40,221 nucleotides of DNA from an uncultured bacterium. Lineage in GTDB: Bacteria; Acidobacteriota; Thermoanaerobaculia; Multivoradales; JAHZIX01. Location: NCBI GenBank assembly GCA_965368975.1, contig CBDUPA010000033.1:1-40221 (forward strand), written 5' to 3'. Positions 1-40,221 of the stretch are shown piece after piece. The position numbers were made by a program, and so were the translations under genes. How positions within the stretch are numbered: position 1 is the first letter of the stretch; each line of letters begins with the position of its first letter. The notes beneath the pieces are model-generated. The model saw nothing but the letters and a program-made list of their open reading frames with translations, was not told where the DNA came from and made no database searches.

Positions 1-2
1 CG

Positions 3-3000
3 TGCGCCCTCCCCAGTGCCGGAACCGAGCCGTGCCCCGACTCACCCGCCTATCTTCTCTACACTTCCGGTTCCACCGGCCGTCCCAAGGGCGTGCTGGT
101 CACACACCGCGGTGTGAGCCGGCTGCTGCTCGGCAACCCTTACATGCCCTTCACCTCGCGTCTGCGCATCGCGCAGCTCAACAACACTGCCTTCGATGCC
201 TCGACGATCGAGATCTGGGGGGCCTGGCTGCACGGCGGCACGCTGGTCGGGGTGCCGCGTCAGATCAGCCAGGACGCGGCGGCGGTGCCGGGGTATCTGC
301 ACCGCTGGGGCGTCGAGATGGCGATGATTCCGTCGGCGCTGTTCGCCCACCTGGCGCGCACCCGGCCCGAGGTGCTCGACGGCATTCCCTATATCAACAT
401 CGGCGGTGAGGCGGCTGACCGGGAGGCCTGTCGACGTTTCCTGGCACGCACCGAGGGGCGGCGACCAGGACGCTTGCTCAACGGGTATGGGCCAACCGAG
501 TGCACAGTGTACTCGCAGGTCGAGATCCTCTATCCGACAGACGCCGAGCCGACGGACGACGAGGCGCCGATCGTCGCCATCGGCCGTTCGGTCGCCGCCA
601 CCGAAGCCGTTCTGTTGCCGCCCGGCGGTCCCGTGTGCTGGCACGAACCTCTGCCACTCGGGGTTGCGGGGGAGCTGTGCCTTGGTGGTGCGCGCCTGGC
701 GCGCGGTTACCACCGGCGTTTCGGCCTGACCGCCGAACGCTTCGTACCGCACCCATTTCCTTCTTCCTCCAGGGGCGGCGACCGCCTCTATCGCACCGGG
801 GATCTCGTGCGCATGCTCGGTGATGGCCGCTTCGACTACCTCGGCCGTCTCGACCACCAGATCCAGCTGCGCGGCTTCCGCGTCGAGTTGGGCGAGATCG
901 AGGCCGTGCTGCGCGGTGTCGAGGGTGTCGAAGAGGCGGTGGTGTTGGTGCACGGGGAAGGCGAAGGGCGGTATTTGGTGGCGTATGTGGTGGCCGGCGC
1001 GCAGGCGAGCCATGCAGAATCCGGCGCAACGCCCCATGTCCCAGAAGGCGACCACATGGGGTCGCCCCTACCCAGATCGGATTCGGAAGTTCTGCTGCCT
1101 GAAGTCTGCCTCGACGTCGCACGCGCTGGCCTGCCCGACTACATGGTGCCGCGCCACATCGTGCCGCTCGCGGCGCTACCGCTCAACGCGCATGGCAAGA
1201 CCGACCGCGCCGCGCTGGCGGCGATCGAGCTGCAGGACCCGCGATCCTCACAGCATCGGGCGGAACTCGACCGCACCGCGCCGCGCGACGAGGTCGAGGC
1301 GCTGCTAGTGCGCGTGTGGGCCAAGTTGCTGGATGTCGGCGAGGTCGGTGTGCACGCTGACTTCTTCCGCCTCGGTGGTCATTCACTTCTCGCCGCCAGC
1401 TTGCTGGCGGAGGCCGAGTCGGCCTTCGGTGTGCATGTGTCGCTGGCGATGTTCTTCGAGCAGCCGACGATCGCGTCCCTGGCGCGTCACGTGCGCACGG
1501 CACGTGAGCGACGGGTAGCGGTGGGCGACGCCTACGGCAAGACGCTGCTGCGCCGGCCGCCGCTGGTGTCGCTCGACCGCCGCGAGATCGAGACCGATGC
1601 CGAGGGGCGTCCTGTGCTGCCGCAGAGCTATGCGCAGCAGCGTCTGTGGTTCCTCGACCGCCTGGAACCAGGCTTGCCGACCTACCACATCGCCGTGCCG
1701 CTACGCTTCCGCGGTGACCTTGACGTCGCCGGCCTGCACGCCACGCTCGAGGGTATCCTGGCGCGTCACGAAGCCCTACGCACCACCTTCGCACAGCACG
1801 GTGCCGAAGCCGTGCAGGTCATCCATCCGCCGCCACGCCCAGGCCATCGTCAACCGCTGCCACTGATCGATCTCGGTGGGCTCGTGTCCGGTGCTGATCC
1901 TGGCACCGAGGTCTCCTCAGAGGTCTCAGAGCGGGTCGAGGTCGAGCTGGAACGCCTGGCGGCCGCCGAGGCGCGCCGCCCCTTCGACCTGACGCGCGAC
2001 CCCATGCTGCGCGTCGTGCTGGTGCGCCTGCCGCGCGTGCCGACGGAAGCGACTGCAGGCGACGAAGGCGTCGAGGGCATGGTGAGCGAACACGGCGTTC
2101 TGGCGACGCTGCATCACATCGCCAGCGATGGCTGGTCGGTCGGCGTGCTGGTCAAGGACGTCGCCATGCTCTACCAGGCCTGGGTCGGCGGCGAGTGGCG
2201 CGGCCAGGAGCGCCGGCCGCTACCGCCGGTGCAGGTGCAGTACGCCGACTACGCCGTCTGGCAGCGTCGCTGGCTGGAGACCGTGGCGGGGGAACCAGCG
2301 GACAGCGAAGATGCAGCCGAAGACGCACCACCGATCACCGTTCTCGACCGTCAGCTCGACTACTGGCGCACCCAGCTCACCGGCGCCCCGACGCTCGACC
2401 TACCGCTCGACCGCCCCCGACCGCCGCGCTTCGAGACCAGCGGTAGCCACGCCCTGCGCATCCTGCCCGCCAGGCTCGCGCGCCGCCTCGAAGCCTTCGC
2501 GCTCGACAGCGGCAATACTCTCTTCGTCACCCTGCTCACTGCCTTCGAGGTGTTGCTGCTGCGCTGGACCGGTCAGGCCGACATCAGCGTCGGCACGCCA
2601 GTGGCCGGACGCACGCGCGCCGAGGTCGAGCCGCTGATCGGCTTCTTCGTCAACACCCTGGTGCTGCGTGGCCGTCTCGACGCCGACGCCAGCTTCCGCG
2701 ACGCCCAGGCGCAGCTGCGCAACGTCGTGCTCACCGGTCAGGATCACGGTGACGTTCCTTTCGAGCGCGTCGTCGAAGCCCTGCAGCCGCCGCGCGACCG
2801 CAGCCGTACGCCGCTGTTCCAGGTGCTGTTCACGCTGCAGACCACCGCCACCGGCCGGCTCGACTTGCCCGGTCTCGACCTGCGCGCCGTGCCCCTACGC
2901 AGCGGTGTCGCCAAGTTCGACTTGGAAGTGCAGGCGCAGCCCTACATCGACCCTGAGGCGCCGCGCAACTCGGACGGCGAGGTCGAGGCGACCCTGCTGC

Positions 3001-4949
3001 TCAACGCCGGCTTCCGTAGCCGCCTGTTCGACACCACCACCATCGAGCGCTTGCTCGGTCACTGCGAGGTGCTGCTGGAGTCGATCGTCGAAGCGGAGGT
3101 CGCAGATCTGCCGCTGCGCCGCCTGCCACTCTTGAGCCGTGCCGAGCGACACCAGTTGTGCGTCGAGAGCAACGATACCCACCGCGCCTATCCCGACGAC
3201 GTCTCGCTCGCCACTCTGGTGCGCCGTACCGCCGAACGCTTCCCCGACGCCGTCGCGGTGCTCTATCCGGGCGGCACCGATCATCACCTCAGCTATCGCG
3301 AGCTGATCCGCCGCGCCGATCTACTGGCTACGGCCCTGCGCCAGAACGGCGTTGGCCCCGACGTCCTGGTGGCGCTCGACCTCGAGCGCTCGCCGGAACT
3401 GATTGTCGCCACCGTCGGCGTCATCCTTGCTGGTGGTGCCTACCTGCCGCTGAACCGCAACTACCCGCAGGAGCGCCTCGACTTCCAGCTGCGTGACGCG
3501 GGTGTCGAGGTGGTGGTGGGCGAGGGGGGGATCGCGATCCCAGCCACCTCCCCAGGGCATCCAAGTGGGGGTGCCCCGACTTCTCTCAACCTTGCCTACA
3601 CCCTCTACACCTCCGGCTCCACCGGTCGTCCCAAGGGCGTCGCCGTGACTCAACAGGGCGTCGCACGTCTGCTACTCGACAATCCCTACGCGGACTTCGG
3701 CCCCGGTCGCCGTTTCTGCCAGGTCGCCAACTTCGGCTTCGACGCCGCCACCTTCGAGGTCTGGGGCGCGTTGCTGCACGGGGGCTGCGTCGTCGGCGTG
3801 CCGCGAGACCTCAGCCTGGCCCCGGCGCGACTGGCTCGCTTCTTCGCCGAACACCGCGTCGACGCCGCTTGCTTCACTTCCGCCCTCTTCCACCAGACCG
3901 CGCGCTCGCATCCGGAGACTTTCGCTGGCCTGCGCGATCTGCTCGTGGGTGGTGAGGCCGTCGAGCCCGAAGCCTCGCACTTGTTGCTACGCTCTAGTTC
4001 CGGAGGTGGCTTCCGCGGCCGTCTCGCCAACGCCTATGGTCCGACCGAGTGCACCGTCATTGCCACCGTCGGTCCGGTGACGCTGCCGGACGTCGAAACC
4101 GCTGCCGATCAGCCCGCACGTGGCGCTCGCGCGCACGGACGCCTGTCGATCGGCCGTCCGATCGCCAACACAGAAGTCTTCCTGCTGGACCCGCACGGCG
4201 AGCTCGTCGTGCCCGGCGTGGCCGGTGAACTCTACCTGGGCGGCCCCGGCCTGGCGCGCGGCTACCTCGGTCGTCCGGCGCTCACGGCTGACGCTTTCGT
4301 CCCGCATCCCTTCACACGTGAGTCCGGCTCCCGTCTCTACAAGACCGGCGATCTCGTGCGCCGCCTGCCCGACGGCCGTCTCGACTTTCTCGGCCGTCGC
4401 GATCACCAGGTCAAGCTGCGCGGTTTCCGCATCGAGCTGGGCGAGATCGAGATGGTGTTGCGGGCGCAAGAAGGGGTGGAAGATGCCGTCGTGCTGGTGC
4501 GCGGCGAGGGGGACGGACGGTACTTGGTGGCTTATGTCGTCGGTCCTGTCGTCGGCCGAGACCTTCTGGCCGCCACCCTGCCCGACTACATGGTGCCGCG
4601 CTACCTCGTGCCACTCGACGCCTTCCCCCTCACCGCCAACGGCAAACTCGACCGCCGCGCCTTGCCCGACCCTGACACCACACCGCGCGACACTTACGTG
4701 GCGCCGAGGAGCGAACTGGAAGAGGACCTCGCCGAGTTGTGGGCCGAACTGCTCGCCGTCGAGCGCGTTGGCGTCGAAGATGATTTCTTCGAACTCGGCG
4801 GCCACTCCATGCTGGCGATGCAACTCATGTCGCACCTGGAGGCCAGCCTCGGCTTCCCGGTGCCGCTGGAGAAGCTGTTCTCTCAGCCCACGATCGCGGC
4901 CTTGGCGGTGGTGCTGGAAGACCTGGCCGAGGAGTTCGAAGACGACTGA
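3..4949 (+). CDS. Non-ribosomal peptide synthetase, 5'-truncated by the window edge; domains A(partial)-T-C-A-T, no terminal TE/R domain
   Basis: The frame is open upstream of the ORF-track start at 93 (YLLYTSGSTGRPKGV, A3 motif). A-domain motifs YGPTE, YRTGD/YKTGD and RGFR(V/I)ELGEIE occur twice; T motifs FFRLGGHSLL and FFELGGHSML; C domain SYAQQRLWFL and HHIASDGWS. Ends EEFEDD* at 4949. Confidence 0.97.
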   Translation, partial: CALPSAGTEPCPDSPAYLLYTSGSTGRPKGVLVTHRGVSRLLLGNPYMPFTSRLRIAQLNNTAFDASTIEIWGAWLHGGTLVGVPRQISQDAAAVPGYLHRWGVEMAMIPSALFAHLARTRPEVLDGIPYINIGGEAADREACRRFLARTEGRRPGRLLNGYGPTECTVYSQVEILYPTDAEPTDDEAPIVAIGRSVAATEAVLLPPGGPVCWHEPLPLGVAGELCLGGARLARGYHRRFGLTAERFVPHPFPSSSRGGDRLYRTGDLVRMLGDGRFDYLGRLDHQIQLRGFRVELGEIEAVLRGVEGVEEAVVLVHGEGEGRYLVAYVVAGAQASHAESGATPHVPEGDHMGSPLPRSDSEVLLPEVCLDVARAGLPDYMVPRHIVPLAALPLNAHGKTDRAALAAIELQDPRSSQHRAELDRTAPRDEVEALLVRVWAKLLDVGEVGVHADFFRLGGHSLLAASLLAEAESAFGVHVSLAMFFEQPTIASLARHVRTARERRVAVGDAYGKTLLRRPPLVSLDRREIETDAEGRPVLPQSYAQQRLWFLDRLEPGLPTYHIAVPLRFRGDLDVAGLHATLEGILARHEALRTTFAQHGAEAVQVIHPPPRPGHRQPLPLIDLGGLVSGADPGTEVSSEVSERVEVELERLAAAEARRPFDLTRDPMLRVVLVRLPRVPTEATAGDEGVEGMVSEHGVLATLHHIASDGWSVGVLVKDVAMLYQAWVGGEWRGQERRPLPPVQVQYADYAVWQRRWLETVAGEPADSEDAAEDAPPITVLDRQLDYWRTQLTGAPTLDLPLDRPRPPRFETSGSHALRILPARLARRLEAFALDSGNTLFVTLLTAFEVLLLRWTGQADISVGTPVAGRTRAEVEPLIGFFVNTLVLRGRLDADASFRDAQAQLRNVVLTGQDHGDVPFERVVEALQPPRDRSRTPLFQVLFTLQTTATGRLDLPGLDLRAVPLRSGVAKFDLEVQAQPYIDPEAPRNSDGEVEATLLLNAGFRSRLFDTTTIERLLGHCEVLLESIVEAEVADLPLRRLPLLSRAERHQLCVESNDTHRAYPDDVSLATLVRRTAERFPDAVAVLYPGGTDHHLSYRELIRRADLLATALRQNGVGPDVLVALDLERSPELIVATVGVILAGGAYLPLNRNYPQERLDFQLRDAGVEVVVGEGGIAIPATSPGHPSGGAPTSLNLAYTLYTSGSTGRPKGVAVTQQGVARLLLDNPYADFGPGRRFCQVANFGFDAATFEVWGALLHGGCVVGVPRDLSLAPARLARFFAEHRVDAACFTSALFHQTARSHPETFAGLRDLLVGGEAVEPEASHLLLRSSSGGGFRGRLANAYGPTECTVIATVGPVTLPDVETAADQPARGARAHGRLSIGRPIANTEVFLLDPHGELVVPGVAGELYLGGPGLARGYLGRPALTADAFVPHPFTRESGSRLYKTGDLVRRLPDGRLDFLGRRDHQVKLRGFRIELGEIEMVLRAQEGVEDAVVLVRGEGDGRYLVAYVVGPVVGRDLLAATLPDYMVPRYLVPLDAFPLTANGKLDRRALPDPDTTPRDTYVAPRSELEEDLAELWAELLAVERVGVEDDFFELGGHSMLAMQLMSHLEASLGFPVPLEKLFSQPTIAALAVVLEDLAEEFEDD
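1047..1071 (-). repeat. GTAG-family REP-like palindrome inside the NRPS coding sequence
   Basis: Minus strand reads GTAGG-GGCGACC-CCATGT-GGTCGCC: a GTAG tetranucleotide followed by a 7-bp GC-rich stem. It lies in an insertion present in the first A domain but absent from the second. Confidence 0.6.
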
Positions 4950-4961
4950 CTGGCTATCTGG

Positions 4962-5372
4962 CTACACCTCGCTCAACGCTTTGGCGAAGCGTTCCAACTG
5001 GTCGAGATCTTCCTGCAGGATTTCGTACAGTCGCTGGTAGTCGACATCCAGGTACATGTGAACGATCAAGTTGCGTAGCCCTGCCCAGCCGGCCATCTGC
5101 TCGGCGAGCTCTTGGTCCAGCAGGCCGTCGGCTTGCAAGAGTCCAAAGACCTCACGATTGGTACTCGGAGCCCCGAGGCCACGATCCGCGATCAGGTGGT
5201 TGGCGATATCGAGACTGCACTCGACCGCGACCTGAGACCACCGTTCGGCCTGCGCTTGGAGGCCCGGATCGGTCATGAACTCATGCAGGGGGACTTCCTG
5301 CAGCCGCCGCAGGTGACGCAGCGTTTCTTCCAGCTTTCCGAGGCGCAAGGCGAAGACGTTACGGTCGACCAA
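4962..5372 (-). CDS. hepT: HepT-like HEPN RNase toxin (DUF86)
   Basis: 136 aa with an RX4HXY motif (RNLIVHMY); overlaps the upstream MNT gene. Confidence 0.92.
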   Translation of the reverse strand: MVDRNVFALRLGKLEETLRHLRRLQEVPLHEFMTDPGLQAQAERWSQVAVECSLDIANHLIADRGLGAPSTNREVFGLLQADGLLDQELAEQMAGWAGLRNLIVHMYLDVDYQRLYEILQEDLDQLERFAKALSEV

Positions 5373-5769
5373 AACGCCCTTCCTTCAGCCGCTGCAGTTG
5401 CGCTTCCCGGTGGAAGTCTCGCCAGTATTGAAGGTCCAGAGATTGACCGATGGTCCGTACGAAGTACTGTACCCAGGCGCTACGGTCGCGCACGAACAGA
5501 CGCTGACCCTTCAAAGCCTGGTGACCGAGAAAAGGTGGAGCGTCGTTCAGAACCACCACGTCGACGCGCCCGAACTCTTCCAGGTCGACGCTCAGCCGGC
5601 GCCGAATGGCGAAGCGTTGACGAGCGTCGAGGTCTTCGTCCAGGTAGACCGCAACGTCCCAGTCCGAATCCGGCCGCGCGGTGCCATCGGCACGGGAGCC
5701 GAAGAGGAGGGCGAACAGGATTTCATCCTGCTTCTTGAGTCGCTCGGTTAACAGTTCGAGAGTGGGCAT
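5359..5769 (-). CDS. mntA: MntA-like minimal nucleotidyltransferase antitoxin
   Basis: GSX10DXD motif (GSRADGTARPDSDWD) and VDVVVLN; directly upstream of the HEPN gene. Confidence 0.92.
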   Translation of the reverse strand: MPTLELLTERLKKQDEILFALLFGSRADGTARPDSDWDVAVYLDEDLDARQRFAIRRRLSVDLEEFGRVDVVVLNDAPPFLGHQALKGQRLFVRDRSAWVQYFVRTIGQSLDLQYWRDFHREAQLQRLKEGRFGRP

Positions 5770-5809
5770 CGGCTCATTATGGCATGGATGCTGTCGAGGA
5801 AAAGTCGGC

Positions 5810-7792
5810 CTAGTGCGTCCGAAGCCGAAGAATCAGCGGCTCATGGTCGCTAGCCTGAAGATATGGCGGAAAATCTGCGTTGACATGCACGATCTCCAGC
5901 TGCGGCTGAGCCTTCTGTGCCAGCGTCGGACTGATCAGGACGTGGTCGAGCACTTGGGAGTTGCCCTGGTAGTTGTAGGTGTAGCGCTGGGCCAGGGGGA
6001 CCGTTTCCAGGAGGTTGACCAGGCCGACTTCGTCGACCAGGTGACGGATCGGGGCGCGGAACTCGTGCTCGTTCATGTCGCCGAGTACGACGACCCAGGC
6101 TTCGGGATCGACGTTCAGCAGCTCGGTGACGAAGGCGCCGATGACCTGCGCTTGTTCCAGGCGACGCTTTTCGCTGTGACGCACCGGTGGTTGACGGCTG
6201 CCGAAGTCGCGGTCGTCGCCGCGCTTGGAGGTGAGGTGGTTGTTGATCAGGAAGAGGCGGCGGGCGGTGGTGCCGTGACCGATGCGGAACTCGGCGGCCA
6301 GACTCTTGCGGCTGCCGCCCTCATCGCTGTCCGGGTCGGGGCCGAAGGCGGCATGCTCGGGCTCGATGCGGCCGGGGCTGAGCGTGAGGGACAATTCGCC
6401 GCCGCCGGTGCCGGGGTCGATCTCGACGGCGTCGGTGGGGCCGGCTTCACCACGGTCGAGGAAGGCGACGCGTTCGGGGTTGAACAGGTAGACAACGCGG
6501 ATGTTGCCGTCCGGCTGGCCGCCGTCGGCGTTGGGCAGCGGGTCGATCTGACGGTATTCGTAGCGCGGCCCCCCGGCACTGCGGATGGCGAAGATCAGCT
6601 TCTTGAGCGTCTGGTTGGGCGAGGTCCAGGGGCCCGGCTCGGCGCCGTTGTCGTCTTGGACTTCCTGCAGCGCCAGGATGTCCGGGCTGGCCATCGGGCC
6701 GGCGATCTGCGCGGCCAGGCGGCGGAACTGCGTGTCGGGATCCTTGGCGTCGAGGTTGAGCACGTTGTACGTCGCGATCGTGATGTGCTCGTCGTCGCCG
6801 CGCAGGATCGAATGGGCCTCTGGCGCTGGGGTATCCGCGACGGGTTCTGAGCTGCCAGGAGCCTTCATACCATAGGGGATGAGCAGCGGCAGCGGCTCGG
6901 TGGGCAGCAGCCGATAGGTGCCGTAGTCGTAGCTCAGCACGCCGACGATCGCGCCGTCGAAGCGGTCGCCGACGCTAGCCTGCGGCACTTGGTAGTCACG
7001 CGGCAGCAGCGCGTCGACGTTGATGATCAAGCGCTCGGGGTTCAGGTCGTTGTTGGTCAAGACGACTCCGCCGCGGGCGCTGCGATTGTCGATGCCGGCA
7101 CCGCCGCTGGGCAGCACGACGATCTCGCCGTATTTGCTGGTCGGTCCAACCACCACCGGGTCCGGCACGCGCACGCGCATGCCCTCGAGGCTCTCGTAGA
7201 AGTCTAGCGCGTCGGTGGTCGGTTCGAAGGCGCCGAGGCCGTCGTCGTCGATCACGGGGCTGGGGGGCCTACGCCGGGCCACGGCGGTACTGTCCGCTGG
7301 CAGGCTGCCAGGTCCCAACTCGACGACCGCCGGCAACGCGACCTCGCCGCTGTCGTCGACGCTCTCCACCGCCGTCGCGGCGATCTGCGTCACCGGCAGC
7401 TGGCCGTCTCGCTCCGGTTCGCGCACCTCGCCGGTCACCCGCACCGGCAACCCGACGCTCACCGCACACGCCACCTCGCACGTCACGTACACGCCCTCGG
7501 ACGTCGCCGGGTTGCCGTCGTCCTGGGCGCTCTGCAGCCAGAAGCCGCGCGGCGTGGGTTCTTCGCCGCCCTGAGTGTCGTCACGAAGGGGCAGCGTCGC
7601 GGTGACGATGCCGTCGACGGTGACCGTTTGCCCGACCCTGGGGGAGCGGTGCGCCTCGCCTTGGATCTCCGGGATGGTCACCACGTCGGTGACCTGTGCA
7701 TTGACCTCCTCGGGTGCCTGTGGCGACGCCGCGATGGGGAGGCAGAGCAGGGCCAAGGCCGAGAAGAGCAGGGGACGCAGCTGGGTGTTCAT
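5810..7792 (-). CDS. Secreted endonuclease/exonuclease/phosphatase-family nuclease with N-terminal OB-fold (ExeM/NucH/YhcR-like)
   Basis: Signal peptide; TIPEIQG..HRSP, DGNPATSEG, ESLEGMRV, ATYNVLNL, LQEVQD, NHLTSK, GDMN, LDHVL, SDHEP. Confidence 0.9.
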   Translation of the reverse strand: MNTQLRPLLFSALALLCLPIAASPQAPEEVNAQVTDVVTIPEIQGEAHRSPRVGQTVTVDGIVTATLPLRDDTQGGEEPTPRGFWLQSAQDDGNPATSEGVYVTCEVACAVSVGLPVRVTGEVREPERDGQLPVTQIAATAVESVDDSGEVALPAVVELGPGSLPADSTAVARRRPPSPVIDDDGLGAFEPTTDALDFYESLEGMRVRVPDPVVVGPTSKYGEIVVLPSGGAGIDNRSARGGVVLTNNDLNPERLIINVDALLPRDYQVPQASVGDRFDGAIVGVLSYDYGTYRLLPTEPLPLLIPYGMKAPGSSEPVADTPAPEAHSILRGDDEHITIATYNVLNLDAKDPDTQFRRLAAQIAGPMASPDILALQEVQDDNGAEPGPWTSPNQTLKKLIFAIRSAGGPRYEYRQIDPLPNADGGQPDGNIRVVYLFNPERVAFLDRGEAGPTDAVEIDPGTGGGELSLTLSPGRIEPEHAAFGPDPDSDEGGSRKSLAAEFRIGHGTTARRLFLINNHLTSKRGDDRDFGSRQPPVRHSEKRRLEQAQVIGAFVTELLNVDPEAWVVVLGDMNEHEFRAPIRHLVDEVGLVNLLETVPLAQRYTYNYQGNSQVLDHVLISPTLAQKAQPQLEIVHVNADFPPYLQASDHEPLILRLRTH

Positions 7793-7872
7793 ACCGTGAT
7801 TTTGTCACGACGCGAGCCACAAAGAGCGATGTTAGGATAGCGGCCCGTCAATGACCTACGGAGACTCCACCG

Positions 7873-8496
7873 ATGCACCGAGCCCTCGAAGCCCTCGACC
7901 GCCTGCGCGAAGGTAACGCCCGTTTCGTCGCCGACGATGCCGACTCGACGTCGGTGATCAGCCAGCAGCGGCGCAAGGAGCTGGTCGCCGAACAGCGTCC
8001 GTTCGCGATCATTCTCGGCTGTTCCGACTCCCGCGTGCCGGCTGAACTCGTCTTTGACCAGGGCCTCGGCGACCTGTTCGTCATCCGCGTCGCCGGCAAC
8101 ATCGTGGCGCCGTCGCAGATCGGGAGCATCGAATTCGCCGCCGACCAGTTCGGCACACGGCTGGTGGTCGTCATGGGCCACTCCAGCTGCGGCGCCGTCA
8201 GTGCGACGCTGAGTGAGCTGCAGAATGCCACGCGGGCTCCGTCGCCGAACCTTCGCGCCATCGTCGACCACATCCGCCCCAGCGTCGAGGGCCTGTTGGA
8301 AACCGACCTGCGCGACAAGCCGGACGAACTCATCCACCAGGCCGTGCGCGCCAACGTCCGCGCGGCGGCAAACCACCTGCGGCACGGGTCGCGCATCCTG
8401 GAAGACCTGAGCCGCGACGACGGTCTGCTGGTGGTCGGTGCGGAGTACTCGCTGGAGACGGGGAAGGTCGACTTCTTCGACGGCGTGCCCGTCTAG
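7873..8496 (+). CDS. Beta-class carbonic anhydrase
   Basis: Zinc-ligand motifs GCSDSRV and GHSSCGAV, plus GDLFVIRVAGN; RBS GGAGA upstream. Confidence 0.96.
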   Translation: MHRALEALDRLREGNARFVADDADSTSVISQQRRKELVAEQRPFAIILGCSDSRVPAELVFDQGLGDLFVIRVAGNIVAPSQIGSIEFAADQFGTRLVVVMGHSSCGAVSATLSELQNATRAPSPNLRAIVDHIRPSVEGLLETDLRDKPDELIHQAVRANVRAAANHLRHGSRILEDLSRDDGLLVVGAEYSLETGKVDFFDGVPV

Positions 8497-8512
8497 CCAG
8501 CCTTGCTGTAGC

Positions 8513-9289
8513 TCAGGTCGGCAATGCAGCCTGCCCCGCGGCGATCCGCAGAGCTTCGACCGCGGCCACGCGTAGAGGATCGACCAATTCGACCGTCGAC
8601 GCCTCGAGCGTCAGCGGGTGCAAAGCCAGCGGAATCTCGGTGCAGCCGAGCACGACCGCGACGGCCCCGGCGTCGCGCAACTGCTCGGCGGCGTCGAGCA
8701 GGACTGGCCGGTGGAGCCGTGGGTCGTCGCCCGCCTTGAGGCCGAAGATCGCCGCCATGACGGCCGCCTGTCGCGCTGCACCCTCCGCGAGGTCGCGCGG
8801 GTTGCACCAGCTCAAATTGCGTCCGCCAGCAGCTTCCATGCGCCGGGCCGCCTGGGGATAGAGTTCGGCCTCGAGGGTGCCGGACGTCGCCAGCATGCCG
8901 ATACGGGCCGTGGCGCCGAAGCGCTGCGCCAAGGTGCGGACAGTGAGGCAGACCATGTCGAGAATCGGGATCTCGACGCGGGGCCGGACCGCGTCCAGAA
9001 AGGCGTATGCCGTGTTGCACGCGAGCAGCGCGAAGTCGGCGCGTCCCTGCAAGCGGTGCAGGCTGGAGACCAGCGCGTCGACCGGCGAGGCACCACCGTC
9101 GAGCAGGCAAGCCGTGCGATCCGGCGTCGCGGGCAGCGAGGAGAGCAGCCAGGGCGGGTAGTCTTGCTCACACTCGATCGCGTGGCCCAGGACTTCCGGC
9201 GCCGCGTCGAGCAGGTGTTGCTCGAGTCCCAGGTGCGCGCGCGGTCCGAGACCGCCGACGATGCCGAGCAGGCGGGGCCAGAGGGTCAT
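8513..9289 (-). CDS. Aspartate/glutamate racemase family protein with both catalytic Cys
   Basis: LGIVGGLGP, PDRT, ACNTAY, LATSGT, LGCTEIPL. Start placed at ATG 9289 rather than 9376. Confidence 0.9.
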   Translation of the reverse strand: MTLWPRLLGIVGGLGPRAHLGLEQHLLDAAPEVLGHAIECEQDYPPWLLSSLPATPDRTACLLDGGASPVDALVSSLHRLQGRADFALLACNTAYAFLDAVRPRVEIPILDMVCLTVRTLAQRFGATARIGMLATSGTLEAELYPQAARRMEAAGGRNLSWCNPRDLAEGAARQAAVMAAIFGLKAGDDPRLHRPVLLDAAEQLRDAGAVAVVLGCTEIPLALHPLTLEASTVELVDPLRVAAVEALRIAAGQAALPT

Positions 9290-9539
9290 GGGGGAAGTAT
9301 CGCATGGTGGGGGGGGCAAGCGGGTCCTGGCAAGATGATGCATTGAGTTGGCTTGCTGGCCTGATGTGGAGCCCAAGTCCAGTTCAGGAGGCGTTCTGGT
9401 TCCCCTGCTTGCCAGCCAAGCCTGGAATGTTCTCTTCTCCGAGAGCGAGAGGCTCTACGACGCGGTGCGGTGTCTTCCATCTATTCTCATTGGTTCAGTT
9501 TGTCCTTCAGGCTCGCGTCCGTGAATGCAGACAGATGAG

Positions 9540-9628
9540 TGGACACTTTGTCCAGCCTGTGCTACCTTTATCCATACTATGGATAGATCTTCACAGAACC
9601 TCTGTGGTTATGCTGTATCGATTTCGAT
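9540..9628. promoter_or_regulatory. AT-rich cluster of perfect palindromes (candidate operators) upstream of the island operon
   Basis: TGGACA-ctt-TGTCCA (9540-9554), TATCCATA-c-TATGGATA (9569-9585), CACAGA-acc-TCTGTG (9592-9606), ATCGA-tt-TCGAT (9617-9628). Confidence 0.45.
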
Positions 9629-9730
9629 TTATAGGATATCTAAATTGATATTGCCTGTTTGTGCCTGATGGAGGTTGATCGTGTTGATCGAGAGTGTTGT
9701 AGATCTGGCCAACTCGAAAGGGGGATGACG

Positions 9731-10006
9731 ATGCAAGCTTTGGTGATGGAAGTCGGGTTTAAGGTCGTCGTGACCGTGAGTGGACCTCGGAAGCGCAGTA
9801 CTGAGCCTCCAGTTCCTTCGCACGAAGACACGGAGTGGCCAAGCTCTAAGGAAGCGAAGGCCCAGAAGTGCGTAGGGCAGGTCGCTGGACCATCCAACAG
9901 AACAGAAAGCCGCCTGGGCCAGGTTCAGTATCTTTGTGAGAAGATCTTGCCGATCTTGGCAGCCAGTTCGACGACCCTGGGTTTCTTGATGTCTCTCTTG
10001 GGTTAG
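9731..10006 (+). CDS. Possible small hypothetical protein (91 aa) with hydrophobic C-terminus
   Basis: Purine-rich AAAGGGGG about 6 nt before ATG 9731; same strand as the operon and 93 bp upstream of it; no recognisable motif. Confidence 0.3.
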   Translation: MQALVMEVGFKVVVTVSGPRKRSTEPPVPSHEDTEWPSSKEAKAQKCVGQVAGPSNRTESRLGQVQYLCEKILPILAASSTTLGFLMSLLG

Positions 10007-10099
10007 TGGTGAGTTTGGTGCCTCAGCGGCAAGGAAGACAGCCGCAGAATGCAGTTAGAACTATCCATGCAAAGTAAGAATGATACTTGGAGATAAGCA

Positions 10100-11410
10100 A
10101 TGAGTTCTATGTCCTTGGGGCAGGAGCAATGTGAGTGGCTTGAGAGCTTACGAGAGGACTTCAAAATCTCGCAGCATGAGATCGCTAAAAGTGGTGGCAT
10201 CCCACAGGCAAGCGTCTCAAATTGCCTGAGGGGGCAGGCTCTCAATAGTGATTCGCTGAATAGATTCTTTACTGGATTATGTGAGTGCGTGCACGTGAGT
10301 TCTGGGCTGAAGTCAGATGGGACAGCCGAAGTAATGGCTGAACTCGATGCTATGCGAAAGAGCTTGGGCCTTGCTGGCGAGGACTGTGTGAGTATTCCGC
10401 GTCCTGGGGCTGTCTCCGAAAGCAATCGAGTAGTCCGAGTAGACGTTGAGAAGGTCCTGTCTCGCGCGTTGAGTGAAGCACCCTTTACTGCTGCAGTTGT
10501 CGGCTCGCCAGAATCCGGGAAGACTACATTGTTGCAGGTCTTGACGTCTAAAGCCCGGCGGATTGGTTTCAAGGTCGTAGAGTTCGATGTTCGTTTGTTA
10601 GAGCCGCCTGAGTTCCGAGAGAAAGATGAAGGCTCAGAAGAGAGCCTTGCTTGCTTCTTCTGTGAGCTGGCAATGGAGGTAGGTACTACGCTCGAGGCAA
10701 GTCTAGAGAAGGCCAAGGCAGTAGACGGACGCCTAGCGTTCTCGAGATACTTGCGCCAGCTTCGCGCTAAGGTCTCCGAGCCCCCGTTACTCATCGTATG
10801 TGATCACGCTTCAGTATCGCGAGGCGTACTGGAGGAGCTTGCCCAGACATGTCGTTCATTAGACGCCTACAAAGGCAGGACTCAGGTTTCCTGGGCCTTG
10901 GATGTTTCCGGCAATCCAGGCAGTCATCGTGTCGGTGCAGTATCCAAGTTGGCGCCTTCACCAATGATCGAGTTGGGTTGGTTTTCTGGGCGACAGGTTG
11001 AAGATCTGGCTGATCTTTACGAACTGCGGGAAAAGGAAGCTCGCGCGGAACTCTGGAGGTGGTTCAAGGGGCACCCCTTCCTTACGCATAGCGCGCTGCA
11101 TCGCTATCGCGATTTCTGTGAGAACACGCTCATTGAGGACAGCTGGGCAGCCGTTGGTGCCGAGATCACAGCTTCGCCTCCGGGTGGGCCGTTCAAGCAA
11201 CACCTCAGTCGGCTGAAAGGACGTGTTGGAGAGGAATTGAAAGCCGCGAAGCCTCTAGCAGAGCTTCAGGCTCTTGGTGAGCAAGCTGCCGGTGAGCAGC
11301 GAGATTTATTGCCGCTCTGTGTACGCCAGTATCTCCTGCCGCATCTCGATTCTGGTCTCGCGGGATTGCCCGAGTTCTATATTCATCAGGAGGGTTTCTT
11401 ACGCTCATGA
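10100..11410 (+). CDS. XRE-type HTH fused to AAA_35-like (STAND-related) P-loop NTPase with degenerate Walker B
   Basis: N-terminal ISQHEIAKSGGIPQASVSNCLRG (HTH); Walker A GSPESGKT; Walker B LLIVCDH; later WFKGHPFLT and PFKQHLSRL resemble the GGHPYL and HL.RL segments of AAA_35 proteins; GGAG RBS. Confidence 0.75.
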   Translation: MSSMSLGQEQCEWLESLREDFKISQHEIAKSGGIPQASVSNCLRGQALNSDSLNRFFTGLCECVHVSSGLKSDGTAEVMAELDAMRKSLGLAGEDCVSIPRPGAVSESNRVVRVDVEKVLSRALSEAPFTAAVVGSPESGKTTLLQVLTSKARRIGFKVVEFDVRLLEPPEFREKDEGSEESLACFFCELAMEVGTTLEASLEKAKAVDGRLAFSRYLRQLRAKVSEPPLLIVCDHASVSRGVLEELAQTCRSLDAYKGRTQVSWALDVSGNPGSHRVGAVSKLAPSPMIELGWFSGRQVEDLADLYELREKEARAELWRWFKGHPFLTHSALHRYRDFCENTLIEDSWAAVGAEITASPPGGPFKQHLSRLKGRVGEELKAAKPLAELQALGEQAAGEQRDLLPLCVRQYLLPHLDSGLAGLPEFYIHQEGFLRS

Positions 11411-13710
11411 GTCTCATGAAATTCGCGCGAGGGCAGACTGTCGAGTCTGGGCATATTTATGTGCTGCGGGATATTGATCGGCGTTTCCGAAAACTGGCTC
11501 TGGCAGGTGGTTGGTTTGGCATTCAAGGCTGCCGAACGATGGGAAAGAGCAGTTTGGCGGTGCGTTCCTTCCAAGAGTTGGCAGCGCAAGGTTGCCGATC
11601 GGTTTTCTTGGACCTGGGAGCTTGGAACCAAAAGAAAATTGAAGCTTGGCTCGAGGATTTTGCGAGCGAGCTACTGACGGAGCTTGGCGATACCTTGCCC
11701 AACCCTCCGGTACCCGAAGACATTCTCGGAGATATGTCTGGTTTCCTCCAGCGTTGTTCCGAAGGTGCTGAGCGTACTTTGATTGTGCTCGACGAGGTGG
11801 ATTGGTTGCAGGAGTTGAAGTACCGGCGCGAGATCTTCGCGCGTTTGCGCGCTGCACAGAGCAAGCTGGCTCTGCGCGGTGAAGCAAGCCGGCTGGGTTT
11901 CTGCTTCATTAGCTTGAAGCCGTTGACCCGAGAAGGTGCAGCCAGGTACGGACCCATAATTCAAACCCTTCAAGTACCGGATTTTCCCACCGAGAGTGCT
12001 GCCGGAGAGCGGGTCGTCACGGCTCTCAAGCAGGGATTCAACCCAGACGTCCGCCGCCGAGCTGCGATCGCGCGTACGGTGTTGCGACAAGCGGGGGGGC
12101 AGCCCTATCAGACGATGATCCTGGCCAGTGAAGTGGCAGATAAGCAGGCGAGATCGGCCAAGCAAGCGCTTGAGGTTATCCAGGCTTATGTCGACGCGCA
12201 GCGCGATCACCCGAAAGAACTCTTTTCGCAGATTCAGGAAATGTTCCTCGAGGAGCCGATTCGGGCCCATGAAGCGCTGAATGAGTACGAGAGTCTTCTG
12301 CGCGGCCAGTTCTCTGCGCTGGGAACCGTAGGGGCCGATGTCTTGCTGCGCTCGGGGCTAGGCTGTGAGCGGAACGGCGCCTTGGCCATAAAGGGTCCAG
12401 TTTTCGAGCGCTTCTTCGATCAACGGTGGGTAAGCCGGATGCGGGATCAGCTGTTGATAGCGCAGCGACAACAGCGCCCTCGCTGGCGAGCAGCGGGTAC
12501 GATGAAGCCGCGAATCTGCATCCTAAACACCGGCGGTACTGTCGGCATGGTGCGACGCGAGAGCAAAGTTGTAGCACCAAGAGATGAAAAGGAATTTCTG
12601 GAGAACTATTCTTCTCTTCAACAAATTGCAGATATCGACTTCGAGCAACCTTTCGTGCGCGACAGCATTAATGTCTATCCGCAGCAGTGGAAGCAAATAG
12701 CTGAGACTATTTACCGCAAGAGGGACGAAGGATATGCGGGTTTTGTCGTGGCTCATGGCACAGACACCATGGCTTTTACAGCTTCCGCGGTAGCTTTTGC
12801 TCTGGGGCCCAATCTATCGGTTCCTGTCGTCTTCACAGGGTCACAGACCACGCCGGAAGTTCTGCATGGAGATTCGCAGGCGAACCTGATTCGTTCCTGC
12901 ATGGTGGCGGCTCGGGGTACAGAATTACCGGAGGTGGTGATCTGCTTCGGAACGAAAATCTTTCGTGCGGTACGGGCGCAGAAGCGAGATGAGCGTCGGT
13001 TCGAGGGGTTCGACTCACCGACGTTTCCGCCGCTTGGGGAGATCACGGAAGATATCTTGCTAGATCGAGAGCGGATCCGCGAAGGGCCCAGTCTAAGAGT
13101 CGACCTGATCCGCCAGCGACCGGTCGAAGGGACCGATATCCAACTGCAGCCCGATTTTTCACCAGGGGTCTTGATGGTTCAGTTGACACCGGGTCTGGAA
13201 CCAAACTTCTATTTAGACATTATCGAGAGAAGTGAGTATCACTCTTGCGAAGGGGTCATTCTGCAGACCCTGGGGGCGGGCAATGTCGCGATGCTGGAAC
13301 CGTATGGCTTCACGCGCTTTCTGGTTCGCGCCCGGCACCAGGGGATACCCGTCTTGATCACTTCGCCCTATCCCTGGAGTCTGAGCTTGTCGGAAGAGTA
13401 CGCTCCTGCGGCCGAGCCGGCAAAGTTAGGCGCGCTTATCGGTGGCGAGATGACGGCTGCCGCAGCCGTGACCAAGTTCCGCTGGGCTCTCGCGGCAGTA
13501 GCCGCGGAGGTGGAGAGTGGGCAGTTGAAGCCTTCAGGGCGCATCGAGCGGGTTCGCGAGATCATGCAAACCAACTTTCTGGGAGAGAAGGACGGGCCGA
13601 TGTGGCAGGACAATCAGCGAAAGCCTGGAACTCCGACAAGGAACTCCGTCGACTTGAAGAGTCGGAATCAATCGAAGACCGGCGATACTAACAAGGAGAA
13701 CGCAGCATGA
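11407..13710 (+). CDS. AAA_35-like P-loop NTPase fused to a type I L-asparaginase domain
   Basis: YVLRDID, Walker A GCRTMGKSS, Walker B LIVLDEVD, GGQPYQT, FDQRWV. From 12502: NTGGTVGM, DSINV, HGTDTMAFTAS, PVVFTGSQ, RAQK..FEGFDSP, LGAGNV. ATGA overlap with the previous gene. Confidence 0.88.
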   Translation: MSLMKFARGQTVESGHIYVLRDIDRRFRKLALAGGWFGIQGCRTMGKSSLAVRSFQELAAQGCRSVFLDLGAWNQKKIEAWLEDFASELLTELGDTLPNPPVPEDILGDMSGFLQRCSEGAERTLIVLDEVDWLQELKYRREIFARLRAAQSKLALRGEASRLGFCFISLKPLTREGAARYGPIIQTLQVPDFPTESAAGERVVTALKQGFNPDVRRRAAIARTVLRQAGGQPYQTMILASEVADKQARSAKQALEVIQAYVDAQRDHPKELFSQIQEMFLEEPIRAHEALNEYESLLRGQFSALGTVGADVLLRSGLGCERNGALAIKGPVFERFFDQRWVSRMRDQLLIAQRQQRPRWRAAGTMKPRICILNTGGTVGMVRRESKVVAPRDEKEFLENYSSLQQIADIDFEQPFVRDSINVYPQQWKQIAETIYRKRDEGYAGFVVAHGTDTMAFTASAVAFALGPNLSVPVVFTGSQTTPEVLHGDSQANLIRSCMVAARGTELPEVVICFGTKIFRAVRAQKRDERRFEGFDSPTFPPLGEITEDILLDRERIREGPSLRVDLIRQRPVEGTDIQLQPDFSPGVLMVQLTPGLEPNFYLDIIERSEYHSCEGVILQTLGAGNVAMLEPYGFTRFLVRARHQGIPVLITSPYPWSLSLSEEYAPAAEPAKLGALIGGEMTAAAAVTKFRWALAAVAAEVESGQLKPSGRIERVREIMQTNFLGEKDGPMWQDNQRKPGTPTRNSVDLKSRNQSKTGDTNKENAA

Positions 13711-15227
13711 AGGCAACAGCTGACCTTGGAAGAGTTCTAGTGCTCTATACCGGAGGCACTATCGGTTCCCGGCCCCGCGATTTGGAGGATCCGGACAGTC
13801 CCCAGTATGTGGTGCCCTGGAAGGATCTGGAGCGCGGTACTCCCGAACTGGCCGCGCTGCAGGCGAAGCGCGGTTTTCAGGTCGATGCCGTCTCGAGTGA
13901 TCCGCCGCTGGATTCGTGCAACATCGGCCCCAAGGAATGGATCCAGTTCGCCAAGATCATCGCCGAGAAGTATGAGGAATATGAAGGTTTTGTGATCTTA
14001 CATGGTACGGATACCATGGTGTATACAGCATCAGCGCTTTCCTTCATGATCCGCGGCCTGCGCAAGCCCGTGATTCTGACCGGTGCACAGCGTTCGGCGC
14101 TGGTTGACGTGCGCAACGATGCCTCTCAGAACTTCATCACGGCCTTGTTGCTGGCTAACCCGAAGTTTTCCAGTATCCCAACCGTGCCGGAGGTGACGAT
14201 CTTCTTCGGCGGTAAGCTGCTACGGGGAAATCGAACGATCAAGCAAGATACAACTGGATACGATGCCTATACCAGTCCGAATGTGCCAGCCCTGGGGAAA
14301 GTGGGCGACAAGGTTGTTATCCACAAGAACCGTCTGAGTGAGCCACGGGAGCAGGAACACTTCCGAGCGCAGCTACGGCTCGAGGATCGAATCCTGCCCT
14401 TGTTCATCTACCCAGGCATCACGCCGCAGGTCGTCGAGGCGCAAATCGAAGCGACGAAGCCGAAGGCGGTGATCGTGCAAGCGTTCGGCTCTGGCAACAT
14501 TCCCAATCTCGATCCAGAACTGGTCGAGGTATTCCGCCGAGCGCGGCAAGAGAAGATGATCCTGATTGCCGTAGTTTCCCAGTGCACCCAGGGGCCAGTA
14601 GAACTCGGAATCTATGAGACGAGCGCTGAGCTCTTGGATGCCGGCTTTATCTGCGCCAACGACATCACTTTGGAAGCAGCACAGTGCAAGTTGATGGCCT
14701 TGCTCGGTGATCCGGACATCAGTCTGGAGGAAGCCGAGCAGGAGTTTCAGCGTGCGATGGCAGGGGAACAGAGCCTCTCGGCTTACGTAACAGATTTCTC
14801 AGACGAACCGGGAAAGCTACCGGCGGAGGGCGATGCGCCCACGCGCGTTCGTTTCAAGGCACGCCCTCTGGCGGGAGTGTGGGAGGCCTCCAATCTTTCT
14901 CAGGCGCTGTTACGTTTCCGCAAAGGCTTCGTGACGGTGGACAAGGGGAAGGGCAAGGCTTCCCGGGACTATACCGAGTATCAGATCTACCTCAACGCTG
15001 CGCCGGACGAAGAAGTGAGTCCAGACAATCCTGGTTACGCTGGCACCTTCAAGCAGTACTCGATGACCGAGGGGCAAGCGAGCTTGGTACTGTTCGACAT
15101 CACCGAGGCCTTGCGTCCGCTGGCAGCGTCGGGAGAGCGGATCTCGTTCACGATCGTTGGTGAGGACGAGCGCGCTACGTTCACTTGGGAGCAAGTGGAA
15201 CTAGCGCTCTTCGTGCGCGAGGCCTGA
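13707..15227 (+). CDS. ansA: Type I (AnsA-like) L-asparaginase with ~150-aa C-terminal extra domain
   Basis: YTGGTIGS, LDSCNI, HGTDTMVYTASALSF, KPVILTGAQ, RGNRTIK..GYDAYTSPN, FGSGN, SQC; AAGGAG RBS; ATGA overlap. Confidence 0.93.
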   Translation: MKATADLGRVLVLYTGGTIGSRPRDLEDPDSPQYVVPWKDLERGTPELAALQAKRGFQVDAVSSDPPLDSCNIGPKEWIQFAKIIAEKYEEYEGFVILHGTDTMVYTASALSFMIRGLRKPVILTGAQRSALVDVRNDASQNFITALLLANPKFSSIPTVPEVTIFFGGKLLRGNRTIKQDTTGYDAYTSPNVPALGKVGDKVVIHKNRLSEPREQEHFRAQLRLEDRILPLFIYPGITPQVVEAQIEATKPKAVIVQAFGSGNIPNLDPELVEVFRRARQEKMILIAVVSQCTQGPVELGIYETSAELLDAGFICANDITLEAAQCKLMALLGDPDISLEEAEQEFQRAMAGEQSLSAYVTDFSDEPGKLPAEGDAPTRVRFKARPLAGVWEASNLSQALLRFRKGFVTVDKGKGKASRDYTEYQIYLNAAPDEEVSPDNPGYAGTFKQYSMTEGQASLVLFDITEALRPLAASGERISFTIVGEDERATFTWEQVELALFVREA

Positions 15228-15271
15228 GGGATGTCGACCGCATCTTGCTCTGACTCAAACTGCGAAGGGCC

Positions 15272-16663
15272 ATGAGTCCAGCTGACGTCGCGAGCGAAGC
15301 CTGGGCGGGCTTGTTGCGAGGAGTCGAGGACCGTGTGCCGCCGCCGGTGCTGCACACGGCCGCCTTTCTCGCTGCGCACGGTGTGTGGTGCCGTTTGAGC
15401 CGCAATCACGAGGCGTTCAGCTGCCGGGATGCAGCCCGCAAACGTTGGCGTCTCGGGCACGAAGGGATCGAACTCTGGAACGAGCTGAAGTCTTACTTCG
15501 GGCGTTTCCGCAATGCTTCCGGCCACGAGCAATTTGTGCTGGCGCACTGCCGGGGAGATCGAGTGGTCAATCTCGAACAATTAGCCCGGGCGTTGCACGC
15601 CCAAAGAGAAGTCGAGCGCTTGGATGAAGCGGAGGTCAAGCGCTTCGGGGTTCAATATGGGTTGGTGAACCCGTTCGAGACGTGGAAGGTTTCTGAGTAT
15701 GAGATGGACGGACCTGCCTTGACGACACCGGTGCTACAAGTCTTCGATCGAGAACTGGCGACGCCGCTCGGAGTTCCCGGTACGGTCATGACCAATGCGG
15801 GAGATCTGACCTGGGCAGTGGAGTTCGATGTTGTGGCCTTGATGGATGCTCTGGACAATGCCTTCGTCGAAGACATTGCCGATCCGGATCCCGAGAACGA
15901 CGCGATGCTCTGGGGAGCCCGAGAGCCGAAGAGTATCGGGATCTTGACCGGTAATGCTCCGGAATCGGGGATCCACCTCTGGAATGATGTCAACCGTTAC
16001 GTGCGCGAGCTACTCGGGTCTCTTAGTTGTGGTGACGTATCGATGCCGCCGGTGAATGTCTATAGCCTGCCCGCGATGGGATTGACTATGGAGCTGGCGG
16101 AGCGAGAGCAGGCCATCTGGCCACACGTAAGAAAGGCAGTGAAGAACGCTTGCGTCGACGGTGCGCAGCTGTTAGCCATTGCGTGCAACACAACGCATTA
16201 CTTTACACCTCGCATTCGAGAGATCTGCTCTGAGTACGGTACTGAGTTCGTTGCGATGCCGGAGATTCTAGCTGATTGGTTGCGCCACCAGAGGATCACT
16301 GATCTGGCGTTTGTCGGAATCCGGTATGTTTCGGAGTTGGGGAAATGGAGTGGATACCGCGAAGCTTTGGACGAGTTCAAGGTCGAGCAGCTGAGTGAAC
16401 GTGCCAAGGAGCTGCTCGACGAGTTGGCATATCAGGTGAAATCCGAGGGACCTACGGAAAAAGGTCTAAACCGCCTGCGAGATATCCTGCGCCAAGAGGT
16501 CGATAGCGAAACGGTCGTTCTTGCCCTCACCGAGCTTTCCATCTTGCTTTCTATCCAACGTAAGAAGAGCAGAAGTGGACGCCTGATTATCGACCCTCTG
16601 GCACTCTACGCGGAGGCTCTGGCTCGCAAGTATCTGGGGCTACCCTTCCCGGCGGAGGATTGA
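15272..16663 (+). CDS. YbaK/ProX-like (INS superfamily) aminoacyl-tRNA editing domain fused to an Asp/Glu racemase-like domain
   Basis: N-half: SCRDAA, ELKS (conserved Lys), VLAHCRGDRVVNLEQL, GLVNPF (GxxxP), VFDREL, NAGDLTWAVEF. C-half from ~15929: IGILTGNAPES, IACNTTHYF, VVLALTELS. Confidence 0.78.
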   Translation: MSPADVASEAWAGLLRGVEDRVPPPVLHTAAFLAAHGVWCRLSRNHEAFSCRDAARKRWRLGHEGIELWNELKSYFGRFRNASGHEQFVLAHCRGDRVVNLEQLARALHAQREVERLDEAEVKRFGVQYGLVNPFETWKVSEYEMDGPALTTPVLQVFDRELATPLGVPGTVMTNAGDLTWAVEFDVVALMDALDNAFVEDIADPDPENDAMLWGAREPKSIGILTGNAPESGIHLWNDVNRYVRELLGSLSCGDVSMPPVNVYSLPAMGLTMELAEREQAIWPHVRKAVKNACVDGAQLLAIACNTTHYFTPRIREICSEYGTEFVAMPEILADWLRHQRITDLAFVGIRYVSELGKWSGYREALDEFKVEQLSERAKELLDELAYQVKSEGPTEKGLNRLRDILRQEVDSETVVLALTELSILLSIQRKKSRSGRLIIDPLALYAEALARKYLGLPFPAED

Positions 16664-17327
16664 TCTCCCCCATCAACCCCTCCACCTGCCGCAGCTGCCG
16701 TCCGACCCACAGCCGATACCCGATCAAGAACAGCAGCATGCCGCCGACCAGGCCGCCCATCATCCACCAGTACCTGGGACTTCCGGTGAGGCGGATGGGG
16801 TCTTCGGCCAGGGTCCAGTAGAACCAGGGCACCAGCAGTACCACCTCGACGAGCAGCAGGTAGAGGGCGAAACGCGCGCCGAGCAGGCGGCGGCGGCAGC
16901 GTAGGTGGGTGAGGGCGAGGTAGTCCGCGGCGGTTTCGCCGTGGCTTTGCCAGATGCTGCGGCGGTTCCAGAAGGAGAAGGTGGTGGCGGCGAGGACGAG
17001 GACCCAGATGAAGAGGGCCAGGACGAGATCGGGGGTGGTGGAGTTGTGGGCGAGGTGCCAGGCGCCAAAGAGTGTGAGGCCGAGAGCGGTCAGGATGTCG
17101 CCGAGGGCCCACAGGCGGAAGGTCCAGTCCTGGCGCTTGGCGCGGCGCCGGATCTGTTCGAAGCTGGGCCTCTCGTAGCTGGGCTGTTCGTGGCTGGGAT
17201 GGTCGTGGCTGGGCTGTGACGGGCCGCCTGCTGGCTGAGCGGCGTCCTCCTGCTGCCACAGGTCGCGCCACTCTTCGGGCGCCGGATCGCCCTGCACGGG
17301 CTTGTTCGGGGGATAGGTCTGACTCAT
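16587..17327 (-). CDS. Multi-pass membrane protein, probable anti-sigma factor for the upstream ECF
   Basis: W..LWQQ N-terminal motif and about four hydrophobic segments; ATGA-coupled to the ECF gene; 3' end overlaps the island's last gene by 77 bp. Confidence 0.7.
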   Translation of the reverse strand: MSQTYPPNKPVQGDPAPEEWRDLWQQEDAAQPAGGPSQPSHDHPSHEQPSYERPSFEQIRRRAKRQDWTFRLWALGDILTALGLTLFGAWHLAHNSTTPDLVLALFIWVLVLAATTFSFWNRRSIWQSHGETAADYLALTHLRCRRRLLGARFALYLLLVEVVLLVPWFYWTLAEDPIRLTGSPRYWWMMGGLVGGMLLFLIGYRLWVGRQLRQVEGLMGEINPPPGRVAPDTCEPEPPRRVPEGR

Positions 17328-17914
17328 GGCGTGGTTCCCGCGGCTTTCGGGGAGTTAGTCGTGGAGGAGGTCGCCTCGAGCAGGCGCCGCAGGTCGCCCC
17401 GGGCGCGGTTCAGGCGGACGGCGACGTTGTTGGCGCTCAGGCCGAGGATGTCGCCGATCTCTTTGTGGCTCAAGCCTTCGAGGCTGAGGGTGAGAACTTG
17501 ACGCCGCCCGAGGGGCAGTTGCCGGATGGCGGCTTGCAGGTGCCGGCGCCGCTGGGCGCGCTCGGCGGCGGCTTCGGGGTTGGCGGTGGCGGCGAACAGG
17601 TGGTGGCGCACGGAGTCCAGGGGCGACCACGGACGTTTGCGGGCGCGGTGTGACAGGCCGCGGTTGTGCGCGATGCGGAAGGCGAAGGTACGCTCGCTGC
17701 AGTCGCCGCGGAAGCGCGGAAGCGCCTGCCAGATGGCGAGGCAGATGTCTTGAAACAGGTCTTCCTGACGCCCTGCGTCCGCCTCGTAGGCGCACGCCGC
17801 GCGGCGCAGGGCGGGGCCGTGCTCGGCGAGGATGCGCTGGAAGCGGTCGTCGTGTCCACCACGCGCGGGTGCTGCGGTGGACGGCGACGGGGCGTCAGGA
17901 GGACCGTCGGGCAT
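17324..17914 (-). CDS. ECF sigma-70 factor
   Basis: Region 2 EDLFQDICLAIWQALPRFRG..RIAHN; region 4 LEGLSHKEIGDILGLSANNVAVRLNRAR. Confidence 0.95.
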   Translation of the reverse strand: MPDGPPDAPSPSTAAPARGGHDDRFQRILAEHGPALRRAACAYEADAGRQEDLFQDICLAIWQALPRFRGDCSERTFAFRIAHNRGLSHRARKRPWSPLDSVRHHLFAATANPEAAAERAQRRRHLQAAIRQLPLGRRQVLTLSLEGLSHKEIGDILGLSANNVAVRLNRARGDLRRLLEATSSTTNSPKAAGTTP

Positions 17915-17932
17915 ATTTTCAGTTCTTGGGGT

Positions 17933-19141
17933 TCAGCGTCCGAAGACGATTCTCTCATGCTGCAGCAGCCGCCCTGTGCCGGCGGCGGCGAGGGCACCCA
18001 GGCCGATCGACGCGACGGCGGCGAGGGCGACCCAGACGGTGGCGGTCGGCACGCCGCGCAGCAGATCGCCGAGCAGCAGTTCCTGGCCAAGCAGGGGCAC
18101 GGCGCGCAGGGCGTCGAGGTGGCGCAGGTGGTCCGGCAGCACGCCGAACTGGAACAGGAAACCGGGCAGAATGGGCAGGAAGATGAGCAGCGACAGATAG
18201 GTCTGTGCCTCCTTGAAGCTGCGGGTGACGGTCGCCAGCAGTAGCTGCACACCGGCAGCCAGGGGCGCTAGCGGCAGCAGCACGGCGAGATAGGCCGGCA
18301 GTTCGGCCCAGCCGAGCTGGAAGCGTAGCTCGAGCGCCTGCACGCTCGGCCGGTCGAGCACGAAGAGCATCGCCAGCAGGGTCAAGACGATGCCGGTGGC
18401 GGCGAGGAGAGTCGCGGTCAACCACTTGCCGCCGGCCAGCGTCCAGGCTGGTGCTGGCGTGTGCAACAGCGGTTCGAGCGAGCCGCGCTCGCGCTCGCCG
18501 GCGGTGGCGTCGATGGCGGTGTTCATGCACGAGACGAAGCCGGCCATGAGCAGGAAGACGGGCAGCATGGCCAGCGGCAGGGCGGCACGCTGGGCGGCGG
18601 TGGAGAGGTCGAGGCTGTGGACGTCGAGCACGTCGGTGATGGCTGGCACCACGCCGCGCAGCGTCAGGCGCTGGCCGGCGACCTGGTTCTCGTAGCCGCG
18701 CAGCAGCGCCTGGACGCGACCCCGGGCGGAGCGGCTGCGGCGGTCGCTGGCGTCGTAGAGCAGACGCACGGGCTGGGCGTCCAGTTCGTCGTTCGACGTT
18801 CCGGCCGAAGATGGAGCCGCGAGGGAGGCACCGTCAACAGGCGTCCCCGGCAGCAGCACGACCGGGACTTCGCCATCGAGCACCGCGGCCTGCAGGTCGC
18901 CCGTGGGCAGCGGCAGCACCTCGACATCCGGCTGCCGCTGCAGGAAGGTGGCGAGGTGCGGTAGGGCTTCGGCGTCGAGCGCCAAGCGCGTCGGGCCGCT
19001 GCTGCGCTGGCTGATCGAGGTCAACGCCATGCCCAGCATCAGTGGGCCGAAGAGGGCGAAGACGAGCGCCGCGGTGAGTGAGCGACGGTCGCGGAAGGTC
19101 TCCCGCAGTTCTTTGAGTGCGATGGTCATCAGCAGTTTCAT
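17933..19141 (-). CDS. natB: NatB-like ABC-2 permease
   Basis: Start at ATG 19141 (MKLLMTIALKELRETFRDRR); AGERERGSLEPLL; RSFKEAQ; several TM segments. Confidence 0.88.
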   Translation of the reverse strand: MKLLMTIALKELRETFRDRRSLTAALVFALFGPLMLGMALTSISQRSSGPTRLALDAEALPHLATFLQRQPDVEVLPLPTGDLQAAVLDGEVPVVLLPGTPVDGASLAAPSSAGTSNDELDAQPVRLLYDASDRRSRSARGRVQALLRGYENQVAGQRLTLRGVVPAITDVLDVHSLDLSTAAQRAALPLAMLPVFLLMAGFVSCMNTAIDATAGERERGSLEPLLHTPAPAWTLAGGKWLTATLLAATGIVLTLLAMLFVLDRPSVQALELRFQLGWAELPAYLAVLLPLAPLAAGVQLLLATVTRSFKEAQTYLSLLIFLPILPGFLFQFGVLPDHLRHLDALRAVPLLGQELLLGDLLRGVPTATVWVALAAVASIGLGALAAAGTGRLLQHERIVFGR

Positions 19142-19923
19142 TGCAATCCCTCCTCGGTTCCGATTAGTTCCACGAAGGCGTCTTCCAGCTGCTGACGGCC
19201 GGTCGAGCGGCGCAGCTCGTCGGGCGTGCCGTCGGCGATCACCTTGCCCTGTGCGAGCACGATCACGCGATCGCACAGGGCGCCGACTTCTTGCATCACG
19301 TGGCTCGACACCAGCACGCAGCGACCTTCGTCGCGCAACTGGCCGAGCAGGCGACGCAGATTGCGGGTGCTGAGCACGTCGAGACCTTCGGTAGGTTCGT
19401 CTAGGATGAGATTGGCCGGACGGTGTACCAGGGCCCGCGCCAGTGCCACCTTCAGCCGCTCGCCGCGCGAGAAGCCGACGCAGCGCCGGTGCGCCAGGTC
19501 GCTCGCTCCGACCTGTTCGAGCGCGGTGTCGACGGCGGCGTCGAGGTCGCGTTGTGCCTGTCCACCACCCAAGCCATAGCCACCCAACCCATAGCCACCC
19601 AGCCCGTGCAGCTGGCCAAAGTAGGCGACGTTCTCGCGTGCGGTCAGGCGTTCGTAGAGACCTTGCGCTTCGACCAGCACGCCCAGCCGGGCCCGCGCCG
19701 CACCGGGGTCGCGGGCCGGATCATGGCCGTCGATGCTGGCCTGGCCGCTGTCGGCGTCGAGCAAACCGCAGAGCAGGCGCAGGAGGGTCGTCTTGCCGGC
19801 ACCATTGGGACCGAGCAAACCGGTGATCGTGCCGTCCTTGGCCTGCAGGTCGACGCCGTTGACGGCGAGCCGGCGCTGGTCTCCAGTGCCGAAGCCACGG
19901 GTGATCTGTTGCGTCGAGATCAT
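19138..19923 (-). CDS. natA: NatA-like ABC ATP-binding protein
   Basis: Start at ATG 19923; GPNGAGKTT, FSRGE signature variant, ILDEPT, SSH; overlaps both neighbours. Confidence 0.92.
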   Translation of the reverse strand: MISTQQITRGFGTGDQRRLAVNGVDLQAKDGTITGLLGPNGAGKTTLLRLLCGLLDADSGQASIDGHDPARDPGAARARLGVLVEAQGLYERLTARENVAYFGQLHGLGGYGLGGYGLGGGQAQRDLDAAVDTALEQVGASDLAHRRCVGFSRGERLKVALARALVHRPANLILDEPTEGLDVLSTRNLRRLLGQLRDEGRCVLVSSHVMQEVGALCDRVIVLAQGKVIADGTPDELRRSTGRQQLEDAFVELIGTEEGLQ

Positions 19924-21431
19924 CGGACACCTCCGTTCGAGGACGTGGCCTGGCGGGCGATCAGGAAGGGCACGGGCACGATGGTGTCGACACAGCCAGC
20001 GTCGAGATCGTCGGCCGACCCGGCGTCGAGGAAGTCGGCGAGCAGGCGCGGCACGCAGCCGAGGTGACTGGTGTTGTGTGCCGCCCCTGGCACCACCACG
20101 TGACGCCCGTTCGGCAGGTGGGCCAGCGCCGACTCGCCCCAGGCCGGGGGCGTCACCGGGTCGAGCTGGCCGGAGAGCAGCAGCGCGGGCGTCTCGTGCG
20201 ACCTCGGCTGCCCCCAATCCGCGGGCACCGCGGCACGCGGCCAGGCGTCGCACCAGGCACCCCAGGCGGTCGTCATGGTGTCGCCGAAGACGGTGTCATG
20301 GTTGGCGGCGCTCGCGTCGGCATCACTGTAGCGCGGCAGATCTTCCGAGCACAGCACGCTGAGGGTAAAGCCGAGGCTCATCGTGTCCACCGACCAGCGA
20401 CGCGTCGTCTCGGCGACGGTCAGCAGCGGCGCCAGGTCGCCGTCGATGGCGCGGTCGAGCAGGCGCGGCAGGAGCGCAACCTGCTCGGGCAGGTAGAGCA
20501 GCCCGCGCAGCACGCCCAGCACCATGTCCCGTGTCACCGTGACCTCCATCGTCTCCCCGGTCGCCGGACTCGCGATCGTGACGTCGAGCGGCCGTGCGTC
20601 GAGCTGCGTCAGCAACGCCTCGAAGCGTCCAGCCAGATCCGGATACGCCGCTGCGCAAGCCTCGTCCGCGGCGCAGCGCTCGAAGGCCAGCGTCAGGGCC
20701 CGGTCCGCGTCGCGCGACGTGTGCAATGGATAGCGATGATCCCACGCTGCCACGCCGTCCAGAATGACGCTGCGCACCCGCTCGGGATGGCGATCCAGAT
20801 AGACTAGCGCCGCGCGCGTGCCGTAGGAGCTGCCCCACAGGTTGACCGTCTCGTAGCCCAGCCGCGCACGAATGGCGTCGAGATCGTCGATGGCGAGGGC
20901 GGTGGTGTAGAAGCGCGGATCGGCGTCGAGTCCGTCGAGGCACTCCTCGGCTCGCTGGCGGCTGGAGGCAAGATCCTCCCCCAGCCCCAAGCTGGGGTCG
21001 TCGGCCAGGCTCAGGTCACAGTCGAGCGGATTCGATGAACCCGTACCGCGCATGTCCACGAGCACGATGTCGCGATGCCGGCGCACTCGGTCGAATTGCA
21101 GGTCGAGCACCGGCGCCAGGGCCAAGGCGCCTTGACCGGGACCGCCAGCGAGCAAGAAGAGCGGATCCGGCTCGATCTTGCGACTGCGCGCCGGGATGAC
21201 CGCAAAGTGCAGCGTCAACCGTCGGCCGTCCGCGTCGTCCGGATTCTCCAGCACCTCGTGTGTGCCGCACAGCACGCTTTCGGAGATGCCGTCGAGATAA
21301 CAAGTGTCGAGTCCGACTCCCGCCTCGAGCACCAGCGGTGCCACCGCAGCCTCGGCCGGCGTCGAGGAGAGGGCCAGCAGGACCAGCAGGAGCAGGGGGA
21401 GGAAGGGTATCAGGCAAGCTTGGTTGCGCAT
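19920..21431 (-). CDS. Secreted alpha/beta hydrolase (TAP-like peptidase)
   Basis: Signal peptide; GGPG, DMRGTG, nucleophile GSSYG, DPVTP, GAAH. Confidence 0.9.
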   Translation of the reverse strand: MRNQACLIPFLPLLLLVLLALSSTPAEAAVAPLVLEAGVGLDTCYLDGISESVLCGTHEVLENPDDADGRRLTLHFAVIPARSRKIEPDPLFLLAGGPGQGALALAPVLDLQFDRVRRHRDIVLVDMRGTGSSNPLDCDLSLADDPSLGLGEDLASSRQRAEECLDGLDADPRFYTTALAIDDLDAIRARLGYETVNLWGSSYGTRAALVYLDRHPERVRSVILDGVAAWDHRYPLHTSRDADRALTLAFERCAADEACAAAYPDLAGRFEALLTQLDARPLDVTIASPATGETMEVTVTRDMVLGVLRGLLYLPEQVALLPRLLDRAIDGDLAPLLTVAETTRRWSVDTMSLGFTLSVLCSEDLPRYSDADASAANHDTVFGDTMTTAWGAWCDAWPRAAVPADWGQPRSHETPALLLSGQLDPVTPPAWGESALAHLPNGRHVVVPGAAHNTSHLGCVPRLLADFLDAGSADDLDAGCVDTIVPVPFLIARQATSSNGGVR

Positions 21432-21631
21432 GTGTGTCTCCCGAGTGGATGTCTACAGGTCCGACGCGGCGGCGCAGGGTGGCGAAGTCGTGCAAGTGAC
21501 CACGCGCGTCGGGGTGGTTGTAGAGGTAGTCTCGGGAGACGGGGAAACCTTACAGGGGAAGTTGGCCAACTTTCGCGGGTGTATACTCAGGGTCGGTCTC
21601 GCTTTAAGAGCGTGTGACCTTGGAGAACTTC

Positions 21632-21874
21632 ATGGCCCAACCTCTTCGCACTCACGTCGTCCACGATTCCCCGGATCCGGCCTTGCTGCGTTCGGTGATC
21701 GAGGACTACCAGCAGGGCAAGTTCTCGCTCGGCAAGGCTGCTGAGTTACTCGGTATGAATCGCTTGCACTTTATGGACCTGCTGGCGGAGCGCGGTGTCG
21801 ATGTCTATGGCTATGACGAGTCGGACTTCGACTTGGACGTCGCGACTCTGGGCCGCCTCAACGCAGGTACATGA
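21632..21874 (+). CDS. UPF0175-family putative antitoxin
   Basis: SLGKAAELLGMNRLHFMDLLAERGV; GGAGA RBS before ATG 21632; ATGA overlap with the PIN gene. Confidence 0.85.
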   Translation: MAQPLRTHVVHDSPDPALLRSVIEDYQQGKFSLGKAAELLGMNRLHFMDLLAERGVDVYGYDESDFDLDVATLGRLNAGT

Positions 21875-22350
21875 AGGTCAGCGACGCGACGCCCCTCATC
21901 AATTTCGCCCGTATCGACGCGCTGGCACTGTTGCGGGATGTCGCGGGTGAGCTGGTGATTCCGGCAGCTGTTGCTGCAGAGATTCGTGCCTATTCACCAG
22001 TTTCGCCCGGTGGCATCGATCTCGATGCCCAAGACTGGATCTCTGTCCAGCAGGTCAAGCCGATTCTCGTTTTCCGGCACCTGGGAGCCGGTGAAGCTTC
22101 GGTGCTGGATCTTGCTTGCCAGTATCGAGAGCGAGTCGAGTTGGTGTTGATGGACGAGCGTCGAGGGCGCAGGCTGGGGCAAGAACTGGACTTGCCGATC
22201 CTGGGGTCAGCGGGAGTCTTGCTGCAAGCGAAGCGGATGGGACTAATTGACCTCGTCGAGCCGATCTTCGATCGGATGGAGGCGGCGGGCGCTCACTTGG
22301 GGAGTCGGCTCAGGCAAAGCGTGTTGAAAGCTGCGGAAGAGGCAAGATGA
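21871..22350 (+). CDS. DUF3368-type PIN-domain protein (VapC-like putative toxin)
   Basis: VSDATPLI, IPAAVAAE, LGAGEASVL, LMDERRGR, GSAGVLLQAK. Confidence 0.85.
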   Translation: MKVSDATPLINFARIDALALLRDVAGELVIPAAVAAEIRAYSPVSPGGIDLDAQDWISVQQVKPILVFRHLGAGEASVLDLACQYRERVELVLMDERRGRRLGQELDLPILGSAGVLLQAKRMGLIDLVEPIFDRMEAAGAHLGSRLRQSVLKAAEEAR

Positions 22351-22509
22351 TCTGGTGAGGTCATTCCGGCCGGGCCGACTTGGGCATAGAAAACATTCCA
22401 AGTTCAAGATCGCAGATCGCCGTGAGCCTGACTTTAGGTAAGCCTCCGTAGGCGACTGATCAACTCCTTGGTGACCGGCTCTCCGCTACTCCATCTGCCG
22501 GAGCGGGAC

Positions 22510-24525
22510 TCACGCCACCGGCTGCTCCGGCAGATACGGCGGCATCGGCGTGTCCAGAGAATCCGAGATGGCGCGCAGGAGTTCGCCTTCCCGCAACTCG
22601 ACGCGGCGATCGTGGATGATGACGGCGGCGACGGCGCGCAGGAGGCGGCGTTTGAGCAAGGGGGCGATGCCTTGGAGCTCTTCGAGCGCTTTCTTGACCT
22701 CGGTCAGGCGGCACTGGTTGGCGTCGAGGAGTTGCAGGTCGACGACGTCCTGCACTTGACGCGTGCCGGCTTCGAAGGCGGCTTGTGTTTCGTTGCTGGG
22801 GCTGAAGCGGGCGAGCGCGGAGAGCAGAACGGCGACGGGGCGGTCGAGGCGGCGCAGGGAGTAGTGCTGGACGCCGCGGCGTTTGCGGTGCTCGAAGTGC
22901 GGGGCGAGGTGGCGTTCGAGGACGACTTCCAGGGTCAGCTCGAAGATGCTGATGCGCTCGTCGGCCAAGGCCAGGTGGCGGATCTCTTCGCGGAACTCTT
23001 TGTACTGCGCCGGCGACAGGCGGCGCAGGGCGGGGAGGGTGAGGTCGACCAGCGGCAGGCGGGCGGCGAGGTCGACTTGTTCGAATAGGGGTTGTAGGCG
23101 TTCGGTGAGCTGGTAGGCGCTCTTGTCGGCCAGGCGCTGCAGGATCTCGAGCTGCTCGCGGCGCACCTCGGAACGGCGGTCGAGCAGCAGGCCGTAGACG
23201 ACGGCGCGGGCGCTGTAGGGTTCGTGGGCGGCGTCGCGCAGGGTTTGCGGTAGACCCTTGAGTAGCTGGCGGGCGTAGACCATGTGGGCTTCGGTGAGGG
23301 TGCCGGCGCGAGCGGTGAAGCCTTCGGGGTTGCTCGGGGGCGCACCGCTGGACGCGGCTGCTGACGGTGGCGGTGGTGGCGGGGGGGACGCCTGCTGGGA
23401 GCCCGTCTGCTGGGAACCCGTCTGCTGGGAACCCGTCAAGCGAGAGACGGGGACCTCGGCGGCGGCGCCGAAGGGGCGCGTGTACTCGGGGCGTGGGCCC
23501 GGAGCGATGGTCTGCACTTCGGGGTAGGTGCCGTCGAAGCTGGCGTCGATGCGACGGATACGCTCTTCCAAGGGCGGGTGCGTGGCGAGGAAGCGGAACA
23601 GGGAGTTGCGGTGGGCGCCGAAGAGCAGGTGGCTGACTTCCTCGGCGTGCCGGTCGGCGATGCGCGAGCCGGGGTGTTTGTCTGAGCCGAGCCCGCCGAT
23701 CTTCTTCAGCGCGCCGGCGATGCCGTTGGGGTTGCGCGTGAACTGCACCGCCGAGGCGTCGGCCAGGTACTCGCGCTGACGTGAGATGGCGCTCTTGATC
23801 ATGCGGCCGAAGAAGACGCCGATGTAGCCGACGAGGAAGAGGGCCAGACCGAGCACGAAGACGCCTAGTGCCAGGCCACCGCCCTTGCGGTTGCTGCTGC
23901 TACCTCCGGAGAAGCGCAGGGACCGCATGACGATCTCGCCGATCATGCTGATCAGGAGGATGCCGTGCAGCACGCCGATCAGGCGCAGGTTGAGGCGCAC
24001 GTCGCCGTTCAGGATGTGGCTGAACTCGTGCGCGATGACGCCCTGCAGTTCGTCGCGGCTGAGCTGCTTCATACAACCTTCAGTGACGCCGATGACGGTA
24101 TCGCCAGGGGTGAAGCCGGCGGCGAAGGCGTTGATGCCGTACTCCTTCTCCATGACGTAGACCTGCGGCATTGGCACGCCGGACGCGATCGCCATTTCCT
24201 CGATCACGTTGAGTAGCCGCCGCTCGTCGGCGTCGCGGGTGTTGCCGTCTAGCAGGCGGCCGCCGAGCATGAGCGCGACGCTGCTGCCGCCATCGCCGAG
24301 ACGCCATATCTTGTAGGCGGTGCCGGAGGCAATGACCAGCAGGGTCAGCGTGGTGACCCAGGGGAAGAGGCCGAGTTGGTCCTCGAGCGTGACTTCACTG
24401 GCACCCAGCGCCAGCTGGGTGACCACGTTGACCACGACGACGATCAGGAATACCGCCGACAGGTACAGCACTACCAGCCAGCGCGTGCGCTTGCGGGCGG
24501 CGTCTTGGTGCGAGAAGAAGTCCAC
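22510..24525 (-). CDS. M48 (HtpX-like) membrane zinc metalloprotease with C-terminal extension
   Basis: MDFFSHQ start (GTG), NAFAAG, AHEFSH, SRQREYLADASA, THPPLEERI; follows lemA. Confidence 0.93.
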   Translation of the reverse strand: MDFFSHQDAARKRTRWLVVLYLSAVFLIVVVVNVVTQLALGASEVTLEDQLGLFPWVTTLTLLVIASGTAYKIWRLGDGGSSVALMLGGRLLDGNTRDADERRLLNVIEEMAIASGVPMPQVYVMEKEYGINAFAAGFTPGDTVIGVTEGCMKQLSRDELQGVIAHEFSHILNGDVRLNLRLIGVLHGILLISMIGEIVMRSLRFSGGSSSNRKGGGLALGVFVLGLALFLVGYIGVFFGRMIKSAISRQREYLADASAVQFTRNPNGIAGALKKIGGLGSDKHPGSRIADRHAEEVSHLLFGAHRNSLFRFLATHPPLEERIRRIDASFDGTYPEVQTIAPGPRPEYTRPFGAAAEVPVSRLTGSQQTGSQQTGSQQASPPPPPPPSAAASSGAPPSNPEGFTARAGTLTEAHMVYARQLLKGLPQTLRDAAHEPYSARAVVYGLLLDRRSEVRREQLEILQRLADKSAYQLTERLQPLFEQVDLAARLPLVDLTLPALRRLSPAQYKEFREEIRHLALADERISIFELTLEVVLERHLAPHFEHRKRRGVQHYSLRRLDRPVAVLLSALARFSPSNETQAAFEAGTRQVQDVVDLQLLDANQCRLTEVKKALEELQGIAPLLKRRLLRAVAAVIIHDRRVELREGELLRAISDSLDTPMPPYLPEQPVA

Positions 24526-24554
24526 GGTAGGTGCTCAGTTTCGATCGAAGGAGG

Positions 24555-25145
24555 TCAGCCGAAGGAGACCTTGGGAGCTTCCTTCTGGACCTCGTCCTCG
24601 ATCTCGAAGAGCTGCGCTTCTTTGAAGCCGAAGTTGTTGGCGATCATCACATTGGGGAAGGTTTCACGCGCTGTGTTGTAGTTCGTGACGGCGTCGTTGT
24701 AGGCCTGGCGCGCGAAGGCGACCTTGTTCTCGGTCGAGGTCAGTTCTTCGGTGAGTTGCGCCATGTTGTCGCTCGCCTTGAGGTCCGGATAGGCCTCGGC
24801 GAGAGCGAATAGCTTGCCCATCATGCCGCCGAGCGCGGCTTCCGCGCCCATCAGCTGGGCCACCGCGCCGGCGTCGGCCGGATCGGCTGCCGCCTTGTTC
24901 GATGCGTTCAGCGCTGCGTTGCGTGCCTGGATGACGGCTTCGAGCGTCTCACGCTCGTGTTTCATGTAGCCCTTGACGGTCTCGACCAGGTTGGGGATCA
25001 GGTCGTAGCGACGCTTCAGCTGCACGTCGATCTGCGCAAAGGCGTTCTTGAAGCGGTTGCGCAGGGTGACCAGTCGGTTGTAGATGCCGACCAGCCAGAA
25101 AATGAGAAAGACTCCGAGCACGGCGAGTACGATCAGGGGCCACAT
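24555..25145 (-). CDS. lemA: LemA family protein
   Basis: YNRLV, IDVQLKRRYDLIPNLV, AEAYPDLKA, ENKVAFARQAYND. Confidence 0.97.
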   Translation of the reverse strand: MWPLIVLAVLGVFLIFWLVGIYNRLVTLRNRFKNAFAQIDVQLKRRYDLIPNLVETVKGYMKHERETLEAVIQARNAALNASNKAAADPADAGAVAQLMGAEAALGGMMGKLFALAEAYPDLKASDNMAQLTEELTSTENKVAFARQAYNDAVTNYNTARETFPNVMIANNFGFKEAQLFEIEDEVQKEAPKVSFG

Positions 25146-25181
25146 ATGCGTCTCCTCGTTGCAGGTATTTCGGTGGAAGTT

Positions 25182-26501
25182 TCAGGGACGTTTGTAGATC
25201 TTGCCGTCCTTCATGACGAAGCTGGGTGCCATCATGACTTCTAGGCCGTCGCGTGGATCGCCCGGCACCGCCACGATGTCGGCGGTCTTGCCGGCTTCGA
25301 GGGTGCCCAGGCGGTCGTCGATTTCGAGTAGCTGTGCGGGGATCAGCGTGGCGGCACGGATGGTTTCCAACACTGGCATACCGCCCTCGTGCATCAGCGC
25401 GAATTCGCGCGCGTTGTCGCCGTGGGGCGAGACACAGCTGTCGGTGCCGAAGGCGATCTTGACGCCGGCCTCGTAGGCGCGCCGGAACATGTCCTGTGCC
25501 AGCGGGCCGATGCGGGCGGCTTTCTCGGCCACCACCGGCGGGAAGAAGCCTTCGACCTTGGCCATGTTCATTACCCACTCGGCAGCCACGAGAGTAGGTA
25601 CGAGGTAGGTCCCGTGCTGTTGCATCAGTTCGATGGCCTCCGCGTCCAGGTAGGTGCCGTGCTCGATCGTCGTGACGCCAGCGCGCACTGCGCGTTTCAG
25701 GCCCTCGGCGCCGTGCGCGTGGGCCGCGACGTGGAAGCCGTAGTCGTTCGCCGTCTCGACGATGGCGCGGATTTCTTCCTCGGTGAACTGCGGGTTGTCG
25801 CCGCTGGCGGCGACGCTGAGCACGCCGCCGGTGGCGGTCAGCTTGATCAGGTCGGCACCTTCCTTGTAGCGATAGCGCACCGCTTCGCGTGCCTCGTCGG
25901 CGCCGTTGATCACACCGTCCTTCGGTCCCGGTTCCTCGTACAGACCGTCGCGCGCGCTGTTGGTGCCGTCCGCGTGCCCGCCGGTGGTCGCCAGTGCCTT
26001 ACCGGCGGTGAAGATGCGTGGACCGTCGACCAGGCCACTGTTGATCGCCGTGCGCAGCGACGCGGTCAGCTTCATGCCGTCGCCGACGTCGCGCACCGTG
26101 GTGAAGCCGGCCAGCAATGTCGTCTCAGCGTAGCCCACCATGCGGAAGGCGTAGTCGGCGGGTTCGAGCGTGTAGGGCTCGACGTAGCTCTGCGGTCCCA
26201 GCTGCTGCGACAGGTGGGTGTGCATGTCCATCCAGCCCGGCGTGCAGGTTCCACTCTTCAGGTTGACCACCTCGTCACCCTCGGTCGCCTCGACGTAGCC
26301 CGCCTCGACCGCCGCGATCGTCGTGCCATCGACCACGATCGTGCGCGCCTCCAGCACCTCCAAGGTCTCGACGTCGACGACTTTGCCGCAGTGCAACAGT
26401 GTGCGAGCTTCGGCGTCGAGCGGTAGCAGCACCGAGAGCAGCAGCACCGAGAGTAAGGGAGCCGAGAGCAGCGGCCGTAGGGCGAAGGTGCGGTTTGGCA
26501 T
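25182..26501 (-). CDS. Secreted metal-dependent amidohydrolase (Xaa-Pro dipeptidase-like)
   Basis: GAGGAGG RBS before ATG 26501; signal peptide; DMHTH, GFTTVRD, IKLTATGG, HAHG, IEHG, FGTDS. Confidence 0.92.
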   Translation of the reverse strand: MPNRTFALRPLLSAPLLSVLLLSVLLPLDAEARTLLHCGKVVDVETLEVLEARTIVVDGTTIAAVEAGYVEATEGDEVVNLKSGTCTPGWMDMHTHLSQQLGPQSYVEPYTLEPADYAFRMVGYAETTLLAGFTTVRDVGDGMKLTASLRTAINSGLVDGPRIFTAGKALATTGGHADGTNSARDGLYEEPGPKDGVINGADEAREAVRYRYKEGADLIKLTATGGVLSVAASGDNPQFTEEEIRAIVETANDYGFHVAAHAHGAEGLKRAVRAGVTTIEHGTYLDAEAIELMQQHGTYLVPTLVAAEWVMNMAKVEGFFPPVVAEKAARIGPLAQDMFRRAYEAGVKIAFGTDSCVSPHGDNAREFALMHEGGMPVLETIRAATLIPAQLLEIDDRLGTLEAGKTADIVAVPGDPRDGLEVMMAPSFVMKDGKIYKRP

Positions 26502-26574
26502 GGGCGGAGTCCTCCTCGGGATGCGCTTGGAAAGCCTGACAGGTGTCGGAACGAGCTGAGTATATAGTCTCCGC

Positions 26575-27258
26575 ATGCGCCAGGATTCCACCGCGTCGCC
26601 GCCCGTTCCGTCGCCACCACCACCTTCGCCACTACCTTCGCCACCGTTGCCACCGGTGATGCTCGAAGGCATTGACGTGTCGCACCACAATGGCGTCGTT
26701 GATTGGCCGAAGGTGAAGTCAGCTGGCATGGTCTTCGCCATCGTCAAGGCGACCGAGGGCGTCTCGTGGGTCGACCCGGAGCTGTGGGACAACTGGGTCG
26801 GCAGCAAGGGCGCCGGCCTGATCCGCGGCGCCTACCACTTCCTCGACGCCGAGAAGGACGCGGTCATCCAGGCCGAGAACTTCCTCGACCACGTGCGTCT
26901 CGAACCCGGCGATCTGCCGCCGATCCTCGATGTCGAACAGGCCAAGGGTGAGACGCCCGAGGATCTCGACGAACAAGCGCTGCTGTGGCTGCGCACCGTC
27001 CGTCGCTTCAGCGGCCACGCCGCTATCCTCTACTCCAGCCTCAACTTCCTCGACAAATTCATGCCCAGCGGCTTTGAGGACCATCCCTTGTGGCTTGCCG
27101 AGTACGGCGAGCAGGTGCCGGCTTTACCGAACGGCTGGCATGACTGGACGTTCTGGCAGTACACCCAGCATGGGCATGTGCCGGGCGTCGCGGGGACGGT
27201 GGATAGGAATCGTTTCGCCGGAGATCTGGCAGCGCTGCGGGGGATGTTGGTGGGGTAG
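26575..27258 (+). CDS. GH25 lysozyme/muramidase
   Basis: GIDVSHHNG, KATEG, GAYHF, LDVE, LWLAEY, WQYT. The true start could be ATG 26659, after the Pro-rich stretch. Confidence 0.92.
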   Translation: MRQDSTASPPVPSPPPPSPLPSPPLPPVMLEGIDVSHHNGVVDWPKVKSAGMVFAIVKATEGVSWVDPELWDNWVGSKGAGLIRGAYHFLDAEKDAVIQAENFLDHVRLEPGDLPPILDVEQAKGETPEDLDEQALLWLRTVRRFSGHAAILYSSLNFLDKFMPSGFEDHPLWLAEYGEQVPALPNGWHDWTFWQYTQHGHVPGVAGTVDRNRFAGDLAALRGMLVG

Positions 27259-27520
27259 GCGGAGGGCGCCGCGGTTTGCGCTAGAGGGAAAATGCAGAAT
27301 TTCTGCTCTCACTCTGTCACCTCTCCGCCGTTTCACTCGTATACCTTCTTACAACCCGGCGGCACATAGCCGGGTTCTCGAGACAACGATGCACGCTTCA
27401 GAATCACCCGGTGGCACTTTCGTGGGGTTGGTGCCACCGGGTTTCGTACGTCTGGGCTCCTGCTGGACCTACCCTGCAGGGTAGCGCTCGGACCACGCCT
27501 GGGCATCTATACTTTGTGGC

Positions 27521-28897
27521 ATGGCTTTTCACGAAGAGTGGCCCGGTTATGCTGACACCGCTGTGCTCGACGAGCTCCGTGCCACGGACTTCCGGCGTCT
27601 CGACGAGCAGGGGCACGTCTACCTCGACTACACCGGCGGAGGGCTGTACGCGGAGTCGCAGATCCGCGAGCACTGCGACCTACTGCGCGAGCACGTGCTG
27701 GGGAACCCGCATTCGATCAATCCGACTTCAGCACGCACCAGCGAGTTGATCGAGCGCTGCCGCCAGCGGGTGCTGGAGTTTTTTCGCGCCGATCCGCGCG
27801 AGTACGTAGCCGTGTTCACCGCCAACGCCAGCCATGCCTTGAAGCTGGTGGGGGAGTCGTATCCCTTCGAGCGCGGCGACCAGTTCCTGCTCACCTTCGA
27901 CAACCACAACTCGGTCAACGGCATCCGCGAGTTCGACCGCGCCCACGGGGCCAAGACGACCTACGTGCCGCTGCTGCCGCCCGAGATGCGGGTCGACGAT
28001 GACGCGCTGGAGCGTCACCTCGAACGGGCGATTCCGGGGCGCAACAACTTGTTCGCGTTCCCGGCACAGTCCAACTTCTCGGGCATCCAGCATCCGCTGG
28101 AGTGGGTCGGGCGCGCGCAGGACCACGGTTGGGACGTCTTGCTCGATGCCGCCGCCTTCGTGCCCACCAACCGCCTCGATCTGTCGCGCCACCATCCGGA
28201 CTTTGTAGCCTTGTCGTTCTACAAGATGTTCGGCTATCCGACAGGTGTTGGTGCCTTGTTGGCGCGGCGTCGGGCGTTGACCAAATTGCACCGCCCCTGG
28301 TTCGCCGGTGGCACGATCACGGTGGCGTCCGTGCAAGCGGATCGCTTCTATCTGGCGCCGGGGGCCGAGGCGTTCGAGGATGGGACGCTCGACTATGCCA
28401 ACATTCCGGCTGTCGAGGTCGGTCTGCGGTACTTGGAGCAGATTGGCATCGAGCCTATCCACGAGCGCGTGCGCTGTCTCGGGGGGTGGCTGCTGCAACG
28501 GTTGCTCGACCTGCGCCACGCCAGTGGTCGACCGCTGGTCGCGCTCTACGGGCCTGGAACGATGGACGGTCGCGGCGCCACCTTCGCGCTCAATCTGCAC
28601 GATCCACAGGGCCGGCTGATCGACCACGAGGTCGTCGAGCGTCGAGCCGCCGAGCACGGCATCTCCATCCGCACCGGTTGCTTCTGCAATCCAGGCGCTG
28701 GTGAACTGGCACTCGGCTTGTCACGTCAAGAGATTCTCGGCTGCTTCACCGGTAACGACGACCGCATGACTTACGACGACTTCCACCACTGCATCACCGA
28801 CAAGGGTAGCGGTGCCGTGCGTGTGTCCCTGGGGCTGGTGAGCAACGTCGCGGATGTCGAGACCTTCTTGGCGTTCTTGGAGGGCTTCCGCGACTAG
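27521..28897 (+). CDS. Class V PLP enzyme resembling the NifS-like domain of molybdenum cofactor sulfurase (no MOSC domain)
   Basis: YLDYTG, GNPHS, FPAQSNFSG, LDAAAF, SFYKMFGYPTGVGAL (PLP Lys), FEDGT, RTGCFCNPG, AVRVSLG. Confidence 0.88.
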   Translation: MAFHEEWPGYADTAVLDELRATDFRRLDEQGHVYLDYTGGGLYAESQIREHCDLLREHVLGNPHSINPTSARTSELIERCRQRVLEFFRADPREYVAVFTANASHALKLVGESYPFERGDQFLLTFDNHNSVNGIREFDRAHGAKTTYVPLLPPEMRVDDDALERHLERAIPGRNNLFAFPAQSNFSGIQHPLEWVGRAQDHGWDVLLDAAAFVPTNRLDLSRHHPDFVALSFYKMFGYPTGVGALLARRRALTKLHRPWFAGGTITVASVQADRFYLAPGAEAFEDGTLDYANIPAVEVGLRYLEQIGIEPIHERVRCLGGWLLQRLLDLRHASGRPLVALYGPGTMDGRGATFALNLHDPQGRLIDHEVVERRAAEHGISIRTGCFCNPGAGELALGLSRQEILGCFTGNDDRMTYDDFHHCITDKGSGAVRVSLGLVSNVADVETFLAFLEGFRD

Positions 28898-28991
28898 CCA
28901 TCGAGGCCGCAACACCGATCCTTCGGATGCGTACAATGAGCTAGGTCCTACATGCCTTCGGTCCCGGTTGGGGGGCGAGGCGAGTTCTGTA

Positions 28992-29036
28992 TCCAAGAGG
29001 ATCCTCTCCAAGAGGATGCTGTTCAAGAGGAGTGGA
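28992..29036 (+). repeat. Three 15-bp tandem units, each containing CAAGAGGA, ending in the comA RBS
   Basis: tccaagaggatcctc / tccaagaggatgctg / ttcaagaggagtgga. Confidence 0.75.
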
Positions 29037-29037
29037 G

Positions 29038-30537
29038 ATGTTCGACTTTCTGGAGTCAGGTGGTACTCGTGCGCCTGCCGGCACCGGCGGCGCGGGACAT
29101 GGCGGCAAGACGATGGTGCTCGACAAGGGACTGGGCCTCTCGGCGCTGGATGACCTGCTGCAAGTGGCGAGCCGCTACATTGCCGTGATCAAGCTGGGCT
29201 GGGGCACCTCGGTGACCTACGACGAGGCGCTGCTGCGCGAGAAGCTCCAGCGCATTCGCGACGCCAGCGTTCACGTCTGTCCGGGCGGTACGTTGATGGA
29301 GTTGGCCTACGGCAAGGATGCGGTCGGACCGTGCCTGAGAGATCTGGCGGCGCTCGGTTTCTCAGCGGTGGAGATCTCGGATGGCACCGTCGAGATGCCG
29401 CTCGATGCCAAGCTGGACTTGATCCGGCGCGCCGTCGATGCCGGCTTCGTGACGCTTTCCGAGGTGGGCAAGAAGACATCGGAAGAAGACCAGCGGATGC
29501 GCGTCGCCGAGCGTGTCGAGCACATTCGCCGGGAACTCGAGGCCGGGTCGTGGAAGGTGATCTTGGAGGCTCGGGAAAGTGGTTCGCTGGGCATCTTCGA
29601 CGCTCGCGGTGAGGTCAAAGAGACGTTTGTCGACGAGCTGGTACGTGAGGTCGACGTCGACCAAGTGTTGTTCGAGGCTCCCAAGAAGAATCAGCAATTG
29701 TGGCTGATCCGGCGCTTCGGGCCGGGAGTGCACTTGGGCAACATTGCACCGGAAGACGCCGTCTCGGTCGAGACCCTGCGCCGCGGCTTGCGGGCAGATA
29801 CGGCGAAGGACTTTCAATTGCGCGAAGCGGATGTACGGATCGAGTTGGGTGTGGCCGGTGCCATCGCGGGAGCTCGGCGTGGCGACGTCGTGATCGTCGT
29901 CGACTGTCTGCGCGCCAGCTCGACCATCGTCACGGCCTTGTCCTCTGGCCTCGAAGCGGTCGTGCCCTGCGCTTCGATGGAGGACGGTCTGGGAGCTGAG
30001 CGCATCTCGGCCGGTGAGCGTGGTGGACGTAAGCTACCCGGATTCACGCACGGCAACTCGCCGATCGAAATTCGCGACCATGGATATTCGGCTGGCACCT
30101 TGTATCTGTCGACGACCAACGGTACCGAATGCCTGAACTGTGCGGCGCGTGGCGCCAGTGCCGTGCTGGTCGGCTGTTTGCTCAATGCCCGTGCCGTCGC
30201 CCGGGTCGCCCTCGAGCTGGCGCGGGAGGCGTCGACCCAGATCACCCTGGTGACCGCGGGCCGGCACAACCGCGAGGCTGCGGAGGATGCGATCGGTGCG
30301 ACCGAGATCGCGCACTACCTCGATCAGGGGCCGCCGCGCGGGGCCGTCGCCCCGAACTACAGTGACGACTACGTGGCCGACTTCATGGCCTCGGGAACGG
30401 GGCAGAATCTGGTCGACCTGGGCTATAGCGCGGATGTCGTTTTCTGTGCCCAGAAGGACGTCTACGACCTGGTGCCGATCTATCGCGATGGTCGCCTGGT
30501 GCCGTACCGGGCATCCCGCGATGCCTCGGGGCAGTAG
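29038..30537 (+). CDS. comAB: Fused phosphosulfolactate synthase (ComA) and 2-phosphosulfolactate phosphatase (ComB)
   Basis: ComA: TMVLDKGLG, KLGWGTS, PGGTLME, EISDG, SEVGKK, EARESG, FEAP, LGNI..ETLRRGLRADT. ComB: VVDCLRASSTI, GERGG, GNSP, STTNGT, GCLLNA. One continuous ORF; start placed at ATG 29038 after GAGGAG. Confidence 0.9.
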   Translation: MFDFLESGGTRAPAGTGGAGHGGKTMVLDKGLGLSALDDLLQVASRYIAVIKLGWGTSVTYDEALLREKLQRIRDASVHVCPGGTLMELAYGKDAVGPCLRDLAALGFSAVEISDGTVEMPLDAKLDLIRRAVDAGFVTLSEVGKKTSEEDQRMRVAERVEHIRRELEAGSWKVILEARESGSLGIFDARGEVKETFVDELVREVDVDQVLFEAPKKNQQLWLIRRFGPGVHLGNIAPEDAVSVETLRRGLRADTAKDFQLREADVRIELGVAGAIAGARRGDVVIVVDCLRASSTIVTALSSGLEAVVPCASMEDGLGAERISAGERGGRKLPGFTHGNSPIEIRDHGYSAGTLYLSTTNGTECLNCAARGASAVLVGCLLNARAVARVALELAREASTQITLVTAGRHNREAAEDAIGATEIAHYLDQGPPRGAVAPNYSDDYVADFMASGTGQNLVDLGYSADVVFCAQKDVYDLVPIYRDGRLVPYRASRDASGQ

Positions 30538-30559
30538 GGGGCTGAGCAGAGCGCGCTCG

Positions 30560-31891
30560 TCAAGGTTCGATTCGCCGTACCCACACCCGGCGTCCGTCGC
30601 GCAACTCGTAGCAGTCCATGGTGCGGAACGTCGTGTCCCCGTTGGCGTCGAAACGCCAGCGGCCGAGCAAGCCTTCGAAGTCGCGCAGATTGTCGAGTGC
30701 GTCGAGAACTCCTGCGCGGTCTGGGGTCTTGGCCTGGGCGATGACGTGCAGCAGGACGCGGGCCGCCTCGTAGTTCTGTAGAACGCCGGGCAGCGGTGGG
30801 CTGCCGAAGCGGTTCTGATAGCGCTGTGCGAAGTCGTAGACGTCGATGCCGTGTGGACCGCCGGGCAAGCCAGGGGCGGTGATGTAGATGTGGCTGCCGT
30901 ACTCTGGCAGCTCGGCTTCGTCGAGGGGCAGCAGGCTGCGGGCTCCGAAGATCGGCATGCCGGCGGTCTGGGCACGTATGGTCGAGGTAAAGAGTCGACC
31001 CCCCTCCGCGTCAGTGCCGCCGAAGAAGATCAGGTCAGGCTCTGCCGCCACTGCCTTGGCGGCGGCGCTGCGGGCGTCGCTCTGGACATCGGCCTGGATA
31101 CCGCCTTGCGGAGCGAGAGGTGCCGGTAGCCTCGGTGGCCTGCCGTGCGAGTGCGGTCCGAGTTCCCCACCGATGCGCGCAGGCTGGTAGTCGAAGGTGA
31201 TGCGACCGAGCACTTGCATGCCGAGGTCGCGCGCGGTCAGCTCGAAAGCTCCGGCCAAGCCGCGGCCGTAGGAGCTACCGTTGTCGACCACGAAGACACG
31301 GCGCAGCCCAAGGTCGTCCGCCCATCGCGCCGCCGCTGCGCCCACCAGGTTGTCGGTGGGCGTCAAGCGGAAGAAGTGCCGGCGGCCCGAGGGGTAGTAG
31401 ATCGCCGGTTCTCCAGCTCCGAAGCCGGGCTGGGTCAGCCCCGGCCAGCTGGCTTCGGTGGACAATTGCGCCAGGCCACCGCGGTTGAGCTGGGGCAGCA
31501 CAGCCTGGGTCATCGAGGTGAAGGGCGAACCGAGGTAGGCCACCACTGTTGGATCTGCCAGCGCCTGGCGGGCCGCTCGCTGTTCCGCCACCAGGGATGG
31601 AGCCCCTGCCGGGTCGAAAGGTGTCGGGCTGGTGTCGAGCGGCAAGAGCTCGACACGCACGTCACCGGCCTGATGACCGGCTTCGTCGAGTGCCATCTCG
31701 ACTGCCTGTCGCCGTGCCAATCCCCGTTGCGACTCGAACATTCCGCTCATCGCGATCTTCACCGTGGCTGTCGGCGGCACGGGTGTCGACGACGGCTCGG
31801 TGCTACAGCTGCACAGACCGACGGTGAGAGTGATCGTGAAGGTTACGGCCAGAACTTTGCGAAGGTTCCAGCGAAGGGGATACCCATGCAT
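30560..31891 (-). CDS. Branched-chain amino acid ABC substrate-binding protein (LivK/PBP type 1), probable lipoprotein
   Basis: Hydrophobic N-terminus with Cys; YLGSPFTS, FFRL.PTD, YGRGLA, PDLIFFGG, G..G...FDANGD. Start uncertain. Confidence 0.82.
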   Translation of the reverse strand: MHGYPLRWNLRKVLAVTFTITLTVGLCSCSTEPSSTPVPPTATVKIAMSGMFESQRGLARRQAVEMALDEAGHQAGDVRVELLPLDTSPTPFDPAGAPSLVAEQRAARQALADPTVVAYLGSPFTSMTQAVLPQLNRGGLAQLSTEASWPGLTQPGFGAGEPAIYYPSGRRHFFRLTPTDNLVGAAAARWADDLGLRRVFVVDNGSSYGRGLAGAFELTARDLGMQVLGRITFDYQPARIGGELGPHSHGRPPRLPAPLAPQGGIQADVQSDARSAAAKAVAAEPDLIFFGGTDAEGGRLFTSTIRAQTAGMPIFGARSLLPLDEAELPEYGSHIYITAPGLPGGPHGIDVYDFAQRYQNRFGSPPLPGVLQNYEAARVLLHVIAQAKTPDRAGVLDALDNLRDFEGLLGRWRFDANGDTTFRTMDCYELRDGRRVWVRRIEP

Positions 31892-32135
31892 AGTCGAAGC
31901 TCAAAGCATCAGAAGATGGTGAACGGAAACGAATACGGCATTAGTATAGCAGGTACTCCAACATGTGCCCGCCGCTCGGCCCGTTCTACAATCCAACCTT
32001 ACAACTCCAGTTCCGCACCGTCGGTGATTCCCTCGCCCTCACGGCGTCCTTGCGCGAGCTTGATCCTCGCTGCCGCGGGTGCCGCCGGTGCAGGAGTTAC
32101 GCTATAAGTGAACGGTAGTTGCGCTCACAAGACGA

Positions 32136-32184
32136 GAGCGGCACTCCGAGTCGAGTCGTCCAACAGCTCGGACTCGGAGCGCTC
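32136..32184 (-). terminator. Hairpin just downstream of the Cys-rich gene, possible terminator
   Basis: CTCCGAGTCGAG ... CTCGGACTCGGAG inverted repeat with a 1-nt bulge; weak U-tract only. Confidence 0.35.
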
Positions 32185-32192
32185 CGTGTTGC

Positions 32193-32654
32193 TCACCTGT
32201 CGTCGGGTACCTGCTCGTGAGGTGGCGCCGGCAAGGCAACAAGCCACTGGCAGCTCACGCAAGCGGTGCCGTCTTCCTTGTAGCAGCCGCCCCGGCACTT
32301 CGCGTTGCCACCGACGATCGTTTCTTGGCAGTTGTTCTCGGGGCAAGTCATCGGTGACGAGCAACGGCACTCAATGGCTGCCGCGACAAAGCGCGAAGTC
32401 TCATCGTCGAGATCGAAGCCGTACCGGAGGGTGCTGACGCCGTCGGCGTTTTGCACGAGCTCGAAGTCGACGCCGTCACGAAACTGCACCTCGTTGGCAC
32501 TCAGAACCTCGAAGTAGGCGTTGCTCTCGAGCTTCTGCGTGCGGCTGGCCGACGTCTCCTCACACTGAGTGGATTGGGCACTCAGCGGCGCGGAACCGAG
32601 CAACAGCAGGGTTCCAAGGCAGAGCATTTCACAGATCTTCAATGTGTACTTCAT
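32193..32654 (-). CDS. Secreted cysteine-rich hypothetical protein
   Basis: GGAGGAGG RBS; signal peptide ending LSA|Q; eight Cys in ~40 aa near the C-terminus. Confidence 0.8.
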   Translation of the reverse strand: MKYTLKICEMLCLGTLLLLGSAPLSAQSTQCEETSASRTQKLESNAYFEVLSANEVQFRDGVDFELVQNADGVSTLRYGFDLDDETSRFVAAAIECRCSSPMTCPENNCQETIVGGNAKCRGGCYKEDGTACVSCQWLVALPAPPHEQVPDDR

Positions 32655-32828
32655 GAATCCTCCTCCGGCTCACGCAGAGCCGTTGATGGGCTTCCGTAGG
32701 AAGCGTGATTGGACTGAAAAGTCCAGAGTACAGATGTTCAGATCATTTCTACCATGGATCCGTTTTGGGTGTCTGAGCGCCAAGGTTCCCTTTTACTCTA
32801 GAATGGTTCCACTAACGAGGAGGCATGT

Positions 32829-33317
32829 ATGCCTGTCGACAAGTTCATGGACAAGGCCTGGAAGGTCGGGGGTATCAATCTCTTCTTGGGCCTTATCGCC
32901 GCTGCGGTGATCCATCTGGTGCCGGGTTTGAAGGGAGCAACGGCTGCCTTCGCCCTGCTCTTGGCCGCTGCCGTGACCAGTCTGAGCTACCTGATCTTGC
33001 AGAATCGAAAGACTTTGCAGTGGGTGCTCCGGAGTTCACGGATCGGCGAGTGTTTGTCAGACCTCGACAGTCCCTTCCTGAGGTACCTGAGCGATCGACT
33101 GGTCGACCAGACGTGCAACACGGTAGAGCAACTCTTCAGTGGTCGCCATCGGAAGTCCACCATCAGGAAGCCGGTAGCCATGGTGCGCTGGGGGTTCTCA
33201 GGAAAGAATCGAGGTGGCAGCTACTTCGAGGAGCCGTTCATCGTGGCGCAAATCGAGCAGATCTTCGCGGAACTCAGCGAGAATGCTTATGTTTACGAGG
33301 GGGTGCCGGAGAGGTAA
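32829..33317 (+). CDS. Hypothetical membrane protein with two N-terminal TM helices
   Basis: GAGGAGG RBS 5 nt before ATG; two hydrophobic segments followed by a soluble region; fills the gap between real genes. Confidence 0.65.
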   Translation: MPVDKFMDKAWKVGGINLFLGLIAAAVIHLVPGLKGATAAFALLLAAAVTSLSYLILQNRKTLQWVLRSSRIGECLSDLDSPFLRYLSDRLVDQTCNTVEQLFSGRHRKSTIRKPVAMVRWGFSGKNRGGSYFEEPFIVAQIEQIFAELSENAYVYEGVPER

Positions 33318-33336
33318 CGATTTGTGCCGTTCGTCG

Positions 33337-35811
33337 CTATGTCCCCGGCAACAAGCTCTCCCACATCGCCTCGACATCCGCTTCCGCCGGCTCCGGCCCC
33401 GACGTTAGCAACTGCTGATACAGCGAGTGCCCCGGCGGCAACCCCGTAGCCCGTAGGATCTCCAACGCCCTCTCCGACGTCCTCTCCGCGCCAGCGGCAT
33501 CCCCCGCCTGATGCTGAGCCCGCGACAGATTGATCAGGACGTAGAGCAGCGAGATATCGCTGTCTCCTCGCTCCGCTTCCTGCGTCGCTAATGCTTGCTG
33601 CAGCAGCGGCAAGGCGTCTGCCGGGCGGCCCAGGGCGAGCAAGGTACCACCCATGTTGTTGCGCCCTCGGCTGGCGTCGTAGCTGTCTTCACCGGACAGG
33701 CGGATGCGGCCGGCGAGTTCTAGGCGTCGTAGCTGGAAGGCGCTCTTGGCGTTGCCTTCGCGGGTCAGGAGGTCTGCCAGCAGGGCGTGGACGGCGTTGA
33801 GTTCTTGACTCGGTCTCTTGGTGAGACTGCTACCTTCGAGTTGGGGCAAGGCGCGCTCGAGCAAGACTTTCGCTTCGCCGCGCTGGCCCAATTCCAGCAG
33901 CACGTGCGCCAGGTTGATGCGGCTTCTCAAGGTTTGTGGGTGGTCTGGACCGAGGGTGGCTTCGCGGATCTTCAGGGCTTCGCGGAAGGCCTCGCGGGCT
34001 TGCTGCGGGTCGAGGTCGCGCTCGATGAGGGCGAGGGCGCTGAGTTGACGGGCGGTGCTGGGGTGTTCGTGGCCGTTCCAGATCTCACTCAAGCGCAGGG
34101 CGCGCCGTGCGATCTCTTCGGCGACGTCGAAATTGCCGGCCAGGTAGTGGACCTGGGAGGCGACGAAGAAGCGGTCGAGTTGCAGGCTTTGGGACTCGGT
34201 GGTTCTCCGCGCGACGTCGCGGGCTTTGTGCAGGCTGGCGAGGGCGTCGTCGTGAGCTTCGGCGTTCATGGACAGGGTCTGGCTTTGCAGTTGCGCTTGC
34301 AGCAAGAGACTGCGGGCCTGCAATTCGACGTTGCCGGCCAGGCCGGCGTGGTGCAGGGCGAGGCCGAGGCTGGTGAGGGCGAGGTTGTCGTTGCCGGCTT
34401 GTAGGTACTCACGGGCTTGTCCGAAGTGCTGTTCGCTGCGCGTGGTGTTGACGTCGATGGGGGCGCGTTCGTCGAGGAGCAGCCAGATGCCGGTAGAGAG
34501 CAGTAAGGCGACGGCGGCGGCCTGGGCGAGGCGGCGTAGGTCGTGACGACGGGGATGCAGCGCGGCGAGCAGACTGCGCATATCGGGGTAGCGGTGCGCG
34601 GGGTCGGGGTCGAGACCGCGCAGGAGAGCGCGGAACAGCCACAGAGGTGGCCGGTGCCAGGGCCACTGCCAGTCTTCGAGACGGGTGCCGGGACGGTGAG
34701 GTTCGGGGTCTTTGGCGTCGGATCTGGCTGCAGCGAGACTCGCCGGGTCGGGTGGCAACTCGCCGTAGAGCAATTGGTAGAGCGAGACGCAGAAGGAGTA
34801 TTGGTCACCGCGTGCGTCGGTGCTCTGGCCGTGCAGTTGCTCGGGGGCCATGTAGGCGGGGGTGCCGATGAGGGCGCCGGGTTGGGTGAGGGTGTCGTCG
34901 GGGCTCACGGAACTGGCTGTACCCGACCGGTCGGCATCTCTGCTTGCGCGGGATCTTCCTTTGCTGCCGGGGGCGCTGCTGGCTGCTCGAGGCTGGGCGT
35001 CGGGATGCGGGTTGCCATCGGCGTCGAGCAGGTCGGTGACCGTCTCGGCTCTCGGGGCTGCGGTGCGGGCGAGGCCGAAGTCGAGGACGCGGACACGGCC
35101 GGCGCCGTCGATCAAGACGTTGCTGGGCTTGAAGTCGCGGTGTACGAGGCCCGACTCGTGCGCGGCAGCGAGACCTTCGCCGGCTTGCCGCAAGAGCTGC
35201 AGGACCTGGCGCCAGGGGGGGCTGTGGCCGCTGGCCCGCTGGCGCCGGCTCCAGGTGGAGAGGGTCTCGCCTTCGATCAGTTCCATGGCCAGGAAGACCT
35301 GGTCGCCATGGCTGCCGATGTCGTAGACGGTGACGACGTTGGGGTGGGTCAGGCGGGCCAGCGCCCAGGCTTCGCGCAGCAGCCGTTGCCGGGCCTGTTC
35401 GGCACGTCGGGCATTCTTTGCGCGATCGCGGCCGCGCGGTTGCAGGCGCTGCGGATGGAGGACTTTCAGCGCGACGTTGCGGTCAAGTTTGGGGTCGTAG
35501 GCGCGGTAGACGACGCCCATGCCGCCCTGGCCCAGCTTCTGGCGCAGCAGGTAGCGGTCGAGCTGCGAGCCGAGCGTCAGCGGGTCACCGGTCGTCGCGG
35601 GCCGCGAGTCACGGATCGCCGAGGCCGGGCGTGGCGGTGGTGCGACCTTCTCGGTCGGCAGCCGTGACGGCCGAGGTTCGACGGTCGTGGTGTCTGGCTT
35701 GCGGTTGGTGTCTGGCTTGCTAGCCGTGTCTGGTTGGGCGGGCGCGGGCTTCTTCGGCGGTGCTGGTGCGCCGGGGGGCGAGCCATCGACGGGGTTCCAG
35801 CGGCGGGGCAT
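33337..35811 (-). CDS. Hanks-type Ser/Thr protein kinase with TM helix and TPR repeats
   Basis: LGQGGMGVVY, VALK, HRDFKPSN, DFGLA, GTPAYMAPE, DQYSF; TPR-like repeats (LGPDHPQT). Confidence 0.95.
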   Translation of the reverse strand: MPRRWNPVDGSPPGAPAPPKKPAPAQPDTASKPDTNRKPDTTTVEPRPSRLPTEKVAPPPRPASAIRDSRPATTGDPLTLGSQLDRYLLRQKLGQGGMGVVYRAYDPKLDRNVALKVLHPQRLQPRGRDRAKNARRAEQARQRLLREAWALARLTHPNVVTVYDIGSHGDQVFLAMELIEGETLSTWSRRQRASGHSPPWRQVLQLLRQAGEGLAAAHESGLVHRDFKPSNVLIDGAGRVRVLDFGLARTAAPRAETVTDLLDADGNPHPDAQPRAASSAPGSKGRSRASRDADRSGTASSVSPDDTLTQPGALIGTPAYMAPEQLHGQSTDARGDQYSFCVSLYQLLYGELPPDPASLAAARSDAKDPEPHRPGTRLEDWQWPWHRPPLWLFRALLRGLDPDPAHRYPDMRSLLAALHPRRHDLRRLAQAAAVALLLSTGIWLLLDERAPIDVNTTRSEQHFGQAREYLQAGNDNLALTSLGLALHHAGLAGNVELQARSLLLQAQLQSQTLSMNAEAHDDALASLHKARDVARRTTESQSLQLDRFFVASQVHYLAGNFDVAEEIARRALRLSEIWNGHEHPSTARQLSALALIERDLDPQQAREAFREALKIREATLGPDHPQTLRSRINLAHVLLELGQRGEAKVLLERALPQLEGSSLTKRPSQELNAVHALLADLLTREGNAKSAFQLRRLELAGRIRLSGEDSYDASRGRNNMGGTLLALGRPADALPLLQQALATQEAERGDSDISLLYVLINLSRAQHQAGDAAGAERTSERALEILRATGLPPGHSLYQQLLTSGPEPAEADVEAMWESLLPGT

Positions 35812-35832
35812 GCGTGCGTCTCGCGAGGTCCG

Positions 35833-40022
<4,190 letters not shown>

Positions 40023-40135
40023 CGATTTTAGAGCTCAGCCGGGGGAGGCTCTGGAAACACTTCAGTTTAGCATGTCAGCCTCGCCCACGGCGCCGCCGAC
40101 ACGCTCTCGGACCTACCGGCCGGGCCCCGGGCGAC

Positions 40136-40221
40136 TCAGAAGGGAATGTCGTCGTCGGTCGGCCCGGTGTCGCCAGCATCGCCGAAGTCACCGCCGCTAC
40201 CGCCGCTACCGCCGCTACCGC
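40136..40221 (-). CDS. ssb: C-terminal tail of single-stranded DNA-binding protein (5'-truncated by the window edge)
   Basis: Hand translation of the minus strand: ...GSGGSGGSGGDFGDAGDTGPTDDDIPF*, a Gly-rich linker plus the hallmark DDDIPF tip. Not in the ORF track. Confidence 0.88.
   Translation of the reverse strand, partial: GSGGSGGSGGDFGDAGDTGPTDDDIPF

Follow-up and report, generated by a model that had tools for sequence, protein, structure and literature searches.

An NTPase-asparaginase fusion protein in a horizontally acquired four-gene cassette of an uncultured acidobacterium, probably part of a conflict system

Introduction

Asparaginase-family genes coupled to an NTPase or an effector are known from the V4R-asparaginase conflict systems, which are predicted immune systems presented in section 36 and the legend of Figure 6E of a preprint of October 2026 (bioRxiv 10.64898/2026.10.19.760177); its main text makes no mention of racemase, YbaK or GatD. 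The NTP-dependent conflict systems (Kaur et al., eLife 2020, PMC7159879) are mobile multi-gene cassettes comprising NTPase switches, TIR domains and sensor-type FGE-sulfatase (FGS) domains. The main text of that study mentions none of the terms asparaginase, racemase, YbaK and AAA_35, and the same applies to its sequel of 2021 (PMC8195603). Among single proteins, the STAND NTPases (NLR/AP-ATPases, MalT, Avs and the archaeal ATPase_2 proteins PAB2304 and SSO1545) the cytoplasmic type I asparaginase AnsA of E. coli (2p2d, 2him) and archaeal GatD (2d6f, 1zq1), which is the asparaginase-like subunit of the tRNA-dependent amidotransferase GatDE, are relevant here.

The gene described in this study (g2) is located in a four-gene cassette (g1 to g4) on a stretch of 40,221 nucleotides (the window) from an uncultured acidobacterium. 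Compared to the V4R-asparaginase systems as presented in section 36 of the preprint, the cassette shares the coupling of an asparaginase-family gene to an NTPase, and one related locus (L004, see below) links both by the asparaginase types they have in common. In contrast to these systems, no ParA is encoded in the window and a Pfam scan of g1 to g4 shows no V4R domain; an AAA_35 NTPase of STAND type forms one protein with the asparaginase, and the cassette further encodes another NTPase, with an HTH or a TIR domain, and a YbaK/racemase-like protein. With the systems of Kaur et al., loci related to the cassette share the combination of NTPase, TIR and FGS domains.

Results

The four genes of the cassette are co-directional and two of their junctions overlap as ATGA, the start codon of g2 with the stop codon of g1 and the stop codon of g2 with the start codon of g3. 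The cassette forms an island of 53–60% GC in a background of 68–70%, with a drop from 0.69 (8001–9000) to 0.58–0.53 (9001–11000). The left edge of the island, approximately 720 bp upstream of g1 (9377–10099, no strand assigned), contains no credible gene call, and neither an Rfam family, nor a tRNA, nor a promoter-like site scoring above shuffles was found in it. The NTPase module of g2 was not found in any of five genomes of the same family, nor in 33 of the 35 genomes of the same order searched; the two remaining matches were weak and located in frames of 1391 and 1008 amino acids. Co-direction, low GC content and the lack of matches in close relatives point to horizontal acquisition of the cassette. 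The island is abutted by a canonical aspartate racemase gene (8516–9376). The flanking genes in the window (ECF sigma factor, ABC-2 permease, carbonic anhydrase) are not defence genes, and the only toxin-antitoxin-type genes in the window are HepT/MNT (4965–5769), two genes further upstream.

The gene product of g2 (11407–13710, plus strand) is a protein of 767 amino acids encoded in one open frame, in which an AAA_35 NTPase is fused to a type I asparaginase. The NTPase module (residues 1–356, 11407–12474) consists of a P-loop core, a helical domain and a winged-helix-like end, modelled by AF2 with pLDDT values mostly between 80 and 97. Its Walker A motif (GCRTMGKSS, residues 41–49, 11527–11553) and Walker B motif (LDEVD, residues 128–132, 11788–11802) were located by script, and a GGQP motif is found at 12094–12105. 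AAA_35 was assigned by Pfam to residues 9–148 (E 1.1e-6; 28.2 bits, cut-off 27), while AAA_22 and AAA_16 scored under their cut-offs. A linker (residues 357–365, 12475–12501), predicted with low confidence (pLDDT <50 at 357–359 and 361–364) and variable in length and sequence among the aligned homologues, leads to the asparaginase domain (residues 366–730, 12502–13596). This domain comprises PF00710 (369–555, E 2.8e-52) and Asparaginase_C, PF17763 (588–697, E 1.5e-10), and contains the motifs TGGT (residues 375–378, 12529–12540), HGTDT (450–454, 12754–12768) and RAQK (523–526, 12973–12984, with K526 at 12982–12984), likewise located by script, as well as DSIN (12661–12672). The C-terminal tail (residues 731–767, 13597–13707; pLDDT <50) is predicted to be disordered and is unconserved, most homologues having no tail or a different one. 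The version of g2 given by the gene caller (P0001, 723 amino acids) begins at M45 inside the Walker A motif; the start was placed at 11407 since the N-termini of the homologues support it.

Judged by sequence comparison, the fusion is genuine and conserved. A homologue search retrieved 138 proteins (E ≤ 1e-3), and 114 of the 120 listed are 679 to 796 amino acids long, share the full-length architecture at 31–60% identity and originate from independent assemblies. The combination of a P-loop Pfam family with both asparaginase families recurs in 93 of these 120. In an alignment of 25 sequences, G46, K47, D129, E130, G376, G377, D419, S420, H450–T454 and K526 are invariant and T378 is kept in 24. 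The earlier finding of one frame with intact Walker A and B motifs and a complete asparaginase retaining its catalytic residues was thereby confirmed. The ATG at 12502 (M366) at the domain boundary, formerly considered as a possible internal start, is an unconserved feature, since a methionine is found at this boundary in only one of the 25 sequences. A g2 homologue divided into two ORFs (L134) is probably broken.

The NTPase of g2 is STAND-like according to its predicted fold and the architecture of its family, as had been proposed. In structural comparisons (VIA), matches to STAND proteins with Z-scores from 19.5 down to 11.4 over 191–305 aligned residues were obtained. The P-loop, helical and winged-helix parts, which g2 has in common with these proteins, align over 285–305 residues with archaeal ATPase_2, plant NLR resistosomes, CED-4 and MalT; the matches (2qen_A, Z 19.5; 2fna_B, 19.2; 9h2l_A, 15.4; 8bob_D, which is MalT, 15.0; 2a5y_B, 13.5) span residues 4–347 of the model. 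Since the AAA+ proteins ORC/Cdc6 and TnsC match about as well as the NLRs (Z 13–15), STAND and ORC-like AAA+ proteins are not separable by fold alone. Within the same Pfam family, relatives carry C-terminal WD40, LRR, TPR or FGE-sulfatase domains. An architecture scan of 50 relatives of the module revealed an asparaginase in seven, WD40 in 16, LRR in six, TPR in two, FGE-sulfatase alone in one, CHASE2 in two, and PASTA, PAS and LptF/G in one each; twelve contained NTPase modules only and one nothing detectable. Different from the described STAND NTPases, the NTPase of g2 is followed by an enzyme and not by a repeat array, it has no fused N-terminal effector, and two separate NTPase proteins are encoded in the cassette. 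Tandem NTPase modules within one chain are common among the 50 relatives, which supports the view of g1 and g2 as a split form.

The asparaginase domain of g2 resembles type I asparaginases and GatD most closely (Foldseek, E 1e-22 to 1e-19; VIA, 2d6f_B with Z 37.9 and 5dnc_A with Z 37.2). With AnsA (phmmer E 6e-30 over residues 364–696) it shares the two-domain fold, the threonine of TGGT, the threonine and aspartate of HGTDT and the lysine. In contrast to AnsA, it has an NTPase as fusion partner and is invariably accompanied by a second paralogue of 29% identity, the substrate-loop motif DSSD is replaced by DSIN (DSCN in g3), and both g2 and g3 (165.4 and 233.6 bits) score under the cut-off of the NCBIfam family asnASE_I (260.5). 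Because both lack the conserved tyrosine of the flexible loop, replaced by valine in g2, their substrate or rate may differ from those of the housekeeping enzymes. With GatD, the best VIA match, the cassette shares the theme of aminoacyl-tRNA chemistry via the tRNA-editing-like domain of g4, but ordinary asparaginases are tied within one Z unit (37.2, 37.1), and the NCBIfam GatD models score far under the cut-off on g2 (143.9 versus 324). No GatE-like family was found among the called genes of the window. A separate ordinary asparaginase is encoded on another contig of the genome (C20:4509-5450).

The asparaginase encoded next to g2, formerly described as free-standing, is its obligate partner, as seen from the recurring loci. 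This second type I asparaginase (g3, 13707–15227, plus strand, Pfam; AF2 pLDDT 82.4) consists of an asparaginase part (residues 8–350), whose catalytic residues (T15–T18, D69, S70, H99–T103, K179) are invariant in 16 homologues and thus retained as in g2, and a beta-sandwich tail (356–505). The best VIA match of the tail is a tyrosinase C-terminal domain (7xio_A, Z 9.8), the Atlas gives leads to DUF7868/PPO1_KFDV at 0.80–0.82, and PPO1_KFDV scores at E 0.068 and 0.022 in two of five tails.

The gene product of g1 (10100–11410, plus strand, 436 amino acids) is an NTPase of AAA_35 type (29.4 bits, cut-off 27) with an HTH domain (weak HTH_3, E 0.005) and without a C-terminal sensor domain. It contains Walker A (GSPESGKT, 10502–10525), Walker B (LLIVCDH, 10787–10807) and GHPFLTH (11069–11089) motifs; G135, G140, K141 and D235 are invariant in 14 homologues. 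For the predicted complex of g1 and g2, an ipSAE of 0.57 (median of 0.59, 0.53 and 0.57) was obtained, compared to 0.00 for the best of three controls; the runs share at least 80% of the contacts and the partner pLDDT is at least 81. The ipSAE mark was passed by 58 of 80 solved complexes and two of 110 mismatched pairs, with only seven of these complexes and both mismatched pairs passing at ≤0.60, counts which hold only roughly here, as custom alignments were used for g1 and g2. Complex prediction with a neighbouring protein, as suggested in the preliminary description, thus lends weak support to an assembly of g1 and g2.

The gene product of g4 (15272–16663, plus strand) consists of a YbaK/tRNA_edit-like N-terminal domain (27.1 bits, cut-off 25.5) and an Asp/Glu-racemase-like C-terminal domain (35.9 bits, cut-off 31) without the second catalytic cysteine. 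Of 28 sequences, all contain the motif MTNAGD unchanged, 25 the lysine of ELKS and 18 the cysteine of the first racemase motif, while the second motif reads A/L-[LM]-TE in all 28 compared to GCTE in the canonical neighbour gene. Since the second cysteine is lacking throughout, a drain by racemisation is unlikely in that form.

The four genes were found together on 18 other distinct contigs, in 17 of them in the same order (g3 and g4 are swapped in L113), in MAGs of Acidobacteriota, Actinomycetota, Bacteroidota, Desulfovibrionaceae, Magnetococcales, Gamma- and Alphaproteobacteria. The link between asparaginase and g4 is specific: all 24 loci retrieved with g4 have an asparaginase gene adjacent to it, and none of the 78 loci retrieved by generic asparaginase motifs (L006–L083) contains g1, g4 or the NTPase part of g2. 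An XRE-type HTH is present on g1 in most loci. In L090 and L107 it is replaced by TIR_2 (E 4e-21 and 3e-21), and an additional TIR_2-NTPase gene is located beside g4 in L104 and L110. A further, conserved TIR protein (X-TIR; 25–33% identity over 200–370 amino acids, 69% between L090 and L107, E 1e-20 to 1e-48) is encoded in L090, L107, L126, L129 and, split, in L132. Guanylate_cyc-FGE-sulfatase proteins (cyclase-FGS; L122, L126, L132) and a TIR_2-FGE-sulfatase (L130) were found beside the asparaginase and g4. In L004, a ParA-like NTPase, in which Pfam detected no V4R at E ≤ 1e-3, is followed by a free asparaginase of the g2 type (42% identity) and a g3-type asparaginase with tail. Defence and mobile genes nearby encode Wadjet JetD (L004), an Eco57I-type methylase (L005), integrases (L100, L127), MobL relaxase (L115), TrbI (L128), Schlafen/AlbA_2 and TPR-CHAT (L112), DUF4062-TIR (L131) and a WYL regulator (L125). 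PLP enzymes adjoining the cassette are Orn/DAP/Arg decarboxylases (L005, L122, L129), Pyridoxal_deC (L119), OKR_DC_1 (L127), Aminotran_4 (L121, L124) and PALP (L104, L110).

Discussion

Because TIR domains of immune type are found in related loci of many bacteria, the cassette is probably directed against invaders. Our preferred, still tentative reading (probability roughly 0.4) is that g2 is the second gene of a four-gene conflict system controlled by an NTP switch, with the asparaginase pair and g4 as its core. The gene products of g1 (HTH-NTPase, no sensor) and g2 (no N-terminal effector) would represent complementary halves of one STAND-type switch, whose NTPase modules might bind NTP and co-assemble upon a trigger. 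Assembly would join the asparaginase domains of g2 with g3 into catalytically competent oligomers hydrolysing an Asn/Gln-type amide, free or on a carrier such as tRNA; g4 may bind or further process the product, and the HTH of g1 may regulate transcription. As output, the Asn/Gln-Asp/Glu pool or the charged tRNA would be drained, leading to arrest of the infected cell. Whether the NTPase gates the asparaginase activity is, in our estimate, an even bet, and the odds that the enzymes are the output and not makers of a signal are also nearly balanced; for the version in the window, output is favoured because it carries an HTH only and lacks killing domains such as TIR or cyclase. The designation of the asparaginase as the effector, put forward in the preliminary description, was not established. 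It occupies the usual position of the sensor-type domains (repeats) in the NTPase family, which fits a role as sensor or in signalling at least as well, the classical effector domain TIR_2 resides in relatives either on g1 or on additional genes, and asparaginase and g4 stay constant across several systems that otherwise differ, with varying TIR, cyclase, HTH and ParA parts. In CBASS, Pycsar and Thoeris, the component that stays constant in this way is the signal generator and not the effector. The non-defence genes flanking the island, the missing flexible-loop tyrosine of both asparaginases and the missing second cysteine of g4 also speak against the preferred reading; no experiment on any member of the system was found, and no PADLOC model matched any of g1 to g4.

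Still within a conflict system, the asparaginases and g4 might instead make or process a small diffusible messenger from asparagine or another amide, upon receipt of which partner proteins would fire the effectors, with the asparaginase-fused NTPase as the infection-sensing switch that turns on signal production. This alternative, somewhat unlikely but the strongest of those considered, has been proposed for the V4R-asparaginase systems (bioRxiv 10.64898/2026.10.19.760177, section 36). It is favoured by the ParA-type locus with its two asparaginases, by the constancy of asparaginase and g4 beside varying effectors (cyclase-FGS, TIR_2-FGS, X-TIR), by the racemase-like domain of g4, which lacks the two-thiol dyad and is otherwise conserved as for a ligand-binding pseudoenzyme, and by the unrelated PLP enzymes, which suggest a short amino-acid-derivatising pathway. 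The messenger might be received by the N-terminal domain of X-TIR, by FGE-sulfatase domains or, in the ParA systems, by V4R; the NTPases or the racemase-like domain of g4 are further, less certain candidates. However, the window version and most four-gene loci contain no recognisable effector beyond the HTH, so that the signal would have no obvious target unless the YbaK-like domain of g4 is the effector, and the genome of the window encodes no X-TIR orthologue, the only hits being weak TIR-domain matches located on other contigs (E 6e-4 and 6e-3). To our knowledge, no messenger has been described as the product of an asparaginase-family enzyme.

Improbable is a role in amino-acid catabolism instead of immunity, with g1 and g2 as a split MalT-like STAND transcription factor and the asparaginase as a sensor of Asn, Gln or Asp. 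The XRE-type HTH, the match to MalT, the sensor position of the asparaginase, the abutting aspartate racemase gene and the fact that all partners (asparaginase, racemase-like protein, decarboxylases, aminotransferases) act on amino acids are consistent with it. On the other hand, TIR_2 replacing the HTH (L090, L107) and TIR added elsewhere (L104, L110, L126, L129, L130) are unexpected for a catabolic regulon; the patchy distribution, the low-GC island, the integrases, relaxases and defence genes near other loci, the invariant catalytic residues of the supposed sensor and the separate ordinary asparaginase in the genome also argue against it. An assembly or frameshift error by which an asparaginase gene beginning with the ATG at 12502 was joined to an NTPase gene has practically no chance of being correct: this codon coincides exactly with the domain boundary and the linker is poorly predicted, but the architecture recurs in independent assemblies, the boundary methionine is nearly absent from homologues and a free asparaginase of the g2 type is seen only in L004, where the NTPase is a different one.

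If the conflict-system reading applies, the cassette would probably belong to a hitherto undescribed type of anti-invader system centred on the hydrolysis of amino-acid amides.

Gene structure of the fusion

The gene under study, g2 (11407–13710, forward strand), consists of one open frame of 767 codons, which is linked to its neighbours by ATGA overlaps at both ends, its start codon overlapping the stop codon of g1 and its stop codon the ATG of g3. The motifs named in the preliminary description were located in the gene product, Walker A (GCRTMGKSS) at residues 41–49, Walker B (LDEVD) at residues 128–132, and the asparaginase motifs TGGT, HGTDT and RAQK at residues 375–378, 450–454 and 523–526, respectively. 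A search among 5.8 billion clustered proteins yielded 138 relatives. Among the 120 relatives listed, 114 are 679–796 aa long, 93 combine a P-loop Pfam family with asparaginase families (as counted from the table), and the identity to g2 ranges from 31 to 60%. Thermoanaerobaculia, Pyrinomonadaceae, Blastocatellia and Acidimicrobiales are among the sources named. The motifs are kept and the HGTDT block is invariant when 25 of these sequences are aligned. The fusion of NTPase and asparaginase is thus real.

The start of g2 at 11407 agrees with the N-termini of the homologues in this alignment. The public gene call (P0001), a protein of 723 aa, begins at M45, within Walker A, and this start is probably in error, judging from the aligned sequences. 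Database copies of g2 therefore lack residues 1–44, and with them one half of the P-loop (11407–11539). Residue 366 is a methionine (ATG at 12502), for which an internal start at the domain boundary had been suggested. A boundary methionine is present in only one of the 25 aligned homologues; the suggested start is therefore not a conserved feature.

The NTPase module of g2

Both Walker A residues G46 and K47 and Walker B residues D129 and E130 are invariant in all 25 homologues of g2. The Pfam family AAA_35 (PF14516) was matched marginally, with 28.2 bits at a cut-off of 27 and over profile positions 4–154 only. The AlphaFold2 model of g2 (pLDDT 84.7) comprises a P-loop core (residues 35–190), a helical domain (198–298), a small helix/two-strand/helix unit (308–336) and a linker of low confidence ahead of the asparaginase domain (357–364). 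The predicted secondary structure of residues 35–355 shows the STAND-type order of NTPase core, helical domain and winged helix. Upon alignment of the model against 48,161 PDB representatives, the NTPase best matched two archaeal Walker ATPases, PAB2304 (2qen_A; Z 19.5, rmsd 4.0, 305 residues) and SSO1545 (2fna_B; Z 19.2). These were followed by a wheat NLR resistosome (9h2l_A; Z 15.4, 285 residues), MalT (8bob_D; Z 15.0, model residues 11–275) and WRR4A, ZAR1 and CED-4 (Z 14.8–13.5). The NLR resistosomes 9h2l, 9qlv and 6j5t and CED-4 (2a5y) align over model residues 11–351. The earlier assignment to STAND-like NTPases is borne out by the predicted fold, with its matches to NLRs, CED-4 and MalT, and by the layout of the family; against it, ORC/Cdc6 proteins reach Z scores similar to those of the NLRs, and the module is therefore called no more than 'STAND-like' here.

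Residues 1–365 were also scanned against 1.84 billion representatives, giving 2566 relatives of the g2 module and AAA_35 at E ≤ 1e-3. The module matches P0122, a strong member of AAA_35 (own AAA_35 score E 3e-58), with E 4e-32. Pfam domains were assigned to 50 of the best 150 module relatives (the first 50 by rank, known asparaginase fusions left out). Beside the AAA_35 module, WD40 repeats were found in 16 of them, asparaginase in seven, LRR in six (one of these also with FGE-sulfatase), TPR in two and CHASE2 in two, while FGE-sulfatase alone, PASTA, PAS and LptF/G occurred once each. Twelve relatives consist of NTPase modules only, several of them in tandem, and nothing was detected in one. 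The module is nearly always N-terminal or the second of two NTPase modules. This arrangement is the STAND layout. STAND NTPases bear a C-terminal sensor repeat or domain, whereas g2 has an asparaginase in that place, where relatives of its module carry WD40, LRR, TPR or FGE-sulfatase. No paper describing the AAA_35 family was found in literature searches.

The asparaginase domain of g2

The C-terminal domain of g2 was assigned to the two-domain asparaginase fold by Pfam (PF00710, E 2.8e-52; PF17763, E 1.5e-10). The cytoplasmic L-asparaginase I of E. coli (AnsA) ranked first in a phmmer search of the PDB sequences (E 6e-30), and type I asparaginases and archaeal GatD ranked first in Foldseek and in structural alignment against the PDB (VIA), the latter with Z 37–29 over 299–332 aligned residues. 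The TGGT motif and the HGTDT...K block align with the motifs of AnsA. As described earlier, the asparaginase residues are kept, T378 in 24 and T452, D453 and K526 in all of the 25 aligned sequences. We take T378 to be the nucleophilic threonine and T452, D453 and K526 the Thr-Asp-Lys triad, with roles as in EcAI (AnsA) and EcAII. In contrast to AnsA, in which the flexible loop contains a tyrosine (presumably Y24 of EcAI), g2 has a valine, and no tyrosine is conserved in this loop across the g2 family; moreover, DSSD of AnsA is replaced by DSIN. The NCBIfam scores were below the cut-offs for TIGR00519 (260.5; g2 165.4 bits, g3 233.6 bits) and PRK09461 (376; g2 135.7, g3 235.7). Because of these two departures and the low scores, the domain, in which the aligned catalytic residues appear intact, is classified as a divergent type I enzyme. 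An identity of g2 or g3 as GatD was rejected, since the equivalog scores (143.9 and 173 bits) were below the cut-off of 324 and the window genes that were scanned yielded no GatE-like family.

A FastTree phylogeny was calculated from 132 domain sequences, leaving out the near-duplicate L116 and domains shorter than 250 aa (L numbers denote loci on other contigs, paired numbers the same contig). The g3-type asparaginases form one clade of 24 with a node support of only 0.26, and the g2-type domains were not recovered as a clade of their own; 16 generic sequences likewise descend from their common ancestor. For both reasons, a single lineage of conflict asparaginases is not claimed. Five plain asparaginases adjacent to g4 form a clade with one extra asparaginase of L115 (support 0.999). 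The sister of the g3 clade (parent support 0.98) is a 490-aa asparaginase from a Fusobacteriaceae MAG (L021:4498-5967), with neighbours that appear to be housekeeping genes, judged from the first 60 residues per open frame; this protein may represent a non-immune ancestor type of g3.

Partner genes and genomic context

The genes g1 to g4 are co-directional and located in a stretch of 53–60% GC in a background of 68–70% GC. The product of g1 (10100–11410) comprises an HTH domain and an AAA_35-type NTPase, in which Walker A and the aspartate of Walker B are preserved. The third gene, g3 (13707–15227), encodes a second type I asparaginase (29% identity to the g2 domain) with a tail of about 150 aa. 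Its catalytic residues are all kept in 16 of 16 sequences, and the position of the flexible-loop tyrosine is occupied by Y, F, V, I or L. The tail is predicted to be a beta-sandwich, with the C-terminal domain of a bacterial tyrosinase as best PDB match (7xio_A; Z 9.8, rmsd 3.2, 118 residues), followed by another bacterial tyrosinase (8b74_A; Z 8.6) and the polyphenol oxidase of tomato (6hqj_A; Z 8.1); slightly lower scores were obtained for generic jelly-roll domains. Weak Pfam matches to PPO1_KFDV in two of five tails and leads in the cluster look-up (Atlas, 0.80–0.82) point in the same direction. In tyrosinases and polyphenol oxidases, the C-terminal domain shields the active site for as long as it is present, and by analogy the g3 tail may serve as a lid or docking part. 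A word search with the tail returned six proteins only, all of them asparaginases with this tail, and is uninformative on its occurrence elsewhere.

The fourth gene, g4 (15272–16663), encodes a protein with a tRNA_edit/YbaK-like and an Asp/Glu-racemase-like domain (Pfam). The tRNA_edit match is partial (27.1 bits at a cut-off of 25.5, profile positions 30–83 only). All 28 sequences share an invariant MTNAGD in the YbaK-like domain, and 25 have the lysine of ELKS, presumably the catalytic lysine of YbaK. In the racemase-like domain all 28 have L or M in place of the second catalytic cysteine, whereas the first is kept in 18 (Ala in nine, Asp in one); a function of g4 as a two-base racemase is therefore unlikely. 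A canonical Asp/Glu racemase with both cysteines (ACNTA and GCTE; E 2e-26) is encoded on the reverse strand at 8516–9376, abutting the left edge of the island, with host-like GC. This proximity may be a coincidence or may bear on the chemistry of Asp and Asn in the cassette.

A search for the g2 NTPase module found it in none of five genomes of the same family and failed to find it in 33 of 35 of the same order. An ordinary asparaginase is encoded elsewhere in the same genome (contig 20). Neither Rfam matches nor tRNAs were found in the window, promoter and terminator scans gave nothing above shuffles, and no direct repeats flanking an insertion were seen, only short, chance-like ones. None of the PADLOC models matches g1–g4. 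Other features of the window comprise an NRPS module extending past its start (3–4946, forward strand; PP-binding, condensation and AMP-binding domains) and a HepT/MNT toxin-antitoxin module (4965–5769, reverse strand), the overlapping genes of which encode a HepT-like RNase (E 7.6e-29) and a Polbeta/MNT nucleotidyltransferase (E 6.6e-20) and are located in a second, smaller GC dip (0.604 at 5001–6000). In addition, a DUF3368 protein is encoded in a lower-GC patch (21871–22347, forward strand), and ComA (phosphosulfolactate synthase) is fused to a 2-phosphosulfolactate phosphatase (29032–30534, forward strand).

Recurrence of the cassette

Loci were gathered with a Walker-A DNA pattern, an alignment of the fusion and an alignment of g4, and were then analysed by blastp and custom HMMs. 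All four genes are present on 18 further distinct contigs, in the same order on 17 of them (L086/L111, L088/L115, L085/L116, L090/L131, L005/L118, L112, L117, L120, L121, L124, L125, L127, L133, L098, L104, L107 and L110) and with g3 and g4 swapped on one (L113). L119 and L100 harbor g2-g3-g4 with the upstream gene unmatched or cut, and contig ends truncate L096, L114, L123, L128 and L134. An asparaginase gene is located beside g4 in 24 of 24 g4 loci; these comprise 18 with a g2-type fusion, one with g3 only (at a contig end) and five with a single plain asparaginase. The whole-fusion alignment search drew on generic asparaginase motifs and returned 78 ordinary loci in addition to the relevant L004 and L005; neither g1 nor the g2 NTPase module nor g4 was found in any of these 78 background loci (L006–L083). 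The Walker-A pattern loci L084, L092, L099, L101, L103, L105, L106, L108 and L109 gave no blastp match to g1–g4 (1e-5, 1e-4) and were thus treated as chance or too short.

Some copies appear to be broken, with two ORFs each for g1 (L098:3543-4898), g2 (L134:1-1929) and a TIR protein described below (L132:9319-10470), which could be due to decay or to sequencing errors in metagenome assembly. Several genes in the g1 position deviate in length. About 260 aa precede the HTH in L097:984-3068, for which no Pfam family accounts, and at least 130 aa in L096:2923-4602, which is cut by the contig end; the 652-aa product of L133:1578-3533 has an N-terminal part without Pfam explanation. The 583-aa gene product upstream of g2 in L119 (2398-4146) matched neither the g1 HMM nor Pfam.

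Immune-type variants and neighbouring genes

In L090 (E 4e-21) and L107 (E 3e-21), g1 carries TIR_2 at its N-terminus in place of the HTH. L104 and L110 retain the HTH-type g1 and harbor a convergent gene for a TIR_2-NTPase next to g4. Directly upstream in L090 (633-1889) and L107 (8118-9206), a protein (X-TIR) is encoded in which TIR_2 follows an N-terminal domain of about 230 aa. It is also found directly downstream of the asparaginase/g4 pair, at full length in L126 (5140-6252) and L129 (8212-9354) and as a split copy in L132 (9319-10470). The Atlas look-up of its N-terminal domain returned unnamed clusters only. No AAA_35 NTPase is encoded at the five loci that have just one, plain asparaginase. 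Directly upstream of the asparaginase, three of them (L122:4168-5682, L126:953-2488 and L132:5234-6769) encode a Guanylate_cyc-FGE-sulfatase protein, and L130 (5576-6862) encodes a TIR_2-FGE-sulfatase protein upstream of plain asparaginase and g4. Plain asparaginase and g4 with an FGE-sulfatase protein are a simpler type of system, which has no AAA_35 NTPase. X-TIR thereby accompanies the asparaginase/g4 pair in systems of both the NTPase and the cyclase-FGE-sulfatase type. The genes upstream in L129 encode two amidases, an S58 peptidase and an Orn/DAP/Arg decarboxylase.

PLP enzymes from different, unrelated families (Orn/DAP/Arg decarboxylase, Pyridoxal_deC, OKR_DC_1, Aminotran_4 and PALP), that is three kinds of decarboxylase, a class IV aminotransferase and PALP, are encoded beside the cassette (L005:11283-12596, L122:2708-4165, L129:4363-5625, L119:52-2064, L127:296-1804, L121:9338-10213, L124:1120-1983, L104:9964-11796 and L110:2654-3742). 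Their recurrence hints at a longer pathway derivatising amino acids. Among the other neighbours are an Eco57I-type methylase, integrases, a relaxase, TrbI, Schlafen/AlbA_2, TPR-CHAT, DUF4062-TIR and a WYL regulator. Genes related to aminoacyl-tRNA synthetases (a class II D/K/N synthetase in L086, SerRS in L104 and a B3_4 domain in L088/L115) were observed at three independent loci and may be there by chance.

Discussion

The data demonstrate a conserved, mobile cassette in which both asparaginases retain their catalytic residues in the alignments. One of the two is fused to a STAND-type switch, and variants of the cassette contain immune-type domains. Literature searches gave no description of a STAND/AAA_35-asparaginase fusion or of a system of asparaginase and YbaK/racemase-like protein; judged from its listing, the only match combining asparaginase, YbaK and racemase is an unrelated Shigella RNA-seq study, and the main texts of PMC13581612, PMC7159879 and PMC8195603 do not contain the word asparaginase. 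The nearest published counterpart is the section on V4R-asparaginase systems in 10.64898/2026.10.19.760177 (October 2026), where conflict systems with V4R fused to ParA, TIR, HEPN or 2TM and coupled to an asparaginase-family gene are predicted. Going by that section, asparaginase-family genes are common to these systems and the cassette (g2, g3), whereas neither V4R nor a ParA family was found in the Pfam scan of g1–g4. In L004, a gene for a ParA-like NTPase is followed by a free asparaginase of the g2 type (42% identical) and one of the g3 type with tail, and Wadjet genes adjoin this set; no Pfam V4R was detected in the C-terminal 175 aa of the ParA-like protein at E ≤ 1e-3. The cassette is provisionally filed with NTPase-based conflict systems and the predicted asparaginase-based systems.

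The products of g1 and g2 look like two halves of one STAND protein, since g1 would provide an effector-type N-terminal domain and an NTPase without sensor and g2 an NTPase and a C-terminal domain without N-terminal effector; the existence of tandem-NTPase relatives supports this view. Prediction of a complex of both NTPases gave an ipSAE of 0.57 (median of three runs) compared to 0.00 for the best of three controls, a value in a range (≤ 0.60) in which a pass was more often wrong than right in calibration unless the pairing was likely beforehand; it lends weak support to a contact between g1 and g2. NTP-dependent co-assembly of the two proteins would gather the asparaginase domains. Asparaginase active sites form across subunits, so that co-assembly could turn on catalysis, with g3 joining.

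For the window's version of the cassette, we slightly favour the enzymes as the output, draining Asn/Gln or charged tRNA, because the window encodes no effector but the HTH and its genome no X-TIR. Alternatively, the cassette enzymes may make or process a messenger, which matches a pattern in which the enzyme core stays constant and the effectors vary; as far as the section on V4R-asparaginase systems goes, a messenger made by the asparaginase is also the proposal in 10.64898/2026.10.19.760177. A MalT-like metabolic regulator formed by g1 and g2 fits in part, namely the HTH and the amino-acid theme, but is at odds with the TIR swaps and the patchy, mobile distribution.

With a probability of roughly 40%, and thus tentatively, we propose that asparaginase and the YbaK-like/racemase-like protein are the core of a widespread, undescribed class of immune systems using amide chemistry. 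In such a class, either the infected cell would be starved of Asn/Gln or charged tRNA, or an amide would be converted to a messenger read by X-TIR, FGE-sulfatase, V4R or STAND partners. In the STAND-asparaginase fusion of the window, the NTP switch would then be coupled straight to the enzyme.

The bacterial defences known so far act by depleting NAD+, nucleotides or ATP, or else use nucleotides as signals. If the proposal is true, a system with an amino-acid amidohydrolase pair and a tRNA-editing-like protein as its fixed core would extend immune outputs or signals to the chemistry of amino acids or aminoacyl-tRNA. The cassette is compact (four genes) and occurs in many phyla, and its natural variants (HTH or TIR in g1, cyclase-FGE-sulfatase or TIR-FGE-sulfatase partners, and the ParA form) together offer a ready dissection of the sensing and the acting part. 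Beyond the ParA-V4R form of October 2026, it is the first concrete gene set for testing asparaginase-family immunity, and it could supply the AAA_35 family with a testable function.

Follow-up and report, generated by a model that had tools for sequence, protein, structure and literature searches.

The window, as we call the whole 40,221-nt stretch of an uncultured member of the Acidobacteriota analyzed here (GenBank assembly GCA_965368975.1, contig CBDUPA010000033.1), encodes a protein that joins a fold known from tRNA editing to an aspartate/glutamate-racemase fold without its second catalytic cysteine. The question is what such a protein does at the end of an asparaginase cassette. A preliminary description, made from the nucleotide sequence only, had read it as a YbaK/ProX-like deacylase fused to a racemase domain. 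It had proposed that the racemase fold is either an Asp/D-Asp sensor or a one-way enzyme, gating a deacylase that removes D-Asp-tRNA (immunity) or strips cognate aminoacyl-tRNA (toxin). We name the protein YR.

The asparaginase cassette and its island

The cassette comprises four genes in the order HTH-NTPase, NTPase-asparaginase, asparaginase and, at its end, YR (Table 1). The start codons of the 767-aa NTPase-asparaginase and of the 506-aa asparaginase both overlap the upstream stop by 4 nt, and the latter protein ends in a 150-aa beta-sandwich (nt 14760-15224). The catalytic motifs of both asparaginase families are conserved, and so are Walker A and B of the NTPase. The NTPases gave only weak Pfam matches (AAA_35, AAA_16, AAA_22). 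Compared with STAND/Avs-type sensors, which have an N-terminal effector and a C-terminal repeat or sensor region, the NTPase here precedes the asparaginase, and no repeats were detected.

Table 1. Coordinates of the features discussed, counted from the first nucleotide of the window
Feature	Position	Strand	Basis or remark
Two-Cys Asp/Glu-racemase-family gene, LACNTAY and LGCTEI	8513..9376	-	Host-like GC, outside island
Low-GC island, GC 0.48-0.64 in a 0.67-0.72 background	9500..16700	.	GC; extent corresponds to the four cassette genes
HTH-NTPase, 436 aa: weak N-terminal helix-turn-helix match, P-loop NTPase, AAA_35-like region	10100..11410	+	Pfam; first cassette gene
P-loop NTPase (Walker A GxxxxGKS, Walker B DExD) with asparaginase domain, 767 aa	11407..13710	+	Pfam, motifs
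Type-I-like asparaginase, 506 aa, with YTGGTIGS, LHGTDTM and RGNRxxK intact	13707..15227	+	Motifs
YR (name given here), YbaK/ProX-fold and Asp/Glu-racemase-fold protein, 463 aa	15272..16663	+	ORF, Pfam, AlphaFold2, Foldseek
YbaK/ProX-like domain of YR, ~residues 20-205	15329..15886	+	Fold and family conservation
Asp/Glu-racemase-fold domain of YR, ~residues 218-455	15923..16636	+	Fold and profile alignment

Judged from the sequence, the cassette is horizontally acquired or mobile. No convincing direct or inverted repeats were found at the ends of the island, no tRNA gene is present within the window, and promoter and terminator scans of the window returned matches at chance level. Ten window proteins searched against PADLOC-DB 2.0.0 (E ≤ 0.01) matched no defence family. 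A literature search on these domains found no published description of a YR/asparaginase cassette.

The neighbouring racemase gene, which the preliminary description had used for comparison because of its LGCTE motif, was recovered with both cysteine motifs and lies beyond the island. Related genes for two-Cys racemases stand beside the cassette in loci L012, L013 and L018 as well.

The YR protein and the residues of its two halves

The YR reading frame begins with ATG and is uninterrupted. The protein is an intact member of a large, uncharacterised family, and the fusion is real and ancient, since its homologues form 471 clusters (50% identity) at E ≤ 1e-3 and 179 at E ≤ 1e-30. Pfam, AlphaFold2 and Foldseek bore out the proposed domain composition for both halves. 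The AlphaFold2 model has a pLDDT of 93.4 and a pTM of 0.91; this high pTM suggests that the two domains are held in a defined mutual arrangement.

The N-terminal half matches the Pfam family tRNA_edit (PF04073) marginally, with 27.1 bits against a cut-off of 25.5 over residues 84-137. In the model it adopts the YbaK fold: Foldseek retrieved the structures of YbaK (1dbu, 1dbx), ProX (2dxa), 1wdv and 2z0k with E-values of 1e-6 to 1e-5, a target TM of 0.76-0.83 and a probability of 1.00. A lysine and a GxxxP loop are the defining residues of the YbaK/ProX/INS editing superfamily. Both are present in YR, as the preliminary description had stated. K73 (nt 15488-15490) is found opposite the lysine of the YbaK motif ‘FKTL,’ and the GxxxP loop corresponds to G130-P134 (nt 15659-15673), with ‘YGLVNPF’ opposite YbaK ‘GGISPL,’ in a profile alignment to the PDB that is itself weak (E 0.12-0.87). 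The sequence match of this half to YbaK is weak, and the inference of its active site therefore rests on the fold.

Among 107 homologues, C51 (nt 15422-15424), E71, P134 and N175 are invariant (107/107), while N45, R58, R60, H92, R94 and T174 are conserved in at least 94%. G130 is kept in 103 of them, and site 73 is occupied by Lys in 97 and by Arg in 10. Fifteen N-half positions are constant across 24 genome copies, except for K73R (two copies), C93S (one copy) and the pair H92N/C93V in locus L026. The asparagine and valine of L026 had suggested that H92 and C93 are linked to having a C-half, an idea that other short forms do not support. Because the YbaK-like half has some 15 nearly invariant polar residues, the working centre of YR is probably located there.

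YR thus shares the fold, the lysine and the GxxxP loop with YbaK/ProXp and with the INS domain of ProRS (1dbu, 1dbx, 2dxa, 1wdv, 2z0k), at marginal sequence similarity. While YbaK/ProXp stand alone or, as INS, are embedded in ProRS, the N-half of YR is fused to a racemase-fold domain, and in contrast to YbaK/ProX it is encoded in an asparaginase cassette instead of among translation genes. It also has an invariant polar set of its own (N45, C51, R58, R60, E71, H92, R94, T174, and N175), where YbaK has V, L and A opposite H92, C93 and R94, and S opposite N175; residues before ~65 are unaligned.

The C-terminal half scores just over the threshold of Asp_Glu_race (PF01177; 35.9 bits, cut-off 31, residues 230-449) and stays far under the cut-offs of the NCBIfam racemase models (asp_race, 30.6 versus 93.1; CuyB, 56.5 versus 190). 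Foldseek matched it to the Asp racemases 5ell, 3ojc and 1jfl (E ~1e-10, target TM 0.77-0.83), with 5ell, the structure of EcL-DER, on top. A profile of the 107 homologues aligns residues 211-446 to the Asp racemase of Pyrococcus horikoshii (1jfl, E 3.9e-14), placing ‘acnttqyF’ opposite ‘PCNTAHAF’ and ‘laltELS’ opposite ‘GCTEVS.’ In YR itself, ACNTTH (residues 304-309, nt 16181-16198) and LALTEL (residues 417-422, nt 16520-16537) lie exactly where the preliminary description had put them. The first contains C305 (nt 16184-16186, within IACNTTH), and the second places Leu419 (nt 16526-16528) at the site of the second catalytic cysteine. The C-half of YR shares its entire fold with the P. horikoshii enzyme (1jfl/2dx7), and it also has the CNT motif and, from GCTE, the T-E-x-S part. 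The two proteins differ at the second cysteine, which is Leu in YR and never Cys in its family, and at the first, which is dispensable in a subclade. In addition, GGMGP is replaced by TGNxPESG and the ‘PDRT’ stretch by ‘GLxME.’

A recent inactivating mutation in a dying gene, which the preliminary description had named as the competing explanation for the missing cysteine, can for practical purposes be dismissed. The reading frame is intact, Cys at site 419 occurs in none of the 107 homologues and none of 23 genome copies, and the surrounding A-L-T-E-L-S motif, in place of GCTE, is 85-100% conserved. On these alignments, loss of the second cysteine is a family trait. The claim that ACNTTH is kept holds for the window protein, but not for the family as a whole. 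The first cysteine is absent in 11 homologues (Cys in 96) and in 10 of the 23 genome copies, where site 305 is Cys in 13, Ala in eight and Asp in two. The other pocket residues of the C-half (N228, D255, E274, R278, S360, T420, E421, S423, and D441) are conserved. Given that the second cysteine is never present and the first is absent in part of the family, this half has probably given up two-thiol racemase chemistry and become a non-racemising ligand pocket. The evolutionary pattern is more likely that of a binding or sensing module than of a two-base racemase, in line with the first of the two original proposals. That 96 of 107 homologues still have Cys305 nevertheless argues that many members retain some chemistry and do more than bind a ligand.

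The second original proposal, a one-way enzyme, has its nearest precedent in EcL-DER (YgeA; 5ell). According to PMC12661438, both catalytic cysteines are conserved across the Asp/Glu racemase superfamily, and EcL-DER has an ‘unbalanced’ catalytic pair (Thr83/Cys197) with near one-way catalysis: Thr replaces the first-site cysteine, proton exchange is still possible, and the second cysteine is kept. In YR the first cysteine is kept or lost and the second site is Leu or Met, residues that, unlike the Thr of EcL-DER, cannot transfer protons, which weakens the one-way option. Arylmalonate decarboxylase (2vlb, 3eis, 3ixl, 3ixm) offers an example of a one-Cys enzyme that performs non-racemase chemistry on the same scaffold. 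Its Foldseek match to the C-half reaches E ~1e-5 with a target TM of only ~0.55, and the titles of its PDB entries (Gly74Cys and Gly74Cys-Cys188Ser mutants) indicate a wild-type enzyme in which Gly occupies the first site and Cys the second, which is the reverse of YR.

Relatives, neighbours and competing roles

A racemase encoded on a plasmid of Ensifer adhaerens (NZ_CP118612.1) is the nearest sequence relative of the C-half, with 26-36% identity to all 24 YR C-halves and E-values down to 3e-37; it was the only match when YR was searched against plasmids by tblastn. Like YR, it is translationally coupled to an asparaginase: its gene belongs to an operon of overlapping genes with an asparaginase and an aspartate ammonia-lyase, beside amino-acid ABC transporter genes. 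In contrast to YR, it is a stand-alone protein of 253 aa that keeps both cysteines (ACNT, ACTE), without a YbaK-like domain or an NTPase and with metabolic neighbours. Since this relative is a two-Cys racemase in an apparently plain metabolic operon, YR may have originated in metabolism and might even still act there. The cassette would then serve the regulated use of asparagine, D-Asn/D-Asp or a related amide, with the NTPases as regulators and YR as an altered enzyme of the racemase family that has gained a substrate-binding part, and the two-Cys racemases, D-amino-acid transaminase, DAO-type oxidase and glutamine synthetase in some flanks would suit such a pathway. We nevertheless regard this as improbable, as the racemase chemistry that the pathway would need is the very part that was lost. 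The low-GC island, the NTPase- and TIR-asparaginase fusions, the PP2C fusions and the patchy spread over at least seven phyla with unrelated flanks are also unlike a housekeeping pathway.

The tie to asparaginase, which lay beyond the view of the preliminary description, is present at every related locus: an asparaginase adjoins YR in 26 of 26 related genome loci (25 detected by tblastn, the one in L021 by Pfam). Only the four cassette families recur between loci; the flanks vary. One homologue (P0149, 828 aa) combines YbaK-like, racemase and asparaginase domains in a single chain; a search for longer fusions, above 812 aa, came back empty, a result of little weight. YR is fused to PP2C in at least six proteins and also to a hydroxyaspartate-dehydratase-like PLP enzyme. 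Seven TIR-domain proteins occur in four loci, one of them a TIR-asparaginase fusion. The flanks further contain SIR2-STALD, RES, type ISP restriction, integrase and conjugation genes. In locus L026, on a 1.77-Mb contig, the YbaK-like form truly stands alone. A search for shorter forms returned 20 matches, mostly fragments from short contigs, which give no measure of the frequency of split forms. YR had no tblastn match in phage genomes, and a Foldseek search of viral structures returned nothing meaningful (top match, a giant-virus TrpRS; E 5.5e-4, query TM 0.27).

The tRNA-related neighbours bear on a role in translation quality control. In this reading, which corresponds to the immunity option of the preliminary description, YR would trans-edit a particular mischarged or D-aminoacyl-tRNA, such as D-Asp-tRNA or Asp-tRNA(Asn), with the racemase fold recognising the amino acid. 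The YbaK fold with its lysine and GxxxP loop would allow this. Aminoacyl-tRNA synthetases (aaRS) or the editing factor AlaX are found beside the cassette in five loci, L008 has a protein with a B3_4 domain there, and canonical two-Cys racemases, possible producers of D-Asp, adjoin it in 4 of 27 loci. However, the neighbouring aaRS are specific for Lys, Pro, Tyr and Ser and none for Asp or Asn, and one would not expect to meet a housekeeping editing factor on a GC island in the company of NTPase-asparaginase and TIR proteins. In all, 7 of 116 flank open reading frames encode aaRS or tRNA-related proteins. Of the aaRS and cognate-enzyme pairs compared by GC (L001, L011 and L018), only that of L001 was informative; its GC of 0.68 (versus 0.62-0.65) suggests that it is host-like rather than part of the cassette. 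A housekeeping role in quality control appears to us the least probable of the functions weighed here, below even the metabolic one.

A third alternative is that the cassette works through a messenger. The asparaginases, YR and accessory amino-acid enzymes would produce or convert a small molecule derived from an amino acid, perhaps an ester resembling an aminoacyl-nucleoside, that switches on effectors such as TIR, and YR would form, read or clear this signal instead of deacylating tRNA. The YbaK fold binds the aminoacyl-adenosine end, which makes a nucleoside ester a plausible ligand. X-TIR proteins of the CAP12/Pycsar-effector type adjoin YR in L015, L016, L017 and L026, and the short-form loci are accompanied by DAP-decarboxylase-like PLP enzymes, amidases and a cyclase/FGE protein. 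These accessory decarboxylases and amidases, together with the TIR proteins and their unassigned sensor domains, fit a small-molecule messenger as well as they fit depletion.

The same signalling role has been proposed for the asparaginases of V4R-effector systems (Li, Burroughs and Aravind, bioRxiv 10.64898/2026.10.19.760177). As that preprint describes them, these systems and the YR cassette alike couple an asparaginase-family gene to immune-type domains (TIR, NTPase), and both have been predicted by comparative genomics only. The effectors described there fuse the V4R ligand-binding domain to TIR, HEPN, 2TM or ParA. In the YR loci, Pfam found no V4R domain in the window proteins or in any scanned locus open reading frame, although a divergent V4R could escape Pfam. 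In the YR cassette, unlike in the V4R systems as described in that text, the asparaginase occurs in duplicate and forms fusions of its own with NTPase or TIR. The terms ‘YbaK’ and ‘racemase’ do not occur in the main text of the preprint. The missing V4R domain weighs against a messenger, as does the position of the asparaginase, which through these fusions takes the usual place of the effector. Furthermore, the window cassette, in which no TIR or other recognised effector is present, and most other loci have no separate effector to activate. We consider a messenger unlikely, though the strongest of the alternatives.

Proposed mechanism and its meaning

The reading that we prefer, with a probability of roughly 0.4, is that the cassette is a conflict system that discharges aminoacyl-tRNA and destroys asparagine. 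The amino-acid and tRNA theme of the loci, seen in the tRNA-related flank genes and in the fusion to a PLP enzyme, is in its favour, and the preprint on V4R-effector systems arrived independently at the idea of conflict systems based on asparaginase. The lack of any PADLOC match among the ten window proteins, the absence of a recognised effector from the window cassette, and the metabolic setting of the Ensifer relative count against it. The YbaK-like half would be the catalytic part, binding and cleaving, or possibly transferring, an aminoacyl ester, with the 3’ end of an aminoacyl-tRNA (e.g., Asn- or Asp-tRNA) as its likeliest substrate. The dead racemase half would offer a pocket for the amino-acid moiety, as a sensor or hand-off point, without racemisation. 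The cassette would act as a triggered anti-phage system of the abortive-infection type. Once triggered, the NTPases would assemble the asparaginase domains; since asparaginases build their active sites where subunits meet, such an assembly could activate the enzymes. Asparagine would then be destroyed while YR discharges the charged tRNA pool, and translation would stall. We infer the substrate of YR, the direction of its chemistry, the activation by assembly and the immune role. Of the earlier suggestion of a toxin or an immunity factor, the general flavour fits the context, namely a horizontally acquired cassette with TIR domains in related loci. A narrower version, in which an immune system targets the ribosomal amino-acid supply and NTPase-assembled asparaginases act with YbaK-derived tRNA stripping steered by the racemase-derived pocket, such that asparagine and Asn-tRNA are lost together in infected cells, is more doubtful than the broad reading.

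YbaK-type trans-editing domains are guardians of translational accuracy, and Asp/Glu racemases are two-thiol enzymes. Here, both folds occur in a widespread fusion, known from many phyla, with altered catalytic inventories. It goes together with duplicated asparaginases and, in some variants, with TIR, PP2C and NTPase domains, a combination that suggests a conflict system operating through amino acids or aminoacyl-tRNA. We know of no characterised defence system that acts through asparagine destruction or aminoacyl-tRNA discharge. The hypothesis can be put to a direct test, as the cassette is present in a strain in culture, Rhodospira trueperi ATCC 700224 (L022). YR is also a clear example from nature of a pseudoenzyme with a racemase fold, and one can trace how it descended from an ancestor that had two cysteines and was linked to asparaginase. 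If the narrower version is true, a tRNA proofreading fold would have become an effector whose target for discharge is correctly charged tRNA, and a racemase would have become a pseudoenzyme sensor.

Domain structure and conservation of the YbaK-racemase protein

The intact open reading frame encodes a 463-aa protein (YR) with a YbaK/ProX-like N-terminal half and a racemase-like C-terminal half. The first catalytic cysteine of the racemases is found in IACNTTH (C305; ACNTTH at nt 16181-16198) and the second site is occupied by L419 in LALTEL (nt 16520-16537), both where the preliminary description had placed them; the neighboring two-Cys racemase contains LACNTAY and LGCTEI. Pfam scores YR barely above threshold both for tRNA_edit (27.1 against a cut-off of 25.5 bits) and for Asp_Glu_race (35.9 against 31 bits), and the NCBIfam racemase models score far under their cut-offs. 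Through a profile of 107 homologues, residues 211-446 can be aligned with the Asp racemase of P. horikoshii (1jfl, E 3.9e-14), ‘laltELS’ facing ‘GCTEVS’. The AlphaFold2 model built on the same alignment is confident (pLDDT 93.4, pTM 0.91), and its N- and C-terminal halves are matched by Foldseek to YbaK/ProX structures and Asp racemases, respectively, each with a target TM of about 0.8. In a profile of the N-half only, K73 lies opposite the lysine of the YbaK motif ‘FKTL’, and ‘YGLVNPF’ opposite ‘GGISPL’, with weak E-values (0.12-0.87). A language-model look-up, taken as a lead only, returned tRNA_edit clusters for residues 14-215 (score 0.88).

The YbaK-racemase fusion is old and common. A word-indexed search found 267 related proteins, the best 120 of which share 44-74% identity across at least 85% of the query, and an exhaustive search matched 471 50%-identity representatives at E<=1e-3 (179 at E<=1e-30), nearly all of them full-length, two-domain proteins. 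In the 107 homologues, taken from the matches nearest to the YR of the window, site 419 is Leu (91), Ser (5), Met (5) or Thr (2) and never Cys, which together with the intact reading frame excludes private decay as the cause of the Cys-to-Leu change; site 305 is Cys in 96. Since the N-half also shows the YbaK fold in the model, the earlier observation of a YbaK-like deacylase fused to a racemase without its second cysteine stands. A second sample comprised 23 full-length copies, namely that of the window and those of 22 genome loci (ORF picking missed L002, L013, and L025, and L026 has the N-half only). Here, site 419 is Leu (13), Met (9) or Gln (1), and only 13 have Cys at site 305, against eight with Ala and two with Asp; therefore, a whole subclade carries neither thiol.

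The two halves show opposite trends, with the YbaK-like half fixed and the racemase cysteine sites variable. C51, E71, P134, and N175 are invariant in 107/107 homologues, and conservation reaches at least 94% at N45, R58, R60, H92, R94, and T174. Fifteen positions of this half are constant in the genome copies except for K73R (twice), C93S (once), and H92N/C93V in L026. The racemase-like half retains a polar set (N228, D255, E274, R278, S360, T420, E421, S423, D441). We infer that the catalytic center probably lies in the YbaK-like domain, while the racemase fold would persist as a ligand pocket or as the catalyst of some non-racemase step.

The asparaginase cassette in the window and in other genomes

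YR is the final gene of four in the same orientation; both junctions among the first three are 4-nt overlaps, suggesting translational coupling. TGGT, HGTDT, and R..K motifs are retained across the families of both asparaginases, as are Walker A and Walker B in the cassette NTPase. Across the four genes, GC content drops to 0.48-0.64 (about 9500 to 16700) from a background of 0.67-0.72, making them a low-GC island that does not include the upstream two-Cys racemase, whose GC is that of the host. No PADLOC model matches any of the ten window proteins examined. The tail of the third gene product is modeled as a beta-sandwich (pLDDT 92.4), with the C-terminal shielding domain of latent polyphenol oxidases as top PDB match (4z12, E 2.8e-6, query TM 0.54) and TGF-beta/BMP prodomains as the other best matches. 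All are latency-keeping modules; the likeness is moderate and may reflect the sandwich fold alone.

Features of the window and of other loci with YR relatives
Feature	Location	Strand	Remarks
Non-ribosomal peptide synthetase, 3' part	window 3-4949	+	Runs off window start; PP-binding, condensation, AMP-binding, PP-binding; host-like GC; not conserved near YR in other loci
ExeM/NucH-family extracellular endonuclease-like	window 5810-7792	-	659 aa; 150.5, below NCBIfam cut-off of 300
Two-Cys racemase	window 8513-9376	-	
HTH-NTPase	window 10100-11410	+	Cassette gene 1; 436 aa, weak helix-turn-helix match, P-loop NTPase
NTPase-asparaginase	window 11407-13710	+	Cassette gene 2; P-loop NTPase fused to asparaginase
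Asparaginase with tail	window 13707-15227	+	Cassette gene 3; type-I-like, 506 aa
Tail of cassette gene 3	window 14760-15224	+	150 aa
YR	window 15272-16663	+	Cassette gene 4
Membrane protein	window 16587-17327	-	3' end overlaps YR end by 77 nt; three 15-nt tandem repeats at 17154-17213 encode P-S-x-E-Q-type repeat
ECF-type sigma-70 factor	window 17324-17914	-	Precedes membrane protein gene
X-TIR family	L015:11343-12554; L016:8212-9354; L017:3465-4721; L026:8814-9827		Next to YR; C-terminal TIR, N-terminal domain of ~250 aa, invariant DTFFSD motif
YR with C-terminal fusion	L014:9929-12337		PP2C
Stand-alone YbaK-like protein	L026:9992-10564		191 aa, no racemase half; 1.77-Mb contig; directly before asparaginase, after two TIR proteins; most family-specific residues kept, N and V at positions 92 and 93
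LysRS + Lys/Orn-decarboxylase-like protein	L001:1304-4343		
ProRS + Pro-3-hydroxylase-like protein	L002:604-3127		
TyrRS + Tyr-decarboxylase-like protein	L011:773-4064		
SerRS + serine dehydratase	L018:1065-3895		
AlaX-like editing protein + D-amino-acid transaminase	L023:1030-2686		Fifth locus
B3_4 domain protein	L008:12539-13345		Just downstream of cassette
Protein with C-terminal domain of lysyl-phosphatidylglycerol synthase	L020:13783-14763		Just downstream of cassette
Racemase-asparaginase operon	L027:7968-11091		Ensifer adhaerens plasmid

One scan of a species-representative genome collection yielded 26 loci, from Acidobacteriota, Actinomycetota, Bacteroidota, Planctomycetota, Cloacimonadota, Saccharibacteria, Pseudomonadota, and a deltaproteobacterial MAG. 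An asparaginase-family ORF adjoins YR in all 26 (25 via tblastn, L021 via Pfam). When all ORFs were clustered, only the four cassette families recurred and the flanks were unrelated. Nineteen loci have the NTPase-asparaginase fusion, 20 the asparaginase with tail, and 11 the HTH-NTPase; YR is placed between both asparaginase genes in L003, L013, and L019. A short form, seen in five loci (L006, L007, L016, L024, L026), lacks the NTPase and has a plain asparagine hydrolase of 313-392 aa. L015 encodes a TIR-asparaginase fusion, an X-TIR protein, and SIR2-STALD; with the X-TIR proteins of L016, L017, and L026 included, the TIR-domain proteins number seven, spread over four loci. C-terminal fusions of YR are found in L014 and among the database homologues P0130, P0149, P0055, P0064, P0071, P0095, and P0124. 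The partner is a PP2C phosphatase in L014 and at least five database proteins, an asparaginase domain in P0149, and a hydroxyaspartate-dehydratase-like PLP enzyme in P0130. The flanks contain RES toxins, a type ISP restriction enzyme, integrases, and conjugation genes. This pattern of variants and flanks is typical of conflict systems.

Origin of the racemase half and neighboring amino-acid genes

The sole plasmid match to YR is a stand-alone 253-aa racemase of Ensifer adhaerens (NZ_CP118612.1) that retains both cysteines (ACNT, ACTE) and shares 26-36% identity with every YR C-half (E down to 3e-37); the two-Cys neighbor in the window matches YR only marginally (E 4e-4). The Ensifer gene overlaps an asparaginase-domain gene, which in turn overlaps aspartate ammonia-lyase. 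The pairing of racemase and asparaginase thus predates the fusion, and the thiols were lost afterwards in the YR lineage. On the plasmid this pairing looks metabolic. The operon, which has amino-acid ABC transporter genes and a RelE/ParE-CopG pair as neighbors, resembles a metabolic sister of the racemase-asparaginase module.

Aminoacyl-tRNA synthetase (aaRS) or tRNA-related genes account for 7/116 flank ORFs scanned, several-fold above chance if, by our rough estimate, such genes make up <1% of a genome. In four loci, a synthetase adjoins an enzyme consuming the same amino acid, directly upstream of the cassette (Table). GC profiles do not establish these pairs as part of the cassette. A canonical two-Cys racemase is encoded beside the cassette in 4/27 loci. 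Two downstream genes encode domains otherwise known from the PheRS beta subunit (B3_4) and from an aminoacyl-tRNA-dependent transferase (lysyl-phosphatidylglycerol synthase).

Possible mode of action and relation to known families

We tentatively propose, with a probability of about 0.4, that the YbaK-like domain of YR acts on an aminoacyl ester while the dead racemase pocket holds its amino-acid part; the likeliest such ester would be the terminus of Asn- or Asp-tRNA. The NTPase-controlled asparaginases would meanwhile destroy asparagine, the joint effect being translational arrest in a conflict setting; activation would occur by assembly and the role would be immune. Foremost among the alternatives is a messenger model like that of Li, Burroughs and Aravind (bioRxiv 10.64898/2026.10.19.760177), who propose a diffusible signal made by the asparaginases of V4R-effector systems. 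Such a model agrees with the TIR partners and the accessory decarboxylases, but most loci have no separate effector. Less probable than either model are a purely metabolic role of the cassette and a housekeeping role of YR in editing.

YR shares the fold, the lysine, and the GxxxP motif of the YbaK superfamily but is set apart by its architecture and by invariant residues of its own; with two-Cys racemases it shares the fold but lacks their defining second cysteine. It also differs from arylmalonate decarboxylase, which, judged from PDB entry titles, has the second-site cysteine only, and from the ‘unbalanced’ enzyme EcL-DER, in which the first cysteine is replaced by Thr and the second retained (PMC12661438). 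Our literature searches found no paper on the YbaK-racemase fusion or the YR-asparaginase cassette, and the words ‘YbaK’ and ‘racemase’ are absent from the main text of the V4R-effector preprint. YR is a real, conserved protein family, apparently undescribed so far, and its cassette an undescribed candidate conflict cassette. It presents known folds in a new variant, with a mode of action that is plausibly new.
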